From positions 831-64,830 of the forward strand of contig CAJUKB010000006.1 of the NCBI GenBank assembly GCA_910587325.1: a DNA stretch of 64,000 nt. The letters run 5' to 3'. How positions within the stretch are numbered: position 1 is the first letter of the stretch; each line of letters starts with the position of its first letter. Both the position numbers and the translations under genes were made by a program. The notes beneath the pieces are model-generated. The model was not told where the DNA came from. It made no database searches and saw only the letters and a program-made list of their open reading frames with translations. Shown here piece by piece: positions 1 through 64,000 of this stretch. This DNA comes from an uncultured Bacilli bacterium (GTDB lineage: Bacteria; Bacillota_I; Bacilli_A; RF39; UBA660).

Positions 1-438
1 TATTTCATTATATATATCTACAAGTTCATATATATATTTCTTTTCATTATAATATATATACGCAATATCTTTTAGCTGTAACTTATACAAATTTTTAAAA
101 TAAGAGATTTTACTACTTCCACTATGAGAGGCAAGAATTAAATTACTAAATTCTTCTTTAGGCATTACCGAAGTTTCAATAACTTGTATATTTTTATCTA
201 CATTATTCTTTTTAGATTCTAAAGAATAAAATCCTCTCTTTAAATTAAGTTTTGGTATTTCCAAAACGCCAAGATAATCTTCTTTTTTCTTCTTTTCTGC
301 AGAAAATGAAAGAAATTCTTCTACTTGCTCTTCTGCTTTCTTTTCATTATTTATATAAATAAAATGAGAAGCGACTAAAAAGGAGAAACCTAAAACTAAG
401 AGAAATATCCCTATTTTATTTACACTTTTCTTTACCAT
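1..438 (-). CDS. Sortase (N-terminal part; C-terminus runs off the window start)
   Basis: Minus-strand translation from ATG at 438: MVKKSVNKIGIF...LEIPKLNLKRGF...ILASHSGSSKISYFKNL... It parallels the N-terminus of the 37898..38518 sortase (LKIPKINLERG...ILAGHSG). Its start overlaps the stop of the upstream adhesin gene by ~23 nt. Confidence 0.6.
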   Translation of the reverse strand, partial: MVKKSVNKIGIFLLVLGFSFLVASHFIYINNEKKAEEQVEEFLSFSAEKKKKEDYLGVLEIPKLNLKRGFYSLESKKNNVDKNIQVIETSVMPKEEFSNLILASHSGSSKISYFKNLYKLQLKDIAYIYYNEKKYIYELVDIYNEI

Positions 439-2527
439 AAAACATAAATCCTATTCCCAAAATCATAAGAACAAAAGCGTACATAATATCTCCATTTAAT
501 GACTTGCCTGTATTAGGTACTTTTACAATTTTCTCATTTTCCATCGATACCCGCACTATTTCTTTATCTTTGTTTATTTCGAAATAAAGTGGTTTTTGAT
601 ATAACTGGTACCCTTTTAATGCTTTTACTTCTTTAATGTAATATTTCCCATATGCTAAGTTATCCACAACAATTTTACCATTTTCGTCTGTCATACCTTT
701 ATAAATTAACTTGTTTTCCTCATTATAAATTTCAATTAAAACATTAGGTAAAAACTTACCGGTTTTCGCATCTACTTTATAAAATTCTAAAGTACCTCTA
801 TAGGGTTTATTTAACAGAGTCATATATGTCCTTCTATTTGTATTTTCATCTACAATTAAAGAAATATCCTTCACATAATGATATCCTTCTTTTCCATTTA
901 CTTGTTTCATTATATATTCTCCATAAGGAAGAACTACGCTAGAAAATCCATTTTCTTCTATTTTGATTGTTGCAACTTTTTGTAAGTTTGATTTATAAAA
1001 GACATCAAATATTGCACCCACCTCCGGTTTTATATCTAAATAATACAAATAGTTTTTATTAAGTATTAATTCTGTTTTATAAATTTCATCCCATAACTTA
1101 ATCGAAATAACACTATCTGCATTTTCTTTGGTTACTTGAAAATAATGTTTTTTTGTATCTAATTTATATCCTTTTGGAGCTTTTATTTCTTGAATATAAT
1201 ACTCTCCTAGTAAAAGATTACGAATGGATTTTGCCCTACAATCATCACCTATTACAAGGTTTTGCAACAATTCGCCTTCTTTGGAATATATTCCGTAAAC
1301 CGCTCCTTTTAATGAAGCATAAATACTAGTTGTTTTACAACTTTTCGTATCTTTATCGTACTTCAAAATTTCTACTTGTCCTAAAAAGATTTTATCATAT
1401 ACAACTAAATTCTTAGTTGGTGCCTCTATACTTAATTCAAAATAATATTGATTTAAATCAAGTTCATAGTTTAAACCTGCTTCTACTTCTTTTATATAAT
1501 AAGTACCCAATTCTAAATCTTCTATGGCAGCACTACAATTCTCATCAATTTCCAAATCACTTACAAATGTTCCATCTTCTTTATATAATTTATATATACT
1601 TCCTTTTAAAGAACCACCCTCACCAGGTTTACAAGTTTTATTATCTTGATCATATTTCTTTAAATTTAATGTTCCACTTACAACTTCAAAGCGAACACTA
1701 GCATTTAAGGAAGGAATATTTCCAGGGACTAAAACATTTTGTCCTCTATTTGAAGCATAGACAATAAAGGACATCTCCCAGGCATTTGCCGTTTTCACTA
1801 ACCCAATACTTCCATTTGCTTTGGAGTTTGGTGTAACAATAAGCCCATTTTGTTCTATCCGATACGTACAATTTTCACAATTTGTAACAGAAAAACCATT
1901 TAGACTCCCAAAATTGTAAGAACCGCGATAAGGAATTTTAACAGAACTTGTTACACTAGGCATGGCTAAATACTGACTCACCAACTCTCGAATCTCCTCT
2001 ATATGGGCTTGTATCTCACTTGGAGTATCTATCACATACTTATAAGGGTCATCTGGATTATAACGACTTGTAAACTGAAATGTTCTTCCTGTTTCATTCC
2101 AAATTAATGCTTGCGTTGCAACAATCCAATCTACTCCTGTATGCCCATTATATCCATAGCCAAAATAAGCATACAAAGAAACTTTATTTAATTGCTCTTC
2201 TGTTAAAGAGACTTTACTAGCAAGTTCTGCCATAGACAAATCATAATAACCATTATAAGTACCATTTCCTAAAGATACTCCAGGTTCTATACAATAAGTT
2301 GTTTTTCCATCACTTATTCTCGTAAAATGTTCAAAATTTCCATAATGTCCTTTTGAATCCACAAAACTATATGTACTAATAAAAGTACCTTTAAATGAAT
2401 CTGTTGTTGTACCTGCATTTACAAAGCAAGGCACAATACACAATAGGAAAATGACTACTATTACTACTTTTTTACTTCTAATAAACATTACTACACTTCT
2501 CCTTTCATTCTTATATATACAGTGCAA
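416..2527 (-). CDS. Surface adhesin: signal peptide, thioester domain (Cys in YCIEPG, TQALIW motif), Cna-B/SpaA-type repeats, C-terminal sorting signal VPNTG + hydrophobic stretch + KEKCK
   Basis: TQxxIW thioester-domain signature with the upstream Cys. Repeated G(A/S)xYxxYxx(E/D)G...GxYYxxEx(K)AP(K/E)GY(x)LD units. LPxTG-like VPNTG motif, TM helix and basic tail. Sortase gene immediately downstream. Confidence 0.7.
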   Translation of the reverse strand: MHCIYKNERRSVVMFIRSKKVVIVVIFLLCIVPCFVNAGTTTDSFKGTFISTYSFVDSKGHYGNFEHFTRISDGKTTYCIEPGVSLGNGTYNGYYDLSMAELASKVSLTEEQLNKVSLYAYFGYGYNGHTGVDWIVATQALIWNETGRTFQFTSRYNPDDPYKYVIDTPSEIQAHIEEIRELVSQYLAMPSVTSSVKIPYRGSYNFGSLNGFSVTNCENCTYRIEQNGLIVTPNSKANGSIGLVKTANAWEMSFIVYASNRGQNVLVPGNIPSLNASVRFEVVSGTLNLKKYDQDNKTCKPGEGGSLKGSIYKLYKEDGTFVSDLEIDENCSAAIEDLELGTYYIKEVEAGLNYELDLNQYYFELSIEAPTKNLVVYDKIFLGQVEILKYDKDTKSCKTTSIYASLKGAVYGIYSKEGELLQNLVIGDDCRAKSIRNLLLGEYYIQEIKAPKGYKLDTKKHYFQVTKENADSVISIKLWDEIYKTELILNKNYLYYLDIKPEVGAIFDVFYKSNLQKVATIKIEENGFSSVVLPYGEYIMKQVNGKEGYHYVKDISLIVDENTNRRTYMTLLNKPYRGTLEFYKVDAKTGKFLPNVLIEIYNEENKLIYKGMTDENGKIVVDNLAYGKYYIKEVKALKGYQLYQKPLYFEINKDKEIVRVSMENEKIVKVPNTGKSLNGDIMYAFVLMILGIGFMFYGKEKCK

Positions 2528-2592
2528 ATTGGGAATTTCCTTTTTTTTAAGTGAAATTTTTACAAAAAAAATAATTTACTCTTAAAAGTAAA

Positions 2593-3279
2593 CTATTCTC
2601 CCTTTAAAATGGGATACTTATTGTACATGAATTCATCGTTGTATTTTTTATCGTAATACTCTCCAATAAAAGTCTTAGGTGGCTTTTCTTTATGACGTGC
2701 GACCATCCGTCCAAACACACTATAGGAAAAAAGCATATCAAAGGTTAAAAAGAGAAGTAAAAAAATGCTAATTGTCTTTCCAACTTTATAAGGAATTTTT
2801 TCAATCCACTTAGAAACTACTGGATACACAATTTTTAAAAGAACTACTCCCATAATGCCCCATACAATCATAATAGGAATTGTGGTTTTCCCCTCTATAT
2901 TTAAAAACATTCTTGAATAATCCCAAAATTGTATATTAAAAATTTTTTCTGCTAAAACGCCTGCAATGTATTCGAAGACTCCTCCTAGTAAAAAAGCATA
3001 GATAAATGTTTTAATAAAACCCCTTCTTCCATTGTGTGGGCCTAAAATAGCTAAAAATAAAATCAAACCAAAGCCATACAATGTGCTAAAGGGGCCAATT
3101 AATAAATCATGACGGCTTGTCCATACACCATGTTGAACAAACCACTGTATCTCTTCAAAAAAACTACCAAAAATACTACCAAGCACAAAAAAAAGAAAAA
3201 TCTTATCAAAACATAAACCTTGTGCAAATACTTTTTTGTTCTGCTTCATAATAATCACACTCTTAAAATTAGTGTGCAT
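2593..3279 (-). CDS. Polytopic membrane protein of unknown function
   Basis: 228 aa with ~6 hydrophobic helices. No catalytic motifs recognised. Confidence 0.4.
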   Translation of the reverse strand: MHTNFKSVIIMKQNKKVFAQGLCFDKIFLFFVLGSIFGSFFEEIQWFVQHGVWTSRHDLLIGPFSTLYGFGLILFLAILGPHNGRRGFIKTFIYAFLLGGVFEYIAGVLAEKIFNIQFWDYSRMFLNIEGKTTIPIMIVWGIMGVVLLKIVYPVVSKWIEKIPYKVGKTISIFLLLFLTFDMLFSYSVFGRMVARHKEKPPKTFIGEYYDKKYNDEFMYNKYPILKGE

Positions 3280-3377
3280 TATTTAAGAAAAAAATATTCT
3301 TTTGCCTTGCTATTTTACGATTATCGTAAAAAATATATTGATTTTTAATAAATAAGTTGTTATGCTGTTAGCAAGAG

Positions 3378-3839
3378 GTGAAGAAAATGCAAAAAAGTAC
3401 AATTGCAAGAATCATAACGATATTATTAGATATTATTTTTATAGGAGGAGTAATCGTAACATATTTTATACCAACCCTTTATGATATTTTTAAAGTTCCA
3501 AATATCAGTTCTTTCCAAAATCACACTTTTTTATATAAACTTGCTTTTTATCTTTGTTATTTCACATTTTTAGGAATTATTTTTTTCTTAACCAAAGTAT
3601 TCCATTTAGTCTATAATGGAAGTCCTTTCAAAAAAGAACTTGTTTTATTTCTTAAAGGTATTGCTGTATTATTTATGCTTTTAACCATTATTAACTTTAT
3701 TAAATTTATATTTATACCTAGTATTTTATCTATTGTTGTTATCGTGATTACGTTTATTGCAAGTTTAAGTTTTTATGTTTTAAGTCAAGTATTCAAAACG
3801 GCGATTGCTTATAAACATGAAATAGATTTCACAATTTAG
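3378..3839 (+). CDS. Small multi-pass membrane protein (DUF2975-like partner of a YozG-type regulator)
   Basis: 153 aa with 4 predicted TM helices. Sits immediately upstream of a 74-aa HTH gene; this pair is a conserved two-gene arrangement. Confidence 0.5.
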   Translation: MKKMQKSTIARIITILLDIIFIGGVIVTYFIPTLYDIFKVPNISSFQNHTFLYKLAFYLCYFTFLGIIFFLTKVFHLVYNGSPFKKELVLFLKGIAVLFMLLTIINFIKFIFIPSILSIVVIVITFIASLSFYVLSQVFKTAIAYKHEIDFTI

Positions 3840-3848
3840 GAGGTTATC

Positions 3849-4073
3849 ATGATTATTGTAAATTTAGATGTAATGATGGCAAAAAGAAAAATGTCTTTGA
3901 ATGAACTAAGTTTAAAAACCGGCATTACGACTACAAATCTTTCCATATTAAAAACAAACAAAGCAAAAGCTATTCGCTTTTCTACACTAGAAGCAATTTG
4001 CAAAGCCTTACATTGCCAACCACAAGATATTTTAGAATATGAGGAGAATCAAAATGAAAACAAGGAAAAATGA
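3849..4073 (+). CDS. HTH transcriptional regulator, Cro/C1 (XRE) family, YozG-like
   Basis: 74 aa. MSLNELSLKTGITTTNLSILKTNKAKAIRFSTLEAICKALHCQPQDIL is a classic short XRE helix-turn-helix. Confidence 0.7.
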   Translation: MIIVNLDVMMAKRKMSLNELSLKTGITTTNLSILKTNKAKAIRFSTLEAICKALHCQPQDILEYEENQNENKEK

Positions 4074-5289
4074 AATTTTAACAACAGCTATTTGTAGTTT
4101 TATACTTGCAAGTATAATCACAGTTTTGAAGTTATGGATAAAAGATTTTTATTTAAAAACCTATACTCTTCCCTTTACCCTTTTACTAGTAGGATTTTTA
4201 TTTTTAACCTTTTACTTGAAAGCAGAAAAGAACAAAAAAGCACTAATCCTTCTTATACCTATTCTTTTAATATTAGGAAGTTATTTTATTCCAATTGCCT
4301 TAAGTAACAAAGTAATTAATGTATTTATCTTTCCATTAGTAATAAGCATATTTTTCCTAAGTTATTTAAATAAAAAATATGAGCTTAATCGTCACTTTTG
4401 GAAATGTATTTTTAAACTTTTTCCAAACAAATTATTAGAAAATCTAAAAGAGCTCTCTATTTTCAAGAAGAAGAAGGAAAGAAAAATAAATACTTCCAAA
4501 ATTGCTAACATTTGTATAGGGTGTATAATTGGAATTCCCATCGCTTTTATTATTTTATCTCTATTAACAAGTGCAGACCAATATTTTAATTCTTTTATTG
4601 ATACTTTGTTAGCATTCCTACACAATAGTGAAAAATGGGATACTATTTTAAACAATTTACTAAAAATACTTTTCTATTTTATTATCATTTTTAATATTTA
4701 CAGAAATGCGAGCAAAAGCAAAAAAGAGAAACAAAATAACGAAATAAAAACCAAAGATGTGAATGAGACTATAATCAAAACCATTCTTCTCATTATAAAT
4801 ATGGTATTTATCCTATTTCTTATTTCAGAAATTTCAAAATTAACAATCAATTTTTTAGAATTACCAACAGAATATACATATGCAAGCTATGCAAGGGAGG
4901 GATTTTTCCAATTACTTTTTGTAACAGTAATTAATTTTGTTATCATTACTTATGTACTTTATTATACAAACACTCTTGATAAAAGTAAAAATATCAAAAG
5001 ACATTTACTTGTTTTAATAATATTTTCAATTATCCTTATCTTTAATGCTTACTATCGCATGTTTTTATATATGTATGAGTATGGATTTACTATATTACGA
5101 CTACAAGTCATATTATTTTTACTTATGGAATTCATTCTATTCTGTATTTGTATAAAAAAAATCTGCTTCCATTTAAAAATGAAAGACAGCTTATTATTTA
5201 TGAGTGTCATATTAACTACTTACATCGTTAATTTATATTTATGTATAGAACCTTTTATCAATTTCTTAAATAAAATATTTTTAAAGTAA
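4054..5289 (+). CDS. Large polytopic membrane protein, unknown function
   Basis: ~410 aa with >10 hydrophobic segments. Start moved to the ATG at 4054 (MKTRKNEIL), which is preceded by AGGAGA. Confidence 0.4.
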   Translation: MKTRKNEILTTAICSFILASIITVLKLWIKDFYLKTYTLPFTLLLVGFLFLTFYLKAEKNKKALILLIPILLILGSYFIPIALSNKVINVFIFPLVISIFFLSYLNKKYELNRHFWKCIFKLFPNKLLENLKELSIFKKKKERKINTSKIANICIGCIIGIPIAFIILSLLTSADQYFNSFIDTLLAFLHNSEKWDTILNNLLKILFYFIIIFNIYRNASKSKKEKQNNEIKTKDVNETIIKTILLIINMVFILFLISEISKLTINFLELPTEYTYASYAREGFFQLLFVTVINFVIITYVLYYTNTLDKSKNIKRHLLVLIIFSIILIFNAYYRMFLYMYEYGFTILRLQVILFLLMEFILFCICIKKICFHLKMKDSLLFMSVILTTYIVNLYLCIEPFINFLNKIFLK

Positions 5290-5329
5290 ATGAACCAATG
5301 TTTTAGTTTATTTGCTTTTTTTATTTTAA

Positions 5330-5641
5330 CTATGAAATTAAACGAAATTCTTTTTCTAATTTTTTTCTTTGCAAAGTATAGTCTTTTCCGTAAAGATCTG
5401 CCATCATATGAAAATAGCCATCTAAAAACAAATATTTTTCTACGTCAGTTAATTCATAAGAAAGATATTGCAAATATAATTGATACAAATGAGTTCCTTC
5501 AAAATAGTCATTAGATAGTATATATTTTACAACAAAGTCTTTATTACTTAATAAATAAGACTTTAAAGCATTTGTTTCCTCCGCATCGATTACTAAACGA
5601 AAACGAAAACCAATATTATCTTCTATTTTTGAGTGAGACAT
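5330..5641 (-). CDS. Hypothetical protein
   Basis: 103-aa ORF downstream of fic, same strand. No recognisable motifs. Confidence 0.3.
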   Translation of the reverse strand: MSHSKIEDNIGFRFRLVIDAEETNALKSYLLSNKDFVVKYILSNDYFEGTHLYQLYLQYLSYELTDVEKYLFLDGYFHMMADLYGKDYTLQRKKLEKEFRLIS

Positions 5642-5832
5642 TACAAAACGATTTACAAATTCGTTTATCCTAGAAAATATTTAACAAAGTAAAAAGAATC
5701 TTTTAAAGAAGCACAGGCTTCATAATTTGTTAACCATAATAATGCTAACTTCATTGTTGAAAGCTTATATTTGTTAATAATACTATTTCTTACATTGTTA
5801 ATTTTCATTTCTATCACCTTTATTTCAATTTT

Positions 5833-6381
5833 TCAAAATTCGTCAGTTTCATAGTAATATGAAGTTTCTATACCTTTAAAAATTGTCTCTAAACTAAAAT
5901 CGTCTGTTAAACTATTTTCAATTAAAGTTTTAATTTCTAAAATGTTAATAGGACTTCGTTCCATTGCTTGCAAATACATCCTTTTATCTATTGCTTTCCA
6001 ATTCACTATACGATTTATATTCTTTTTAAGTAGCAAATCCAACCAAATACGCATACTTCTTCCATTACCTTCCAAAAAAGGATGAGCGATATTCATTTCT
6101 ACATATTTAGCAATAATTTCATTTAACGTTGTTTGAGGCATAAGTTCTATCTTTTTTAAAATATCTTCTAAATATAGAGAATTAGCAAATCTAAAATTCC
6201 CTTTTGAAATATTTTCTTTTCTTATCAAGCCCGCAAAACTATACAAATTATCAAACAAATACTTATGAATTTGTTGTAGTCCCTTTACTGTACCTATTTC
6301 AATGGTATCAATTTCATTACTTGTAAATAATCTTTTTGCATTTTCTAAACTTTTTTTATCAGTTTCATTCATACTTGTCAC
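5833..6381 (-). CDS. Fic/Doc-family protein (AMPylation-type Fido domain)
   Basis: Canonical Fic motif [12 protein letters not shown] (HPFx[DE]GNGR) within a 182-aa ORF. Confidence 0.8.
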
Positions 6382-6431
6382 CTTTTATCAAGTATAAAAA
6401 AAGCCTACCTTAGTGGGCTTCGATTTTCAAT

Positions 6432-6505
6432 TGGCAGGGGATGAGAGAATCGAACTCCCAACTAAAGTTTTGGAGACTCCTATTATACCATTTAACTAAT
6501 CCCCT
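6432..6505 (-). tRNA. trnW: tRNA-Trp (anticodon CCA)
   Basis: Minus-strand sequence AGGGGATTAGTTAAATGGTATAATAGGAGTCTCCAAAACTTTAGTTGGGAGTTCGATTCTCTCATCCCCTGCCA folds as a cloverleaf. 7-bp acceptor stem, GTTA/TAAT D stem, anticodon stem GGAGU/ACUUU with loop CUCCAAA, T arm GGGAG-TTCGATT-CTCTC, encoded CCA end. Very close to Bacillus tRNA-Trp. Confidence 0.85.
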
Positions 6506-6578
6506 AAAATTTTTTTCAACAAGGTTATTATAACACAACATTTAACCAATACGCAAATATTTTCATATATTATTCTAG

Positions 6579-7010
6579 GTGATATATATGCTTATTAATT
6601 ATACGACAAAAGAACTGGAATTATTAGCAAGAATTATGCGTGCAGAAGCACTTGCTGAAGGAAACCTTGGAATGCTGATGGTAGGAAATGTAGTCGTAAA
6701 TAGAAGTGTTGCAAATTGTTTAACCTTTAAAAACATTCGTAGCATTACTGATGCCATTTACCAAGCAAACCAATTTGCTGGAACCAATTCTTCTTTATTT
6801 CAAGCCTCTCCTACAACTCATGAAAAAAACTTAGCAGAAAGAGTATTACGTGGAGAATACTACTATCCTGCAACCCATGCTTTATGGTTCTATGCACCTG
6901 CCAAAAATACAAGTTGTCAATCTACTTGGTATGGACAAAAATTAGCTGGAAGTTATAGAAATCATTGTTTTTATAGACCAGATGCTGGAACTTGTGAAGA
7001 ATTGTATTAA
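6579..7010 (+). CDS. Cell-wall hydrolase, SleB/CwlJ (Hydrolase_2) family
   Basis: ELELLARIMRAEALAEGNLGMLMVGNVVVNRS...IYQANQFAG matches the conserved SleB-type catalytic domain. Confidence 0.75.
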   Translation: MIYMLINYTTKELELLARIMRAEALAEGNLGMLMVGNVVVNRSVANCLTFKNIRSITDAIYQANQFAGTNSSLFQASPTTHEKNLAERVLRGEYYYPATHALWFYAPAKNTSCQSTWYGQKLAGSYRNHCFYRPDAGTCEELY

Positions 7011-7024
7011 GCCATATGGCTTTT

Positions 7025-8257
7025 TTATTTTAAATATTCTTGTATAGTTTTAGCTGATTTGAAATTACAAAATATTTTTTCTTTATGATTTTTCATATAT
7101 TCATTTAATTCCTTTTCATTTTTAAAACACAATTTAACTATAAACATCTTTTTATTTAGATTTTCATTATCTAATAAAAGTTTATTATTGTTTTCAATAC
7201 TTTTTAAAACTGAATTATATACAATATTTATTGTAGGAAGTTTAATTTTTTTTGAAAATAAATTAAAATAACAATCCGTATTAAATTGTAGCAAAAAAGA
7301 TTTACCTATATTTTTATTAATAATTTCTAAGTCCTGACCTTCCCAATTTCCATTTAAACAATCTATATGTTCGTAAAACTTTATTGGTTTCTTTTTTATT
7401 AAATTTTGATATAATTCTTCTACTTCACATATTATATTAAATTCCACATCTTCTTTTGGAATATCAAATTTTATTCCCAATTCAGTTTCAATTTTTAAAA
7501 GTTTTTCCCAAAAAGCAGCACTATTTTCATCAAATTTCTTATTATTTTGCATTGTAGAAAATTCTTGTAATTTTACATTATCTACGTATCCATTTCCATC
7601 TATAATAGAATTATATATCATTACGCTTTCTACTATGTCTTTTGTTGATGAAGCAAATTGTAATTTTAAAGAGATATTAAAACTAATTTCCTTCGTTTTT
7701 CTATTAAAAGTACAATCTATTATCAAAGGTGAAGATGTATCTGATTGATATTTTAAAATGTATTTACTATTATTAGGAACTCGTGCAACAATTAACTCTC
7801 TACTATATTTCCTATTACCAATTTTAATGGAGAAAGGGTCTGGAAATTTTGAAGGAATCATGTGAAATTTACCATCAACTAGCTTAAAAGTTTCATAGGG
7901 AAGAAAAGACTTAACCATCAATTTTTCAAGAGCTACTTTTTTACCATTGAGGATTATAAATCCTTCTTCAATTGGTTCCAACTGCATAGTTTTTTGTGAA
8001 TTATAAAAATAATACATCAAATCATTAAAAGTATAATAACTCCCTAAATCTTTTTCTTGCTCTTTAGATAAAATTACTTTTATTCCATCTATTTTAAATT
8101 TTCCGGTTTTTCCAACTACAATATAATTCCCATTTTTGTCTTTTTTGTATTCCAAATCAGATGGTAAATCTTTTTTACCAAAAAAATCTATTAATTCATC
8201 AGGACATTTATATTGCGCTTTTCTATCTGGATTAAAAATCTTATTAAAATCGTACAT
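7025..8257 (-). CDS. Hypothetical protein; downstream member of a two-gene pair (possible AbiGii-like abortive-infection partner)
   Basis: 410 aa with no enzymatic motif. Start overlaps the stop of the upstream 281-aa gene (ATGA). Confidence 0.4.
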   Translation of the reverse strand: MYDFNKIFNPDRKAQYKCPDELIDFFGKKDLPSDLEYKKDKNGNYIVVGKTGKFKIDGIKVILSKEQEKDLGSYYTFNDLMYYFYNSQKTMQLEPIEEGFIILNGKKVALEKLMVKSFLPYETFKLVDGKFHMIPSKFPDPFSIKIGNRKYSRELIVARVPNNSKYILKYQSDTSSPLIIDCTFNRKTKEISFNISLKLQFASSTKDIVESVMIYNSIIDGNGYVDNVKLQEFSTMQNNKKFDENSAAFWEKLLKIETELGIKFDIPKEDVEFNIICEVEELYQNLIKKKPIKFYEHIDCLNGNWEGQDLEIINKNIGKSFLLQFNTDCYFNLFSKKIKLPTINIVYNSVLKSIENNNKLLLDNENLNKKMFIVKLCFKNEKELNEYMKNHKEKIFCNFKSAKTIQEYLK

Positions 8258-9102
8258 TAAAAATCTCCTCCATCGTTATCCCATATAATGATTTTAGAAA
8301 TAAGATCATAAAGTTCTTCTTTAGGTAATGCAAATTTCTCTATCTCCTTTACAATAAATCTAAAGTCCTCATCCGTTTTCACTATAATATATTTTAAATC
8401 AGAATATTCAAAAGTTAAAGAAATCTCTTTATTTTCAATCATGGAATCGCTAAGATCTTTTATATTCCCCAAATCAATAATAGTATCACCAAAATATATA
8501 GGGCTATAATCAGTTTTTGAAACATCTGGGATATATCGCCATTCACATTCATCTGTAAAACATTTTTCTAATGTTTTCTTTTGCAACCGATTTTCCATTT
8601 TTCCCGAATATGGTTTCATATATACTAATTGAGACAATAATTGACTTTTCAAATTTTTTTCTAAAATTGATTCTGGCAAATTTATTGTTTTCAATGCCAA
8701 ATTAAATGCTTTTGTAAAGTCTTTTCTAAAATTTGAAGATGGATTGATATAATGAATTGGTTGAATGTTATTTCGCATTGCCCATTCTTTAGTGAAGGCT
8801 AATCCATAAAATCCATACCAATTTAAATGTTCCCTTATTCTATGTAAATTTATATCGCAAAAACATTTCATAGGTATATATATTTTTTTAATTCTTTTTT
8901 TGTCTTCTTGAACTCTTAAATAACTTATATTTTCTTCACAATATCTTGGGGAAAGCATCTTATTTTTTAAAGGAAAAATAAGGTAAGAAATGTCAGTTGT
9001 AAAATTAAATAAAGTATCTGGATTGACTATAGAAGGAATATGGTTATTAGAAGATTCATAATCTTTAATATTTTTTAAAACTAGATTTGTTTCTGCCTTC
9101 AC
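8257..9102 (-). CDS. Hypothetical protein; upstream member of a two-gene pair (possible AbiGi-like)
   Basis: 281 aa, translationally coupled to the 410-aa ORF. The AbiG-like assignment rests only on sizes, order and neighbourhood (Fic, tRNA, ICE). Confidence 0.4.
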   Translation of the reverse strand: MKAETNLVLKNIKDYESSNNHIPSIVNPDTLFNFTTDISYLIFPLKNKMLSPRYCEENISYLRVQEDKKRIKKIYIPMKCFCDINLHRIREHLNWYGFYGLAFTKEWAMRNNIQPIHYINPSSNFRKDFTKAFNLALKTINLPESILEKNLKSQLLSQLVYMKPYSGKMENRLQKKTLEKCFTDECEWRYIPDVSKTDYSPIYFGDTIIDLGNIKDLSDSMIENKEISLTFEYSDLKYIIVKTDEDFRFIVKEIEKFALPKEELYDLISKIIIWDNDGGDF

Positions 9103-9257
9103 TTAATACAACCTTCTTTACCTATTATTTTTTTAACTGCATTTCATTTTTTGTACTTTATGTTAACTCTAAATTACAGAAAAAGCAACTTATATTCCAT
9201 AAAAAAATACCAAATTTAATTACATTAATTAAATTAGTATTTTTTCATATTTTTACT

Positions 9258-10187
9258 TTATGGTATTAATAATTTTTGGCCAATAGACAATGCACTCGTT
9301 GCTAAATTATTTAAGTTTTGAATAGCCGTTACAGTTGTATTAAAGTTTCTTGCAATGCTATACAAAGTATCCCCACTTTTTACGGTATAAGTTTGATAAC
9401 TTTCCATGTTTGGAATACGTAATCTTTGACCAATACTTAATAGGTTGCTTGTAAGATTATTCATACGTTTTAATTCATCTACTGTTGTTCCAAATTGATT
9501 GGCAATTTTATACAAGCTATCTCCTGATTTTACAACGTAGTATTCTTCACTTTCACTAGGTGTTGTACTTCCACTTACTTTAAGCACTTGGCCAATAGAC
9601 AAAGTATTACTGGTTAAGTTATTCATACGTTTTAATTCATCCACTGTAAGGCCATATCGATTGGCTATTCCATATAAAGTATCCCCACTTTTTACTATGT
9701 AGGTATCTTCACTAGGTGTAGTAGTACCCTCTTTTAATTTCAATACTTGACCAATAGATAAAGCATTGCTTGTTAAATTATTTAATTTTTTTAATTCATC
9801 CACTGTAAGGCCATTATTTCTAGCAATACTCCACAAAGTGTCTCCATTTTTCACAATGTATGTATTTTCAGTAGATACAGGAGTATAAGGTACACCAATA
9901 TATTCAGCAAGAGATTTTACAACCGCTTCTGCTAAACCTTCCCAATTGTTCTTTAGCTGACTTACATCATCCCCAGTACTATCTGCAAAACCATATTCCA
10001 CAATAATTGATTCGTTATTTGGAGTATTTCTTAAAATGTAATAATAATCTTGGTTTGGATTACTTGGTAATCTCCTTTGGTAATACTTGCGAACATTCTG
10101 CCCTGCTTTCGTAAAATTATCACTAATAATACTTGATAAACGATCACTATTACGTAAGGAGTAGATTACTTCCGCACCATCGCCACC
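9258..10187 (-). pseudogene. 3' fragment of a split cell-wall amidase gene (Amidase_3 C-terminal half + 4 LysM repeats), interrupted by the ICE
   Basis: Four LysM repeats (YxVKxGDTLxxIAxxxxxTVxxLxxxNNLTSN). Upstream of the GTG at 10001 the frame stays open to a TGA at 10188-10190 and reads GGDGAEVIYSLRNSD...ESIIVEYGFADSTGDD, the C-terminal half of an Amidase_3 fold. Confidence 0.7.
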
Positions 10188-10209
10188 TCAGGAGTGCCCT
10201 TATGTATAG
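10184..10209. repeat. Left ICE junction (attL-like): CACCTC crossover repeat, 8-nt spacer, 12-bp arm CCTTATGTATAG
   Basis: CACCTC at 10184-10189 recurs at 44025-44030. CCTTATGTATAG (10198-10209) is the exact reverse complement of 44005-44016. The recombinase stop codon is 4 nt away. Confidence 0.6.
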
Positions 10210-10213
10210 TAAT

Positions 10214-11896
10214 TTATCCTTTCTTCTTTTTTCGTGGTTTTACTTCTTTTCTACGAGAGAACGGTGGTTTCTCATATACAAATTCAGTCTTAGGAATAAC
10301 ATTAAATTTATATGTTATTTCTATTTTTCTATCATTATCTATGACTATTTTTTCTATTAACATATCATATATTTCTTTATTTGATTTTTTTAAATCTAAT
10401 AGTTCCTTTATCTTTTTTGTGTAATCTGGAATAACATTTGGTTTATTTTTAATTTGATATTTTTCTATCTGCTTTTGTTGAATAAGTTCATTAATTTTTT
10501 TTAGTTTTTCATCACATTCTTTTGAAAGTTCTTTATACATTTCAGCAGATATAATATCGTTGCATCTATCTTCATAGAGAATGGATAATTTTTTTGTTAT
10601 CTTGTTTTTTTCTGTTTCATATTGAGTTATTACTTTATCAATTTCATTAGTATTTTTATTGATTCTTTTAGCTACTTCATCATTTAATTCCTTAATATTT
10701 AATTTTTTTATATAAACATTAATATCATTATTTATTTTTTCAATCAGTTGTTTTTCTAAATGCTCATAAGGGAAATAATGAGTTCCGCATCTTTGTCTAA
10801 CAGGATCTCTAGAATATCTATTGCAATTAACACTCCAAACATCCGTTTTTTTATGATATTGAACAGATAATCTATTACCACATTCTTTACAAAAAAGCAT
10901 TCCTTCAAACATTCTTATTTCTCTATCTAATTTAGCTTTACATATTCTTGTATGACTTTTTTTAATATTTATACAATATTCAAAAGTTTCTTTATCTACT
11001 AATGCCTCATGTGTATCCTCAACAACTAACCAAAGTCTTTTATCTAGTGTTACTTTTTTCTTGGACTTATAATTAACCTTTGCTTGGGTATGCTGTATCA
11101 TATCTCCTGTATAAATCCTATTATCTAATATTTTCCTTACAGTAGATATATTCCACTTAGTTGCATCAATTAATCTTGATGAATATGCTGTTCCTTTATA
11201 TGCACTAGGTGTTGGCACTCCTTCATCATTTAATCTAGTTGCTATTTCAGAAGGACCGATTCCATCAACTCTCCATTTAAATATTTTTTTTACTATTGGA
11301 GCTGTTTCAGGATTAGGAATGAGATGTCCTTTATCATTAGGATCTCTCATATATCCATAACTTGGTAAACTACCAACAAATTTTCCCTTTTGCCTTTTTT
11401 CATTTAAAACATTTCTTATTTTTATTGAATTTTGTTTACTATAATAATCATTACATGCAATTATGAAAGTTGATGAATCATTACTTGCCTGATTTTTAAA
11501 GCTGTCATAAGATTCTAATATTGAAATAAATCTAATTTGATTTTCAGGAAAAAATGTTTCAATATAATATCCTGTCATAACATGGTCTCTACCTAATCTA
11601 GATAAGTCTTTTACAACAACACAATTTATTTTTTTGTTTTTTATATCTTCCATCATTTTTTGAAAACCAGGTCTGTCAAAATCAGTTCCAGAAAAACCAT
11701 CATCAACATATTCATTTACCAAATTAAAATTATGATTTTTAACATAATCTCTTAATAATTCTTTTTGATTAGCAACACTTTCACTATCAGATTCATATTT
11801 TTTGTCTTTGTCTCTATCTTCCTGAGATAATCTTATATATATCCCTACATTAAATTCAACATCAGTTAAGTAATTATTATTCATCTTTACCTCCAT
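10214..11896 (-). CDS. Large serine recombinase (resolvase catalytic domain + recombinase domain + zinc ribbon + coiled coil)
   Basis: N-terminal VGIYIRLSQEDRD (catalytic Ser) followed by VVVKDLSRLGRD. Central recombinase domain. Cys cluster CKECGNRL...CNRYSRD...CGTHYF. Sits at the element end. Confidence 0.9.
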   Translation of the reverse strand: MEVKMNNNYLTDVEFNVGIYIRLSQEDRDKDKKYESDSESVANQKELLRDYVKNHNFNLVNEYVDDGFSGTDFDRPGFQKMMEDIKNKKINCVVVKDLSRLGRDHVMTGYYIETFFPENQIRFISILESYDSFKNQASNDSSTFIIACNDYYSKQNSIKIRNVLNEKRQKGKFVGSLPSYGYMRDPNDKGHLIPNPETAPIVKKIFKWRVDGIGPSEIATRLNDEGVPTPSAYKGTAYSSRLIDATKWNISTVRKILDNRIYTGDMIQHTQAKVNYKSKKKVTLDKRLWLVVEDTHEALVDKETFEYCINIKKSHTRICKAKLDREIRMFEGMLFCKECGNRLSVQYHKKTDVWSVNCNRYSRDPVRQRCGTHYFPYEHLEKQLIEKINNDINVYIKKLNIKELNDEVAKRINKNTNEIDKVITQYETEKNKITKKLSILYEDRCNDIISAEMYKELSKECDEKLKKINELIQQKQIEKYQIKNKPNVIPDYTKKIKELLDLKKSNKEIYDMLIEKIVIDNDRKIEITYKFNVIPKTEFVYEKPPFSRRKEVKPRKKKKG

Positions 11897-12560
11897 TCCT
11901 AATTACTTGACCAATAATTAAGACAAGTGAATAATAACACTATATTAGAATTTAAACAAAACTGCGACAAAACTTTAACTGGTATTTTTATCACCTAATA
12001 TTTTTTCTATAAGATATCTCAAAATTAAATCTTCAAAAGATATTTTTTTATCATCATTCATATCTTTCACCATTATAAGATTATGCTACAAATACAATAT
12101 TATTTATAGAATATCTATCCTTTCATTAAGTGTTTCTAATCTATTTTTCTAAAGTTGAATCATTCATTTCATCAGACCACGATGCAACTTTGCAACAACA
12201 AAAAAGAAATAACATTACAAATGCTATTCCCAAAATTATTAATACAGATAACATTAATTCACCTTCTCTTCTTTTTTAGATTCGTAATCCATTATTTCTA
12301 ATTTAATATCAAAATCTCCATCTTTAAATAAGGATGATAAACCAGTATGTTTCTCCAATTCAATCATTAATGCATCTTTAATAATAGTTCTGACTCTTTT
12401 ATCTACATCAAATTTATTAGTTCCAGATTGTAAACCTGTACCCTCCAATATTAATTTATATTTTATTTTATATTCCCTCATAATTTAACCACAAAAAAAC
12501 ACATGTGTCCTATGTGTTTGATTTCCTTTCATAATATAAATTTGACTTTTTCCAATTTCA

Positions 12561-13019
12561 TCATATATCTTCTTTAAGGATGGCCATATTAAGTGCTAAA
12601 GCAAATTTAATAATACAACTTTTCTTAATATGTTTTAAAGTCTTATCTGCACATTGAAGTTGTTCTTCCATTATAAGTTCTGTATTTCCCATAAAGAAGA
12701 TTCCCTTAAAAAAGTGTTGTTCTTCCATAGTTAGATTATCTAGAACACTTAGTATTATATTTAAATATTCTAGAAAATCTTCTTCTTTTTCTATCTTCTT
12801 TAAAACATATCTCTCTACTGGTGAAGAGGTAAATCCTGATGATTGTACTTTAATCTCACTAAGATGAGATGTAATACTAGGTGGAAGTACACTAATATAT
12901 CTGAAATAATTTTCTTCAAATACTTCCATAAATTCATTTACCTTCGATCTTGTTTTTTGATAATCATATTTTTTAATTACTTCATTGCTCAATAATTTCA
13001 TAATGCCCTCCATAATCAA
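12561..13019 (-). CDS. Putative small transcriptional regulator (ArpU / sigma-70 region-4-like)
   Basis: 152 aa. Size, position in the ICE regulatory region and helical character are the only support; the family assignment is weak. Confidence 0.3.
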   Translation of the reverse strand: MIMEGIMKLLSNEVIKKYDYQKTRSKVNEFMEVFEENYFRYISVLPPSITSHLSEIKVQSSGFTSSPVERYVLKKIEKEEDFLEYLNIILSVLDNLTMEEQHFFKGIFFMGNTELIMEEQLQCADKTLKHIKKSCIIKFALALNMAILKEDI

Positions 13020-13353
13020 AAAAGAAGAGAATAAAAGCTATTTACTGCAATTACTTCTCTTCTTATAGTTATTTAGATTTAGGGGTGCTTTATCCTTATG
13101 AACATATTCATCCAAAAACATAATGATATGTTTGTTGAAAACAATTTGCACCATAATAATCATCCCCAAACCTCTAAACAAAACCATTAAATTGTTATTT
13201 ATTATATATTTTTTTTGGAAAAAGTCAATAACATTTAATGCAAAATAAAACAATCAGCAGTTCTCTTTTGCTAATTGTTTCATTTTACTATATTTTATCA
13301 TCTTGACTTTATTATTCAAGGGTATTTTTTGGGGTAAATTTGGGGGTACTTTT

Positions 13354-13668
13354 TTAAATTATACTTTTACATCTATTTACTATATTTTCAGGAGTATTAT
13401 TTTTAATAAAATCTACTAACTCTTCATAGTAATTAGTAGCATCTATAACATTTTTATATTTTTCTAATAGTAGTGGACTTGCAATCAAATCTTTATCTTT
13501 TATATATAAATAAACCTCGTAATCATTAGAATCAGTACACTCATTAAGCATTACACCAATGAAACCTTCCATGAAAGTATTTTGTGATGTCTTAAATATC
13601 GTTTTATCTTCTTTGATATTACTAATACAATATTTTTGTAAGTCTTGGATTATTTCTGATATATTCAT
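13354..13668 (-). CDS. Hypothetical protein
   Basis: 104-aa acidic ORF with no recognisable motifs. Confidence 0.3.
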   Translation of the reverse strand: MNISEIIQDLQKYCISNIKEDKTIFKTSQNTFMEGFIGVMLNECTDSNDYEVYLYIKDKDLIASPLLLEKYKNVIDATNYYEELVDFIKNNTPENIVNRCKSII

Positions 13669-13786
13669 TTGAACCTCCCATTAACTAAGTAAATAGTATT
13701 ATAACAAAATAACAATTTTAATCAATCCCAAATACCTAATTATTTCTTCATAATTATATTATAGCTTTTTTTCAAAATTATGTATA

Positions 13787-14494
13787 TTATTTTACATATT
13801 TTAATATACCTTTATTTTTATAATATGAATCTATTAATATTTCATAATGTATTTTCATTTCATTTATTACAAGGTAATATACTTCTAAAGGATTTTTATC
13901 TTTATTTTTTCTTTGAAATTTTTTAAGATTTAAATGAAAATTTTGAAATAAATATAAAGTAGAAAAATTATTAATGTTAGTCCATAAAAGACTTTTTAAA
14001 AATTTCATTACAGATTCTAAATCATCATTATTATCAAGATCTATGCTTTGTAAATTTTTTATAAATGGTCTAAATAAGGTCTTATCATCTATAAAGAGAA
14101 TTGTTTCATAAAAATTATTAACTATTGCTTTGTCCATACTATTAATAAAATATTGCATATTATTATTATCTCCCCAATATTTTTTACATAACAGAAATTC
14201 TGGAATTTGATTTTCAAGAATGAATTCTAGCATTAAATCTTTATGACATATTGTAGGAAATTTTGAATCAAAATAATAAATAAAATTATTTAGCATATCA
14301 ATAAATTGTTCATTTCCTGTTAGGTAACCTTTTTTGACTAAAGAAGTTACAATGGTGGGTGTTCTTTCATCCGTAATTAGATCTATTGCTTTATCCAATA
14401 TATTTTTATTAATTAGTTGATATATTCTTCCACCATTATCTGATTTTTTTAAAGCCAATTTTTTTAATTGATTCTTCCTTACTCTATTTTTCAT
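13787..14494 (-). CDS. Hypothetical protein, divergent from the XRE regulator gene
   Basis: 235 aa. No HExxH or other catalytic motif. Divergent promoter region shared with 14537..15022. Confidence 0.4.
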   Translation of the reverse strand: MKNRVRKNQLKKLALKKSDNGGRIYQLINKNILDKAIDLITDERTPTIVTSLVKKGYLTGNEQFIDMLNNFIYYFDSKFPTICHKDLMLEFILENQIPEFLLCKKYWGDNNNMQYFINSMDKAIVNNFYETILFIDDKTLFRPFIKNLQSIDLDNNDDLESVMKFLKSLLWTNINNFSTLYLFQNFHLNLKKFQRKNKDKNPLEVYYLVINEMKIHYEILIDSYYKNKGILKYVK

Positions 14495-14536
14495 TTAAAT
14501 CACCTGTTGAATATCATTATAGCATAATTTTACCAA

Positions 14537-15022
14537 ATGACCCATAGTTTTGCGAATATTATTCATTTTAATGGGAAAATTATACTGGTGAAAGATATGA
14601 ATGACAACAATTTAAAATTTTGTAGAGAAGAACTAGAAATGACACAATCAGAACTTGGTCTTGTCTTTGGAGTTACTGGATCGACGGTTGCTGGTTGGGA
14701 AAATGCACATGATACTATGCCACTTCCTAAATTAGTAAAGTTCTCTAATTTATACCATTATTCACTTGATTATGTAACAGGACTATCTAGAGATAATAAT
14801 TATTCCAAGATTGATAAAATAGATAAAAAGAAAATAGGTTGTAAATTAAGAAAAATTAGAAATGATTTAGGATTAACTCAACAGGAGATTGCTGATGAAT
14901 GCAAGATATCTCAAACAACATATAGTAATTATGAAACAGGACAATATCTAGTTACTTCATTAGTTCTATATACAATATGTAAAAAGCATAAGTTATCAAT
15001 GGATAAAATATTAACAGATTAA
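14537..15022 (+). CDS. XRE-family transcriptional regulator with two tandem HTH domains
   Basis: Two HTH_XRE units: MTQSELGLVFGVTGSTVAGWENAH and LGLTQQEIADECKISQTTYSNYETGQ. Confidence 0.75.
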   Translation: MTHSFANIIHFNGKIILVKDMNDNNLKFCREELEMTQSELGLVFGVTGSTVAGWENAHDTMPLPKLVKFSNLYHYSLDYVTGLSRDNNYSKIDKIDKKKIGCKLRKIRNDLGLTQQEIADECKISQTTYSNYETGQYLVTSLVLYTICKKHKLSMDKILTD

Positions 15023-15047
15023 AAGAGTGATAAATTTCACTCTTTTT

Positions 15048-18000
15048 TTAATTAGCATATTTTTTGAAATTTTCTGCTTGAGCAAGTACCTCTTCATACA
15101 CAACATCATTTGTTACTGGAGGATATCCAAATTCATCAAGTAAAATAATCAGATCTTGTTGAAGTTCAGCTTTAATATTATCTTTTTTAGACCAATCAGT
15201 ATATTTTGATTTATCTGATACAATTTCTTTAATTTTTTTAGATAATTCAATCATTTTTTCTTGTGGATATTCAAATCCATATTTTACTGAAACAGCAAAT
15301 AAAATATCTAAAAAAGCTTTTTCCTCAAAATCAATTCCTAGTGCTTTAAAACTATTTTTATCTTCTTCAAGGTCTTTCATTAAATTAGTTAGTTCATCTG
15401 AAACTTCTTCTAAAACATTCATAGCAAATTTTTCATCAGCAGATCTGTCATTATAACTATCAATTAAAGTTTGAAGCCTATCCATAAACTCTACACCTTT
15501 TATTTTATTTACTTTCTTATATTCTTCAATAGCTGATTTTAATAATCTTTGCAAAATTTTAATTTTGGTATTTGGCATATTTAATTTATCTAATTTTTTT
15601 AAATAATCTGTACTAAAGATATCTACTTCTCTCACCGTAAATTCTTTTTCTTCTTCAAAAAGTTCTTCTACCCCATCACTAATTAGAGCTTCTTGAATTA
15701 GTTGTCTAACCTTTTGATTCATCAAATCAATATCTGGAGCATCTCCTTTAGTAAGTTTAAAAATTATAGATCTAACAGCACCATAGAAATACATTTTATC
15801 TCTTTCTTCATTAGTTATTTCTTCGTTAGTTCCACAAATATTAAATGCAGATTTGAGATTTTTAGCTCCATACATAAATCTTCTTTCATCTTCTTCATTT
15901 TGTTGAATATATTCTGAAGCTTGATTCAAACAATTTAATCTTTCTACAGGAGTCCCATTAAAGAATTTTGAATTATCAAAATTTCTAAACAATCTATCAA
16001 TAATATCCATCTGATCTCTAAAAACTTTTATTGCTTCTTCTAATCCCTCAAATACAGATGAGTCTTCAGAATTAAATTTCTTTAATGCTAATTGCATTCT
16101 ATTTTTAATACCAATATAATCAACAATTAATCCTTTATCTTTTCCTGGATATTTTCTATTAACTCTAGAAATTGTTTGAATTAGTGTATGGTCTTGTAAT
16201 GGTTTATCAATATACATAGTATCAAGACTTGGAACATCAAAACCTGTAACCCACATATCAACAACAATAGCAATTTTGAAGTTGGATTTTTCATTTTTAA
16301 ATTGTTTATCAAGTTTTTTTCTATATGCTTTATTACCTAATAATTCATGAAGTTCTGGAACATCATTACTGTCCTCGGTCATAACCATATTAATTTTCGG
16401 AATTTCAAACAATTCATCTTGTTCTTTTTTGCTTAATTCATCAAAATTTTCTGCTTTCTTTGGAGTAGCCCAATCTGGTCTTAATTCTATTATAATTTTA
16501 TATAAATCATAAGCAATAAATCTATTCATGCAAACAATCATTGCTTTTCCGTTTACAGTAGCATTTTCAAATACCCTTTTTTCATAATGATTTATTATGT
16601 CCTCAGCAACTCTATGTAATACATCATGATCACCAACAATAACACTTAAATGAGTTGAAGCTTTTTTACTTTCTTCTATTTGATATTCATTTGCTCCTTC
16701 TTCAACACATAAATTATAATATTTTTCTACTTCTTTAATCTTTTCATCATCAAGAAGAACTTTAGCTGATCTTCCTTCATAAGTTATATTTACAGTAATT
16801 TCGTCTTTAACTGAATCTTTCATCGTGTATGCATCAACTATTTCTCCAAACACTTCCATTGTTGCATCTATAGGAGTACCAGAAAATCCAACATAGGTTG
16901 CATTTGGTAAAGAATCATGAAGATACTTTGCAAAACCATATTTCACCTTTACATCAATATCTGTAATTTTATAATTCTTATCAATATTGGTTTGACTTCT
17001 ATGAGCTTCATCTGAGATACAAACAATATTATTTCTATCACTTAATAGGTTAAAGTCTTCAGAGAATTTTTGAATTGTTGTCAAATATACTCCTCCACTT
17101 TCAGTTTCAGACAATATTCTTTTTAGTTCATCTCTTGTTTCAACTTTTTTAATAGTATTATCACCAATAAAATTTTTTGCATTTTCAAAAGTCTTAGCTA
17201 ATTGATCATCAAGATCTGTTCTATCAGTAATTAATATGATTGTCGGATTTTTTAAATCAATATCTTTCATTAAAAGTCTAGATAGATATAACATGGTATA
17301 ACTTTTACCAGATCCAGTTGCACCAAAATATGTTCCACCTTTCCCAGTTCCAATAGGTTTCATATTACTCTTTATACTTTCCAATAGACTTGTAGATGCA
17401 TAATATTGAGGATATCTACATACTATTTTCTCTTCATTTTGGGAATTGTCAGGAAAATATATAAAATTTCTTATTACATTTAATAATCTTTCTTTATTAA
17501 ACAATCCTAGAACCAATGTATGTAACGAATCTATTCCATCAGTCTCTTTAGATTTTTCATTAATTCTTCTCCACGCATAAAAATATTCATAATCTGAAAA
17601 GATAGAACCAATTTTATTATTTACACCATCACTTATAACACAAAAAGCATTATACTTAAAGATTGTTGGTATATCTCTTTTATATCTAATTGTCAATTGT
17701 TCGTAAGCATCATGAATTGTAGTATTTTCTTTAACAGCACTTTTAAATTCAAAAATAACAAGAGGAAGACCATTAATATAGATTATTCCATCTGGTATTC
17801 TTAAATGGTTCTCTTCAAATTCTAATTGATTAACTACTTTAAAATTGTTTTTATCAATTTCATTTTTAGAATAATTAATTAAATTAATATGTATATCCTT
17901 ATCATTGGGATTTTCTCTTTTAAAATCAAATCCATCAGATAAAATTTTTATGAATTTTTTATTTGCTTCATATATTGGATATTTTTCTAATGATTTAATA

Positions 18001-18194
18001 TCTTTAATAATAAAATTTGCTTCATTCATTGAAATATTATAATTTAATAATAAAAATTTTTTTAAATCTTCCTCTAAGATAAATTCGTTTTTTTCTTTAT
18101 GAAGTTCATCACCAACAAAATGATTATAACCATTAGCAGTTAATAAATCCATTATTGCCGATTCAAGAGTGGCTTCACTAAAACTACTTTTCAT
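15048..18194 (-). CDS. hsdR: Type I restriction enzyme, R subunit
   Basis: 1048 aa. Walker A GATGSGKSYTM, DEAH-box ISDEAHRS, helicase C-terminal domain, N-terminal HSDR_N-type nuclease region. Downstream of hsdM-hsdS. Confidence 0.9.
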   Translation of the reverse strand: MKSSFSEATLESAIMDLLTANGYNHFVGDELHKEKNEFILEEDLKKFLLLNYNISMNEANFIIKDIKSLEKYPIYEANKKFIKILSDGFDFKRENPNDKDIHINLINYSKNEIDKNNFKVVNQLEFEENHLRIPDGIIYINGLPLVIFEFKSAVKENTTIHDAYEQLTIRYKRDIPTIFKYNAFCVISDGVNNKIGSIFSDYEYFYAWRRINEKSKETDGIDSLHTLVLGLFNKERLLNVIRNFIYFPDNSQNEEKIVCRYPQYYASTSLLESIKSNMKPIGTGKGGTYFGATGSGKSYTMLYLSRLLMKDIDLKNPTIILITDRTDLDDQLAKTFENAKNFIGDNTIKKVETRDELKRILSETESGGVYLTTIQKFSEDFNLLSDRNNIVCISDEAHRSQTNIDKNYKITDIDVKVKYGFAKYLHDSLPNATYVGFSGTPIDATMEVFGEIVDAYTMKDSVKDEITVNITYEGRSAKVLLDDEKIKEVEKYYNLCVEEGANEYQIEESKKASTHLSVIVGDHDVLHRVAEDIINHYEKRVFENATVNGKAMIVCMNRFIAYDLYKIIIELRPDWATPKKAENFDELSKKEQDELFEIPKINMVMTEDSNDVPELHELLGNKAYRKKLDKQFKNEKSNFKIAIVVDMWVTGFDVPSLDTMYIDKPLQDHTLIQTISRVNRKYPGKDKGLIVDYIGIKNRMQLALKKFNSEDSSVFEGLEEAIKVFRDQMDIIDRLFRNFDNSKFFNGTPVERLNCLNQASEYIQQNEEDERRFMYGAKNLKSAFNICGTNEEITNEERDKMYFYGAVRSIIFKLTKGDAPDIDLMNQKVRQLIQEALISDGVEELFEEEKEFTVREVDIFSTDYLKKLDKLNMPNTKIKILQRLLKSAIEEYKKVNKIKGVEFMDRLQTLIDSYNDRSADEKFAMNVLEEVSDELTNLMKDLEEDKNSFKALGIDFEEKAFLDILFAVSVKYGFEYPQEKMIELSKKIKEIVSDKSKYTDWSKKDNIKAELQQDLIILLDEFGYPPVTNDVVYEEVLAQAENFKKYAN

Positions 18195-19321
18195 TACATC
18201 ATCTCCTTAGTAATTTTTAACAAAAAAATTCTTTTTAGATTTTCCAATATCATATTTTCTCTTTCAAGACTAGAAATTAATTCAAAAAATGTTTCTATTT
18301 TATTATTAAACTTTTCCAAATCTTCTTGTGTAGGTATAAGAAATGGCATATTTTTAATTATCGTAGAATTATATGCCGTTGCTATTGAGGATGTACTACC
18401 AAGTTTATTAAAATCAAAGTATTTTAAATAGCAATATGTATAATATTTATATTCTTTATTAGATGTATTAAAATGTGCAATTGCTTCATTAGTAGCCATA
18501 TCAGTTTTTAATATTCCTACTCTACCTACTGATAGTTTAAAGCTCATTATTACCGTATCTTTAGATATCTTCTTTACCCTATAATTTTCTTGTGCATAAT
18601 TTGTTAATTTTTCCCTAGTATCATATAAATGTATTTTATCTTTCATATCAGCTATTGAAACCCATGGTAAATCTAATTCATTTTCAGAGAAAGCATTATA
18701 ATCTTCACGATCTGGTGTACCACCAATACTTATATCAAATATATTCTTAACTTTATCCACAGTTCCATTTTTACCAAACAATGGTACAAATTTCAAAAAA
18801 ATATTTTTTATTTGTTCTGAAATATTATTAATCATTCTAACATTACTTTCAATCACACTTAGTATTTGTGTATATTGCTCTACTGTTTTATTTTGAATTT
18901 CAATTGAAGGGGGATTAAATTCTATATTACATAAGTCTTCCCATCCTATGCTACCTCTAACACTACTATCCGTCTTGAACCATAAATAATGATCCAAATC
19001 TTTTCTTCTGAACCAAAGCATTAAATAATTTGGATTAAGATGTTGTTCACTTTTTACCTTAAATAACATATATGCAGGTGAAATTATTGATGGTTCATCA
19101 TCTTGGTATAAACAAATCGGTAAAACTTTATCTCTTCCAACATGCATTGGATTACATGCAAAATAATTTTTTCTTAATAGCTTATACTTGCTTAAATCCG
19201 TTCCAACTATATTAGCCACTGATGATATAAATTCTTTATACTTATTTATTCCCAATAGATTAGAATATAAATTGTCTGTATTTTTTTCAGAAACTTTTTC
19301 TATAAAATTACCTAATTTCAT
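18194..19321 (-). CDS. hsdS: Type I R-M specificity subunit, two target-recognition domains
   Basis: 375 aa between hsdM and hsdR with overlapping start and stop. Bipartite repeat organisation typical of HsdS. Confidence 0.8.
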   Translation of the reverse strand: MKLGNFIEKVSEKNTDNLYSNLLGINKYKEFISSVANIVGTDLSKYKLLRKNYFACNPMHVGRDKVLPICLYQDDEPSIISPAYMLFKVKSEQHLNPNYLMLWFRRKDLDHYLWFKTDSSVRGSIGWEDLCNIEFNPPSIEIQNKTVEQYTQILSVIESNVRMINNISEQIKNIFLKFVPLFGKNGTVDKVKNIFDISIGGTPDREDYNAFSENELDLPWVSIADMKDKIHLYDTREKLTNYAQENYRVKKISKDTVIMSFKLSVGRVGILKTDMATNEAIAHFNTSNKEYKYYTYCYLKYFDFNKLGSTSSIATAYNSTIIKNMPFLIPTQEDLEKFNNKIETFFELISSLERENMILENLKRIFLLKITKEMM

Positions 19322-20885
19322 TTTCTATATCCTCTATAATACTTTGAAGTTTATTTTTTAAATCAGTATTTATATTCCATTCCTTTTGCAATTCGTCATT
19401 AATAGTTAATATCTCTTTATCAATCTCAACCTCAATTTCTGGATTTTTATATTTAATGTATGTACTAGGAACAAGTAAATAATTATTTTTTACTATCTCA
19501 TCAGAACTAGCAGAATAGCATAATTCATCAATATTACTATAGTTTTCTTTATTAGTTAACCAAGTATGATAAATAGATGATATTTCATTAATATCTTTTT
19601 TAGTAAATTCTAAATATTTTTTTTCATAAGGTGAGCCATAATTTCTTAAATCCATAAATAAAGTTTCTTTTTCATGATTTCTTACTTTGACTTCTTGACC
19701 ATTTATTTCTTTAATTCTTTCCCTTTTGCTATTTGTTACAATCCATAAACATACACTAATATCTGTTGTATAAAACAGATTCATAGGTAATATACAAATG
19801 GCTTCTACTAGATCGTTTTCTATAAGTTTTTTTCTAATACTATATTCTACTCCATCTCCAGATAAGGAACCATTAGATAATAAGAATCCTGCTGTCCCAT
19901 TACTACTCAATTTTGAAATTATATTTAATATCCAACCATAATTTGCATTTCCAGTAGGAGGAGTATCATATCCACTCCATCTTTCATCATCGGTTAACTC
20001 ATCTTCTTTCCTCCATTTTTTTTGATTAAATGGAGGATTAGCCATTACAAAATCAGCTTTTAAATCTTTATGTTGATCTTTAAAAAATGTATCTGCTTCA
20101 GATTCTCCTAAATCAGCTGAAATACCTCTTATTGCTAAATTCATCTTTGCTAATTTATATGTAGTACGGATGTTTTCTTGCCCATAAATTGATATATCAT
20201 TTCTATTACCATTATGACTTTCAACAAATTTAACAGATTGAACAAACATACCACCAGAACCACATGCAGGATCATAAATTTTTCCTTTATATGGTTGAAT
20301 CATTTCTGCAATTAAATTTACAACACTTTTTGGAGTATAAAATTCTCCTTTACCTTTACCTTCAGCTAATGCAAATTTTTTTAAAAAGAATTCGTAAACT
20401 CTACCTATGATATCATTTTCTTTATCTTTTAAAGTATTTATTTTATTTATTTCATCCAATAATGAAGCAAGTTTGGCTTTATCTAAATTCAATCTAGAAT
20501 AATAGTTATCAGGTAATGCTCCTTTTAATGATTTGTTGTTTTTCTCTATTTCGGATAATGCAGTATCAATTTTAATAGCAATGTCATCTTGCTTAGCATT
20601 TTCCATTATATAACTCCATCTGGATTTCTTTGGTAAATAAAATACATTTTTGCTCATATAAAATGATGGTTGATCCACAAATTTCTCATGTCCTTCTTCT
20701 ATAATTTCCTTTCTTCTTTCTTCAAATTTATCACCAACAAATTTCAAAAAAATTAAAGATAAAACAACATGCTTATATTCAGCTGGTTCAACAGAACCTC
20801 TTAACTCATCACAACTATCCCATAATGTATCTTCAAAACTTTTTTCTTTTTTTGCCATAATAACCCACTCCAATCGTAAAGACAT
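19308..20885 (-). CDS. hsdM: Type I R-M N6-adenine DNA methyltransferase
   Basis: HsdM N-terminal domain. SAM motif DPACGSGGMF. Catalytic motif IV VMANPPFN. Confidence 0.9.
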   Translation of the reverse strand: MSLRLEWVIMAKKEKSFEDTLWDSCDELRGSVEPAEYKHVVLSLIFLKFVGDKFEERRKEIIEEGHEKFVDQPSFYMSKNVFYLPKKSRWSYIMENAKQDDIAIKIDTALSEIEKNNKSLKGALPDNYYSRLNLDKAKLASLLDEINKINTLKDKENDIIGRVYEFFLKKFALAEGKGKGEFYTPKSVVNLIAEMIQPYKGKIYDPACGSGGMFVQSVKFVESHNGNRNDISIYGQENIRTTYKLAKMNLAIRGISADLGESEADTFFKDQHKDLKADFVMANPPFNQKKWRKEDELTDDERWSGYDTPPTGNANYGWILNIISKLSSNGTAGFLLSNGSLSGDGVEYSIRKKLIENDLVEAICILPMNLFYTTDISVCLWIVTNSKRERIKEINGQEVKVRNHEKETLFMDLRNYGSPYEKKYLEFTKKDINEISSIYHTWLTNKENYSNIDELCYSASSDEIVKNNYLLVPSTYIKYKNPEIEVEIDKEILTINDELQKEWNINTDLKNKLQSIIEDIENEIR

Positions 20886-21143
20886 ATTTCTAAGTAATTA
20901 TAGCATAAATTGTCAATTTACACTATATCTACATTGAAATTTCAATATAAAAAGAGTATTTTTTAAATACCCTTCTTAAAGTTTTAATTCCATCCAAATT
21001 TATAAATAAGATATCCAACTATCAAACCACTTGCTACTGCAACCAGCACCTCTAAAAATATTTTCAATTTTTTATTTTCTTCTTGCTTTTGAGTATTATT
21101 GTTACCTATTGTTGAATTCTTTATTTTATTATTATTCCCTATA

Positions 21144-21818
21144 TTAACACCCATTATTATCACCTACAGTACTATTTTTGATTTCACTATTATCTCCGAT
21201 GTTAACAGAATTATCATTATAAACTATAGTTTCTATTTTTTCTATCACTTTTGCCTTCTTATCATCATCAGAAAAATCTATATATAATTCATCAAGGTTT
21301 CCATAATTTTCTTCTAATACTTTAAAAATATTCAATATTTTATCTTTTATAGTAGATAATATTGTATTATATGAATATATGCTTAATTCTCTTCTGGCTC
21401 TTATAACCGAACCATTTGTTTGCTGATATTTATTCACTAACACTGTATTTGCATCTAAACATAAGGAATGTTCAGATGATTCAGTTTCTGCTTCTGCTAA
21501 TTTCATGATTGTGGAAAGCGGATCATTTATATCAGCCTTTGAGAAGAATTCAAATGCTTCTTTATCAATGAAAGGAATATTAACATTTTTGTATATTGCA
21601 TATCCAACTTGGATATCTCCAACCAACATAGTACTAACCTTTCTATATTCTGGTATTTTATCATCTTTTTTATAACCATTTATTTCATTATTAACCCAAT
21701 CTTTTATTTCTGTATCATTAATATCTTCTAACATAAAATCTAAACTTTGCATAGCTTGAAGAACATTAATTTTATTCATAATTAAATCTTTTATAATTTT
21801 ACTTCTTTGTTTTGGCAT
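21144..21818 (-). CDS. Hypothetical protein between the coupling protein and hsdM
   Basis: 224-aa ORF, acidic, with an N/D/S-rich C-terminus. No motifs recognised. Confidence 0.4.
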   Translation of the reverse strand: MPKQRSKIIKDLIMNKINVLQAMQSLDFMLEDINDTEIKDWVNNEINGYKKDDKIPEYRKVSTMLVGDIQVGYAIYKNVNIPFIDKEAFEFFSKADINDPLSTIMKLAEAETESSEHSLCLDANTVLVNKYQQTNGSVIRARRELSIYSYNTILSTIKDKILNIFKVLEENYGNLDELYIDFSDDDKKAKVIEKIETIVYNDNSVNIGDNSEIKNSTVGDNNGC

Positions 21819-21880
21819 AAATACACTTCCTTAATTTTATATTATAGCATAAAAAAAGAAGCTAGTCATTGCAACTAGCT

Positions 21881-23992
21881 CTATTTCATTCCTAAACTTA
21901 AATTAGGATTTTCATTATAAATATTTATTATTGTTTTATCTTCATATTCTTTTATTTCAGTGTGATAAAATTCTGACTTTATTTTAGTATTAAGCAAAGA
22001 TTTTTCTTTTTGAATTAGTCGTCTGTCAACATCAACTTTCATATAAACTCTATGATTTACTGTAATGTTATATTTAATATCAAAGTCACTTTTGAATATC
22101 TTCTCAATTATGATTTCAACTGGTTTTAGATTTTCTTTGTCAGCAAGTTCTAAGGCATCATAATATTCTTTAGAAACTTTATTATCCCTTGATCTCTTAT
22201 TTTTTACCTCATGCTTTATATCTTCAACTGTAAAATATGTATTAGATAGGCTTTTCAATGGATTGGATGTTCTTTCAACTGTACCTGATTCATAGCAATT
22301 AAACTTGCTATATAAAATAGTATCTCTAAATATAGGAAATCCTATGATTGGAAAAATAATTGTCTTGTAGTGTAACTGCTTTACTTCCTCTGGTGTCATT
22401 AAATCTCTACCAATTAAATTGGTGGATTTATCACCATTATAATTCATCAAAGACATAGATTGTCTTACACTATTAGATTCAATAGTTTTCTTACCTAGTC
22501 TTTTTGAAATTGCTTCTGCTGTTTCTTGGGTATTAGTTTTAAGATATACCAATCCACAGTTATCAAGAATTATTTGTGCAACATCTTTACCATATACATT
22601 ATCTAACTGAGAAAAAGATTGAATAAAAAAATGAAAGTGCATTCCTCGTGATCTTGCAACAGATACTATTGCTTCTATATCAGCAAGTTGAGGACAGTTA
22701 GCAAATTCATCAAGAATAAATTCTATTTCCAAAGGCAATTTCTTTTTCTCACTGCTATTAGCAAGTTTTACTAAATCCCTGTATAGTAACCCTACTATAA
22801 TAGTTACAAGTGTGAAATATGTTTTATCTTCATCTGGGACAATTACATATAATGCAACTGGTTCTTTACCTAGAACATTAAATTCAAAATCACTTGTACT
22901 AGTAACATTTGCAACATTAATGTCATCAAATATATTCATTTTTTGACCAAACACTGCTGTAATAGATTTATATGTATTATCACTAGCACTTAATATGCTC
23001 ACTAATGCATCTTTAGATTTACTACCATACTCTTTAGTATTGATATAATCTTTAAACTTTTTAAAGTTATTTTCTTCCATAGAACTATTTTGAAATTTTC
23101 TAATACTTGTCATAGTAATCTTATCTCTAGTAATATTTCCTTCTTTATACTCTTCTAAAAAAAATCCAATTAGTCCTTCTAATAGATTCTTTGCAGAGTT
23201 ATTCCAAAAAGGATCTTTTTGCTCTACTTTTTCTTGCATCACCATCGTTGATAAAGAAGATATAAGTCTATTTGTTTCGGCATAATGTGACATAGATTCA
23301 TTATTCATTGATATTTTCTCATTTTTCAACTTTTCTATTATCTCTTTATTGTTTTTAATTTTATTATTAATTCTGGAAATATTGATAACACTTAATTTAA
23401 GTTTTTTTAGCTTATCATTCAACATATCATTTTGTTCAATATATGGATTTATAGTATTTTGAATTTCAATAGATTTATTTTCAAATTTAATATATTCTTC
23501 ATATTCTTTGATAATCGGATCTAATATATTTATCTTATTTGATAATTCTGGATTTCTAAAATCTATAGTTAATATTTTATAACCTTGATTTTGAAACATC
23601 TTTGATGTGGTTTGATAAATTTCTCCTTTTGGATCAGTGATAAAAACGCTTCGTTTCTTTTTTGCTTTTGAAATAAAAGTACAAGTCGGAATTACTGCTG
23701 TTACACTTTTACCACTACCTGTAGATCCTAAATAAACATAATGAGGTGTTTCCCTGTCAAAATAAACATATTTTAAGTCTTTGCTAAACGAAACAGGAAA
23801 CCCTGCTTCAATAATATGATTAACCTTTTCCTTTTTAAAATTACTTTTTATTTCAGCATCTGTACTAAATCTTGCTGATCCATATTCATTATCATTTTTT
23901 ACTTTATGCTTCATTAGTAATGGTTCAAGATAAATAAAGCCCAACAAAAAAACTATTAAAATCACAAGTAGGATAATTAAAGTGGTATTCAT
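21881..23992 (-). CDS. Type IV secretion coupling protein (VirD4/TraG family ATPase)
   Basis: N-terminal TM helix. Walker A YLGSTGSGKSVTAVIPT. Walker B-like LEIEFILDEFAN. 703 aa. Confidence 0.75.
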   Translation of the reverse strand: MNTTLIILLVILIVFLLGFIYLEPLLMKHKVKNDNEYGSARFSTDAEIKSNFKKEKVNHIIEAGFPVSFSKDLKYVYFDRETPHYVYLGSTGSGKSVTAVIPTCTFISKAKKKRSVFITDPKGEIYQTTSKMFQNQGYKILTIDFRNPELSNKINILDPIIKEYEEYIKFENKSIEIQNTINPYIEQNDMLNDKLKKLKLSVINISRINNKIKNNKEIIEKLKNEKISMNNESMSHYAETNRLISSLSTMVMQEKVEQKDPFWNNSAKNLLEGLIGFFLEEYKEGNITRDKITMTSIRKFQNSSMEENNFKKFKDYINTKEYGSKSKDALVSILSASDNTYKSITAVFGQKMNIFDDINVANVTSTSDFEFNVLGKEPVALYVIVPDEDKTYFTLVTIIVGLLYRDLVKLANSSEKKKLPLEIEFILDEFANCPQLADIEAIVSVARSRGMHFHFFIQSFSQLDNVYGKDVAQIILDNCGLVYLKTNTQETAEAISKRLGKKTIESNSVRQSMSLMNYNGDKSTNLIGRDLMTPEEVKQLHYKTIIFPIIGFPIFRDTILYSKFNCYESGTVERTSNPLKSLSNTYFTVEDIKHEVKNKRSRDNKVSKEYYDALELADKENLKPVEIIIEKIFKSDFDIKYNITVNHRVYMKVDVDRRLIQKEKSLLNTKIKSEFYHTEIKEYEDKTIINIYNENPNLSLGMK

Positions 23993-24438
23993 ACTATATC
24001 ATATCCTTTATCTAATTCTCTACAGTAATCTATAATTTTATCTAGTGTATCATTTGAATCTAAAGAACAAAGATACCTTTCTAAATCATCTTCTTGATCT
24101 TCAGTAATTTTAATATCATTATCATTTAAATAGGAATATGCAAAGTACTTCATAATATCATCTTTATATTCATATAGTTCTTGCTCAAAAGCATAATACT
24201 GTCCCTGTTGAATCTGCTTTATTATGTCATTAGGATTACCAAATTCTTTAGTTGCTTCATCAATATACCATAAATTATTCTTTCCCCATTCAAATAAATC
24301 TGATGTATATATAGCCACATTGCTATTAGCAATTTCGGAAAACACATCACCAATATAACCAGAATCATAATTTGCAATATCTGAACCATAACAAAATTTT
24401 AGTTCTAATTTTAAATTATTTATTATATCATCATACAT
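23989..24438 (-). CDS. Highly acidic small protein (candidate anti-restriction / DNA-mimic)
   Basis: 149 aa, strongly acidic (D/E/Y-rich). First of three consecutive acidic ORFs. Confidence 0.4.
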   Translation of the reverse strand: MYDDIINNLKLELKFCYGSDIANYDSGYIGDVFSEIANSNVAIYTSDLFEWGKNNLWYIDEATKEFGNPNDIIKQIQQGQYYAFEQELYEYKDDIMKYFAYSYLNDNDIKITEDQEDDLERYLCSLDSNDTLDKIIDYCRELDKGYDIV

Positions 24439-24462
24439 ACTTTTCCTCCCATAATAAAAGAA

Positions 24463-25053
24463 CTATTCAAGTTCTATGTTATCTTTTTTCTTTTGCTCTA
24501 AATAATCACTATATTCCAAATCCTGACTTAACCATTTATCTGCATATTCATAGTCCTCTAATGGAAACTCTTCAATCCAATAATTTTCTGGTGGACAGGC
24601 TGTAGCATCTATACAAACAATCTGATTATGTTCATCAAAATAATAAAATGAAACTTCATTGCTTTTAATTATATAATCGTTGTATAAATCTTTTATATCT
24701 TCATATCTATCAAGTGTACTTTTATATATTTTATTATTCTTTTCAGCTAAATACTTATCAGCTTTAAATCTTAACAAATCTATTTTATCTATATCAAAAT
24801 ATTCTATAAGTTGTTTTTCTTCTTCATGGCTAACATCTTCTGGATCAATTGATGATCCATATATATGATTTGTTCCATCAGTAAAACATATTTGATTATC
24901 ATTCAAATGCTCTTTTACCCCAAAATAAATATTAGTATATCTATCTCTTTCCGACCCTTCAGAACTGTAAATACAATCTTCAAAAAAAGCCATCACTTCA
25001 CTTTTTGATTCAAATTTCATTAAATCTCCACCACAATTAACATATATATTCAT
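24463..25053 (-). CDS. Highly acidic hypothetical protein
   Basis: 196 aa, D/E-rich, no catalytic motifs. Confidence 0.4.
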   Translation of the reverse strand: MNIYVNCGGDLMKFESKSEVMAFFEDCIYSSEGSERDRYTNIYFGVKEHLNDNQICFTDGTNHIYGSSIDPEDVSHEEEKQLIEYFDIDKIDLLRFKADKYLAEKNNKIYKSTLDRYEDIKDLYNDYIIKSNEVSFYYFDEHNQIVCIDATACPPENYWIEEFPLEDYEYADKWLSQDLEYSDYLEQKKKDNIELE

Positions 25054-25487
25054 ATTTTAAAGTCCTTCTTATCGTATTGGTTCATATTATCTTTAACCCA
25101 TTCATCATCAAACTCTCTTATCATACTAGGATATTCTAAATCCTGTTCCTCCTCATTCTGACTTTCATAGGATAATTCATCATAATCATCATAATATTCG
25201 CCTATTCTTGCATATCTATAAGACATATCTTTTTCTTCTAAATGCTTTAGTCCTTCCATGATTGCTGTTACATCTTCATAATCTTCACAATAGTCATACC
25301 ATTTAATTGAATCCCAACCAAAATATTTTGACCATTTATTTTCACTTATTATTTTGCAGTCATCTAAAAGATTACCATAGGTATAATTATTTTGTTTTAA
25401 ATAATTATTAGTAAATTTTTTTAGTTCATCAAAACCTTTTTTTGATGTAATTATTCTTACATCTGATCTATAGCCCATACATTTCAT
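25050..25487 (-). CDS. Highly acidic hypothetical protein
   Basis: 145 aa, D/E/Y-rich C-terminal half. Overlapping start/stop with its neighbours. Confidence 0.4.
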   Translation of the reverse strand: MKCMGYRSDVRIITSKKGFDELKKFTNNYLKQNNYTYGNLLDDCKIISENKWSKYFGWDSIKWYDYCEDYEDVTAIMEGLKHLEEKDMSYRYARIGEYYDDYDELSYESQNEEEQDLEYPSMIREFDDEWVKDNMNQYDKKDFKI

Positions 25488-25552
25488 CTCCTCTCTTTCT
25501 AATAAGACACAAAAAAACAGATCAATTTACGATCTGTCCCTTTTTATATTTA

Positions 25553-26719
25553 TTAAAATATTTCTTTAAATGCTATCACCATTTCATCTATACTTTTATA
25601 TCTTTCAGAAATATTACCAGATATTCCTTTACTAACAAACTTTTTGATTTTCTCATTTGTAATTTTTTCAAGATTTGTTTTTCCAGTCATAACAAACAGT
25701 ATTAATCTTGTCAGTGCATAAGTTTCATATTCTATTGAGTAATTTTTAAAACCTATAACTGCCAAGTTACTATCATTTAATGAGCCTTTTATATCAGAAT
25801 CTGTAGAGGTTAAATTACTATCTTTTTCTTTAACTAATCCAAAGTCAGATATTTTTATTATATCAGAATTATCATAATGTTTTATCAAAATATTTGTTAA
25901 GCTGATATCTCTATGAAGCAATCCTTTACTATGTATATATGAAAATGCTTTAAAAATTTGATATACCAAATTTTTTCTCTTTTCCAAAGATATTTTACTA
26001 TTATTTTTTATTATATAATTATACAAAGTTTCATCAATAAATTCAGCATAATATTCGTTATTATTTTCATCATATCTATATACTTTTAAAACATATAGTG
26101 AATTTAACTTTTGCATTGTTATAAATTCCTTTTTAAATCTTTCTAACTCCTTTTCTGTTAAATTTTTTTTTGCCTTTTTTATTATTACTGGGACATTATA
26201 AAATTCATCAAAATATTTAAACACATGTGCATAAGATCCTTCACCAACTAGAGTTAATTTATATCTTTTTTCAATGTTATTCTGATTTAACTTAACCGTT
26301 TTTGTAAAAAAGAATATAGGCTCATAGTCTACTATTCTTATATGGGTTAAGTCATCTGGTATAGTACTTCCACCACTTGGTACTAAGAACTTTTTACATT
26401 CATCAAAAAAATCTTTATATTCCTTATTAATATCAAAAGCAAAAGTTGAGTCCTTTAAAACATACCTAATATTTTCATACAAATCAATATAATGAATTAA
26501 CTCTCTACTTTCATTAGCATTAAAATGTCCATTGGTTTTATGATACATAAAATCAATTAGGCTATTTATTTCTTGATGCAAAGTAGCAAAAATTAGTTTT
26601 ATATATTTATTATCAATATCATCATACAGTTCTTCTGTTTTAATTGCTCTATCAATTTGAATTTCACTATATTTTTGTTTTAAAAAATATTCTATATTAA
26701 TTGCCATTTTACACCTCAC
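25553..26719 (-). CDS. Eukaryotic-like Ser/Thr protein kinase with an N-terminal ~140-aa domain of unknown function
   Basis: Kinase subdomains are present. Gly loop LVGEGSYAHVF. VAIK-like VIIKKAK. Catalytic loop HRDISLTNILI. DFG motif ISDFGL. Confidence 0.75.
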   Translation of the reverse strand: MRCKMAINIEYFLKQKYSEIQIDRAIKTEELYDDIDNKYIKLIFATLHQEINSLIDFMYHKTNGHFNANESRELIHYIDLYENIRYVLKDSTFAFDINKEYKDFFDECKKFLVPSGGSTIPDDLTHIRIVDYEPIFFFTKTVKLNQNNIEKRYKLTLVGEGSYAHVFKYFDEFYNVPVIIKKAKKNLTEKELERFKKEFITMQKLNSLYVLKVYRYDENNNEYYAEFIDETLYNYIIKNNSKISLEKRKNLVYQIFKAFSYIHSKGLLHRDISLTNILIKHYDNSDIIKISDFGLVKEKDSNLTSTDSDIKGSLNDSNLAVIGFKNYSIEYETYALTRLILFVMTGKTNLEKITNEKIKKFVSKGISGNISERYKSIDEMVIAFKEIF

Positions 26720-26747
26720 ATAGTTAAAACTAATACCATTATATCAC

Positions 26748-28031
26748 TTATTTATCATATTCTTTATCCATTTTAAATAACTTATCAAAATCTCTTTCTG
26801 CTTCTTCCAATTCATCATTTATACTTTTTACTGCTTGTCTAATTTGGTATTTATTTTTAAATTTATTACTACTTGGATTGGATGACAAATAGTTTAACAA
26901 AATGGTATATTTTGACTGTTTATTATTTCTTTTGTATTGCTTATAAACAATTTCTTGAATTAAATCATTTTCCGTAATTTTTGTTTTATTATGGTGATAA
27001 TAAGCATGATTGATTATGGCATTTAAAACATAATTATCTAAATACTTTTGTTTTTCTTTTATTAATGAATTATCTACTATATTTGAATTATTACTTTTAG
27101 CAATCTTGATAAAATAATCATTAATACTTACTAAATTTTTTTTAAATTGCATATATTCATCTTTAAAATTAGAATCTTTTGAAAAGATATATTTTTTTAT
27201 TTCTTTTGTTAGAGCCTTTATCTCTTTATCCTTAATAGAATTAAATTTTATTCTTGTATTTGAAGATTCTCTTTTTTCAGATATTAAATTGCCTAACTTA
27301 ACAATTTTATCTTCTAATAAAATATCTTCTTTATCACGAAGTAAAAAATTTTTTTCTTTTGGATTAAAATATCTTTTTAAAGATTCAATCTCTTGATTAG
27401 TTTCTTTTAGTAAAGGTGTAAATACTTTTTCTTTTTCAATATAATGTTCTATCTCATTTTTTAAAAATCCTAACTCTTTTTGTGATAACTTACCAGCATG
27501 TCTATATTTTAATTCTTTTCCATAAGATTTATAATTGGGTTTCTTTTCAGCAAATGATAAATGAAAATGAAGATTATCTTGATCAGTATGAAGTGAAAAC
27601 TGATAACTTATATTTTTAATATCAGCATAGCCACACTTTTTTAGAAACATTGGAATAATATGTTTAGCCATTGCCTTTTCAAATTGAGGGATATTCACAC
27701 TTTTTTCTAAATATCCTTCAGGAAAAGAAATGACTAATTTGTTAATATTAGAATTTTCAATATATCTTGCATATTGCTTTTTCCTTTTTTCAATTTCATC
27801 TTTGGTAGCATATTCACCATTTTCAAACATAATATTCATTTCTTCATTTTTACCAAATTTACCACTAAAATAATCTAGCATAAAAAATGCTTTTTTCTTA
27901 TTATCAGAATAATAATCAAACATATTCATTGTGGAATCATATACTGATTGTTGAGTTTTATATTTATTATTAAGACTTTTGTAGCTAGGAGTAAACATAT
28001 TCATAACAACTACTTTAGGGGTGTTAGTCAT
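26748..28031 (-). CDS. Conjugative relaxase, MOBP-type (relaxase/mobilisation nuclease domain)
   Basis: Three-His metal motif HTDQDNLHFHLSF (HxDxDxxHxH). Start set to MTNTPK at 28031 because the ORF-track start overlaps the upstream RHH gene. Confidence 0.7.
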   Translation of the reverse strand: MTNTPKVVVMNMFTPSYKSLNNKYKTQQSVYDSTMNMFDYYSDNKKKAFFMLDYFSGKFGKNEEMNIMFENGEYATKDEIEKRKKQYARYIENSNINKLVISFPEGYLEKSVNIPQFEKAMAKHIIPMFLKKCGYADIKNISYQFSLHTDQDNLHFHLSFAEKKPNYKSYGKELKYRHAGKLSQKELGFLKNEIEHYIEKEKVFTPLLKETNQEIESLKRYFNPKEKNFLLRDKEDILLEDKIVKLGNLISEKRESSNTRIKFNSIKDKEIKALTKEIKKYIFSKDSNFKDEYMQFKKNLVSINDYFIKIAKSNNSNIVDNSLIKEKQKYLDNYVLNAIINHAYYHHNKTKITENDLIQEIVYKQYKRNNKQSKYTILLNYLSSNPSSNKFKNKYQIRQAVKSINDELEEAERDFDKLFKMDKEYDK

Positions 28032-28347
28032 TATATTTATCCTTATATCGTTCAGACTTGAATTTTTGTAAAGCTTTATTATTATTTGGATTAAAAACTT
28101 TTTCAATTTCCATATCTGCATAAAATTGTTCTAATAAATCTTTTATATAAATCTGCCTAGAGTATATCTTTTCCATCAAAGAATTATTTAAATCTAACTT
28201 TTTATTGGTATCAATATTATTTAAACCTTGTTCAATTAATTTTCTAACAGCTTGAGAATATTTCAAATCATTAGCAGTACTATAATCTCTTATTCTCTTA
28301 TCTAATTCATTAGTTAATGAAATATGGGGACTTATCATAATATTCAC
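28024..28347 (-). CDS. Ribbon-helix-helix relaxosome accessory protein (MobC/CopG-like)
   Basis: 107 aa. Beta-strand ISLTNELDKRI then helix YSQAVRKLIEQGL. Its stop overlaps the relaxase start by 8 nt. Confidence 0.45.
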   Translation of the reverse strand: MNIMISPHISLTNELDKRIRDYSTANDLKYSQAVRKLIEQGLNNIDTNKKLDLNNSLMEKIYSRQIYIKDLLEQFYADMEIEKVFNPNNNKALQKFKSERYKDKYND

Positions 28348-28788
28348 CTATATATCTCTTCCCATATATTTAGCATTTTCTTTTAAATGGTTTTGAATCA
28401 AATTTTCATATTCATCTGAATTTTCAATATCATAAGAAATTTGCCATACTTCTTCTATTTCATAATCCACACCATTAGATTGACCGAGTTCATAAATTTT
28501 TTTCTCAAGTTTAGACATTAATCCATCAAAGTAAAATACCATATCAAATTCTTGTCTTTCTTCATCATAATCTAATTGAGCAACATTCTCATTTGAATGA
28601 ACATCATTAATAATTTCTTTAATATGTGATTTTACATAATTTCTAGTATCATCATCATAATCATCTAAAAAGTCATTTAAACTAACAATATAATTAAAAC
28701 TAGATGTTGTATCCATGCCATAGTTTACTATATCATTTGCTATTAGTTTGCTTATACTTAATTTTTCCATACTTTTCCTCCTTCTCAT
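28348..28788 (-). CDS. Hypothetical acidic protein
   Basis: 146-aa ORF in the relaxase operon. Confidence 0.4.
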   Translation of the reverse strand: MRRRKSMEKLSISKLIANDIVNYGMDTTSSFNYIVSLNDFLDDYDDDTRNYVKSHIKEIINDVHSNENVAQLDYDEERQEFDMVFYFDGLMSKLEKKIYELGQSNGVDYEIEEVWQISYDIENSDEYENLIQNHLKENAKYMGRDI

Positions 28789-28915
28789 AAATAGTTAATA
28801 ATCCTACTTCGATTATTTCAATTAACATATCATTAATACTTATTCCTCTAGAATCAGCTTCTACTTTAACTCTTTTAAATAATATATCTTTTATTCTTAA
28901 TAAAAATCTGTGCAT
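28733..28915 (-). CDS. Small RHH-like putative regulator
   Basis: 60 aa. RVKVEADSRGISINDMLIEIIEVGL resembles a CopG-type strand-helix. First ORF after the repeat-rich intergenic region. Confidence 0.3.
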   Translation of the reverse strand: MHRFLLRIKDILFKRVKVEADSRGISINDMLIEIIEVGLLTIYEKEEKYGKIKYKQTNSK

Positions 28916-28937
28916 TTTATCACCTTTCTTTTTGGTT

Positions 28938-29155
28938 TTAATTGGTTTAGTTTAGACCATAGTTTTCAAAATTATTATTACTAATAATTTAAGAGCATAA
29001 GAAGTTGATATCAACACTTTAAATAAAGACTTATAAAATAAGACTTTAGTGTGATATCAAACATATTTTGCACTTGCAAAATGAATCCATTACTATGGTC
29101 TAAACTAATAAATAATCCCTTATATAATAAGGATTTTTTATGGTCTAAACTATGG
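28938..29155. promoter_or_regulatory. Candidate oriT / control region upstream of the relaxase operon: three copies of GGTCTAAACTA plus palindromes
   Basis: TAGTTTAGACCATAGTT (28938-54) is the reverse complement of ACTATGGTCTAAACTA (29091-106). A third, direct copy lies at 29139-55. A hairpin AATCCCTTATATAATAAGGATT lies between. The palindrome GTTGATATCAAC and TGATATCA lie upstream. Confidence 0.4.
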
Positions 29156-30088
29156 TTTGTTTTTGTTGTTTATATTAAAATCTAAATATTGATTATGGTC
29201 TAATCCATTATTAAAGTCTGGTTTATATAAGGGTGTTTTTTCTGAAAAATCTATCAAACTCATCCCATCTACATTGTTTCCATCCAATTGTACTTGATAA
29301 TGTAAATGAGGTCCAGTCGAATAACCAGTTGTCCCAACTCCTGCAAGCTCATCACCTGCTTTTACCTGATCTCCCTCTTTTACTTTTGATGAACCTGGAT
29401 ACAAATGTGCATACCATACTGTATAAGTTACTTCATCATCTATTTCACATTTAATTTTAATTTGATTGCCTCCACCTGCTGATGTGTTCGTAACATTTTC
29501 ATTTTGTGTAAAACTTACTTGAGTTACTATTCCATCACATGTAGCATAAACTGGTGTCTGATTACCTGCTGCTAAGTCCCATGCTGTATGTACATCTGAT
29601 TCTCCAAAAACAATTCTTTCTTCCATAAAAAAAGATGTAATTGTTGCTTTAGAAAAATCAATTGGTGAATTAAAAGGTTTGTTTTGCGCTTCATCAATCT
29701 GATTACTAGAATCTAAATTCCTACATACATCATAATTCTTATATTTTTGTAACTCACATACTTCACTTATGGTCATCATTTTATTAGTATCTGTATCTAT
29801 ATTATCCATATAAATATCATAAAATGATAGCTGGTCATTCTCTAAATAAAAGTATAGAATTCTATTTAATGGAACATATCCATATCCATTTTTTAAAGCC
29901 TTATTTAAAGTAGATTTATACTGATCTGCATAATCCATATTATTCTCAACATAATCATCAGTAATATTTGCTCCAAAAAAATCCAATATCATTAAGCAAG
30001 GAATAATTATTACAAGTGCCATAGTTACCATTCCTATACTACTTCCCATAACTAATTTCATTATTTTACTTTTTTTGTTTTTCTTCAC
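29150..30088 (-). CDS. Membrane-anchored M23 family peptidoglycan endopeptidase (conjugation-associated cell-wall hydrolase)
   Basis: N-terminal TM/signal. M23 motifs HTAWDLAAG ... GPHLHYQV in the C-terminal part. Confidence 0.8.
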   Translation of the reverse strand: MKKNKKSKIMKLVMGSSIGMVTMALVIIIPCLMILDFFGANITDDYVENNMDYADQYKSTLNKALKNGYGYVPLNRILYFYLENDQLSFYDIYMDNIDTDTNKMMTISEVCELQKYKNYDVCRNLDSSNQIDEAQNKPFNSPIDFSKATITSFFMEERIVFGESDVHTAWDLAAGNQTPVYATCDGIVTQVSFTQNENVTNTSAGGGNQIKIKCEIDDEVTYTVWYAHLYPGSSKVKEGDQVKAGDELAGVGTTGYSTGPHLHYQVQLDGNNVDGMSLIDFSEKTPLYKPDFNNGLDHNQYLDFNINNKNKP

Positions 30089-30124
30089 TTATCTACCTCC
30101 ATAAAAAAAGATAGATTCCTCTAT

Positions 30125-30904
30125 CTATTTACTTGATATATCATTTGATATAATTTTCTCAACAATCTTATTATTATCAATATCTATAATAATAAGATCA
30201 ATTATCTGAATTAGATATTTTTGTACAGTATTAAAATCTTTTACAATTCTGTATACAGAATCAGGCATTACTCGTAAAAAAGTGTTTTCTGATAAAGATG
30301 TTATTGCAATAGAGTATCGATGTGTCATTTGATTTCTTAATTCACAAATATAATCATGGACACCTTTATTTATGTCTGAATCTGTAATATCAAACTTTTC
30401 ACTGATATAAGATAATATTTCTTGAAAGTTCATTTCATTGCAACCTTTATTTGATAGCTCTGTAATAATATTTTTATAACTAACCTTTTTAACATCCTTG
30501 CCTAAATTATAATATAAATTTAATAATTGGGCCAAAGAATCCCATAATATAATTTCTCTAAATAAAGCATTTTCAAAATAATAACAAGCATTATTCTCAT
30601 TTTCACTTAAGATGTTATTCATTGGATTAAATGTATTATAATTAACTTTTTGATATTCATCTATACATTTTTCAATAGAGATTCTTGTTTTATTAGACAG
30701 ATCATTTATTGATTCTATAAAATGATTGTACTTAAAAAATTTCTTAATATCACTATCCACTGTATTTCCAATTATTCCTGCAATATATTTACCATTTTCA
30801 AAGTTTATATGCAAATTTTTCAAATTTATTTTATATTCGTTTAATAAAACTAAGAGTTCTTTTTTATCTTTTTCATTTATCAACGGTTTAAAATCTTTCT
30901 TCAT
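30125..30904 (-). CDS. Hypothetical protein with possible HEPN-type Rx4H motif (Abi-like)
   Basis: 259 aa, mostly helical. ELRNQMTHRYS fits the HEPN Rx4-6H motif. No other motifs. Confidence 0.4.
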   Translation of the reverse strand: MKKDFKPLINEKDKKELLVLLNEYKINLKNLHINFENGKYIAGIIGNTVDSDIKKFFKYNHFIESINDLSNKTRISIEKCIDEYQKVNYNTFNPMNNILSENENNACYYFENALFREIILWDSLAQLLNLYYNLGKDVKKVSYKNIITELSNKGCNEMNFQEILSYISEKFDITDSDINKGVHDYICELRNQMTHRYSIAITSLSENTFLRVMPDSVYRIVKDFNTVQKYLIQIIDLIIIDIDNNKIVEKIISNDISSK

Positions 30905-30979
30905 CTCTTCAATCCTTTCTATTTTAATGGGATTTAATTGCCAATTATAATTTTACCACAAATCTATTGCTAATATCTA

Positions 30980-33442
30980 TTATTTCGTATCTACTTCACC
31001 CATCATTTCTCTTTCAAGTTCAGTTGCTCTAATCCAAATTCTAAGTCTATTTTTAGAATCTATGTTAAGTAAAAACTCTCCTCTTCTTGCCGACATTAAA
31101 AAGTTCTTTTGAGTATCTGTAAGAGGATTTTGCTTAAATAACTCTAGATATGCAAGTAAATCATCTTCTTTAAGCATACCTATCATCTGATATTGACAGT
31201 TATTAAAAATAGCTGTTGCATGTCTTAAAATTGATTGACTTCCCACAAAATCTTTTACTGATTGAGTTGCAACTACGAGTGAGCCAGAATATTTTCTAAT
31301 TCTTCTTGCTAGTTGACCGAAGTTCCTTAAAACTTCAAAATTGTTTTCATCTATAAACAAATGAAATTCATCAGCAATTATCATTACATGTTTTCTATCT
31401 TCTACTTTTGCTTTATCATTTAATATCTTATTTGAAACAATACTATTATTTAAATATGTAAGAAGATTTAATGTTTGTGTGTTAATAAGTCTTTGATTTC
31501 CACTATACAATAATTCTTGTAGATTAAATGCAATTAAATCATTTTCTAAGTTAATTGTTGTATGTCCATCAAAAAGATATGAATCTGTTCCAGTCAAAAA
31601 TCTAGAAAGTAATATATCTAATTGTTCAATTATCTTTTCTTTTTCTTTACTCTTAATATCTTTCTTGTACTCTGGTAAGAATTCATATAACTCACTAAAT
31701 ATAGGATAATCTTCAGGTTTCATATTTTGTAGTGTATTAATAGATGTATTCTTAAAAATACCTTTTTTGTTATATAGACTTTCAACTATTGCAAGTAACA
31801 TAACTAATTCTTTTTCATTTATACTTTCAAATGCTGTCTTAAAGAATGCCTCTAGAAATCCTAGATGTTTTGCAAGTGGACAATCAGTTTCTTTAGTATC
31901 ATGATTTTCATCATCTGATGGAATAAATCTTATTTGTAATGGATTAATTATTCCTCCAGTTTTAGAATAAAGATCTATATATTCTCCATGATTTGCTTCT
32001 ACAATTCTCTTATACTCATTTTCGGCATCAAAAATAAATATTTTAGTACCTCTTCCATATTCATTTACAATCATCTTTTTCATGGTATAAGACTTTCCTC
32101 CACCTGTAGAAGAAATAATTGCCATATTGTGTGAAGTACGAGAGTTAGTTAAGATAAATGGATCGTAAAATATAGGTAAAGATGTATGAATATCTACACC
32201 AAACATGTATCCATTTGAATCATTAAAATATGTTTTAGTAAATGGAAAACCAGCACTTAATGTAAGTGTAGGAAGATAAAAACTATAGTCTTCAAAAGTC
32301 TTAGTTGATATATCATAACTTTGCCATGCTTCCATTTGTCTTAATCTTGGAACATCGAGTTTAATTTGATATGAATCAGCTATTCTTTTTAAATCTCTTA
32401 TTACTTCTTCTCTGTGTTTTCTATCTCCTTCAACAATTAATATTAAAGAGATTTCTTTAATCTTCTCATCACCATTTTTAATATCTTGCATTAAAGCTTG
32501 AAAGTTTTCTTTTTGAGTATCAAGTTCTGTAGCATCACTTAATTTCTTTGTAGTATTTCTATCAGTTAATAAAAACTGATATTGTGAGTTTACCCATCTT
32601 ATCAATTCTTCCTGTGTTATGCATTCTTGAATACTGATAGATGCTCTAACATCTGGATAGTTAAATATATCCTCAAAAAACAATTCTGATACAAATGGTG
32701 GAACATTTTTAACGGTTAATAACTGTAACTCTTTTTCATCGAATTTTAATTTATCCACTTTTTCGGATATATTCATAGGACATACTAAGCTAGGCAAATC
32801 GCTCCATACTAATTCATCTAAGGAATTAGATGTTAGATAAAGGTTTGATAAAAATTTGTAAATTTCCAATTTATTGGTAATACCTTCAATATATATTCTA
32901 GGAACAATATTTAAAGTAATATCCTCAAGTTCATCTAATTGTTTATTAAGTAATGCCGTATCTTTAGCAATTATTACCCAATAATAAATGCTTGAAACAG
33001 TAAAATTTTTTTCTTCCAAATCATCAATCAATTTTCTTGATTCTTCCAATAAGATTCTTTTATTTTCATCATTTGAATATTTTTCAATCTTTTTCTCTAA
33101 ATTAACTTTATTTACATTCAAGTTTAATTTTTCATTTAATTTATAACACTTCATATTCAAATTAGGTATTTGATATAAAGATTTTAGCATTGAAAAAAAT
33201 AAATTTTTTTCGTGATTACTTGTTAATGATAAGTCTATTGCTTTAACTTCAATTAAAGTAGCCACTTCACCAGATTTTAAATAAATTAATCCATCTTCTC
33301 CTATTTCTTTAATATTTGTTATAACTTTAGAATTTTTAATTCTTTTTTTCATTTGACCTTTGGATGAAAACTTTCTATTATTTTTAGTATCTAGTTTTTT
33401 AATTTTCTTTAGAACCTTTTCATCTTTAGTTTGTCTTTCCAA
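30980..33442 (-). CDS. Conjugal transfer ATPase, VirB4 family
   Basis: 820 aa. Walker A ISSTGGGKSYTMKKM. Walker B VMIIADEFHLF. Preceded by a small VirB3-like membrane protein gene. Confidence 0.8.
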   Translation of the reverse strand: MERQTKDEKVLKKIKKLDTKNNRKFSSKGQMKKRIKNSKVITNIKEIGEDGLIYLKSGEVATLIEVKAIDLSLTSNHEKNLFFSMLKSLYQIPNLNMKCYKLNEKLNLNVNKVNLEKKIEKYSNDENKRILLEESRKLIDDLEEKNFTVSSIYYWVIIAKDTALLNKQLDELEDITLNIVPRIYIEGITNKLEIYKFLSNLYLTSNSLDELVWSDLPSLVCPMNISEKVDKLKFDEKELQLLTVKNVPPFVSELFFEDIFNYPDVRASISIQECITQEELIRWVNSQYQFLLTDRNTTKKLSDATELDTQKENFQALMQDIKNGDEKIKEISLILIVEGDRKHREEVIRDLKRIADSYQIKLDVPRLRQMEAWQSYDISTKTFEDYSFYLPTLTLSAGFPFTKTYFNDSNGYMFGVDIHTSLPIFYDPFILTNSRTSHNMAIISSTGGGKSYTMKKMIVNEYGRGTKIFIFDAENEYKRIVEANHGEYIDLYSKTGGIINPLQIRFIPSDDENHDTKETDCPLAKHLGFLEAFFKTAFESINEKELVMLLAIVESLYNKKGIFKNTSINTLQNMKPEDYPIFSELYEFLPEYKKDIKSKEKEKIIEQLDILLSRFLTGTDSYLFDGHTTINLENDLIAFNLQELLYSGNQRLINTQTLNLLTYLNNSIVSNKILNDKAKVEDRKHVMIIADEFHLFIDENNFEVLRNFGQLARRIRKYSGSLVVATQSVKDFVGSQSILRHATAIFNNCQYQMIGMLKEDDLLAYLELFKQNPLTDTQKNFLMSARRGEFLLNIDSKNRLRIWIRATELEREMMGEVDTK

Positions 33443-33720
33443 TCAACATCATCTCCAATCTTTGAGTAGGAATATTCCCTACATCTAAATAAATATCGAA
33501 ACAATAAAGCTACTACTTTATACATTCGATTCTTTTTTGAAACCTTAACTGGTAACATTAAAAAGACACATATTGTCAGATATACTAACGATTGTAGCTT
33601 TAAGTTAGTAAATGAAAATATAAGTAGAAAAGAAAACAACATAGGTAATCCTATGTATAAATCATTCATTTCAACATATTTTCCTAATGTTTTTTTAATA
33701 CTTGAAACCGTAATATACAT
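33409..33720 (-). CDS. Small membrane protein (VirB3/TcpE-like)
   Basis: 103 aa, two hydrophobic helices. Overlaps the virB4 start. Confidence 0.4.
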   Translation of the reverse strand: MYITVSSIKKTLGKYVEMNDLYIGLPMLFSFLLIFSFTNLKLQSLVYLTICVFLMLPVKVSKKNRMYKVVALLFRYLFRCREYSYSKIGDDVDWKDKLKMKRF

Positions 33721-35126
33721 TATTCATCTCTCCCTCTATATCTTCTTCTATACATACTTCTTGTTGGTATTACACTGTTAACTGCTTGAGCCATTGAATT
33801 AGCACCTGCATTCATCATTCCAGATCCAAATCTAGAGAGTTTACTAGAAGTTGGTTTTCCATCTTTACCCATTGGATGATTTCTGACACAAGATGATGCT
33901 TGAAGATAATCTCCAACCATTTTAAGATTACTTCCAATTCCTCCACTTTCATAATTACCACCCATTTTAGATCCAAAAGATGATACAGCTTGTCCTACTT
34001 TTCCTAATGCAGAATTTCCAACACTACCAGCTTTTGATGTTCCTTTGGCAATTGCTCCAGCTCCCATTAATCCTGCTCCTACAGTTGCAAGACCTCCTGT
34101 TGTTGCTACAGCACCCATGCTGTGTCCAAATCCCATCATAGCCATAAGTTGCTCTCTACCAGAGTTAGCTGATACATTTCCACCTATGAATCTATTTACA
34201 ACTTGTGATCCAGTAAGTAAGAATGAGCCACAGCCAATATACATAATAGATTTAATAATTATATCCTTAAACGAATTAGTAAAGAATGTTGTTTCATTTA
34301 TTTGACCCATTACTATTGCTGTAAGAGATATAATAAGCATTATTACTGCACCTTGTAACATTAGTGATACTAATTGTTGTACCACTGCACTTCTTCTTTC
34401 TTTATTTCCTACTGATGTAGCAAAAATAATAGGACTAATCACAAATAAGAATAAAAATTCAATTTGCCTTCTAGCCAACATCATTCCACAAAAGAACAGT
34501 GAGTATAAAAAGAAACCACCTACAATAACAGCTAGAATCCAATCAATCTCATATTTATAATCTTTTTCATCTGGTAAAATCCATCTAGAAGATGTTACAT
34601 ATTTATCATTGTACATTTTCTTCCCATTAAAATTACCATTAGATATATTTTTAGGAATATCTTCTTTTTTAAATTCATCAGAATCTTTATAACCATCTGA
34701 ATAATCAATAAACATAGTAAGCATAGAGTCAGATAATGTTACATTATTACTTGTAAAAATATTAGAAGTAAATCCTGCAAGTTTTATAGAAAAGGTCGAT
34801 GCTTGAACAAATAAAAATGTACTCATAATAATAAGTACACCACACTTTGCTATTTCTTTTACTATACCTTCAGAGCTTAACCCTTCATCTGGATCAATAA
34901 TCTTTTTTACAAATCGAGTTATTGCAAATAAGCCTAATAAAGTAACAGCTATGGCAATTACTCCAGTTTGAAATTTACTAAAATTGTTATCTCCAGATAC
35001 TGAATTAATAATATCAAAAGCATTTAATCCTTTTAAAATATCAAATAAAGAATCAATCAGTGAAAATATAAAGTGAACTAAACTCCAACCTAATGTTCTT
35101 AACAAATCTAATGCTTTTAATAACAT
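33720..35126 (-). CDS. Polytopic membrane protein, VirB6/TrbL-like, with a Gly/Ser-rich C-terminal tail
   Basis: 468 aa, ~6 TM helices, C-terminal low-complexity G/A/S region. Position within the T4SS operon. Confidence 0.5.
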   Translation of the reverse strand: MLLKALDLLRTLGWSLVHFIFSLIDSLFDILKGLNAFDIINSVSGDNNFSKFQTGVIAIAVTLLGLFAITRFVKKIIDPDEGLSSEGIVKEIAKCGVLIIMSTFLFVQASTFSIKLAGFTSNIFTSNNVTLSDSMLTMFIDYSDGYKDSDEFKKEDIPKNISNGNFNGKKMYNDKYVTSSRWILPDEKDYKYEIDWILAVIVGGFFLYSLFFCGMMLARRQIEFLFLFVISPIIFATSVGNKERRSAVVQQLVSLMLQGAVIMLIISLTAIVMGQINETTFFTNSFKDIIIKSIMYIGCGSFLLTGSQVVNRFIGGNVSANSGREQLMAMMGFGHSMGAVATTGGLATVGAGLMGAGAIAKGTSKAGSVGNSALGKVGQAVSSFGSKMGGNYESGGIGSNLKMVGDYLQASSCVRNHPMGKDGKPTSSKLSRFGSGMMNAGANSMAQAVNSVIPTRSMYRRRYRGRDE

Positions 35127-35137
35127 TTAACCACCTC

Positions 35138-35416
35138 CTAGAACAAATCTATGATTAGATTGACTATTGAAATTGCAAGAATAATACCAACAATACCAAA
35201 CATAGTTTGAATTATTCTTTGTTTTACTCTAGGTTTTTGATCCACATCTACTACTGCATATAAAATAAAGCCAATAATTAATGATACACCTGCTGCTGCA
35301 ATTCCAATTCTTAAAGCCCATGTAGAAAATGTTTGTATAGCTTTGATAATTGAATCAACATTATATCCGCCACCTTCAAGATGTTCTATTTTTAATAAAT
35401 TAACCAATTTATTCAT
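35138..35416 (-). CDS. Small membrane protein (putative VirB2-like pilin/TcpD-like)
   Basis: 92 aa, two hydrophobic helices (IGIAAAGVSLIIGFILYAVV / FGIVGIILAISIVNLII). Confidence 0.35.
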   Translation of the reverse strand: MNKLVNLLKIEHLEGGGYNVDSIIKAIQTFSTWALRIGIAAAGVSLIIGFILYAVVDVDQKPRVKQRIIQTMFGIVGIILAISIVNLIIDLF

Positions 35417-35530
35417 TCTATCTCCTCCTTAAAAAAATAAATGAAAAAGAACAAAGAAGGTGTGTTAAAATAACTATATGAGTTATTTGCTGACAGGCAT
35501 TAACTCTTTTTCTTTGCTCTTTTCTCATAA

Positions 35531-35899
35531 TTACATATCTAAATCATCATCTGATTTTTCATTATCAGAATCTTTTTCTTTAGCTGTTGATAAAAAAGTC
35601 ACTTTTTCAGCTACAATTTGAGTTGATTTTTTCTTTTCACCATCAGCATTTTCATAAATATTAGTTTCAACTTTGCCTTTTACTCCAACTAAATCACCTT
35701 TTTTACAGTATTCTGCTGTATTAGAAGCAACTCCACCCCAAAGGACACAATCAACAAAATCTGTTTCATATTCTCCTTCAGCATTCTTGTAGCTTCTTGG
35801 AACTGCTAAAGTAACAAAAGCTCTTTCTTTACCTGATTCTGTTTTTTCAACAGTAGGTTCTTGAACTAATCTTCCGACAATAACAACTTGATTCAACAT
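35531..35899 (-). CDS. ssb: Single-stranded DNA-binding protein
   Basis: OB-fold N-terminus MLNQVVIVGRLVQEPTV...RAFVTLAV. Acidic C-terminal tail ...SDDDLDM. Confidence 0.8.
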   Translation of the reverse strand: MLNQVVIVGRLVQEPTVEKTESGKERAFVTLAVPRSYKNAEGEYETDFVDCVLWGGVASNTAEYCKKGDLVGVKGKVETNIYENADGEKKKSTQIVAEKVTFLSTAKEKDSDNEKSDDDLDM

Positions 35900-35986
35900 T
35901 ATTTCACCTCCTTGTCTTTTTGAATTTTAATATTTTATCTTTGTATACCTATAAAACCACCACCTTTCATGTGAAAAAAATAAGGC

Positions 35987-36208
35987 TCATTTGCCTCTTT
36001 CATCTGCATCACATAGTTGCACAATTGAATCCTCTATTTTTTCCCATAAAGTATCTAGATAGTCATAACACTTTTGAAAATTTTTAAATTCTTTAGAATC
36101 TAAATATTCCTTGAATGAATCCATATCAGATAAAACTAATCCAATATGTTCTTGAAATTCACTCATTGCCTCGACTTCTAACATTTTTAATTCTTCAAGC
36201 TTCTTCAC
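35987..36208 (-). CDS. Hypothetical protein
   Basis: 73-aa acidic ORF. Confidence 0.3.
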   Translation of the reverse strand: MKKLEELKMLEVEAMSEFQEHIGLVLSDMDSFKEYLDSKEFKNFQKCYDYLDTLWEKIEDSIVQLCDADERGK

Positions 36209-36966
36209 AAATCAATCTCCTCCATTTCATAATCATCTAACCAATCAAATTTATCATCAGAGTAAAGATCTTCTGAATAATTTTTAAATTTATTAATATT
36301 AGAAATAATTGAACTTTTAAAATAACCATATTTATTTTTAATTTCATTATCATTCTCATCAATAAAATTTCTTTCCTTTACTCTTTTGATAATATAATGT
36401 GTTATAGTTAATAAATCTTTATAAGTATTACCTTCATCAATAAGTTTTTCAAACAAATCATCAAATAAAAAAGAACTAGAATCATCTTCATTAATATAAT
36501 TAAGATTTATTAGCTCTTTAGTTAAAATATTGTGTTCAATTTTTGTTTTATCTATTTTATCTTTTTTATTATTGATATTTATTTGTGTGCAGTTATCGGT
36601 GTTCCGATCATCGGTATGCCAATTATTGATATCTGGATAATTTCTTGTTTTTAGCCATTCTGAATAAGGTAAATAATAAACCATATATTTATATTTAAAA
36701 TATCCTTTTTCATCTCTATACTGCTTTATTTGAACATATTCTGCCTTTTTTAATTCATTTAAAGTTGTCCTAATAGCATATTTACCTTCTTGTGATATTT
36801 TTTCAAGTCCACTTATAGAGTAATCCCAATCTTTAGACATAGATAACATCATAGAAAGCAAACCTTTAGCTTTAAATGATAAATTAGAATCCCTTAAATG
36901 ATAGTTTGACATAACAGTATATCCAGTAATACCAAAAACCTCAAAATCTCTTGTACTATCATTCAT
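36205..36966 (-). CDS. Possible RepA_N-like replication initiator / DNA-binding protein
   Basis: The N-terminal 90 aa (YHLRDSNLSFKAKGLLSMMLSMSKDWDYSISGLEKISQEGKYAIRTTLNELKKAEYV) resemble the winged-helix RepA_N domain pattern. The rest is low complexity. Confidence 0.35.
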   Translation of the reverse strand: MNDSTRDFEVFGITGYTVMSNYHLRDSNLSFKAKGLLSMMLSMSKDWDYSISGLEKISQEGKYAIRTTLNELKKAEYVQIKQYRDEKGYFKYKYMVYYLPYSEWLKTRNYPDINNWHTDDRNTDNCTQININNKKDKIDKTKIEHNILTKELINLNYINEDDSSSFLFDDLFEKLIDEGNTYKDLLTITHYIIKRVKERNFIDENDNEIKNKYGYFKSSIISNINKFKNYSEDLYSDDKFDWLDDYEMEEIDL

Positions 36967-36992
36967 ATTTCATTCCTCCAAAATAAAAAGAG

Positions 36993-37484
36993 CTATTGCT
37001 CTTCATCTTCATAATCAACTTCTACATAATACTTTATATCTTCATAATCACGATGGCTACCATCAGATGGATGGATTATTTCATCTAATCTGAAATATAT
37101 TTCCTTAATAATATCAGTAAGAACATCTTTATTAGACCAATAATTATACTCATGTAATAACATAGCATATGAATATAAATGCATATCATTATTCCAAACT
37201 TGTTTAATTAGTCTATTCCGATCAATGTATTCTAATGGCTTTAAATTATAATCATTTTTAGATACATCTAAAGTAGACTCATGATATGGTACTCCTTCTG
37301 AAAAACAAAATAACCAATCAATAAGTTCATTTACTTCTTTACTTGTACTATCAAATTCTTGCATAAGATAAGACATTCTATTAATAAATATAATTCTTTT
37401 TTTATTTGTTTTATCTACTTTTCCTTTAGAATAATCAAAACACCTTTCCATAATCCACCTCTTACATTTAATTATATCAGTCAT
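36993..37484 (-). CDS. Hypothetical protein
   Basis: 163-aa ORF, no motifs. Confidence 0.35.
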   Translation of the reverse strand: MTDIIKCKRWIMERCFDYSKGKVDKTNKKRIIFINRMSYLMQEFDSTSKEVNELIDWLFCFSEGVPYHESTLDVSKNDYNLKPLEYIDRNRLIKQVWNNDMHLYSYAMLLHEYNYWSNKDVLTDIIKEIYFRLDEIIHPSDGSHRDYEDIKYYVEVDYEDEEQ

Positions 37485-37513
37485 ATTGTATAAAGTTAAC
37501 TTTGTGAAAAATA

Positions 37514-37834
37514 TTACTGTTTTATAATATCTTCAATTTTTAGTGGTGATTCACTCGTTATCTTTAACTCGTATGTTTCTTCTAATATCTTCTTTACTAA
37601 TTCAAAATCACAGTCAGCATTTGTAAATTGTGATAAATCATCTATAGCTGTACTTACTTGATTAGAAAACGATTGTTGCCACATTGCATTACCTCTAAAA
37701 TATACTGCTATATGAAAAGCAATATATTGATTAAAAAAACTGTCTTTAACATAATTAGTTACCATTTCTTCACAAGGAGCAACAACTCTGAAAAATTCCT
37801 CATCTGATACTTCATCCATATCCGTCCTAATCAT
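37514..37834 (-). CDS. Hypothetical protein
   Basis: 106-aa ORF, no motifs. Confidence 0.35.
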   Translation of the reverse strand: MIRTDMDEVSDEEFFRVVAPCEEMVTNYVKDSFFNQYIAFHIAVYFRGNAMWQQSFSNQVSTAIDDLSQFTNADCDFELVKKILEETYELKITSESPLKIEDIIKQ

Positions 37835-37897
37835 ATTGCACCTCCATGATTTTAATTATAAAAAATATTATTTTAAAAGAAAAAGGTGCTACAAACT

Positions 37898-38518
37898 TTA
37901 AGACTCTAATTCACAAATTATTACTATTTGCTTTTTAGTATTATGTCTACAAGTAATTAATGTAAGTGTGCTTTTGTTTTTATCTCTAATTATTTCTGCT
38001 TTACCAGTTTTCTCTATATCATAGATATCAGTTACTTTATATGAATATACTTTATTATTATAATTAATATAAACCATGTCTTCTAAAGTTAACTTATCTA
38101 GGTTTCTAAAATAAGATATTCTTGCACTACCAGAATGTCCAGCCAAAATGACATTTCCATTTTTTTGATCAGGCATCGAAGATCCTTTTACGATTTCTAC
38201 ATTGTAATTAATATTGTTTAAATAACTATTTGGATTTACTAGACCTCTTTCTAAATTAATTTTAGGGATTTTAAGTACAGCAATATATTCTATTTTTGTT
38301 TGCTCTTTCACTTCTTCTTTTTCTTGAGTATCTTCAGTAAAATTTTCAATATTGACCACTGTTTCATTTTTGTAAAAATCATTTAAAGCATTATCCTCTA
38401 TATCTTTAATGTTTTTATTAGATAAGTAATCGTAACTAATTAAAGAGACTCCTATTAAAAATAGGAAAGAGCCGATTACTATAAACCAGCTCTTATTTTT
38501 TATTTTTCTTTTTACCAT
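37898..38518 (-). CDS. Sortase (cysteine transpeptidase)
   Basis: N-terminal TM anchor. His motif ILAGHSG. Catalytic TLxTC motif (STLTLITCRHN). Its start overlaps the adhesin stop by 26 nt. Confidence 0.8.
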   Translation of the reverse strand: MVKRKIKNKSWFIVIGSFLFLIGVSLISYDYLSNKNIKDIEDNALNDFYKNETVVNIENFTEDTQEKEEVKEQTKIEYIAVLKIPKINLERGLVNPNSYLNNINYNVEIVKGSSMPDQKNGNVILAGHSGSARISYFRNLDKLTLEDMVYINYNNKVYSYKVTDIYDIEKTGKAEIIRDKNKSTLTLITCRHNTKKQIVIICELES

Positions 38519-41207
38519 ATATAATAATACCTGTTCCTAAAGCAATCAAACCAATTCCACTAATTAAAAGTTCTTTATAATCAGATGCATCGGTATTTGG
38601 TACTTCTACAATTTGATGGTCTTTCATAACAGATTTAACTATTTCTCCATCTTCTTTAATTTCAAAATACATTTTTTCTGGATTTATCTCATAGCCTTCT
38701 GGTGCTTCTTTTTCTAAAATATAATACTTACCATACTTTAATTCTTTAATAGTAATCTTTCCATTTTCATCAGTTCTTCCACTAAATACAAGTTCATCGT
38801 TTTCGTTATAGATTTCTATTAGTGTATTTGGTAATGGATTATCATTTGAAAAATCTAATTTTGAAAATTCTAATGTCCCAGTAATGTCCTCATCTTTCAT
38901 AGTTGATTTAACTATTTCTCCATTTTCTTTAATTTCAAAGTACATTTTTTCTTCATTAATTTTATAACCCTCTGGTGCTTCTTTTTCCAAAATATAGTAT
39001 TTTCCTACAGGTAATTCATCAATAACTATTTTTCCTTCAATATCTGTTTTACCAGAGAATATTAGCTCATCAGTTTCAGTATAAATCTCAATTAAAGTGT
39101 TAGGTAATGCCTTTGATTCTGATAAATCAGTCTTAGTAAATTCTAATTTACCCTTCTTTAAATAATTAACTTTGCTTAATGTTTCATATACTATTGGAGT
39201 TTTATTATCTTTTTCAGTTAATTTAAACTCATGTCTAGTTATATCTAATACATAATTATCTTTAGTTTTCACTTCAATCATATAGTAAGATCCTAAAGGT
39301 AATTTTTTACTTATAGCATAACCATCTTTATTTGTAGTAATAGTATCTACTAATTGATCTTTTTTATAATATAAAGTATTGCCATCAGATGATAATATAT
39401 CTTCTTTAGCATAGATATTAAATGTTACTTTATCTAAAGGAATAAATTCATATTCAATTGTATTATCTACAATAACTACCTTCTCACCTTTTTTATTAAC
39501 TTCAATTTGTCCTTTTATTGGAGTATCTTTAAATGTTACCTCAACAATTGCTCCATAAGTAGTATAAGTATAATGAGTATCATTGCCTAAAGTGAATTCT
39601 ACTCCATCAGCATTTATTAGATATCCTTTTGGTGATGTAATTTCTACAATTTTATAATGTCCTGCTTCTAATTTTAAGAAAGTCATGGATTTACCTGTTT
39701 CATCAGTTACAAATTTATCATATACTTTTCCACCTACATATTGAGATACATATTGATTAGTATCTGTATTTAATATTCTAAATGTGGTATTAGGTAATGC
39801 AATAGATTTACCTGTCTCAGAATCTACCTTTTTTATTTGAACATAAGCAGATAATTTATTATTAAGAATATTATAATAGTGTTCTTTTGGGCTATCGTAA
39901 TTTACTGTTATATAGAAATCATGAATTTTTTCAAATCCAACAGTTGTATTTACTTGATGAAATTTCCAAGTACCATACGCTAAATCAAAAGAAGCATAGC
40001 CACTTTTATCAGTAGTAACAGTTTTTAGTACTCTTCCATCTGGATAAGATATTTCAAATTTGATTCCCTGTTCAGCATTTAAGAAAGTAGTATTTCCATC
40101 TACATACTCATATTGTTTTAAGATGCTTATATGATTTTCAACTACATCTTCAGTAACATTCATTGAAACTTCTGCTCTACCTTTAATATCAAAATTATAT
40201 TTAGTTGTATCTAAATAATAACCTTCTGATGGACTTATCTCTTGTAAGTAATAAGATCCATAACTCAATACATTGTTACTTTTAGCATAACCATTTTCAT
40301 CAGTAGTAATTCTAGTTACTTCAGTACCATCAGTTCTATATACACCATATACAGCTCCCTTTAAAGTTGCTTGTCCTTGTGCTTTCTCAGTAATACTATC
40401 TGCTTTTACCATATCTACACTTCCTAAATAAGCCTTTACTTTAAAACTTGCTACAACTGGATCTACAGTACCTGGTACAATCATATTTTGAATTTCATTT
40501 CCAGAATAAATTTTATATTCACTATCGTATGGCATTATTTTAGTAAGTCTAACATTTATATCACCATTTATTGTTGGAGTAATATTTAATTTATTACCTT
40601 CTACAGAATAATTTGCTCCTGTAACTGAAACATTATAATTACTTAATACATTATTTGTATCAGTAAGAGTAAATGTTTCTCCAACTTGATATGTATAATT
40701 TCCACCATTAAATGATGGTTTAACATAATGATTAGCAATTAATCTTTCTATCTCTCTTTCTTCATTAGAAACATCAAATCTAGTTCCAGCTCCCCATCTT
40801 TCTGTAGAAAAATCTGTATGACCATTATGTCCTACAATCGTACTCCATAAAAGACCTTGTGTAGCTGCTCTATATTTTAATGTATTATGTCCTGGATATG
40901 TATAACCATAATATGCTAGTAAAAGAACCCTTTCTTTAATATCATTTGGTAGTCCTGTGGCTTCATAACTTGTTTGAGGATAAGTTGTACCTTCAGGAAC
41001 ATTTGGTTCAATACAGTAAGCTATTTTCCCATCCATAGTATACAATTGCCAGTACCATGAAGAATTATTACCAACATCATTAAATCTATTATAATAATAT
41101 CCAGATTTTTCTTTTACTAAAGTTGCAGCATGTACATTAGTTGTAGTAAATCCACAAGCTAACAATAATGCTACAGCAAATAAAATTCTCTTAATGTTTT
41201 TTTGCAT
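38493..41207 (-). CDS. ICE-encoded surface adhesin: signal peptide, thioester domain (YCIEP...TQGLLW), multiple Cna-B repeats, VPNTD sorting-like signal + TM + KKKNKK
   Basis: 904 aa. Paralogous to the 416..2527 protein, with clear C-terminal identity (LPN(T/V)LIEIYNE...TDENGKI). Thioester Cys/Gln signature. Probable substrate of the adjacent sortase. Confidence 0.75.
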   Translation of the reverse strand: MQKNIKRILFAVALLLACGFTTTNVHAATLVKEKSGYYYNRFNDVGNNSSWYWQLYTMDGKIAYCIEPNVPEGTTYPQTSYEATGLPNDIKERVLLLAYYGYTYPGHNTLKYRAATQGLLWSTIVGHNGHTDFSTERWGAGTRFDVSNEEREIERLIANHYVKPSFNGGNYTYQVGETFTLTDTNNVLSNYNVSVTGANYSVEGNKLNITPTINGDINVRLTKIMPYDSEYKIYSGNEIQNMIVPGTVDPVVASFKVKAYLGSVDMVKADSITEKAQGQATLKGAVYGVYRTDGTEVTRITTDENGYAKSNNVLSYGSYYLQEISPSEGYYLDTTKYNFDIKGRAEVSMNVTEDVVENHISILKQYEYVDGNTTFLNAEQGIKFEISYPDGRVLKTVTTDKSGYASFDLAYGTWKFHQVNTTVGFEKIHDFYITVNYDSPKEHYYNILNNKLSAYVQIKKVDSETGKSIALPNTTFRILNTDTNQYVSQYVGGKVYDKFVTDETGKSMTFLKLEAGHYKIVEITSPKGYLINADGVEFTLGNDTHYTYTTYGAIVEVTFKDTPIKGQIEVNKKGEKVVIVDNTIEYEFIPLDKVTFNIYAKEDILSSDGNTLYYKKDQLVDTITTNKDGYAISKKLPLGSYYMIEVKTKDNYVLDITRHEFKLTEKDNKTPIVYETLSKVNYLKKGKLEFTKTDLSESKALPNTLIEIYTETDELIFSGKTDIEGKIVIDELPVGKYYILEKEAPEGYKINEEKMYFEIKENGEIVKSTMKDEDITGTLEFSKLDFSNDNPLPNTLIEIYNENDELVFSGRTDENGKITIKELKYGKYYILEKEAPEGYEINPEKMYFEIKEDGEIVKSVMKDHQIVEVPNTDASDYKELLISGIGLIALGTGIIIYGKKKNKK

Positions 41208-41259
41208 TTTTTCCTCCTATATTAATTCATAAAAAAACACCATTTAAGGTGCTAAAAAA

Positions 41260-41913
41260 CTATTTGTATTTTTTAAAATCAATTTGTGTTTTATATCTAT
41301 TGCAATTATCTGAATTACAAAAAATATTTAAATAATACCCTAGGACCTTTCCAGTTGTTGAAGTTACTTCATAGCATCTATAGTAATTGATATCTACTGT
41401 ATTTAAAAATGCTATTTCTTCTCCAGCTGATAAGCACTTATCTTGGGATGATGTATCTATATTCCCATTATGAATTGAATAAAAGAAACTATTAGTATCT
41501 ACTATATCATCTCTTACTTCTTCAACCTTAATTTTAGGTTGTTCTGTTATTTTAATTTCCTGGTTACTTGTTTTCTTATCTTCAACTACTTTGGGAACTT
41601 CTATGACATTAGTGTTACTAACATTATCATTCTCCATATTGTTTTTATTAGGAACACTATCATTAGAATCATTATTCTGAATAATGACATGATCTCCCTT
41701 AGTATCTTCAATAATATTTTCTTTATTAAGCTCACCTGATTCAACTTCTTTCTTTTCTTCTTTTTCTTTACCAACATCTACAATCGCACTATTATCCTTT
41801 TCTAGTTCTATCGAACTTTTTTTATAATAATGTGTTGTAAAAAGAAAAGATATTGTAAAGAATATTACGAAAGTAAAAAACAGTTTTTTCATCCTTTTCA
41901 CCTCATAAAACAT
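41260..41913 (-). CDS. Membrane-anchored hypothetical protein
   Basis: 217 aa. N-terminal TM, then a low-complexity N/D/E/K-rich region. Confidence 0.4.
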   Translation of the reverse strand: MFYEVKRMKKLFFTFVIFFTISFLFTTHYYKKSSIELEKDNSAIVDVGKEKEEKKEVESGELNKENIIEDTKGDHVIIQNNDSNDSVPNKNNMENDNVSNTNVIEVPKVVEDKKTSNQEIKITEQPKIKVEEVRDDIVDTNSFFYSIHNGNIDTSSQDKCLSAGEEIAFLNTVDINYYRCYEVTSTTGKVLGYYLNIFCNSDNCNRYKTQIDFKKYK

Positions 41914-41945
41914 TATATATTGAAGTTATAAGTAATTCTAAGGTG

Positions 41946-42878
41946 CTACATATCTAAATCATAGGCATCACCCCTTTCAAGTTTTTTATCTTTAGAATAA
42001 TTAATTAAAGCATTTATAATGTACTGTTCTATATACCTTTTATCCTTTTTTAATAATTCAGAAGGGAGTACATCTTCTATTCTTTTCTTATTAAATGAAA
42101 TTTGTTCTTTTTGATTTCCTTTTTCTTCACTTAATATTTCATCTAAAATTTCTTCATTTAATTTATTTTGTTCTTCTAACTTTCTAATTTCAATAGCTTG
42201 AGCATGAGAAGGAGTTGCTTGATTGTAATCAATGGCATCTGCTACTAACTGTTGATTAGCTGTTGATAAAAAAGATAATTCTACAGCTGGTTTTATACCT
42301 ATTGTTAATGGTTCATTTCTATTAAGAACAGTTTTATCTACATACTCTAATAACTCTGGAATCAAATAAGTAAGTCTAATATATCTTTTTATATTCGTAG
42401 CACTTTCTCCAAATTCTAAGCCTATTTTTTCTACAGAATTTAACTTTAGTTCCTGAGGGTCCAAAGTATCAATTTTTTTGCCTTGATGTTTCATTGCCTC
42501 TAATTTCATCTTGTAAGCAAATGCTTTTTCACTTGGTAAAACTAATTCTCTTTGCAAATTAGAATCTACCATTTCAATAATAGCTTGATCATTAGTTAAT
42601 TCCTTTACTACAGCAGGTATTGTTTTTTCATTATTTTGTTTCATAGCTAACAATCGTCTATGCCCAGAAATCATTTCATATCTACCATCTTCTTTTTTTC
42701 TTAAAACTACTGGATTTAATAATCCATTATTTTTAATACTTTGCCTTAATTCAAAAAAACTTAAATCCTCATTTACTTTAAATGGATGATTTTTAAAACT
42801 GTCTATTAAAGATATATCTATATCTTTTATTTGATTTTGACCCTTTGCCATAAGTTCCTCCTTCCTATTTTTGTCCAC
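41946..42878 (-). CDS. ParB/Srx-like nuclease-domain protein (ICE partition or transfer accessory)
   Basis: N-terminal ParB box LLNPVVLRKKEDGRYEMISGHRRLLA (GHRR arginine finger region). Helical C-terminal part. Confidence 0.7.
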   Translation of the reverse strand: MDKNRKEELMAKGQNQIKDIDISLIDSFKNHPFKVNEDLSFFELRQSIKNNGLLNPVVLRKKEDGRYEMISGHRRLLAMKQNNEKTIPAVVKELTNDQAIIEMVDSNLQRELVLPSEKAFAYKMKLEAMKHQGKKIDTLDPQELKLNSVEKIGLEFGESATNIKRYIRLTYLIPELLEYVDKTVLNRNEPLTIGIKPAVELSFLSTANQQLVADAIDYNQATPSHAQAIEIRKLEEQNKLNEEILDEILSEEKGNQKEQISFNKKRIEDVLPSELLKKDKRYIEQYIINALINYSKDKKLERGDAYDLDM

Positions 42879-42909
42879 AAAAAAACACCAATTAAGGTGC
42901 TAACATTTT

Positions 42910-43512
42910 TTATTTTGTTTCAATTTGTCTTTTTATAGCATTATATCTATTGTGCCACCATGTTGCATTATCATTTGCCTCATCTATTTCTGCTTGTAAA
43001 TTTAAAATATAATCTAAAAATTCATAGCATTCACTATGCTCTAAATAAAAATCACAATCTTCCTTAACACTTCTTTTTAATTCTTCTAAAATCTCTAATT
43101 GCCTCTTTGCATATAAGTCAATTTCATCAATATCAGATTCTGTTGTTCTTTCATTCTCATATAATTCATAATAATTAAATTTACATTTTTTCCAAATATC
43201 TTCGATTTCATATTCTATTTCATCTAAATCCATACATTCTATTGCATATATTTTAGTTTTAACCCAAAATTTATCTTTTTGTGTTACTAAAATAAATTCA
43301 TAATTATAACTATCATTTAGTTCATATTCATATACATCAATATAATATTTGACTCCTTTATTATCTTTGATTTTCTTTTGAAAAAATCTATTTGCATATT
43401 GTTCTGTTTTTGGAACATCTGATTCCTTATATCCTGCATTTATCAATACTTTATCTGTCATAAATATCTTCCTCCTATTTATTGTTTTTATAAACAATGT
43501 CTGAAAATTCAA
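42910..43512 (-). CDS. Hypothetical protein
   Basis: 200-aa ORF, acidic, no motifs. Confidence 0.35.
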   Translation of the reverse strand: MNFQTLFIKTINRRKIFMTDKVLINAGYKESDVPKTEQYANRFFQKKIKDNKGVKYYIDVYEYELNDSYNYEFILVTQKDKFWVKTKIYAIECMDLDEIEYEIEDIWKKCKFNYYELYENERTTESDIDEIDLYAKRQLEILEELKRSVKEDCDFYLEHSECYEFLDYILNLQAEIDEANDNATWWHNRYNAIKRQIETK

Positions 43513-43894
43513 AAATTCTTTTGCAACTATGACAAGCTATTGCAGTTATATCACATCCAATTATTGATTCTCCATCTCCTTTTATTAGAGATATACTAAG
43601 TGACTTACAAATTGGACATTTTATACTATTTTGAGATAGCACCTCACTTTGCTTTAAATTACTTTTTATGATCTCAAAGTCTTCCATTGTAATTTTGGCT
43701 AATTTTCTTATATAAGATAATTCAATATAATCATTAGGATTTCCAATTCTTTTCATATATTCAGTTCCACCATCTACAGCTACCGATTTACAACTACAAT
43801 ATTTTAAATCATTAACATCAGTGGATTCTATAATATCCTCACATTTTTTACATTTAATTTTATTATGTTTAATTTTAAATACTATTTCCTGCAT
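43475..43894 (-). CDS. Zinc-ribbon hypothetical protein
   Basis: 139 aa with four CxxC pairs (CKKCED, CSCKS, CPICKS, CHSCKR). Confidence 0.4.
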   Translation of the reverse strand: MQEIVFKIKHNKIKCKKCEDIIESTDVNDLKYCSCKSVAVDGGTEYMKRIGNPNDYIELSYIRKLAKITMEDFEIIKSNLKQSEVLSQNSIKCPICKSLSISLIKGDGESIIGCDITAIACHSCKRIFEFSDIVYKNNK

Positions 43895-44004
43895 AATTTC
43901 TCTCCATACATTGCATTATACATAATTTATAAATTACTTAAAAAGGTGCAAAATAAAAACTAGCTACATTAAATATAACTAGCATATCCTAATATTGGTC
44001 AAAA

Positions 44005-44030
44005 CTATACATAAGGAAACCTTTCACCTC
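44005..44030. repeat. Right ICE junction (attR-like): 12-bp arm CTATACATAAGG, 8-nt spacer, CACCTC crossover repeat
   Basis: Mirror image of the left junction. The arm is the exact reverse complement of 10198-10209. Confidence 0.6.
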
Positions 44031-44334
44031 CTGCATTTATATGATTAGACACAAGAATCACATCATTACCCTTTCCATAAAAACTCTGTGCTCTACCTGG
44101 TCTAACATCAGGAGATAAAGTTTCATCTGTAGTTCTTGTCATACTATTTTCGATTCCTAAATCATCCAAACGATTATGAATATATTCACTTATCTTTAAT
44201 GTATATTCTTTTTCTGTTATTCCATTTGCAATAGTCCCAGGATCAGTACCACCATGACCAGAATCTATTACCACTTTTTTTGTAGCTCTTATTGACATGT
44301 TTTTCACCTCTACTATAAAATATGTTAAAAGCAC
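44005..44334 (-). pseudogene. 5' fragment of the split cell-wall amidase gene (Amidase_3 N-terminal half)
   Basis: VIDSGHGGTDPG...ILVSNHINAGG is the N-terminal Amidase_3 signature. The ORF stops at a TAG inside the ICE arm directly after NAGG. Its continuation (GDGAEVIY...) lies at 10187 on the other side of the element. Confidence 0.75.
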
Positions 44335-44635
44335 ATTTTTGGTTAAAAGTAATAATAAATCCTAATAATAGTCTTTTCTTTCTTGATGTGAATTATCTAT
44401 TTTTAATTTCTCTTCAAATTTAATTTATTTATGTCACATAATTCAAGATAAAATACAACATAAGTTTGTCAAAAACTTTTTAATACCAGAATACAATATG
44501 GACAAAATAATGGAATTTTGGTATTCTAAAAATGAAAAAGAGATTGAGAAATATAAATATTTAATTATGTTAGACTTAGGTTTAGAAGATCTAGAGAAAT
44601 TAAGTAAAAAAGATAAAGTAGTGGAGGAACACAAA

Positions 44636-44888
44636 ATGGATGTAGAAATCATTAATCGAGATGTAAGATTTAGAGAATATATGATTGAAGAGGAAAACAA
44701 GAGAAAATGTTATAATTCTGATATTTCCATTGCGAAAGAAGAAGGATTACAAAAGGGTATGAAAGAACAAGCATAAAAATCGCTAAGAATTTACTACAAC
44801 TAGAAATAAATACTCTTGAAAAAATTGCAAAAGCAACAGAATTATTTTTAGAAGAAGTACAAAATTTACAAAAGATTGAACTAGAATA
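44636..44888 (+). pseudogene. Frameshifted remnant of the C-terminus of an Rpn/YhgA-like (PD-(D/E)XK transposase_31 family) nuclease gene
   Basis: ...RFREYMIEEENKRKCYNSDISIAKEEGLQKGMKEQA, then in the next frame IAKNLLQLEINTLEKIAKATELFLEEVQNL. This matches the characteristic repetitive C-terminal tail of that family. No N-terminal nuclease domain is present. Confidence 0.4.
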
Positions 44889-44969
44889 AAAGCAAAAAAT
44901 TCTAGTTTTTATTTACTATAAAGCATAAAAATTTATTCTTCTTATCATACTAAAAAAAGGTGAATTTCT

Positions 44970-46907
44970 ATGCGTAAGATTCGTTTTTTATTTAAATTTA
45001 GTATTTTTATGTTTGTAGCTTTTTTAATTGTAATGGTTGGTTTATATACCTATGCTTATTTTAGTCCTAAATTAGAACTTACAAGCATTGGACAAATGTA
45101 TATTTATGACAAAGATTCACAACTTGTTTATCAAGGAAGTGGTAGTAGTGAATGGGTAAACCTAGAGGATATCTCTCCTTATTTAATTGATGCCGTTATT
45201 AATGTTGAAGATAAAAATTTTTATAAACACCAAGGATTTGATTATTTACGTATTGCAAAAGCTATGCTATTAAATATAAAAAATAAAAGTATTGTACAAG
45301 GAGCTAGTACGATAAGCCAACAATATATTAAAAATATGTATTTGGATTTTGATCAAACATGGCGAAGAAAAATAGAAGAAGCATTCTTAACTTTAGAACT
45401 AGAAGTACATTACGATAAAGATGAAATATTGGAAGGGTACTTGAATACTATTAATTTTGGTGCAGGAAATTATGGTGTTCTAAATGCAAGCAAGTATTAC
45501 TTTAATAAAGATGCAAATGAACTTTCTCTAGAAGAAGCCATAATGCTTGCAGGTATTCCAAAAAATCCTAGTAACTATAATCCTGTCAACCATTATGATA
45601 AATGTATTGAGAGAGCAAAAATAGTTGCTTTATCTATGTATAATAATAATGTACTTGATGCAGAAACATATAACAATTTATTTAAAGAACCAATTGAAAT
45701 ATATGGAAAGCGAGAAACAAATAATTTGCAGATGTTAATGTATTATCAAGATGCGGTATTAAAAGAATTAGAAACATTACCTGGAATTCCTACTTCCTTA
45801 CTTGATTCGGGAAGTTTAAAAATCTATACAAGTTTGGATATGCTTGCCCAAACGAAATTAGAAAGTGAAATACTTGAAAATGTTACCGATGAAAATTTAC
45901 AAATAGCAAGTATTTTAGTTGACCCAGAAAGTGGGGCAGTAAGAGCATTAACAGGGGGAAAGAATTATGCAGAAAGTCAATTTAATCGTGCTTTACAAGC
46001 CAAAAGACAAGTAGGATCTACGATGAAACCATTTTTGTATTATGCAGCTTTAGAAAATGGAATGACGTCTTCTACCACTTTTGCAAGTGAACCTACCAAT
46101 TTTGTTTTTTCTAATAACCAAGTGTATAGTCCTAATAATTTTAATAATATTTATGCCAATAAAGACATTACTATGGCGGCTGCTCTTGCCTATTCTGATA
46201 ATATTTATGCTGTAAAAACACATTTATTTTTAGGAGAAGAAACACTTGTAGAAACCGCAGAAAAGATGGGAATAACTGAAGAATTAACTCCTAATCCCTC
46301 TTTAGCCTTAGGGACAAGTGAAATGACAATGCTTAACTTTGCAAATGGTTATACGACACTCGCAAATGGAGGATATCTAACGGATAATTATTTTATAGAA
46401 AGAGTAGAGGACTTAAACGGACACGTATTGTATGAACATAAGAACAAGAAAAAAATGGTTTTAAATTCTAATTATGTTTATATATTAAATGAAATGTTAT
46501 CAAATACTAGTAATGCTAAATTTCAAAGTTATACTTCTCCAACTGCTTTATCGATTGCTTCTAAAATGAGTAAAAAATACGCCTTAAAAACAGGGACTAC
46601 CAAAACAGACTATTGGACGGTTGGCTATAATAAAGATGCACTTTTAATGATATGGCTTGGATATGATGATGCAAGTGAAATTGAGAGTGTTGCAAGTAGA
46701 TGGGCTAAGAATATTTGGGTGAATACGATTGAAGATTATTTAAAAGAGAAAGAGGATAATTGGTATGAAACACCTAGTAATATTGTAGGAATACTACAAG
46801 ACCCTGTTACAGGTAAACCGGTAACAAATGGCAGCGCAAGTGTATTTTATTATGTGAAGGGTAGCGAAGGAAATTCTATAAGTCCTGATGTGAAGGCTAC
46901 GGAATAA
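44970..46907 (+). CDS. Class A penicillin-binding protein (glycosyltransferase GT51 + transpeptidase)
   Basis: N-terminal TM. GT51 motifs EDKNFYKHQG and GASTISQQYIKN. Transpeptidase motifs STMKP (SxxK), SDN (SxN) and KTGT. Confidence 0.85.
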   Translation: MRKIRFLFKFSIFMFVAFLIVMVGLYTYAYFSPKLELTSIGQMYIYDKDSQLVYQGSGSSEWVNLEDISPYLIDAVINVEDKNFYKHQGFDYLRIAKAMLLNIKNKSIVQGASTISQQYIKNMYLDFDQTWRRKIEEAFLTLELEVHYDKDEILEGYLNTINFGAGNYGVLNASKYYFNKDANELSLEEAIMLAGIPKNPSNYNPVNHYDKCIERAKIVALSMYNNNVLDAETYNNLFKEPIEIYGKRETNNLQMLMYYQDAVLKELETLPGIPTSLLDSGSLKIYTSLDMLAQTKLESEILENVTDENLQIASILVDPESGAVRALTGGKNYAESQFNRALQAKRQVGSTMKPFLYYAALENGMTSSTTFASEPTNFVFSNNQVYSPNNFNNIYANKDITMAAALAYSDNIYAVKTHLFLGEETLVETAEKMGITEELTPNPSLALGTSEMTMLNFANGYTTLANGGYLTDNYFIERVEDLNGHVLYEHKNKKKMVLNSNYVYILNEMLSNTSNAKFQSYTSPTALSIASKMSKKYALKTGTTKTDYWTVGYNKDALLMIWLGYDDASEIESVASRWAKNIWVNTIEDYLKEKEDNWYETPSNIVGILQDPVTGKPVTNGSASVFYYVKGSEGNSISPDVKATE

Positions 46908-46914
46908 AAAGACT

Positions 46915-47298
46915 CTAACATTTTTGTGTGCTAGAGTTTTTTACTAAATTTCTTTTGGGATTATTATCTATAGTTTGTCCTAATTTTTCGTTTATTATTT
47001 TTTCAAAATATAAATATTCTTCTGTTTGATTCATATTACTACCTGATTCTTTTATTGCTTCACATCTTCTTTTTATAAATTCTAAATAATCATCAAAGTC
47101 TCCAAATTTATTATATTTACAATCTATAATATCATCTAAGATTTCGTAATTATAATAGGCAAAAAAGGCACACATTCTTAAATTATCCCTTGTACTTTGA
47201 TCTTTATTGCCAAATTCAATAGCCCAAAAAATTTGGTTATCTATTTCTTTTAAAATTTGTCTTCTATTTTGTGATTGGCTTTTACTAAAACTTTCCAT
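46915..47298 (-). CDS. Hypothetical protein
   Basis: 127-aa ORF, no motifs. Confidence 0.4.
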   Translation of the reverse strand: MESFSKSQSQNRRQILKEIDNQIFWAIEFGNKDQSTRDNLRMCAFFAYYNYEILDDIIDCKYNKFGDFDDYLEFIKRRCEAIKESGSNMNQTEEYLYFEKIINEKLGQTIDNNPKRNLVKNSSTQKC

Positions 47299-47419
47299 AC
47301 CAGTTTCCTCTTTTCAAATTTAATTTATTTTAAAATAGATTTTTTTATTTTTCAACTTCTTTTTTCACATTTACCATATATTTTAAATATTTATCCATTA
47401 TTTATAAGCGAAAAGAAAT

Positions 47420-48220
47420 TTATTTTTTCAATTTCTTTATATATTCAATTGCAGGCATACTATGTTGAAAAAAGGGAAGTCCATATTGACTACATAATAT
47501 TTGTATTTTTTCTAACTCTCTAGTTACATCAACATATTGAACAGATAAATCATTTTCTAAACATTCCATCAATGGAGCTCGTTGATATTCATAAGTAGTG
47601 GGAAAAGTTTTTAATCTTTTTAATATAGAGTTATCCACAATAATGCCACTCGATAAAACTAAGGTTGTATAATCTTTGCATCTCTTTATAATTTCTAATG
47701 GTTCTTCAATTGAAATAAATTCATTTGGACATAGTGGTTTTATTGTTAAAAAAGTAATAATGTTTTTTAGGTAAACTTCCGATAAAAATTCCATTCTTTG
47801 ATAAGGTGTAGGTATTAAGGGATTATTTTCTAATTTTTGATAGGATTTCAAAGCAGGAATAGAAATACAAAAGAATAAATATTTTCCTTCTTCTTTCATT
47901 CTAGAATTAAGTTCAGCTAAACGATTTAATTCCTCTTGATTAAATATATTTCGAGTTGTCATTAATATATTACAATGATAAGCTTCAAAAATTTTTTCAG
48001 CTAATTCTAAGCCTTGGTTTGGTTCAAAAAAGTTTTCTTTATGTCCTGAAATATAAATAACATTAGGATTTTTTTCTTGTAAACTACTAACTATTTTTGG
48101 TATAGAATCTTCTCCTTTTATTTGGTAATTTGGATTAAACGTATAACAATGTAAGCAAGCATATGGGCACGTGCCTGAAAAGGAGGCAAACTCTCTTTTA
48201 TAAAGATTTTCTTTATTCAT
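47420..48220 (-). CDS. Radical SAM domain protein
   Basis: CxxxCxxC cluster CPYACLHC near the N-terminus. 266 aa. Confidence 0.55.
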   Translation of the reverse strand: MNKENLYKREFASFSGTCPYACLHCYTFNPNYQIKGEDSIPKIVSSLQEKNPNVIYISGHKENFFEPNQGLELAEKIFEAYHCNILMTTRNIFNQEELNRLAELNSRMKEEGKYLFFCISIPALKSYQKLENNPLIPTPYQRMEFLSEVYLKNIITFLTIKPLCPNEFISIEEPLEIIKRCKDYTTLVLSSGIIVDNSILKRLKTFPTTYEYQRAPLMECLENDLSVQYVDVTRELEKIQILCSQYGLPFFQHSMPAIEYIKKLKK

Positions 48221-48244
48221 ACCAAAACCCTTTCTTTATATTTT

Positions 48245-49252
48245 TTATTTGTTAACTATACCTTTACAAGGTTCATTATTAAATATTTGTATTAAATTTT
48301 CAATACACATTTTTTCAACTCTTTTTGTACCTTCTAATGCATTATGTCCAGTGTGAGGTGTTAAAATAAATTTTCCTGTTGGTAAAGTTAAAAGTTTTGC
48401 TTCTTCGGTTGTTAAATCAACAGGCTCTTGATAAAAGCCATCGAAAGCACATCCTGCAATTTGATTAGTTTTTAAACAATTATATAGAGCATTAGCATCT
48501 ACAATTTCCGCTCTTGCCGTATTAATAAAATAAGCACTTTTTTTCATTAAAGATAATTCATTTTCTCCAATTAAATTTTTGGTTTCAATATTTAAAGGTA
48601 AATGAAGAGATACAATATCAGAATTTCTAAATATTTCTTCTAAAGAAACTTTCCTCGCATTGTATTTGTTTGCGATTTCGGATTTGTCTTCTTTATCATA
48701 ATATAAAATTTCTGCATGAAAAGCATTATACATAATTTCAGCAAAATATGTTCCAATATGTCCTAGTCCAATTATTCCAATAACTTTATCTTTTAAGTCA
48801 AAAAATTTTTTTTCTTCCCATTTTCCATTTTTAGTTTCTTCATGATGTTGTAATAACTTTTGATTAAGAGTAAATATAAGTCCTAGAGTGAATTCTGCTA
48901 CAGAGTAAGAATTTACTTTTGGAGTATTTGCAACTATTTTCTCATATTTTTGAGCAACTTCAGTATCTATACATTTTGCATAGCCTATTCCAAAAAATTG
49001 AATTACTTTTAATTTTTCACATTTACTTAAAACTTCTTCCGTATATTTTTCTTCTCCATTTACAATAACGGCATCACAATCTTGCAATACTTCTATTAAT
49101 TTTTCTTGTGTAAGATTTGGAGAAGTTGGTATGATTTCTAAATTTTTTTCTTTTAATTTTTCTATTTTTTCTTCATTAAACGTACAGCCTGTAAATAAAA
49201 CTTTTATCATTCCTTTGCCTTCTTTCTTATTCATTTTAACATATATTTTCAA
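48245..49252 (-). CDS. D-isomer-specific 2-hydroxyacid dehydrogenase family (NAD-binding)
   Basis: Rossmann motif VIGIIGLGHIGTYFA. Conserved catalytic region ...TPHTGHNALE. Confidence 0.8.
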   Translation of the reverse strand: MKIYVKMNKKEGKGMIKVLFTGCTFNEEKIEKLKEKNLEIIPTSPNLTQEKLIEVLQDCDAVIVNGEEKYTEEVLSKCEKLKVIQFFGIGYAKCIDTEVAQKYEKIVANTPKVNSYSVAEFTLGLIFTLNQKLLQHHEETKNGKWEEKKFFDLKDKVIGIIGLGHIGTYFAEIMYNAFHAEILYYDKEDKSEIANKYNARKVSLEEIFRNSDIVSLHLPLNIETKNLIGENELSLMKKSAYFINTARAEIVDANALYNCLKTNQIAGCAFDGFYQEPVDLTTEEAKLLTLPTGKFILTPHTGHNALEGTKRVEKMCIENLIQIFNNEPCKGIVNK

Positions 49253-49267
49253 TACTTATCCACTTAT

Positions 49268-49420
49268 TTTGACATGTTTTGTCGAATTGCTTGTAATCTA
49301 TTTTTTTTACATTATAATAGCAACTCGTGTTACCGAATTAATATTGCTTACTTTCATTTCAAGTAGTACAGGGGGTATGAAAACAATGAAGGTTATGAAC
49401 AAAGAGTAATCTTTAAGTAA
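49268..49420 (+). repeat. Copy A of a ~150-bp promoter-leader-small-ORF unit (TTGACA-17-TGTAAT, leader, SD, truncated 10-codon ORF)
   Basis: Shares ATGTTTTGTCGAA(T/A)TG..., TATAATAGCAACTCGTGTTACC, and ...GGGG(G)T..TTATGAACAAAGA blocks with 50060-50245. Confidence 0.5.
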
Positions 49421-49483
49421 TAATAATTGTATTTGGTTGATTCAAAAAAAAGCATTATCTAATTTGATAACACTTTTTTTGTT

Positions 49484-49996
49484 TTATAAATTTAAACTTC
49501 TTTGTTGATTTTTAGTTTTATTTAATTTATTTTGAACATCAGTTAATTCATTTACTATATTTACTAAAATATCCAATTCACTTTGATTTAATTTAGTTAT
49601 AAAGATTTTTTCTATATTAGAATACTTATCAATAATATAATTTAACCAATTTCTAAATTTTTCTTCCATTTGGTTATCTAAATCTTGTTCTATTTCTTCT
49701 TCAGAGCTTTCTAAATATTCTAATAAACCCTCTGTTGTAGGAGTAGGTTCTCCATCAATTTCACAATTATGTAAATATCTTAAATAGGGGTCACTCAGTG
49801 TAATAAAAGCTTTTGTAGTAATTTCTAAGTCTTTTGGTTTATATTTCTTTTCTACTTTAATTAAAGATTGTTCTATTTTCATAAATTTGGAACAAAAAGC
49901 TATTTTTATTTTACTCATAGGTGAATTCATTGGTATTTCTAAATACTCCCAATAATTGATAAATTCTTGATTTTCATTATTTTTTTCCATATACAA
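49484..49996 (-). CDS. J-domain-like protein lacking the canonical HPD tripeptide
   Basis: N-terminus YWEYLEIP..NSP.SKIKIAF...KKYKPKD...AFITLSDPYLRYLH follows the DnaJ J-domain pattern (YYEILGV...IKKAY..KYHPD...LSDP.KR). HPD is replaced by KPKD. Acidic C-terminal half. Confidence 0.45.
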   Translation of the reverse strand: MYMEKNNENQEFINYWEYLEIPMNSPMSKIKIAFCSKFMKIEQSLIKVEKKYKPKDLEITTKAFITLSDPYLRYLHNCEIDGEPTPTTEGLLEYLESSEEEIEQDLDNQMEEKFRNWLNYIIDKYSNIEKIFITKLNQSELDILVNIVNELTDVQNKLNKTKNQQRSLNL

Positions 49997-50059
49997 AATC
50001 TCCTTAAGTTTGCTTTATATTACCTAATTAAGTTCAAAAAAGCAAGTACATTAATTTCT

Positions 50060-50245
50060 AATCATATTTTGGTATGTTTTGTCGAAATGATTGCAAATTA
50101 AATTTAAAACTATATAATAGCAACTCGTGTTACCAAAGAGTAGCGCCTTACTACTTTAAATTCTACAAGTACAAACATCAAGATTTTTTTAATCAGGGGG
50201 GTTTGGAAAGTAGGAGGTGAAGAAGTTATGAACAAAGAACATATG
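50060..50245 (+). repeat. Copy B of the promoter-leader unit, followed by a 28-codon hydrophobic ORF
   Basis: TTGGTA-17-TGCAAA promoter-like. Conserved leader blocks as in copy A. AGGAGGTG SD before ATG at 50228. Confidence 0.5.
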
Positions 50246-50313
50246 CAAAAAATTGTATACATTCTTTTAGTAATTATATTTATGTTAATTGTTGCATTGC
50301 TTCGACTAATATA
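50228..50313 (+). CDS. 28-aa hydrophobic peptide (MNKEHMQKIVYILLVIIFMLIVALLRLI); candidate small membrane toxin / leader peptide
   Basis: Strong SD. Single TM helix. Followed by CTTGGTAACAC (50397-50407), which can pair with CGTGTTACCAAG in the leader. Confidence 0.3.
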
Positions 50314-50451
50314 AAAAACAGACGATAACCAAACACCTAGATTATACTTGATATTCGGTATAGCGTCTATACAAACAAAATTGTAAGGCGTTATCTACTT
50401 GGTAACACTTACATTTATATTTTACTAAACATTAGCTTAATATACAATACA

Positions 50452-52338
50452 TTATTTATTATTTTTATCAATTTTAATAGTAATATGATAGATATCTTCT
50501 AAATCCGCTTCTTCGCATTCTACTACAAATCCACGTCTTTCTAAGTCAACTATTGTATCTCTTACTACATTAATTGCTGTTTTTAAATCACGTCCAGCTA
50601 GTTCTTCTTGTCTTTGTTGATAATCAGGTTCTAAAGTAACAATACTATCAAGAGGGTCTACTAAAGGTTCTTCGATAACAGGTTCTACTTCTTCTATAGT
50701 GTTGTTGATAATTGGAGTTTCAACAGGAGTACTTGCTTCTTCATCATCTTCATCACTATTAAAGAATATAGATTTAAAAGGTTTTAACTCTTCAGTTGTT
50801 GGTTCTTCCACAATTTGGTCGTTAGTTATTTCTACAATCGGTTCTTCTATAATAGAAGTATTTAAACTTTCTTCTTGTGGTGCTACTACTAGATTTGGTT
50901 CTGTAGCTTGTTCTTCAATAACAATAGGAGTTTCTGTAGAAATTGGTTCTATAATTGGGGATGTTACTTCTTGATTTTCTTCTATTACAGGAACATTATT
51001 CTCTTCTTTTTTTGGTTCTTCCATATAAATTGGTTCAATTAAAGATTCTAAAGAAATTTCTTCATTTACATTTTCAACTGGTGTAGTTTCTTCTATAGAA
51101 GTTGTTTTTTCATCTAGTGTACTTTCTTTTTCTGCTTCTACTTGCGGTTGTTCTAGAGTAGTTGGAATTACAGATTCTAAAATGGTAGAAGTTTTTTCTT
51201 GTGGTTCGACGATTTGTTCTGTTAAATTTGTTTCTTTTACTTCGGGATTCAATTCTTCTAGTAATTCTATAGTATCAAAATCATTGTTTGTTTCTTCTAC
51301 AATAGGTTTTACTTCTTCTATAATAGGAATTTCTGTCATGTTTTCTAAAGAAGGAGTAGTTGATTGTTCTTCTTTTTGGCTTTCCATTTCTTTTGATTCA
51401 TTTGTACTTTCTTCAATACTTGGTTCTAGAATAGGAGTAGAAGTGAAAGTATTTAAGATTTCCTCCGGCTCTATAACACTCATATTGGCTTGTTCATCTT
51501 CTAAAAAGTTAAAGAATTTATTAGGAGATTTTACAGGTTCTTTTGTTTCTTCTAGTGGTATTCCACCTTCAGGTATTAACATACTAGCAACATCATGAGG
51601 AGCACGTTCTACATGAATATCTTCTGCGTGTGTTACAATTTCATCTAAATTTGGATTGATGTTTACAAGAGGAATTCCTTCTTCTTCCTCTCCACCATTT
51701 TCTTGTAGTTTTTTAAGTTCTAAATCAAGTTGTCTTACGGTTAATCTTTCTTCCATAACACGTTTTAACCATTTCTTTTGGTCTTCATGAGATTCTAAAG
51801 TAAGAAGTGCTCTTGCATGTCTTTCACTAATTTTTTCGTTTAATAATGCTTCTTGTACTTCTTCATCTAAATTTAAAAGACGAAGTTTATTGGCAATAGA
51901 ACTTTGAGAAACTCCCATTTTATTTGCAAGTTGTTCTTGCGTTAAATAGCCTCTATCTAATAAATTTTTATAAGATTTTGCTTCTTCTATTGCGGTTAAA
52001 TTTCTTCTTTGAATATTTTCCACTAGAGCCACCTCTGCACTTTTATTATCATCAATATCGGAGATGATTACCGGCACTTTTGCAAGTCCTGCCATAGTAG
52101 ATGCTTTGTATCTTCTCTCACCTGCAATAATTTCGTATTTATCTCCTAATTGTCTTACTACAAGGGGTTGAATAATCCCATGTTGTTTAATTGATTCTGC
52201 AAGTTCATTGATTCCTTCTTCATTGAATGCAAGTCGTGGTTGAAAACGATTGGGAATAATATCCTCAATCGGTACTTCTAGAATATTTTTATCGATATTC
52301 ATACTAATCAGCCCCTTTAGCCTATTATTACTATACAT
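50452..52338 (-). CDS. ParB/Noc-family protein with a ~350-aa acidic Pro/Glu/Thr-rich disordered insertion
   Basis: N-terminal ParB domain (GERRYKA, HTH LTQEQLANKMGVSQSSIANKLRLL). Long repetitive EEP(I/V)VE region. Short C-terminal dimerisation-like segment. Directly downstream of rsmG with no parA between. Confidence 0.8.
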   Translation of the reverse strand: MYSNNRLKGLISMNIDKNILEVPIEDIIPNRFQPRLAFNEEGINELAESIKQHGIIQPLVVRQLGDKYEIIAGERRYKASTMAGLAKVPVIISDIDDNKSAEVALVENIQRRNLTAIEEAKSYKNLLDRGYLTQEQLANKMGVSQSSIANKLRLLNLDEEVQEALLNEKISERHARALLTLESHEDQKKWLKRVMEERLTVRQLDLELKKLQENGGEEEEGIPLVNINPNLDEIVTHAEDIHVERAPHDVASMLIPEGGIPLEETKEPVKSPNKFFNFLEDEQANMSVIEPEEILNTFTSTPILEPSIEESTNESKEMESQKEEQSTTPSLENMTEIPIIEEVKPIVEETNNDFDTIELLEELNPEVKETNLTEQIVEPQEKTSTILESVIPTTLEQPQVEAEKESTLDEKTTSIEETTPVENVNEEISLESLIEPIYMEEPKKEENNVPVIEENQEVTSPIIEPISTETPIVIEEQATEPNLVVAPQEESLNTSIIEEPIVEITNDQIVEEPTTEELKPFKSIFFNSDEDDEEASTPVETPIINNTIEEVEPVIEEPLVDPLDSIVTLEPDYQQRQEELAGRDLKTAINVVRDTIVDLERRGFVVECEEADLEDIYHITIKIDKNNK

Positions 52339-53060
52339 TATTTGTTTTCATTTTTCAATGGTTTCTTACAAATTTTGTCATAACTTCGTGGATAAATTTC
52401 ACTCGTTGTAGCAAAATGTTCTACTTCTAAAATTGTTCTTTTGCTGTTTTCTATTGGTAAACAAAATGCAATCGTTTTTATGAGTTTTCCATTTAATACT
52501 TGGAGAGCTTCTAAAAATAAAGGCATCTCTTCTTGAACGTTTGCTTTTAAAGGGATAAACTTTCCACCAATTTTTAAAGCAGGTAGAGACATTTCTGCTA
52601 AAATCCTTAACTCTGCAACAGCACGTGAAGTAACAATATCAAATTCTTCTTTATGAATACGCACATATTCTTCTGCTCGAGCATGGATAATTTCTATGTT
52701 ATTTAAATTTAATTTTTCTTTTAAAAACTTTAAAAAAGTGGTTTTTTTATTATTCGAGTCGAGTAAAGTAAAATAACTATCCTTATTTAGTATGGCAAGA
52801 ACCATGCCAGGAAATCCTGCTCCTGTTCCAATATCTAAAACTTTCATATTCTTATTTATATATTGATTCATTGTTAGCGAATCATAAAAGTGTTTTAAAT
52901 AGATACCACTTTCTTCTTTGATTGACGTAAGGTTTGTATGGGTATTGTATTCTATTAAAAATTCTTTATAGATTTCTAATTGGTTTATTTGTTCTTCTGT
53001 GAGTGTAATATTTATTTTTGCTAACTCACTTATAAATTGTTCTTTATTCATTTTTTCCAT
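52338..53060 (-). CDS. rsmG: 16S rRNA (guanine527-N7)-methyltransferase
   Basis: SAM motif VLDIGTGAGFPGMVLAI. GidB family size and position next to mnmG. Confidence 0.9.
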   Translation of the reverse strand: MEKMNKEQFISELAKINITLTEEQINQLEIYKEFLIEYNTHTNLTSIKEESGIYLKHFYDSLTMNQYINKNMKVLDIGTGAGFPGMVLAILNKDSYFTLLDSNNKKTTFLKFLKEKLNLNNIEIIHARAEEYVRIHKEEFDIVTSRAVAELRILAEMSLPALKIGGKFIPLKANVQEEMPLFLEALQVLNGKLIKTIAFCLPIENSKRTILEVEHFATTSEIYPRSYDKICKKPLKNENK

Positions 53061-54909
53061 ATTCCTTTTTTAAGTAAATCGCAAGTATGGAAATATCTGC
53101 AGGATTTACACCACTAATTCTTGATGCTTGTCCAATAGATAGAGGGCGAATGGTTTCTAATTTTTGTCTTGCTTCACTTGCTAAGTTTTTTACATTTTTA
53201 TAATCGATGTCTTTTGGAATTTGTTTTTCTTCTAGTTTTAACATTCTTTCAATTTCTTTTTCGGTCTTTTTAATATATCCTTCATATTTAATATCAATAC
53301 TGACTATTTCTTTTATATCCAATGAAAAGGGGATAAGGATAAATTCATTTAAAAAATCTAAGGTGATTTCCGGTCTTTTCAATAATTCGAGAAAATAGGT
53401 TTTGTTAATTGGTAAAGAGAAGTTATTTTCTTCAAAAATAGTTTTCACTTCTTCTGTTACTTCTAATTTAGTATTTTTTAAGAAATTTTTTAATTCTTCT
53501 ATTTCTTTTAAACGATTTTGATAATTTTTATACATCTCTTCAGTGATAGTCCCTAATTTATGTCCATATTCACGAAGACGAATATCGGCGTTGTCATGAC
53601 GTAGAAGAAGCCTGTATTCAGCACGAGAAGTTAACATACGATAGGGCTCATTTGTACCTTTTGTTACTAAATCATCAATTAATACTCCTAAGTAAGATTC
53701 ATTTCTTTTTAAGATAAATGGCTCTTTTTCTTCTAATTTTAGCACTGCATTGATTCCAGCGATTAATCCTTGCCCTGCGGCTTCTTCATAGCCACTTGTG
53801 CCATTAATTTGTCCTGCGGTGAATAAATTTTCTATTACTTTCGTTTCAAGAGATGGTTTTAGTTGGAGTGGATCTATTGCATCATATTCGATTGCATAGG
53901 CATATTTTGTAATAATAGCCTTTTCAAGTCCTTTTAAACTATGCACCATTTGTTCTTGAACGTCCTCAGGCATTGAAGTAGAAAAACCTTGGATATACCA
54001 CTCATCATAAAACATACTTTCTGGTTCTAAGAAAAGTTGATGTCTTTCCTTATCTTTAAAACGAACAATCTTGTCTTCAATAGAAGGGCAGTATCTTGGA
54101 CCTACACCTGTAACATATCCACCATACATACTTGATTTATCTAAATTTTCCATAATAATTTGGTGGGTTTTCTCATTTGTGTAGATAAGATAACATTTTT
54201 GTTGTTCTTCTATTTTATATTTTGGTTTATCGTCATGGGAGAAGGTATAGAAAACATTGTCACCATATTCAGGGGAACATACGGAAAAATCAATGGATTC
54301 TGCTTTTATCCTTGGAGGTGTTCCTGTTTTAAGTCTTTGAATAGTAAATCCTAGTTTTTTTAGATTATCACTTAAAAAGTTGCTTCTTGCTTCTCCATGT
54401 GGACCACCTTCGGTACTTATTGCACCTCTTAAAATATTGCTTTTTAAATAGGTTCCTGTTGTTAGAATAAGTGCATCACATAAAATTTCTTCGTTATTGG
54501 AAGTAACAATTCCTTTTATTTTATTATTCTCTACTAAGATATTTTCTATAGTTGCTTCCATAAAGTTTAAGTTTTCTGTCTCTTCTAAACGCTTTAACAT
54601 ATTTTTAGGGTAAGTTGTTTTATCTGCTTGGCAACGAAGAGAACGAACAGCAGGACCTTTTTTACTGTTTAACATCTTGATTTGAAAATGACTTTCATCT
54701 GCTACTTTTCCCATCAACCCACCTAATGCGTCAATATCACGAACAATGACACCTTTTGCCGTTCCACCAATGGAAGGATTACAAGGCATATCGGCGATAT
54801 TTTTTTTATTCATGGTAATTAATAGTGTTTTTTTACCCATAAAGGCCGTTATATGTGCGGCTTCACAACCGGCATGGCCTCCGCCAACAACTATACAATC
54901 ATATTTCAT
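53044..54909 (-). CDS. mnmG: tRNA uridine 5-carboxymethylaminomethyl modification enzyme MnmG (GidA)
   Basis: FAD motif YDCIVVGGGHAGCEAA. 621 aa. Conserved throughout. Confidence 0.95.
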   Translation of the reverse strand: MKYDCIVVGGGHAGCEAAHITAFMGKKTLLITMNKKNIADMPCNPSIGGTAKGVIVRDIDALGGLMGKVADESHFQIKMLNSKKGPAVRSLRCQADKTTYPKNMLKRLEETENLNFMEATIENILVENNKIKGIVTSNNEEILCDALILTTGTYLKSNILRGAISTEGGPHGEARSNFLSDNLKKLGFTIQRLKTGTPPRIKAESIDFSVCSPEYGDNVFYTFSHDDKPKYKIEEQQKCYLIYTNEKTHQIIMENLDKSSMYGGYVTGVGPRYCPSIEDKIVRFKDKERHQLFLEPESMFYDEWYIQGFSTSMPEDVQEQMVHSLKGLEKAIITKYAYAIEYDAIDPLQLKPSLETKVIENLFTAGQINGTSGYEEAAGQGLIAGINAVLKLEEKEPFILKRNESYLGVLIDDLVTKGTNEPYRMLTSRAEYRLLLRHDNADIRLREYGHKLGTITEEMYKNYQNRLKEIEELKNFLKNTKLEVTEEVKTIFEENNFSLPINKTYFLELLKRPEITLDFLNEFILIPFSLDIKEIVSIDIKYEGYIKKTEKEIERMLKLEEKQIPKDIDYKNVKNLASEARQKLETIRPLSIGQASRISGVNPADISILAIYLKKEYGKNE

Positions 54910-54955
54910 TTTTAACCTCCTTATATTTTTTCTTCTATTTTGTATTAAATCTATG

Positions 54956-55612
54956 TTATCTTTTAAATTCTTTTATTTCGATATCATCACAAGGTGGAAA
55001 TATAATTTTACTTAACAATAAATTATCATTTGCTTCTATTTCTTTTTCTGTTCGTTTATCAATTTTTATGTTTAACATTTCCTCAAAATTATTTTCTAAA
55101 AAGTAAGAAGCAATATCTTTTGTCCACATTCCTGATTTTTGTAGTTTTTCTACTAATTCTATATATTTTCTAAATTCTTCCTTTTCATTTGCTCTTTCTT
55201 CTCCTTCCACAGGATTCATAGAAATATTTACTATATACTGTGGTAAAAATTCTTCTGTAGGAATTGCATATTCTGGAAGAGGAAGGCCCTTTCCTTTATA
55301 CGTATAAAATCCAAAACCAATATATTTTTCTAAAATTTCTTCTGGGATATTTGCAATCATATATAACATATAATTATCATTTTCTTTTTCATAACTACCA
55401 TCTTTTCCTAAATGAAAATAATATCTAGCAAATTCAGCATATCTAAAAAAATGAATGTAATCCTTATCTTCTTGATATTTATGTGTATTTATTCTATTAT
55501 TACTTAATTTTTCATTTTTTTGATTTGTAAATTTATTAATTACTTCTTGCAGTTTAATACAACGATATACTCTCACTTGGAAAACCTCCATTTCTCCTAT
55601 TTTCCTAAACAA
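54956..55612 (-). CDS. Hypothetical protein inserted between mnmE and mnmG
   Basis: 218-aa ORF. Overlaps the mnmE stop. No motifs. Confidence 0.5.
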   Translation of the reverse strand: MFRKIGEMEVFQVRVYRCIKLQEVINKFTNQKNEKLSNNRINTHKYQEDKDYIHFFRYAEFARYYFHLGKDGSYEKENDNYMLYMIANIPEEILEKYIGFGFYTYKGKGLPLPEYAIPTEEFLPQYIVNISMNPVEGEERANEKEEFRKYIELVEKLQKSGMWTKDIASYFLENNFEEMLNIKIDKRTEKEIEANDNLLLSKIIFPPCDDIEIKEFKR

Positions 55613-56946
55613 AAATTCTTAAACAATTTATCAATTAGTTCGTCTTCATATGTTTCTCCAATTAGAATACCAAGTTTATCAAAGACATTTCTTAAATGAA
55701 TTTCTAACATATCTACAGGGATATCACTTTCAATATCTTTTAGTACTTGTTTTATACTATTTAAAGATTCTGTTACTAGAGTGATTTGTCTCACATTAGA
55801 AAGATACGTTAAATCTTTGTCTTCTATTTTATCTAACTCATACATTTCTATTATTTTTTGTTTTAGTTCTTCAAGGCCATTTAAATCTTTAGTATTTCCT
55901 TTAACTATGTTTAAATTGTCTGGTAGTTTTATTTTTTGTTCTAAATCTGTTTTGTTAAGAAAAATTAAATTTGTTTTATTTTTTATTTGTTCTAAAAGTT
56001 CTAAGTCATCATTTGTTAATTCTTCATTGTTATTTAATACAAGGATAACTAAATCTGCTTTGTCTATAATTTTTTTGCTTTTATCTACACCAATTTTTTC
56101 TACTACATCTTCAGTTTCTCTTATTCCTGCTGTGTCAATTAAGTTTATTTCAATACCATTTAAGTTCATTTTAGCTTCAATTATATCTCTTGTTGTTCCC
56201 GAAATATCGGTGACAATAGCTTTATCTTCATTCAGTAATGCATTTAAAATACTACTTTTTCCTACATTTGGTCTTCCGACTAATGCAACATCAATTCCTG
56301 ATTTAATGATACGTCCAACTTTAGAATTTGAAAGTAATAGTTCTAAGTCTTGTTTCATACTATTTACTTTTTCTTTTAAAAATTCGTGTGTTACTTCGAT
56401 TGCATCGTCGTATTCTGGATAGTCAATGTTGACTTCAATGTTGGCAATCACATCTAAAATTTTATCTCGAATGTTTCTTACTAGTTCCGTTAGTCTGCCA
56501 TTCACTCCATTTAGTGCCATTTTTCTTTGGGTTTCACTTTTGGATTCAATTAAATCACTAACACTTTCTGCTTCAAGTAAACTAATACGTCCATTTAAGA
56601 AAGCGCGTTTGGTAAATTCTCCGGGTTCAGCAAGACGTGCTCCACTACTTATTAACAATTCTAAAATACGATTTGTAGTTGCAATACTTCCATGGCAGTT
56701 AATTTCTACAATATCTTCTGTCGTAAATGTTTTTGGAGATAACATCACCATTACTAAAACTTCGTCGATTTCTTCATTTCCATCGATGATATAACCATAA
56801 TGTATCGTATGAGAATTTACTTGGGTTAAATCTTTTCCTTTAAAGATATTGTTTACTAAATTAAGTGCATCTTTTCCACTTACTCTTATAATAGAGATTG
56901 CTCCTTTACCTAAAGATGTTGATATTGCCACAATTGTATCTTCCAT
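55597..56946 (-). CDS. mnmE: tRNA modification GTPase MnmE (TrmE)
   Basis: G1 GRPNVGKSSILNAL. G3 DTAGIRE. G4 NKTD. C-terminal CLGK. Confidence 0.95.
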   Translation of the reverse strand: MEDTIVAISTSLGKGAISIIRVSGKDALNLVNNIFKGKDLTQVNSHTIHYGYIIDGNEEIDEVLVMVMLSPKTFTTEDIVEINCHGSIATTNRILELLISSGARLAEPGEFTKRAFLNGRISLLEAESVSDLIESKSETQRKMALNGVNGRLTELVRNIRDKILDVIANIEVNIDYPEYDDAIEVTHEFLKEKVNSMKQDLELLLSNSKVGRIIKSGIDVALVGRPNVGKSSILNALLNEDKAIVTDISGTTRDIIEAKMNLNGIEINLIDTAGIRETEDVVEKIGVDKSKKIIDKADLVILVLNNNEELTNDDLELLEQIKNKTNLIFLNKTDLEQKIKLPDNLNIVKGNTKDLNGLEELKQKIIEMYELDKIEDKDLTYLSNVRQITLVTESLNSIKQVLKDIESDIPVDMLEIHLRNVFDKLGILIGETYEDELIDKLFKNFCLGK

Positions 56947-57026
56947 AAATACCCTTCCAATCGACTTGTATTATAGCATAATTTCCTAAATTCTTGTATA
57001 GAATTAGTCTTTATTTCTTTTATAGG

Positions 57027-57908
57027 TTATTTTAAATACATTCCTAAATATCGTCTTTGGCTTTCTTCTTTTGTTTTATAATAATTGTAAACTTCTTCAA
57101 AGGCTGTACAATTTTGATTAAACTGATAAAATTCACATATCTCTTCCCAAGTTGTACTCATCTTTGTTTCTAATAAAGAAGATAAAAAGTTTGCAAAATA
57201 AGAATATTGTTTTATTAAAGTTTTTATATTTCTATCGGTAATTCTTAAGATAACACCTTGTAACTCCAAACCACTTTTTTCCTCTATTTTAGGAATACAA
57301 TTAGAAAAATCATAAAGAGGTGCCAAATCGATATATTTTGTTGTTTCTCTTTCTTCAAATTGTAAATTAGCACTTTTTCTATCTTTTTGTAACATATAAA
57401 CATCTAATGCTAACATTTCCAAAATATGTTTTGTTAAAATTTTTCTATTTTCATCACTAACACATAATAATTTTAAATTTTCAATATTTTCTACACGAAA
57501 TGGAGCATAACTTAGATTCGTATAATTCTCATAAATGTCATAATACTGTTTGCCAAAATAATAATGAAAACCACTTTGCTTAAAATTTTTAGAAGCAAGG
57601 CCAATTTTTTTATTTTTAACTCTTGCTAAAAAATAAGAGACCACTTTCATATTCATTTTATGCGCTAAAAAACTACCCATTAATTCGTCCATCAAATAAA
57701 ATGGGTATCCTAAATTCTCCTCTTCTTCCTTAAAATAATACCAACTATTATTCATGAAATACATCATTTTCATATAGTCGTCTTGTTTTTCTAAATCCAC
57801 ATTATTAGTTCCTAAAATTTCTTTTTTCTCTTCTTTTGAAACAGAATAATCATTGGAAAGTTTTATTATAGGTGTATTTTCGGTAATTAAATTTTTTAAA
57901 TATAACAT
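57027..57908 (-). CDS. Hypothetical protein (inserted between jag and mnmE)
   Basis: 293-aa ORF, no motifs. Divergent from 58239..59261. Confidence 0.5.
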   Translation of the reverse strand: MLYLKNLITENTPIIKLSNDYSVSKEEKKEILGTNNVDLEKQDDYMKMMYFMNNSWYYFKEEEENLGYPFYLMDELMGSFLAHKMNMKVVSYFLARVKNKKIGLASKNFKQSGFHYYFGKQYYDIYENYTNLSYAPFRVENIENLKLLCVSDENRKILTKHILEMLALDVYMLQKDRKSANLQFEERETTKYIDLAPLYDFSNCIPKIEEKSGLELQGVILRITDRNIKTLIKQYSYFANFLSSLLETKMSTTWEEICEFYQFNQNCTAFEEVYNYYKTKEESQRRYLGMYLK

Positions 57909-58238
57909 ACTAGTCCTTCCCCTTTGATTGCATTTATTATATAGAATCTTTTTAAAATAGCAAGAAAAATTTGCAATTATTTAAAATAATTTATACCTTA
58001 TCGGTTATATTCAGATATTTAATATTTATATTTTACACCTTATAAGGTATATTCAACCTTATTTTTGTTTTCATTTTACCCGAAAGATGTAATATGAAAA
58101 CAATTGAAATTTATATTTAAGTACAAAAATATAAACAAAAAGAGGCTTTAGAAAAACTTATTAAAGGAAGAATAAATGTATTAAAATAAATTACTTTATG
58201 GTATACTTAAGCTATAATGAAGGAGGGTTTTAGTTGTA

Positions 58239-59261
58239 ATGAAGTACATAAGACCATGTGAAATAATACATAATAAAGAATTTTTAAGGGAACCAGTGCA
58301 TGATACATTTAAAGAAATAAAACGTCTTTCTTCTTCTAAAATTATTTTAAGAGGAGAAGGAACAGGAAGAAGTACACTTTTAAATTATATGGAATCTAAA
58401 AAAGCAAATACAAAACAACCTTTTATTCGTTTAAGTTTTGATTCTGCAGGACTTGGTATTGAAGAGAATGAAATATTTACAAAAGAATTCTTTGAACATT
58501 ATTGGGAACTAAAATTTTCAAGAAACTTGCTTGGGTATATCAAAGATTACTATGAAATGACTTATTATAGCGATTTTATAAAATATAGTGATTTTGTATA
58601 TAACCATCTTAAACAAACAATTAAATTTATTAATGAATCTTTATATAAAGAAGAACAATATTCTTCTAAAATTTTTAGTAAGAAAGAAATTACAGGAGAA
58701 GTTTTAGATAAATTTAAAAAAAGTATGAATATTGAATCAGTAGAGCTTGGAATCGATTCTTTTGACTATATCAACAATAGTGACGAGTTAACACAAAAAA
58801 TAGTAAGTACTTATTTTGATTTATTTGATAGAACAATTATTGGAGCGGATGATGAGAGTTTACCACAAGTATGGTATAAAACTTATTTTAAAGAGGATAG
58901 TGAACTATATACTTTTCAACCCTTTTCTATTGAATATGGTAAAAATATAGAAGTAATTTATAATATTATAGTGAAGAGAATTGAAGAATATAATAATTCT
59001 TTATATGAAGAAAGCAAAAAGAATAATTGTTTTTATAAACCATTTCCATTAGATTGGTTAGATTACGATACTTTAAATTTATTAGTAACTAGTACAAATG
59101 GAAATATAAGATTGATTTTAGATATTGTAAATGAACTTAATCAATTGTGGGAATTAGATTATATGATAACACAAAGAATGATTGAAAGTTCTATTCAAAA
59201 TGTAACAAAAAAGCAAGTAACAAGAAAACTTCAATATCCACAACCTAAATTACATTTATAA
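58239..59261 (+). CDS. Hypothetical protein with a degenerate P-loop (GEGTGRST)
   Basis: 340 aa. ILRGEGTGRSTLLNY resembles Walker A with Arg in place of Lys. No Walker B identified. Confidence 0.5.
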   Translation: MKYIRPCEIIHNKEFLREPVHDTFKEIKRLSSSKIILRGEGTGRSTLLNYMESKKANTKQPFIRLSFDSAGLGIEENEIFTKEFFEHYWELKFSRNLLGYIKDYYEMTYYSDFIKYSDFVYNHLKQTIKFINESLYKEEQYSSKIFSKKEITGEVLDKFKKSMNIESVELGIDSFDYINNSDELTQKIVSTYFDLFDRTIIGADDESLPQVWYKTYFKEDSELYTFQPFSIEYGKNIEVIYNIIVKRIEEYNNSLYEESKKNNCFYKPFPLDWLDYDTLNLLVTSTNGNIRLILDIVNELNQLWELDYMITQRMIESSIQNVTKKQVTRKLQYPQPKLHL

Positions 59262-59284
59262 TTTGCATTTAAAAACCTACAGGC

Positions 59285-59899
59285 TTAATTATCTGTAGGC
59301 TTTATTATAACATGACGATTTGGTTCTTCGCCTTCGCTAATGGTTTTTACTCCTTTAAAATCTGTTAGTATGTTATGTACAACTCTTCTTTCAAAGGAAT
59401 TCATATTTTCTAAAGTGGCTTCGACTTTTGTACTTCTTACTTCTCTTGCAATCTTTTTGGCCATATATTCTAAATTTTTTATTTTCTTTTCTTTATAGTT
59501 TTCCACATCTAATGAAATACTTACATGCACTCCATAGTCATTTTGCACTTTTTGTTTCACTAATGTTTCTAAAGCTTTTAAAGTTTTTCCATCTTTTCCA
59601 ATTAAAATTGCGTTATTGTCGGCATACATAGAGATATTCATTTTACGTTCTCTAATAGAACTTTCAAATTGTACATCTAATCCAAGATTAATAATCACTT
59701 CTTTTAAAAATTCTTTCACTTGTTCTACTAAGTTAGTAAATGTTGTTGCTTTTATTTTATAAGTAGAGGATTTAAATAACTTTCCGGTAGTTTCTTCCTC
59801 TACATGATATACAATTTCATTTTCACTTGCATTTAGTTTTTCACATGCTAGTCTTACAGCTTCTTCTTTACTCTTTGCTTCTAATTCTACTTCAAACAT
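59285..59899 (-). CDS. khpB: RNA-binding protein Jag/KhpB (Jag_N + KH + R3H)
   Basis: R3H motif region SFERRVVHNILTDFKGVKTISEGEEPNRHVIIKP. Position downstream of yidC. Confidence 0.85.
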   Translation of the reverse strand: MFEVELEAKSKEEAVRLACEKLNASENEIVYHVEEETTGKLFKSSTYKIKATTFTNLVEQVKEFLKEVIINLGLDVQFESSIRERKMNISMYADNNAILIGKDGKTLKALETLVKQKVQNDYGVHVSISLDVENYKEKKIKNLEYMAKKIAREVRSTKVEATLENMNSFERRVVHNILTDFKGVKTISEGEEPNRHVIIKPTDN

Positions 59900-59901
59900 A
59901 A

Positions 59902-60858
59902 CTACTTTCCTCTTTTCTTATTTCCTTCATTTATCTTTTTAAAAATAAAGTTTTGAATAACAACAAATCCATTGGTTACAATCCAATATAAGGCAATGGC
60001 TGTTGGTAAACTAAAGGATGCAACCGAAATCATAATAATCATAAATTTTAAAGTAAATTGCATTTGGCGTTCCATTTCACTATTGGTATTTTGATTATGC
60101 ATTGCATTTTTAAAAGAGAAATACGTTGAGAATATAATAAGAACAATTAAAGCTATATAGATATATTTTCCTTGGCTTATTCCTACCCATGGTGTCATAC
60201 CTAACTTCATTCCAAATAGGCTATCTTCAAATATAGCAGGTACTCGGTTTATGGCTTGTAAGAAAGCAAAGAATAATGGAAGTTGTATAAAAGCAATTAG
60301 ACAACCAGATACTGGATTAATCTTATATTTTTTATAAACAAGCATGGTTTCTTGACTTTTCATCATCATCGAATCACTATCGGTTTTATTTGCGTATTTC
60401 TTTTCAATTTTTTTAATTTCCGGTTGGGCTTTTTTCATATTCTCTGATTGATTCATTGTCTTTTTAGAGAACGGAAGTAATATTAAACGTATTCCTAATC
60501 CTATTAACATTACAGATACTCCAAAATTTTGAATGGCAATACCTAGTTTTAAGATTAACCAAGCAAGTGGTTTTACAAAAATAGATTCCCATAAACTATG
60601 ATATTTGATATCGTTTGGTTTAAATTCTTTACAAGTAGGTAATTCTTCTAATTTAATATTTAATTGATCATTGTATTTTTCATAAACTTCATATAAGGCT
60701 TGTTCTTCTGGCTTACACAAAATATTATTTTGTAAACTCTGTCCTGTACTTTCAAAAGTTACAATTTGTTTTCCTTCTTTTAAATAGGTTTTATTTCCAC
60801 ATCCTGTTGTTAAAAATAAAACAGCTATTAATAATACTATTATTTTTTTTGTTTTCAT
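59902..60858 (-). CDS. yidC: Membrane protein insertase YidC/SpoIIIJ (lipoprotein-type)
   Basis: Lipobox LLIAVLFLTTGCG. Multiple TM helices. Conserved YidC/Oxa1 core. Start set to MKTKK (60858) to avoid overlap with rnpA. Confidence 0.85.
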   Translation of the reverse strand: MKTKKIIVLLIAVLFLTTGCGNKTYLKEGKQIVTFESTGQSLQNNILCKPEEQALYEVYEKYNDQLNIKLEELPTCKEFKPNDIKYHSLWESIFVKPLAWLILKLGIAIQNFGVSVMLIGLGIRLILLPFSKKTMNQSENMKKAQPEIKKIEKKYANKTDSDSMMMKSQETMLVYKKYKINPVSGCLIAFIQLPLFFAFLQAINRVPAIFEDSLFGMKLGMTPWVGISQGKYIYIALIVLIIFSTYFSFKNAMHNQNTNSEMERQMQFTLKFMIIMISVASFSLPTAIALYWIVTNGFVVIQNFIFKKINEGNKKRGK

Positions 60859-61181
60859 TTTATCTCCTTTATTAAGTCTTTTAACTCTTTTTTCATATTT
60901 ATAAATGGTAAATCTACACAACTTTTCTTTATCATTATAATATAATCATAGTAATTTGGAAAGTCTTCTTTTAATTCATCAATTATGGCTCTTACTTGAC
61001 GTTTTAATTTATTTCGTACTACTGCATTTCCAAGTTTTTTAGAAACTGCAATTCCAAACTTCTTATTTGTTTCTTCTTTTTTCCTTATATATAATACAAA
61101 ACTTTTATTTTTAAAAAAGGGACTATTCTTGATAATTGTATTAAAATCTATTTTTGATTTAACAACTTCTTGTTTTTTCAT
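60855..61181 (-). CDS. rnpA: Ribonuclease P protein component
   Basis: 108 aa, basic. KKLGNAVVRNKLKRQVRAII motif. Between rpmH and yidC. Confidence 0.85.
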   Translation of the reverse strand: MKKQEVVKSKIDFNTIIKNSPFFKNKSFVLYIRKKEETNKKFGIAVSKKLGNAVVRNKLKRQVRAIIDELKEDFPNYYDYIIMIKKSCVDLPFINMKKELKDLIKEIK

Positions 61182-61204
61182 ACTATCCCTTCCTTATATA
61201 ATAT

Positions 61205-61230
61205 AGCAAAAAAACCACAAGAATGTGGTT
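61205..61230 (-). terminator. Rho-independent terminator after rpmH
   Basis: Minus-strand AAACCACATTCTTGTGGTTTTTTTGC: 8-bp stem, 4-nt loop, U-tract. Confidence 0.6.
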
Positions 61231-61358
61231 TATTTCGTAATTAAGTTCTTACGACCTTTTTTTCTTCTATTTTTTAAAATTTTAGTTTCTTTACGTGCAA
61301 AAAATCCATGTTTTTTCGCTTTTTTTCTTTTATTTGGTTGATAAGTACCTATTTTCAT
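61230..61358 (-). CDS. rpmH: 50S ribosomal protein L34
   Basis: MKIGTYQPNKRKKAKKHGFFARKETKILKNRRKKGRKNLITK. Not in the ORF track because it is <60 aa. Confidence 0.85.
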   Translation of the reverse strand: MKIGTYQPNKRKKAKKHGFFARKETKILKNRRKKGRKNLITK

Positions 61359-61478
61359 AATCGTTTCCTCCTTTAAATCTAAAGCTCCCTTATTATAATA
61401 TTATTAAATTCATAATGTCAAGGAATAGATATTATTTTATTCAGTGTTTGGGTAAAAATATCATTTAAATTTTTGATA

Positions 61479-62087
61479 TTAATAAGCACGATGAACATCT
61501 GAACCATTCCATCTATTAAAATTAGAAAATAATGATAGTCTTCTTGCTCTATTTATTTTTCTTTCTTCATTTACAGGAATATTTCTTATATTATCTAAAG
61601 CAATTTCAAAATATTTAGTAGCCGTTTCATCATCGATATTAGGGTGGGCTTGTTTTATTTTAGAATAAATGGCTTTTGCTAAATCTAAATCACATGCTAT
61701 TTCAATTCCTTTTAGACTGCCAATAAAAGGGTTTTTTTGAAAATAATCATACATTATTTTTTTATCAGGTGATAAAAAATTACTATCGCAATCTAAATCT
61801 AAAGCTCTAGTATCTAATCCACATTTGATACAACCACAATCTTTATAAGCCCTTCCTTCCGTTCTATCATGTTCGATACTAGAATATACTAATATATGTT
61901 CACAAGATGCATATTCTTCTTTTTTCATATCTTCATACAAAAGAAGTTGTTTTTCATTTAAATTTTTATTTTCTTCTGTTAATTCTAAATAATCTTTAAT
62001 TATTGCACTTTCTTCAAATTCTTTAATTGCTTTTTCTACTTCTTCCTTTCGTTCTACTAATTTATTATATTCTTCTGATTCACTCAT
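61479..62087 (-). CDS. Hypothetical Cys-containing protein located between rpmH and dnaA
   Basis: 202-aa ORF with a CEH...CGCIKC...C cluster. No family recognised. Confidence 0.5.
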   Translation of the reverse strand: MSESEEYNKLVERKEEVEKAIKEFEESAIIKDYLELTEENKNLNEKQLLLYEDMKKEEYASCEHILVYSSIEHDRTEGRAYKDCGCIKCGLDTRALDLDCDSNFLSPDKKIMYDYFQKNPFIGSLKGIEIACDLDLAKAIYSKIKQAHPNIDDETATKYFEIALDNIRNIPVNEERKINRARRLSLFSNFNRWNGSDVHRAY

Positions 62088-62185
62088 ATAAACCTCCCTT
62101 TGCTATGAGAATTATAACATTTTTTGTTTTACTATTCACTAGTTTTTTATATATTTCTATTTAAAAAAATTATTGTCTATAAAAA

Positions 62186-62354
62186 TGTGGATACTTTTTT
62201 AACTTATTCCTTATTGAAATAGACATATCAACACTATGAACATAATGTTGATAAACTATATGAACAATGTTTATAATTTATAAACTAAAATTTGTGGATA
62301 ATGTTGATAAATTAAGAAAAGTCAGTTATTATAATGGCAAATTCATGTGGATAA
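62186..62354. promoter_or_regulatory. oriC DnaA-box cluster upstream of dnaA
   Basis: TGTGGATAC (62186-94), TGTGGATAA (62293-301), TGTGGATAA (62346-54). One-mismatch boxes TGTTGATAA / TGTGCATAA nearby. AT-rich. Confidence 0.7.
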
Positions 62355-62454
62355 CATGTGCATAACCATGTGTTTTATTTTTTTCACTTTTCAATAGTTG
62401 ATTATTGAGATACAATGAAATTACTTAAGGTAGCAGAGAGTGGGGTGAGGGAAT

Positions 62455-63807
62455 TTGCTAGTTGAAGAGTTGTGGAATACTTTTTTAGAAACAATTAAAA
62501 AAGAAATTAATTCCGCTTCATACAGTGCTTGGTTTCATGATTTAAAATTACTTAATGTGGAGAAGGATTCTTTAACTATTCAAGTTCCAATGGAAATCCA
62601 CAAAAAAATACTTGGAGATAATTATTATTCTCTTATGGAAGAAATTTTATTTAATCTATCAGGCATTACATATAATATAAAATTTGTTTTAGAAGAGGAA
62701 AAACAAGTAGAAAATAGTCTTTCTCCTCCTACTATAGAAAATACGAAAGTGGATGCATTATGGGAAAGCAATTTGGATAAGACTCTCAATTTTGATAATT
62801 ATATTGTGGGAAATACCAATCGTTTTGCAAAAGTAGCTGGTATGGCAGTAGCAGAACAACCAGGAAAAATTCACAATCCTTTATTTATATATGGAAAAAG
62901 TGGCCTTGGAAAAACACACTTAATGCATGCAATTGGAAATTTTATTACAGAAACAACCAATAAAAAAGTCTTATACACAACTAGTGATATGTTTATGAAC
63001 GAATATATTGGTATTGCAGGAATGGAAAAAGGAAAAAATGCGATTGATTATTCCAACAACTTTAAAAATAAATACCGAAATGTCGATGTATTAATTATCG
63101 ACGATATCCAATACTTAGTTGGAGCAGATAAAACACAAGAAGAATTCTTCTATACCTTTAATGCTCTTCATCAAGCCAATAAACAAATTATTATTAGTTC
63201 CGATAGAAGTCCGGATGACTTAAAAAAAATAGAAGAACGGCTTAGAAGTAGATTTATGTGGGGATTGCCTGTAAATATTGACCCTCCTGATTTTGATCTT
63301 CGAGTACGGATTATTAAACAAAAGTTAAAAGGAAAGAGTATTGAAGATAAGATTGATGAAGAAGTCATTGAATTTATCGCAAATAATTGCCAAAACGATG
63401 TCCGTTTCCTAGAAGGAACTTTAAATCGATTAATGGCCTATACCGCTATGATAGTTCCCAATAGAATTGATTTAGAATTTGCTAACGAAGCTTTAAAAGA
63501 TTATTTGAATGTAAATATATATTCCGATAACTCTATAGAAAATATTCAAAAAGCAGTATCGGATTTTTACAATATTACAATAGAAGATTTAAAAGGAAAA
63601 AAACGAAGTAATAAAATCGCATATCCTAGACAAATTGGGATGTATTTAGCTAGAATGCTAACAGAAGAAACGGTTTCAAGAATTGGACTAGAGTTTGGAG
63701 GACGAGACCATTCTACTGTTATTCACGCTTGTGATAAGATTACGGAAGATTTAAAAACTAATAAAAAATTAGAAAGTGAGTTGCAGATGATAAAAAGTAA
63801 ATTTTAA
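62455..63807 (+). CDS. dnaA: Chromosomal replication initiator DnaA
   Basis: Walker A GKSGLGKTHL. AAA+ sensor motifs. C-terminal DNA-binding domain. TTG start with LVEELW N-terminus. Confidence 0.95.
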   Translation: MLVEELWNTFLETIKKEINSASYSAWFHDLKLLNVEKDSLTIQVPMEIHKKILGDNYYSLMEEILFNLSGITYNIKFVLEEEKQVENSLSPPTIENTKVDALWESNLDKTLNFDNYIVGNTNRFAKVAGMAVAEQPGKIHNPLFIYGKSGLGKTHLMHAIGNFITETTNKKVLYTTSDMFMNEYIGIAGMEKGKNAIDYSNNFKNKYRNVDVLIIDDIQYLVGADKTQEEFFYTFNALHQANKQIIISSDRSPDDLKKIEERLRSRFMWGLPVNIDPPDFDLRVRIIKQKLKGKSIEDKIDEEVIEFIANNCQNDVRFLEGTLNRLMAYTAMIVPNRIDLEFANEALKDYLNVNIYSDNSIENIQKAVSDFYNITIEDLKGKKRSNKIAYPRQIGMYLARMLTEETVSRIGLEFGGRDHSTVIHACDKITEDLKTNKKLESELQMIKSKF

Positions 63808-63809
63808 AA

Positions 63810-63919
63810 TGTGGATAAATGTGCATAACTTTAAAATGTAAAAGAGTAGTTATTCACACCAAAAAATAGAAAAATGCTAGATAAATAAAGAGATAGAATA
63901 CTTATCCACGTTATCCACT
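63810..63919. promoter_or_regulatory. DnaA-box cluster downstream of dnaA (dnaA-dnaN intergenic DUE/oriC part)
   Basis: TGTGGATAA (63810-18). Tandem TTATCCACG / TTATCCACT (63902-19). Very AT-rich spacer before dnaN. Confidence 0.7.
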
Positions 63920-63971
63920 CTATAATAAAAAAAATAATTAAAATTAAAAAATAAGAAAGAAGGAATGAATT

Positions 63972-64000
63972 ATGAAATTTGCAATTGATAAAAACATTTT
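63972..64000 (+). CDS. dnaN: DNA polymerase III beta subunit (start only)
   Basis: ATG with MKFAIDKNI. Typical DnaN N-terminus and position after dnaA. Confidence 0.5.

Follow-up and report, generated by a model that had tools for sequence, protein, structure and literature searches.

The window analysed here, a stretch of DNA of 64,000 nucleotides, contains an integrative conjugative element (ICE) which carries a gene for a predicted thioester-domain adhesin followed by a gene for a sortase-fold protein. A preliminary description had read this module as ICE-encoded, with a 904-aa adhesin overlapped by the sortase gene over 26 nt. Both points were confirmed: the open reading frames lie at 38493..41207 and 37898..38518 and share 38493..38518, conjugation genes are present, the ends of the element are exact and its empty sites occur in metagenomes. 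The main features of the locus are as follows.

10190..44030, minus strand: ICE of about 33.8 kb carrying the adhesin–sortase module, with exact ends and a split target gene
41260..41913, minus strand: gene of a small membrane-anchored protein of 217 aa, directly upstream of the adhesin gene, with a C-terminal Cys-containing domain conserved in relatives
38493..41207, minus strand: adhesin gene, 904 aa, an open reading frame with Pfam TED, TED_2 and six SpaA matches
37898..38518, minus strand: gene of a sortase-fold transpeptidase of 206 aa with an N-terminal membrane helix (about residues 11–31), Pfam Sortase
38493..38518, minus strand: 26-nt overlap of the 3' end of the adhesin gene with the 5' end of the sortase gene; its A-rich lysine codons serve two reading frames

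The conjugative element and the place of the module in it

The element is flanked by the sequence GAGGTG at 10184–10189 and 44025–44030. Its target is an Amidase_3-LysM (cell-wall amidase) gene near oriC, and the chromosomal flanks carry dnaA, yidC, mnmE, mnmG and rsmG. When the two halves of the split gene were rejoined, they gave a contiguous Amidase_3 match over profile positions 1–172 of 174. A 23-mer representing the empty site was found in 11 metagenome contigs, and L092 links both flanks of the window with a 6-bp overlap. The gene content includes a serine recombinase, a type I restriction-modification (R-M) system, a type IV coupling protein, a relaxase-like protein, an M23 hydrolase, VirB4, a VirB6-like protein and SSB. 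As judged from its genes, the element can be classified as an ICE, having a recombinase, a coupling protein, genes of a type IV secretion system (T4SS) and defined ends, together with a weak relaxase match (23.5 against a cut-off of 24.6).

The adhesin gene is on the same strand as the transfer genes, between a ParB-like gene and the SSB and T4SS genes, and the same arrangement was seen in the related loci L084–L086. It heads a block of SSB, T4SS-pilin, VirB6-like, VirB4 and M23 genes, both here and in relatives that are only 60–63% identical, and its position is constant in relatives with different cargo; BLAST could detect synteny with T4SS genes in only about one third of the 6-kb flanks. 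The hosts of the relatives are all uncultured gut Bacilli known as metagenome-assembled genomes (MAGs). The 217-aa protein encoded upstream has no match in Pfam or NCBIfam. In 24 of 80 loci BLAST detected a homolog of it on the upstream side of the adhesin, and L084–L086 have an open reading frame of 220–241 aa at the same position. It may be a partner of the module.

The start codon of the sortase gene spans the Tyr897–Gly898 codons of the adhesin. Overlaps of 20–65 nt, always 2 mod 3, were found in 66 adhesin–sortase pairs (about 58 of the 64 complete related loci), and nearly all loci have a single substrate gene per sortase. It seems probable that the two genes are translationally coupled. 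One lineage has kept an adhesin with an EVPNTS signal while a sortase is absent within 6–10 kb, which means that a sortase in cis is not needed in every case.

A second, paralogous adhesin–sortase pair is located in the window at 1..2527, outside the ICE. No T4SS genes were found around it, over about 10 kb on one side and as far as the contig end on the other, so the module is not intrinsically tied to conjugation.

The thioester domain and the stalk

From the N- to the C-terminus the adhesin consists of a signal peptide, a class II thioester domain (TED), six SpaA/CnaB-type domains and a cell-wall sorting signal. The following features lie upstream of the sorting signal.

41127..41207, minus strand: Sec signal peptide, residues 1–27, with a hydrophobic N-terminus and an AxA-type site (...NVHA↓AT); the cleavage site is a predicted one
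40422..41126, minus strand: class II thioester domain, residues ~28–262, from phmmer and Foldseek
41013..41015, minus strand: codon of Cys65 in the YCIE motif (Y64-C65-I66-E67), the predicted thioester Cys, aligned with SaTIE Cys296
40845..40862, minus strand: TQGLLW, residues 116–121, an auxiliary TQxxΦW motif beside the thioester (role from PMC6194298)
40488..40490, minus strand: codon of Gln240 (I239-Q240-N-M-I), the predicted thioester-forming Gln, aligned with SaTIE Gln467 (chain Q218)
38610..40421, minus strand: six SpaA/CnaB-type stalk domains, residues ~263–866, Pfam SpaA in six stretches
Proposed isopeptide triads of stalk domains 1–6: K268/E323/N358; K364/?/N449-450; K460/E522/D560; K572/E645/N681; K692/E741/D772; K783/E832/D863

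The adhesin matched the Pfam models TED (PF08341; 29.0 bits, cut-off 22) and TED_2 (27.5 bits, cut-off 27) and, in the PDB, BaTIE (6fwv, E 5e-41) and SaTIE-TED (6fx6, E 6e-13). With phmmer, SaTIE-TED was aligned to residues 47–271 (E 1.2e-13). The AF2 model of the adhesin had a pLDDT of 83, falling below 50 at residues 13–26; its best Foldseek match was 6fwv (1.7e-27), and it was superposed on SaTIE-TED 6fx6 with a TM score of 0.75 and an rmsd of 3.6 Å over 249 columns. By this superposition the model agrees with the class II fold, a TED head with an inserted beta-sandwich (slipknot).

The preliminary description had pointed to a Cys…TQxxxW thioester signature. These motifs are indeed there, but the Gln expected to form the bond, Gln240, had been missed. 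According to Miller et al. (PMC6194298), TQxxΦW is an auxiliary motif in helix α-2 of class II TEDs and does not provide the bond-forming Gln. We predict that Cys65 pairs with Gln240 and not with Gln117 of TQGLLW, because Cys296 and Gln467 of SaTIE align with Cys65 and Gln240, and because Gln240 is invariant, as are C65, Q117 and W121, among 25 homologs with 60–81% identity. The [YFL]-C-Φ-ζ motif of class II TEDs is present as Y64-C65-I66-E67, and IQNMI fits the Φ-Q-ζ-Φ-Φ motif (PMC6194298). The spacing from Cys65 to Gln240 is 175 residues; in the solved structures it is 171 (SaTIE), 195 (BaTIE) and 204 (EfmTIE86) (PMC6194298). Cys occurs in the adhesin only at residues 18 and 65, so C65 is the sole Cys of the mature protein. 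We infer that the Cys65–Gln240 thioester would be formed.

The run of Cna-B isopeptide-type repeats claimed earlier was also found, as six stretches matching SpaA (PF17802, E 6e-84). In BaTIE, K384/D464 align with K692/D772, and K475/N555 (with E524) align with K783/D863/E832. The triads of domains 1–4 are proposed by analogy, from Lys, Glu and Asn/Asp that are invariant and analogously placed, and Lys and Glu of the proposed triads are invariant in the A1 homologs. Isopeptide bonds may be expected in the stalk domains.

BaTIE, SaTIE and EfmTIE86 share with the adhesin a signal peptide, a class II TED, a CnaB stalk and a sortase signal, and their thioester and isopeptide residues align with those given above. 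All three have been described as sortase-attached (PMC8092201). They differ in having canonical LPxTG signals (LPATG in BaTIE; PMC6194298) and three stalk domains instead of six, and a link to a T4SS is not described for them (PMC6194298, PMC8092201).

The sorting signal and the paired sortase

The C-terminus of the adhesin and the active site of the sortase comprise these features.

38589..38603, minus strand: sorting pentapeptide V869-P-N-T-D873, read from the sequence, with a predicted cut after Thr872
38496..38570, minus strand: membrane-spanning segment (residues 880–898) and lysine-rich tail (899–904, KKKNKK), likewise read from the sequence
38135..38137, minus strand: codon of the catalytic His128 (LAGHSG), invariant in 152 of 152 sequences
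37949..37951, minus strand: codon of the catalytic Cys190 (TLITC), invariant
37928..37930, minus strand: codon of Gln197, at the canonical position of the catalytic Arg according to structure–sequence alignments

Compared with LPXTG, VPNTD keeps Pro and Thr, with Val in place of Leu and Asp in place of Gly, and it is followed by the hydrophobic helix and the Lys tail. Among 142 distinct tails of homologs, P4 is Val in 136, P3 is Pro and P1 is Thr in all 142, and P4' is Asp in 113; P1' varies (Gly 66, Asp 20, Leu 18, Ser 15, Phe 13), and 3–7 of the last 10 residues are Lys or Arg. The family motif is [E/K]-V-P-x-T-x-x-x-D, with V, P and T nearly invariant and a variable fifth residue, and VPNTD is one of its forms. 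The sorting-like signal noted in the preliminary description is there, and its last residue, described as non-canonical, is no peculiarity of this one gene: P1' is degenerate in the whole family. Conservation restricted to P4, P3, P1 and P4' is what would be expected if the motif is read by an enzyme.

The neighbouring protein is a sortase homolog by PF04203 (74.8 bits, cut-off 26.6) and TIGR01076 (66.6, cut-off 39.35), and C190 in TLITC is in place, as had been described; the lack of the canonical catalytic Arg had gone unnoticed. None of the NCBIfam class models (A–F) was reached, the scores and cut-offs being 73.3/140 for SrtD-LPxTATN, 70.9/160 for class C, 55.1/165 for class D, 48.9/160 for class E and 20.6/166 for class F. 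The best match in the PDB was CpSrtD (4d70). The core of the AF2 model had a pLDDT of 75–92; all its Foldseek matches were sortases (TM 0.5–0.75), and classes D, C, A and E were resembled equally well. In the alignments with CpSrtD, B. anthracis SrtA and L. monocytogenes SrtA (4d70, 2kw8, 5hu4), Gln197 takes the place of the catalytic Arg of strand β-8. Gln was found at this position in 61 of 62 sortases of the related loci and in all 150 representatives of clusters at 50% identity, and no column of the family alignment contains an invariant Arg. All characterised sortases carry Arg here, to our knowledge. The residue preceding the catalytic Cys (T189 in our sequence) is Thr or Ser, invariant or nearly so over the 150 clusters. 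The sortase is a member of a large, distinct clade in which His and Cys are invariant and Gln replaces the catalytic Arg. Gln197 matches the changed P4 (Val for Leu) and the relaxed P1' of the substrate signal. Sortase activity, cleavage after Thr872 and anchoring of the adhesin to the wall would be expected from these sequences.

We tentatively suggest, at somewhat less than even confidence, that the paired sortases make up a class not described before. It would be defined by a His-Cys-Gln site in place of the "ubiquitous" His-Cys-Arg, a [E/K]-V-P-x-T↓x-x-x-D signal with free P1', a strict coupling of one enzyme to one substrate by overlapping genes, and an occurrence chiefly on conjugative elements of uncultured gut Bacilli with reduced genomes.

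A proposed role in mating-pair formation

How mating pairs arise in Gram-positive conjugation is still poorly understood, and the only factors studied are, as far as we know, PrgB, TIEpLS20 and, indirectly, SrtD of pCW3. We consider it likely that the module is the surface-adhesion unit of the ICE, that is, a sortase-anchored covalent mating-pair adhesin of uncultured low-GC gut Bacilli. The adhesin would be exported by Sec, its class II TED would form the Cys65–Gln240 thioester by itself, and the six isopeptide-stabilised SpaA/CnaB domains would serve as a rigid stalk. The EVPNT↓D...D signal, the membrane helix and the Lys tail would retain the protein at the membrane, where the co-encoded sortase would cut after Thr872 and link the adhesin to a peptidoglycan precursor, using His128 and Cys190 with Thr189 as oxyanion helper; the would-be substrate of the sortase domain in this cleavage and transfer is the IVEVPNTDASDY peptide. 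The reactive thioester on the donor surface would then attack an amine of a partner cell, making a covalent bond by which mating pairs are stabilised for the neighbouring type IV secretion system. This role of the adhesin in conjugation is inferred.

Thioester adhesins in Gram-positive conjugation are already documented by two systems. In TIEpLS20, encoded by gene 34 of the Bacillus subtilis plasmid pLS20, the Cys68Ser substitution abolishes efficient conjugation in liquid mating (PMC8092201). Like the adhesin, TIEpLS20 has a class II TED and is the product of a gene placed early in the conjugation operon of a Gram-positive bacterium, and the VirB6-like protein of the ICE resembles p028 of pLS20, below the NCBIfam cut-off. 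The similarity of the two adhesins is only remote and limited to the TED (E 0.003), and TIEpLS20 lacks a sorting signal, no sortase is encoded by pLS20 and those of the host are not needed (PMC8092201), whereas the adhesin described here comes with a dedicated anchoring enzyme. The second system is CnaC with SrtD of pCW3, one of the conjugative Tcp plasmids of C. perfringens. CnaC is a large surface protein that combines TED motifs (CYCLN...CTQLAIW) with a long SpaA/CnaB stalk, and its gene lies beside that of the element's own sortase; its stalk and tail are homologous to those of the adhesin (E 1e-49, 29% identity), and its EIVKT↓G aligns with EVPNT↓D, although the motif lacks Pro. Efficient transfer reportedly depends on SrtD (Revitt-Mills 2021, as cited in PMC8225981). 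This sortase differs in having Arg at the canonical position (KQRLIL), and NCBI names it a class D enzyme; in addition, two small open reading frames separate cnaC and srtD, so there is no overlap, and DNA transfer is of the FtsK-like Tcp type and not VirD4/VirB4. PrgB, the aggregation substance of pCF10, is likewise a sortase-anchored adhesin of a conjugative element that promotes mating-pair formation, but its polymer adhesin domain is unrelated and binds LTA and eDNA non-covalently, its anchoring depends on sortase and a canonical LPxTG, and no element-encoded sortase is described for it (PMC12857230; PMC8092201).

The pair could instead be ICE cargo for colonisation of the animal gut, its thioester binding a protein of the host or of mucus in the way that SfbI binds fibrinogen, without taking part in DNA transfer. 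Characterised TEDs initially became known as adhesins that attach covalently to the host (PMC6194298; PMC8092201), the hosts are all gut MAGs, and the paralogous pair at 1..2527 is outside the ICE with no T4SS genes in its available flanks. Conjugative transposons (CTns) of C. difficile, also a gut Firmicute, often carry collagen-adhesin-like sortase substrates, and 023_CTn2 has an extra sortase of its own and non-canonical I/TPKTG motifs (PMC6814731). These were read as colonisation cargo, with no thioester domain or Arg-less sortase reported (PMC6814731; compared by description only). We regard this explanation as unlikely for the ICE copy, which is placed among the transfer genes on their strand, in a position kept where the cargo differs, while the recognisable cargo (type I R-M, kinase, HEPN) is located elsewhere in the ICE. 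Colonisation and mating roles are, moreover, not mutually exclusive.

It is still less probable that the sortase homolog, having no triad Arg, is dead or repurposed as a chaperone or retention factor, the adhesin being held by its C-terminal helix. The role of the sortase Arg is debated between oxyanion stabilisation and substrate positioning (PMC9520033). SrtA with Arg changed to Ala (R216A) shows no activity (PMC9520033), so an enzyme with Gln might be a weak one or have another function; the replacement of Arg by Gln throughout the clade, the family alignment devoid of an invariant Arg and the lineage that keeps the adhesin without a sortase would agree with loss of function. However, an evolved SrtA with Arg changed to Ser still carries out transpeptidation efficiently, its specificity being altered, and the Arg mainly positions the P4 and P3 backbone carbonyls of the substrate (PMC9520033), which makes a Gln enzyme plausible. 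The (near-)invariance of His128, Cys190 and the preceding Thr/Ser over 150 clusters is difficult to account for in a dead enzyme, the V-P-x-T of the substrate is almost invariant while its neighbours vary, and Gln, like Arg, can donate hydrogen bonds.

That the sortase is a class C-like pilin polymerase building the adhesin into a conjugative pilus-like fibre, or onto its tip, is very improbable, since the adhesin has no YPKN-type pilin motif, the cluster contains no gene for a shaft or basal pilin that bears a sorting signal, the sortase sequence has no lid-type DP[FWY] motif and nearly all loci have one substrate gene per sortase, even though class C models and structures score nearly as well as class D, a small T4SS_pilin-like open reading frame is nearby and Cpa, a tip adhesin of S. 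pyogenes that likewise has a TED, offers a precedent with its VPPTG-type signal.

With the module read as a mating-pair adhesin and its anchoring enzyme, the thioester-adhesin solution would be widespread on ICEs of abundant uncultured gut Bacilli. What is new here is the clade of sortases with Gln for Arg, which passes no NCBIfam class cut-off and overlaps its substrate gene. A natural Gln clade and a degenerate P1' bear directly on the debate over the sortase Arg (PMC9520033). If the sortase is active, the triad Arg would be a specificity element and not a catalytic necessity, and the enzyme and its signal would form a naturally orthogonal sortase–tag pair that could serve as a ligation tool. 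The exact borders of the ICE and its empty sites make the element tractable for synthetic reconstruction.

The gene pair and its conjugative element

The adhesin and sortase genes were found as two overlapping ORFs where the preliminary description had placed them, with 26 nt (38493..38518) common to both. Reading at the nucleotide level puts the sortase ATG across the Tyr897-Gly898 codons of the adhesin, and the A-rich overlap gives lysines in both frames (...YGKKKNKK-stop in the adhesin, MVKRKIKNK... in the sortase). The module is carried by an integrative conjugative element (ICE, about 33.8 kb, 10190..44030) whose genes all lie on the minus strand, from about 10.2 to 44.0 kb, with the module 3-6 kb from the right end.

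Features of the ICE
ICE, minus: DUF7695, ParB-like gene, 217-aa protein (41260..41913)
38493..41207, minus: adhesin ORF, 904 aa
37898..38518, minus: sortase ORF, 206 aa
ICE, minus: small ORFs, SSB
35138..35416, minus: T4SS_pilin-like ORF, 92 aa, beside the VirB6-like gene; weak T4SS_pilin match
33720..35126, minus: VirB6-like protein, DUF8208; below cut-off, similar to pLS20_p028 and Mycoplasma ICE proteins
ICE, minus: VirB4, Cthe_2314-like HEPN protein (30125..30904), M23 peptidase (hydrolase), in this order
ICE, minus: relaxase-like protein (weak match), adjoined by a eukaryotic-type Ser/Thr protein kinase (25553..26719)
ICE, minus: VirD4-type coupling protein
ICE, minus: complete type I restriction-modification system (HsdR/S/M, 15048..20885), then large serine recombinase

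A 109-aa ORF (44005..44334, minus strand) covers positions 1-78 of the Amidase_3 profile, and the frame upstream of a LysM ORF (9258..10001, minus strand) carries on the same domain, this half of the gene spanning 9258..~10189; the hexamer GAGGTG, at 10184-10189 and 44025-44030, is common to both halves. When the halves were joined at GAGGTG, the gene was intact, with a single contiguous Amidase_3 match (1-172 of 174, 100 bits) followed by LysM. The predicted empty-site 23-mer occurred exactly in 11 metagenome contigs, and in the empty-site contig L092 (8036-8714) the two flanks of the window meet, overlapping by 6 bp. It is clear that the ICE interrupts, at GAGGTG, a gene for an Amidase_3-LysM cell-wall hydrolase, and the rejoined match, the empty-site contigs and the L092 flanks firmly establish the module as ICE-encoded, as had been proposed. 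The 11 contigs belong to more distant relatives, their flanks being 66-71% identical in DNA.

The window is chromosomal and near the origin, with dnaA, yidC, mnmE, mnmG, rsmG and parB at 50-64 kb; its GC content is about 26%, and it was also matched in MAG GCA_950079075.1. Since a class A PBP gene (44970..46907) and the amidase-LysM gene, the insertion target, are present, the host, judging by its genes, makes peptidoglycan. The chromosomal ParB beside rsmG (50452..52338, minus strand) is unusually long at 628 aa, with ParB_N and HTH_ParB confined to the first ~212 residues. Just beyond the left end of the ICE lies an AbiGi/AbiGii abortive-infection pair (7025..9102, minus strand), of which AbiGii is seemingly split into two ORFs in another MAG (L087).

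Because BLAST of 6-kb flanks was only partly informative on T4SS synteny, Pfam-annotated contigs were used instead. A relative with a 63% identical adhesin has its genes in this order too (small protein, adhesin, sortase, SSB, ..., VirB6-like, VirB4, M23), and another has ParA/ParB-small protein-adhesin-sortase. The VirB6-like protein also resembles the MMCAP2_0566 and Mbov_0396 Mycoplasma ICE transmembrane families, below NCBIfam cut-offs; sequence likeness suggests a T4SS lineage common to pLS20, Mycoplasma ICEs and these gut Bacilli. The 217-aa protein directly upstream of the adhesin had no family match; a low-complexity linker joins its membrane helix, at the N-terminus, to a C-terminal domain that contains Cys. 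In relatives, where an ORF of 220-241 aa occupies the same position, identity over the C-terminal ~80 aa reaches 77%.

A class II thioester adhesin

All motifs named in the preliminary description were present: YC65IE, T116QGLLW121 and V869PNTD873 in the adhesin, the last followed by a hydrophobic helix and a KKKNKK tail, and TLITC190 in the sortase. The adhesin passed the cut-offs of Pfam TED (thioester domain; 29.0 bits against 22) and TED_2 (27.5 against 27), and also matched SpaA, with six 'prealbumin-like' domains (E 6e-84). At E<=1e-10 it had more than 5000 matches among database proteins, many of them ~900 aa and 60-81% identical, so the match is far beyond chance. Among PLSDB plasmids the module had no megablast match, relatives there being found at protein level only. 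The adhesin itself is a further member of the known thioester-adhesin type.

The thioester signature had been described as Cys...TQxxxW; the Cys65 part of this holds, and the predicted bond partner lies elsewhere. According to the structural work on class II TEDs, the Gln and Trp of a third motif, TQxxPhiW, adjoin the bond without forming it, and the thioester pairs in solved domains are Cys71/Gln266 (BaTIE), Cys296/Gln467 (SaTIE) and Cys88/Gln292 (EfmTIE86) (PMC6194298). Residues C47 and Q218 of the SaTIE-TED chain (Cys296 and Gln467) aligned with Cys65 and Gln240 of the adhesin (phmmer, E 1.2e-13), the latter within I-Q-N-M-I. C65, Q117, W121 and Q240 are invariant across 25 homologs, and Cys65 is the sole cysteine of the mature protein. 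Among PDB entries, the AlphaFold model (mean pLDDT 83) matched BaTIE best (E 1.7e-27), and its superposition on the SaTIE class II TED gave a TM of 0.75 and an rmsd of 3.6 A. On the grounds of the alignment, the invariance, the lone mature cysteine and the superposition, the predicted thioester is Cys65-Gln240, within a class II TED. A lipoprotein reading of 'LLAC18G' was rejected, that Cys not being conserved in the homolog consensus.

In the last two stalk domains, the BaTIE isopeptide pairs Lys384/Asp464 and Lys475/Asn555 (with Glu524) aligned with adhesin K692/D772 (E741) and K783/D863 (E832). The four earlier domains have an invariant Lys, Glu and Asn/Asp at analogous positions, from which we infer the isopeptide residues K268/E323/N358, K364/N449-450, K460/E522/D560 and K572/E645/N681 for domains 1-4. 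For the catalytic Glu in CnaB domain II of BaTIE, our count gave Glu433 ('YTYKET') against the published Glu443 (PMC6194298 / PMC8092201), a difference that could stem from a misprint in the papers or from a counting error here; for Glu524 of domain III our count agrees with the published number.

An arginine-less sortase and its putative sorting signal

What appears new in these sequences is a clade of sortases that lack the catalytic Arg and fall outside all class models, paired with an adhesin whose V-P-x-T signal is degenerate at P1'. The sortase ORF matched Pfam Sortase with 74.8 bits; in NCBIfam the generic sortase model passed and every class model was under its cut-off. In the alignment with the closest solved relative, C. 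perfringens SrtD (4d70), the catalytic Arg stands opposite Gln197. The same was found when a family profile (20 members, 38-61% identical) was aligned with three enzymes of two classes.

Sortase segments whose Arg (upper case R) aligned with Gln197
CpSrtD: ...TCtnrgkdRyiv
B. anthracis SrtA: ...TCvsvkdnskRyvv
L. monocytogenes SrtA: ...TCdkptettkRfva

Gln occupies this position in 61 of 62 sortases of the related loci and in 150/150 representatives of 50%-identity clusters from a library of 1.8 billion proteins; His128 and Cys190 are invariant among these representatives. No invariant Arg was found anywhere in the family alignment, and Lys170 in the beta6-beta7 loop is invariant. The AF2 model has adjacent strands at 184-190 and 196-204, matching beta7 and beta8; its confidence is moderate (pLDDT 67.8), the placement of Gln197 resting on secondary structure (strand 196-204). 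Foldseek returned sortases only, those of classes D, C, A and E at much the same distance.

In S. pyogenes SrtA structures the Arg bonds the P4 and P3 backbone carbonyls and the Thr preceding Cys makes the oxyanion hole; SrtA R216A is inactive, and an evolved SrtA with Arg to Ser is an efficient enzyme of new specificity (PMC9520033). Here T189 before Cys190 is conserved as Thr or Ser, and P4 of the substrate is Val instead of Leu. Given the role of the Arg in SrtA, the active Ser variant, the conserved T189 and the changed P4, the Gln-type sortase is probably active with altered recognition. An Abz/Dnp-flanked peptide, QIVEVPNTDASDYK, is proposed as substrate. A literature search for an Arg-less sortase clade, in an incomplete library, returned nothing relevant.

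Residues around the predicted cleavage site in 142 distinct C-terminal tails of adhesin homologs
P6: I/V
P5: E 95/142, K 25/142
P4: V 136/142
P3: P 142/142
P2: N 96/142, S 18/142, I 16/142
P1: T 142/142
P1': G 66/142, D 20/142, L 18/142, S 15/142, F 13/142
P4': D 113/142, E 9/142

In the homolog tails a membrane helix follows the motif, with 3-7 Lys/Arg among the final ten residues. From these counts 'VPNTD' is best read as one state of a family motif, [E/K]-V-P-x-T-x-x-x-D, with the fifth position free. The last residue of the sorting-like signal noted earlier is not peculiar to this gene, P1' varying family-wide. Such conservation would be expected if the enzyme reads P5-P1 and P4', not P1'. 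'CISGT' beta7-beta8 loops accompany L/F/Y at P1', and G and D have one loop in common; this pattern is confounded by phylogeny, so no co-evolution is claimed. A search for a 'VPNTG'-type signal with a sortase found nothing in coverage that leaves most subscription journals outside, which is weak evidence of novelty.

We took 80 related loci from reference genomes, every one from an uncultured gut or rumen MAG with a label such as Bacilli, Bacillales, 'Mollicutes', 'Tenericutes', Erysipelotrichaceae or CAG:884. Adhesin and sortase are tightly coupled: the sortase gene follows in ~58 of the 64 loci with a complete adhesin 3' end, and in all 66 pairs tabulated the genes overlap by 20-65 nt, always 2 mod 3. 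In five loci of one lineage (L038, L039, L050, L052, L053; tail EVPNTSSNTY) neither strand carried a sortase within 6 kb. Similarly, none was found on the Pfam-annotated contig L086 (P0099) of a related lineage (tail EVPNTSSNSY), where the adhesin is followed by SSB, T4SS pilin, VirB4 and M23; the sortase-less stretch is 6-10 kb. The EVPNTSSN[T/S]Y lineage retains the sorting signal, and SSB and T4SS genes come directly after its adhesin.

A probable mating-pair function and known systems

The preliminary description had suggested attachment to a mating partner or a host surface. Its reading of the module is supported overall, and from position and precedent we consider it fairly probable that the adhesin serves a mating-pair function. 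Gram-positive T4SSs use wall-anchored adhesins in place of pili (PMC12857230), and C. difficile CTns carry sortase substrates, one of them also a sortase (PMC6814731). A role in host colonisation is the main rival, and a second adhesin-sortase pair outside the ICE (1..2527, minus strand; Gln-type, VPNTG signal) lends it some weight. Beside this pair the flanking sequence examined held no T4SS genes; CmpB, DUF4153, Fic, a cell-wall hydrolase, AbiG, LysM and NT5C lie around it. This second adhesin (TED + SpaA, 690-703 aa) has YCIEP, TQALIW and GQNVLV and ends in KVPNTG, a TM segment and a K-rich tail. The sortase gene that follows overlaps the adhesin gene and is cut off by the edge of the window (full copy, L088:12051-12611); its product shares 50% identity with the ICE sortase. 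A pilus reading was rejected, as no YPKN-type pilin motif was found in the adhesin.

Returning to the mating-pair reading, TIEpLS20, a class II TED adhesin, is required for efficient mating in liquid, and its Cys68 is essential (PMC8092201). It works without any sortase, whereas the adhesin described here has a co-encoded one, and the similarity between the two is remote; at E 0.003 direct homology is marginal, so the adhesin was not filed as a TIEpLS20 ortholog. The best Bacillus plasmid match, H52, was dropped as a pLS20-type adhesin: it is a SpaA protein with a class D sortase, and no annotated T4SS genes were found within its 7-kb flanks.

The closest characterised analogue of the module is CnaC + SrtD of pCW3. 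Homology between CnaC and the adhesin extends over stalk and tail (E 1e-49), with EIVKT|G of CnaC standing opposite EVPNT|D. In contrast to the Gln-type sortase and overlapping genes described here, pCW3 SrtD carries the canonical Arg (TLITCINHAKQRLIL), and the cnaC and sortase genes do not overlap. Efficient transfer is reported to depend on SrtD (Revitt-Mills 2021, as cited in PMC8225981). CnaC (L083:593-4156), annotated only as 'SpaA isopeptide-forming pilin-related protein', has CYCLN and CTQLAIW, which we read as TED motifs, close to the N-terminus, and its tail consists of 'EIVKTGSS', a signal that lacks Pro, followed by a TM segment and KKRK.

Follow-up and report, generated by a model that had tools for sequence, protein, structure and literature searches.

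Two related units, A (49265-49481) and B (50065-50412), both adjoin parB in the genome of an uncultured gut Bacilli bacterium, within a 64-kb stretch of DNA that was analysed as a whole and that we refer to as “the window.” As the initial annotation had claimed, the units are diverged copies, i.e., paralogues. A direct repeat of 73 nt (49265-49337 and 50065-50137) is 79% identical and includes an exact 22-mer, TATAATAGCAACTCGTGTTACC, that was found at exactly two sites and in none of 100 shuffles. Homology between A and B runs on past this repeat, taking in a G-run, the block TTATGAACAAAGA and a 3' arm. Common to the two units are an upstream box, a TTGNAA-16-TATAAT promoter, a leader, the G-run and the 3' arm. 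The upstream elements are as follows:

49278-49286, plus strand: upstream box TTTGTCGAA of unit A, 4 nt 5' of the −35 box
49291-49318, plus strand: promoter of unit A, TTGTAA-16-TATAAT, a 10/12 match to the consensus kept in every A orthologue; predicted start ~49325
50078-50086, plus strand: upstream box TTTGTCGAA of unit B
50091-50118, plus strand: promoter of unit B, TTGCAA-16-TATAAT; predicted start ~50125

These two promoters were the best in a consensus scan. They are better, and better conserved, than those proposed initially (TTGACA-17-TGTAAT and TTGGTA-17-TGCAAA); what had been described as a “conserved block TATAAT” is actually the −10 box, and the −10 box of that description is the −35 box. 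The TTTGTCGAA box is unchanged in all 11 distinct promoter sequences gathered, and within the window it occurs at units A and B only. The neighbors of A and B all lie on the minus strand, and both units point against them. Because both converge on minus-strand genes, they are best read as stand-alone transcription units rather than as leaders of downstream genes, in keeping with the earlier view that each specifies a small structured transcript. The opposite reading, a minus-strand leader or riboswitch serving the neighboring genes, was rejected, because the units and their plus-strand promoters are constant across genomes that differ in those genes. The gene between the two copies had been called “J-like”; Pfam shows no sign of DnaJ in it, even at E ≤ 10.

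Related loci (L001-L022) were drawn mostly from contigs carrying homologues of the middle gene (only 12) and of ParB (many, graded). Two of them, L011 (an uncultured Bacilli MAG from a wild mouse) and L012, were added by DNA pattern scans of genomes and metagenomes; the scans gave one match each, and these matches are biased toward the scan pattern. A single match per scan means that the family is rare or that its promoter-leader diverges quickly. Searching the window and the 22 loci (~130 kb of related loci) with an nhmmer profile built on promoter plus leader gave no further copies. In L019, where ParB is 66% identical, A and B form a tandem, and B shares 87% identity with its counterpart in the window. 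In L011, only a 70-nt promoter-leader aligns by BLAST; the layout is as in B, with a 5' arm, a G-run, a purine-rich ribosome site, a 29-aa ORF and a complementary 3' arm. Truncated B copies are present in L012 (ORF starting MNK...) and L001 (ORF starting MKKDF...). The element is absent from L020-L022, with parB abutting the PBP gene in L020 and L021; the element sits in a hypervariable spot between these two genes. Over the roughly six lineages known, the distribution is patchy and resembles that of a selfish element, with decay in L017 and absence from L020-L022.

In each unit, a closing helix of 23-25 bp joins the 5' leader to the 3' end of the predicted RNA:

49327-49349, plus strand: 5' arm of the closing helix of A (23 bp), pairing with 49450-49473 in the MFE fold of 6/6 A sequences
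49450-49480, plus strand: 3' arm of A (49450-49473) and U7 (49474-49480), also a local hairpin flanked by A8/U7 (z = −4.3)
50127-50151, plus strand: 5' arm of the closing helix of B (10+13 bp), pairing with 50383-50408; duplex energy −33.4 kcal/mol
50383-50412, no strand assigned: 3' arm of B (50383-50408), also a palindrome, GUAAG..GUUAU-loop-GUAAC.CUUAC; predicted bidirectional terminator (z = −4.5)

Pairing between the leader and a downstream segment, enclosing the small ORF, had been proposed from the start and is borne out, the helices being longer than first described. The two 3' segments named at that time are present, each displaced by one base from its stated position (GATAACAC at 49466-49473 and CTTGGTAACAC at 50398-50408). 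The U-runs said to follow the helix hold for A, which has a clean U7; B has AUUUAUAUUUU instead. The closing helix is part of the MFE fold in all nine full elements (six A and three B, from five or six lineages), and the B RNA (50119-50425) folds with −77.2 kcal/mol (z = −5.4). In an arm alignment of eight distinct elements, 92% of cells pair; with the partner shifted by 1-3 columns, 33-43% do. Double changes occur in five pairs, a number reached in 8 of 500 shuffles, and the covariation score is 0.222 versus 0.154, with 1 of 500 shuffles higher; this covariation is between subtypes. Among the A sequences, changes in the helix keep pairing except for four unpaired cells, and four more such cells are the window's own C.A and U.U mismatches. 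In both units the 3' arm doubles as one side of a local palindrome with a U-rich tail behind it, a predicted bidirectional terminator, and the arm therefore has two alternative partners. The terminator of A would be shared with the minus-strand gene that ends at 49484. In B, the region of the 3' arm shows 100% identity between the window and L014-L016, against 81% for ParB.

Between the arms of unit B lie the elements expected of a small mRNA:

50154-50166, plus strand: leader segment CUUUA..UUCUAC, predicted to pair with the Shine-Dalgarno (SD) region at 50210-50222; an equivalent is predicted in L019 and L011
50196-50201, plus strand: G6 run, homologous to the G5 run of A
50212-50217, plus strand: SD sequence AGGAGG, 10 nt 5' of the ATG
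50228-50314, plus strand: ORF MNKEHMQKIVYILLVIIFMLIVALLRLI, 28 aa, one predicted transmembrane segment, kept in L019 and L011
50320-50368, no strand assigned: 3'-UTR hairpin SL2, flanked by A6 at 50313-50318, which is a U6 tract on the minus strand

Both the strong SD and the 28-aa hydrophobic ORF reported for copy B are thus where they had been placed, and the coding frame is conserved in L019 and L011. The hydrophobic core of the peptide spans 17 residues, with a Kyte-Doolittle value of 3.5. Of the 11 short ORFs in the window that are preceded by a strong SD, this is the only one with a strongly hydrophobic stretch. Type I toxins are typically small (<60 aa) hydrophobic, membrane-targeted peptides whose ORFs have their own translation signals, a description that fits B. 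Between the window and L019, 27 of 28 residues are identical; the changes are a conservative K8R substitution and two synonymous ones. The counterpart in L011 is a 29-aa ORF, MKQENYFLKVIVILLIVIILLLIIKETLI, with a similar layout in diverged DNA. A charged C-terminal tail is common in Gram-positive type I toxins and is absent from the B peptide. The SD is predicted to lie inside a helix in 3/3 full B RNAs, two of which are nearly identical. SL2 in L017 carries a compensatory change from G-C to A-U, and in L019 a mismatched position of the hairpin is repaired.

Unit A retains the closing helix and encloses a different interior:

49319-49481, plus strand: predicted non-coding RNA of unit A, ~160 nt, 88-96% identical across species, with no conserved ORF and a consensus fold of four helices
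49350-49393, plus strand: hairpin P2, ACUUUCAUU / AAUGAAGGU, with the G5 run (49371-49375) in the apical loop; RNAalifold, four one-sided pair-preserving changes
49401-49414, plus strand: hairpin P3, AAAGA-GNRA-UCUUU; loop sequence GUAA in the window, GAAA in every other lineage
49432-49446, plus strand: hairpin P4, UUUGG-UUGAU-UCAAA (RNAalifold consensus)

P2 is homologous to the anti-SD/SD hairpin of B. The residual 10-codon ORF of A has lost its stop codon in three lineages, and the single change that abolishes the stop is the one that turns the GUAA tetraloop into GAAA. In L017, a frameshift shortens the ORF to MKQ followed by a stop, and the second ATG has become ACG. The DNA of the unit is nevertheless well conserved. 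Its identity is 95-96% in L001, L002 and L004 (PBP1A gene, 87%), 89% in L017 (PBP1A, 84%; mnmG, 81%; rsmG, 76%) and 88% in L019 (PBP1A, 84%; mnmG, 82%; rsmG, 76%). Since the ORF is not conserved, yet the DNA is 88-96% identical compared with 76-87% for housekeeping genes, A behaves as a constrained non-coding RNA. It is also intact in L017, where B is without its promoter, leader, SD and start codon. The initial annotation took one copy to be degenerate. That description does not suit a unit that is more conserved than housekeeping genes and that keeps its helices and its GNRA loop; judged by these comparisons, unit A is a selected non-coding RNA and not a decayed copy.

Neither unit matches a described family. 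Searches of Rfam, at the gathering threshold and at E ≤ 10, with the window region, L011, L019 and L017 gave nothing on the units. With the peptides, Pfam and NCBIfam gave nothing credible, the best match being DUF7248 (E = 0.04; 14 bits against a cutoff of 27), and an N-terminally extended L019 gene call of 57 aa matched only itself in two protein libraries. There was no match for the B peptide in plasmids and phages (tblastn), for B in plasmids or A in phages (BLASTN), or for the pattern in a viral collection. Described type I toxin and antitoxin families in Pfam, NCBIfam and Rfam, e.g., Fst and RatA, showed no significant match. Covariance models of 6S RNA and other Rfam small RNAs with a terminal helix also gave no match; the interior of A is predicted to be a multi-branch junction and not a rod with a central bubble.

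The minus strand of unit B carries a second set of candidate transcription signals:

50419-50447, minus strand: predicted antisense promoter, TTGTAT (50447-50442), 17-nt spacer, TAAAAT (50424-50419), just outside the B 3' arm
50316-50412, minus strand: predicted antisense RNA of ~97 nt, comprising SL1, SL2 and U6, complementary to the whole B 3' UTR and 3' arm

The −35 and −10 hexamers of this promoter are conserved in four lineages (the window, L014-L016, L019 and L017), while the 17-nt spacer varies at many positions; the −35 box, TTGTAT, is weak (3/6). The predicted RNA would end in U6 just past the stop codon of the ORF. Its fold has z = −4.3 in the window and −4.8 in L019, values that mirror those of the sense 3' UTR and so are not independent evidence. 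In L011, TTGAAA-17-TATACT occupies the corresponding position on the antisense strand; the region contains just two promoter matches at the 10/12 level, of which this is one. The single terminator call there falls on that strand as well, and the RNA so delimited would be ~65 nt. L017 has lost the 5' half of B and still keeps the antisense promoter, the two stem-loops and the U-tract, as would be expected where an antitoxin outlives its toxin. A further candidate promoter on the minus strand, internal to the unit (TAGACG-17-TATAAT, 50369-50341), was set aside, its −35 box not being conserved in L019 and the promoter being absent in L011.

We tentatively favor a model in which unit B is a type-I-toxin-like module and unit A its ORF-less paralogue with a selected non-coding RNA, the pair belonging to no described family; we give it slightly less than an even chance of being right. 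The sense RNA of B, ~290 nt from ~50125, would encode a 28-aa single-pass membrane peptide, and its ribosome-binding site would be held in the leader helix. The 23-25-bp helix between the 5' and 3' ends would clamp the RNA, leaving the full-length form stable and poorly translated. A convergent antisense RNA, running on the minus strand from ~50412 to ~50316 and transcribed from its own promoter outside the 3' arm, would be perfectly complementary to the 3' UTR and 3' arm and would displace the 5' arm. The long sense-antisense duplex would then lead to decay of the RNA or keep translation off, the way in which 3'-overlapping antitoxins operate in Gram-positive type I systems (PMC8594479, PMC3834814). 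Unit A would be a paralogue of B lacking the ORF interior and retaining the promoter, box, closing helix, P2 and terminator; it may regulate the module or mimic the B RNA. The label “type-I-toxin-like,” used from the outset, suits the architecture (a hydrophobic ORF whose SD lies in a leader helix, ends joined by a 5'-3' helix, and a predicted antisense RNA that overlaps the 3' side); the peptide, by contrast, matches no toxin family.

Two tests weaken parts of this model. Type I determinants include SD/anti-SD pairing and 5'-3' long-distance interactions (PMC8594479), i.e., folding that limits translation. Both are predicted for B, with an occlusion of the SD that is within the range of ordinary genes: the mean P(unpaired) is 0.33 versus a median of ~0.5 for 21 ordinary genes, five of which are lower. 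Occlusion was therefore dropped as a distinguishing mark. The idea that the 3' arm switches access to the SD was also rejected, because deleting or blocking the arm leaves the predicted SD pairing unaltered.

The main rival, which we consider rather unlikely, is that B encodes a harmless small membrane protein, e.g., a modulator of a membrane complex, on an mRNA that is just stable and structured. A would be a related small RNA, there would be no toxin-antitoxin pair, and the minus-strand hairpins would be the terminator of parB. Transcription of parB runs in that direction into the region in the window, L019 and L017, and the palindrome and SL2-U6 could simply terminate it. A harmless microprotein would also suit a peptide that matches no toxin family, a chromosomal locus with housekeeping surroundings in both the window and L011, and an SD whose occlusion is unexceptional. 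However, the antisense promoter and terminator of L011 are found with no parB upstream, and the hexamers of the minus-strand promoter are conserved on either side of a variable spacer. Furthermore, the patchy distribution would be unexpected for a useful housekeeping microprotein.

It is less probable still that both units act mainly in trans as regulatory RNAs, possibly with a dual function, using the G-run loop and single-stranded segments to bind targets or a protein, with the peptide secondary or not made. The ORF-less unit A is the more conserved of the two, unpaired segments included; the G5/G6 run, of a kind uncommon in this genome, is kept in A, B, L011 and L012; and the common upstream box suggests co-regulation of A and B. 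Nonetheless, the ORF, SD and peptide layout are kept in L011 despite the diverged DNA, and the substitutions in L019 are synonymous or conservative. Nor are there C-rich candidate targets: the window lacks CCCCC on its plus strand, which equates to the absence of minus-strand G5 runs. A reading of the units as copies of a MITE-like small mobile repeat with the arms as terminal inverted repeats, or as simple conserved bidirectional terminators and promoters for the neighbors, would fit arms that form inverted repeats of ~24 bp, a hypervariable locus with an IS30-like gene nearby in L001, and several contigs that break inside unit B, but is very improbable, given that A and B remain homologous for ~60 nt outside the 5' arm, a stretch with an oriented promoter, that only two copies occur in 64 kb with no more in ~130 kb of related loci, whereas MITEs are multicopy, end in terminal inverted repeats and have target-site duplications, that divergence of A tracks species divergence as in vertical descent, that nothing similar is found in plasmid, phage and viral collections, and that the neighboring genes vary among genomes where the units do not.

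The toxin-like model for unit B can be set beside known type I systems. In Gram-positive bacteria, the antisense RNAs sit on the 3' side (PMC8594479), and SR4 acts at the bsrG 3' end (PMC3834814). Like bsrG/SR4, txpA/RatA, bsrE/SR5 and yonT/SR6 of Bacillus subtilis, B has a small hydrophobic ORF on a structured mRNA, and, as in these 3'-overlapping systems, a convergent antisense RNA of ~100 nt, here a predicted one, would cover the 3' end of the mRNA and be expected to form a long perfect duplex (PMC8594479, PMC3834814). Unlike them, B shows no sequence similarity in peptide or RNA, and a conserved ORF-less sense paralogue adjoins the module. A further difference is that the antisense target would be the 3' strand of a 25-bp 5'-3' closing helix, which, to our knowledge, is not a described feature of the B. 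subtilis 3'-overlapping systems.

In hok/sok and aapA1/IsoA1, the antisense RNA falls in a 5' portion of the mRNA, and trimming of the 3' end unmasks the SD and activates translation. In B, by contrast, the antisense RNA is predicted at the 3' end, and in silico the SD stays paired when the 3' arm is removed; these Gram-negative systems also come from a different phylum and have no homology to B. The likeness lies in the predicted 5'-3' closure and in the SD held in local structure, since the full-length hok and aapA1 mRNAs are closed by a 5'-3' long-distance interaction and have their SD in a local structure (PMC8594479, PMC5416894, PMC6733600). If the model is correct, the module would join features that are usually apart, a 5'-3' clamp as in hok and aapA and a 3'-overlapping antisense RNA as in Bacillus, and would add to the type I toxin-antitoxin-like families one from a little-studied lineage of uncultured gut Bacilli. 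With predicted RNAs of ~160 nt and ~290 nt and an antisense RNA of ~100 nt, it would also make a compact test case.

Tandem or nearby paralogues are found at LDR/ldr-rdl, ibs-sib and the hok pseudogenes, often with the toxin ORF inactivated. A and B resemble these as nearby paralogues, one of which lacks the toxin ORF, and tandem repeats are mentioned as a criterion for type I loci (PMC8594479). Unlike those copies, the ORF-less unit A evolves more slowly than the neighboring housekeeping genes and keeps its RNA helices. Should the model hold, A would be a clear natural case of a toxin-mRNA paralogue that lost its ORF and is still under strong selection, raising the question of whether “dead” copies act as regulators. 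A role for A as a base-pairing antitoxin of B was not supported: cofolding gave no favorable A-B heterodimer, the cofold energy being the sum of the monomers. The 3' arm of A could, by inspection, pair with ~20 nt of the predicted antisense RNA, which makes a mimic or decoy role possible. We therefore entertain, with considerable doubt, the idea that A, a sense paralogue devoid of the ORF, has been recruited as a functional component of the module, either as a mimic whose 3' arm binds the antisense antitoxin and so sets the threshold for the toxin or through some other control of B in trans, with co-regulation via the TTTGTCGAA box. With A in such a role, this would be a three-RNA type I system in which a look-alike of the toxin mRNA is under stronger selection than the toxin gene itself.

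Units A (a promoter and structured RNA lacking an ORF) and B (its paralogue with a 28-aa ORF) are positioned at the parB-proximal edge of the parB–PBP1A gene interval (46915–50450 in the window), which is hypervariable among close relatives (loci L001, L002, L004, L017, L019, L020, and L021). The content of this interval ranges from zero genes, i.e., a 33-nt spacer, up to six genes; an IS30-like transposase is present in L001, and NUDIX, AAA_28, and NT5C genes are present in L002 and L004. The minus-strand gene between the two units (49484–49996) was called “J-like” in the initial annotation; there is no DnaJ match in Pfam, even at E ≤ 10. Only 12 homologues of this gene were found among 5.8 billion proteins. 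The neighboring parB (50452–52338, minus strand) encodes a protein of 628 aa, with an HTH domain followed by an acidic, low-complexity linker of ~400 residues; this unusual length is retained in relatives (540–640 aa).

Both units carry the same box upstream of the promoter:

49278–49286, unit A: box TTTGTCGAA, 4 nt 5′ of the −35 box
50078–50086, unit B: box TTTGTCGAA, 4 nt 5′ of the −35 box

The sequence of the box and its spacing are invariant in every relative, and the window contains no copies beyond these two. The box is probably the binding site of a regulator. Separately, a DnaA-box-like sequence, TTATCCAC (49256–49263), lies directly 5′ of the unit A promoter region, ~13 kb from dnaA, and is conserved in L001, L002, and L004.

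The window has very few runs of ≥5 G, with none on the minus strand and five on the plus strand:

13342, plus strand: G run
18909, plus strand: G run
45954, plus strand: G run
49371, plus strand: G run of unit A
50196, plus strand: G run of unit B

The last two, those of units A and B, are homologous to each other.

Eight independent short-read contigs stop within unit B (L013–L016 at their 3′ ends; L009, L010, L004, and L001 also have ends here), in either the leader or the 3′ arm, the two RNA ends predicted to pair. This suggests a repeat-induced assembly break, and hence that the genomes concerned may contain further copies elsewhere. In L011, from a distant uncultured Bacilli MAG, the B-type element adjoins a T-box leader (3460–3647, plus strand; 88 bits, slightly below the gathering score of 93) that precedes a CYTH-domain gene and tyrS.
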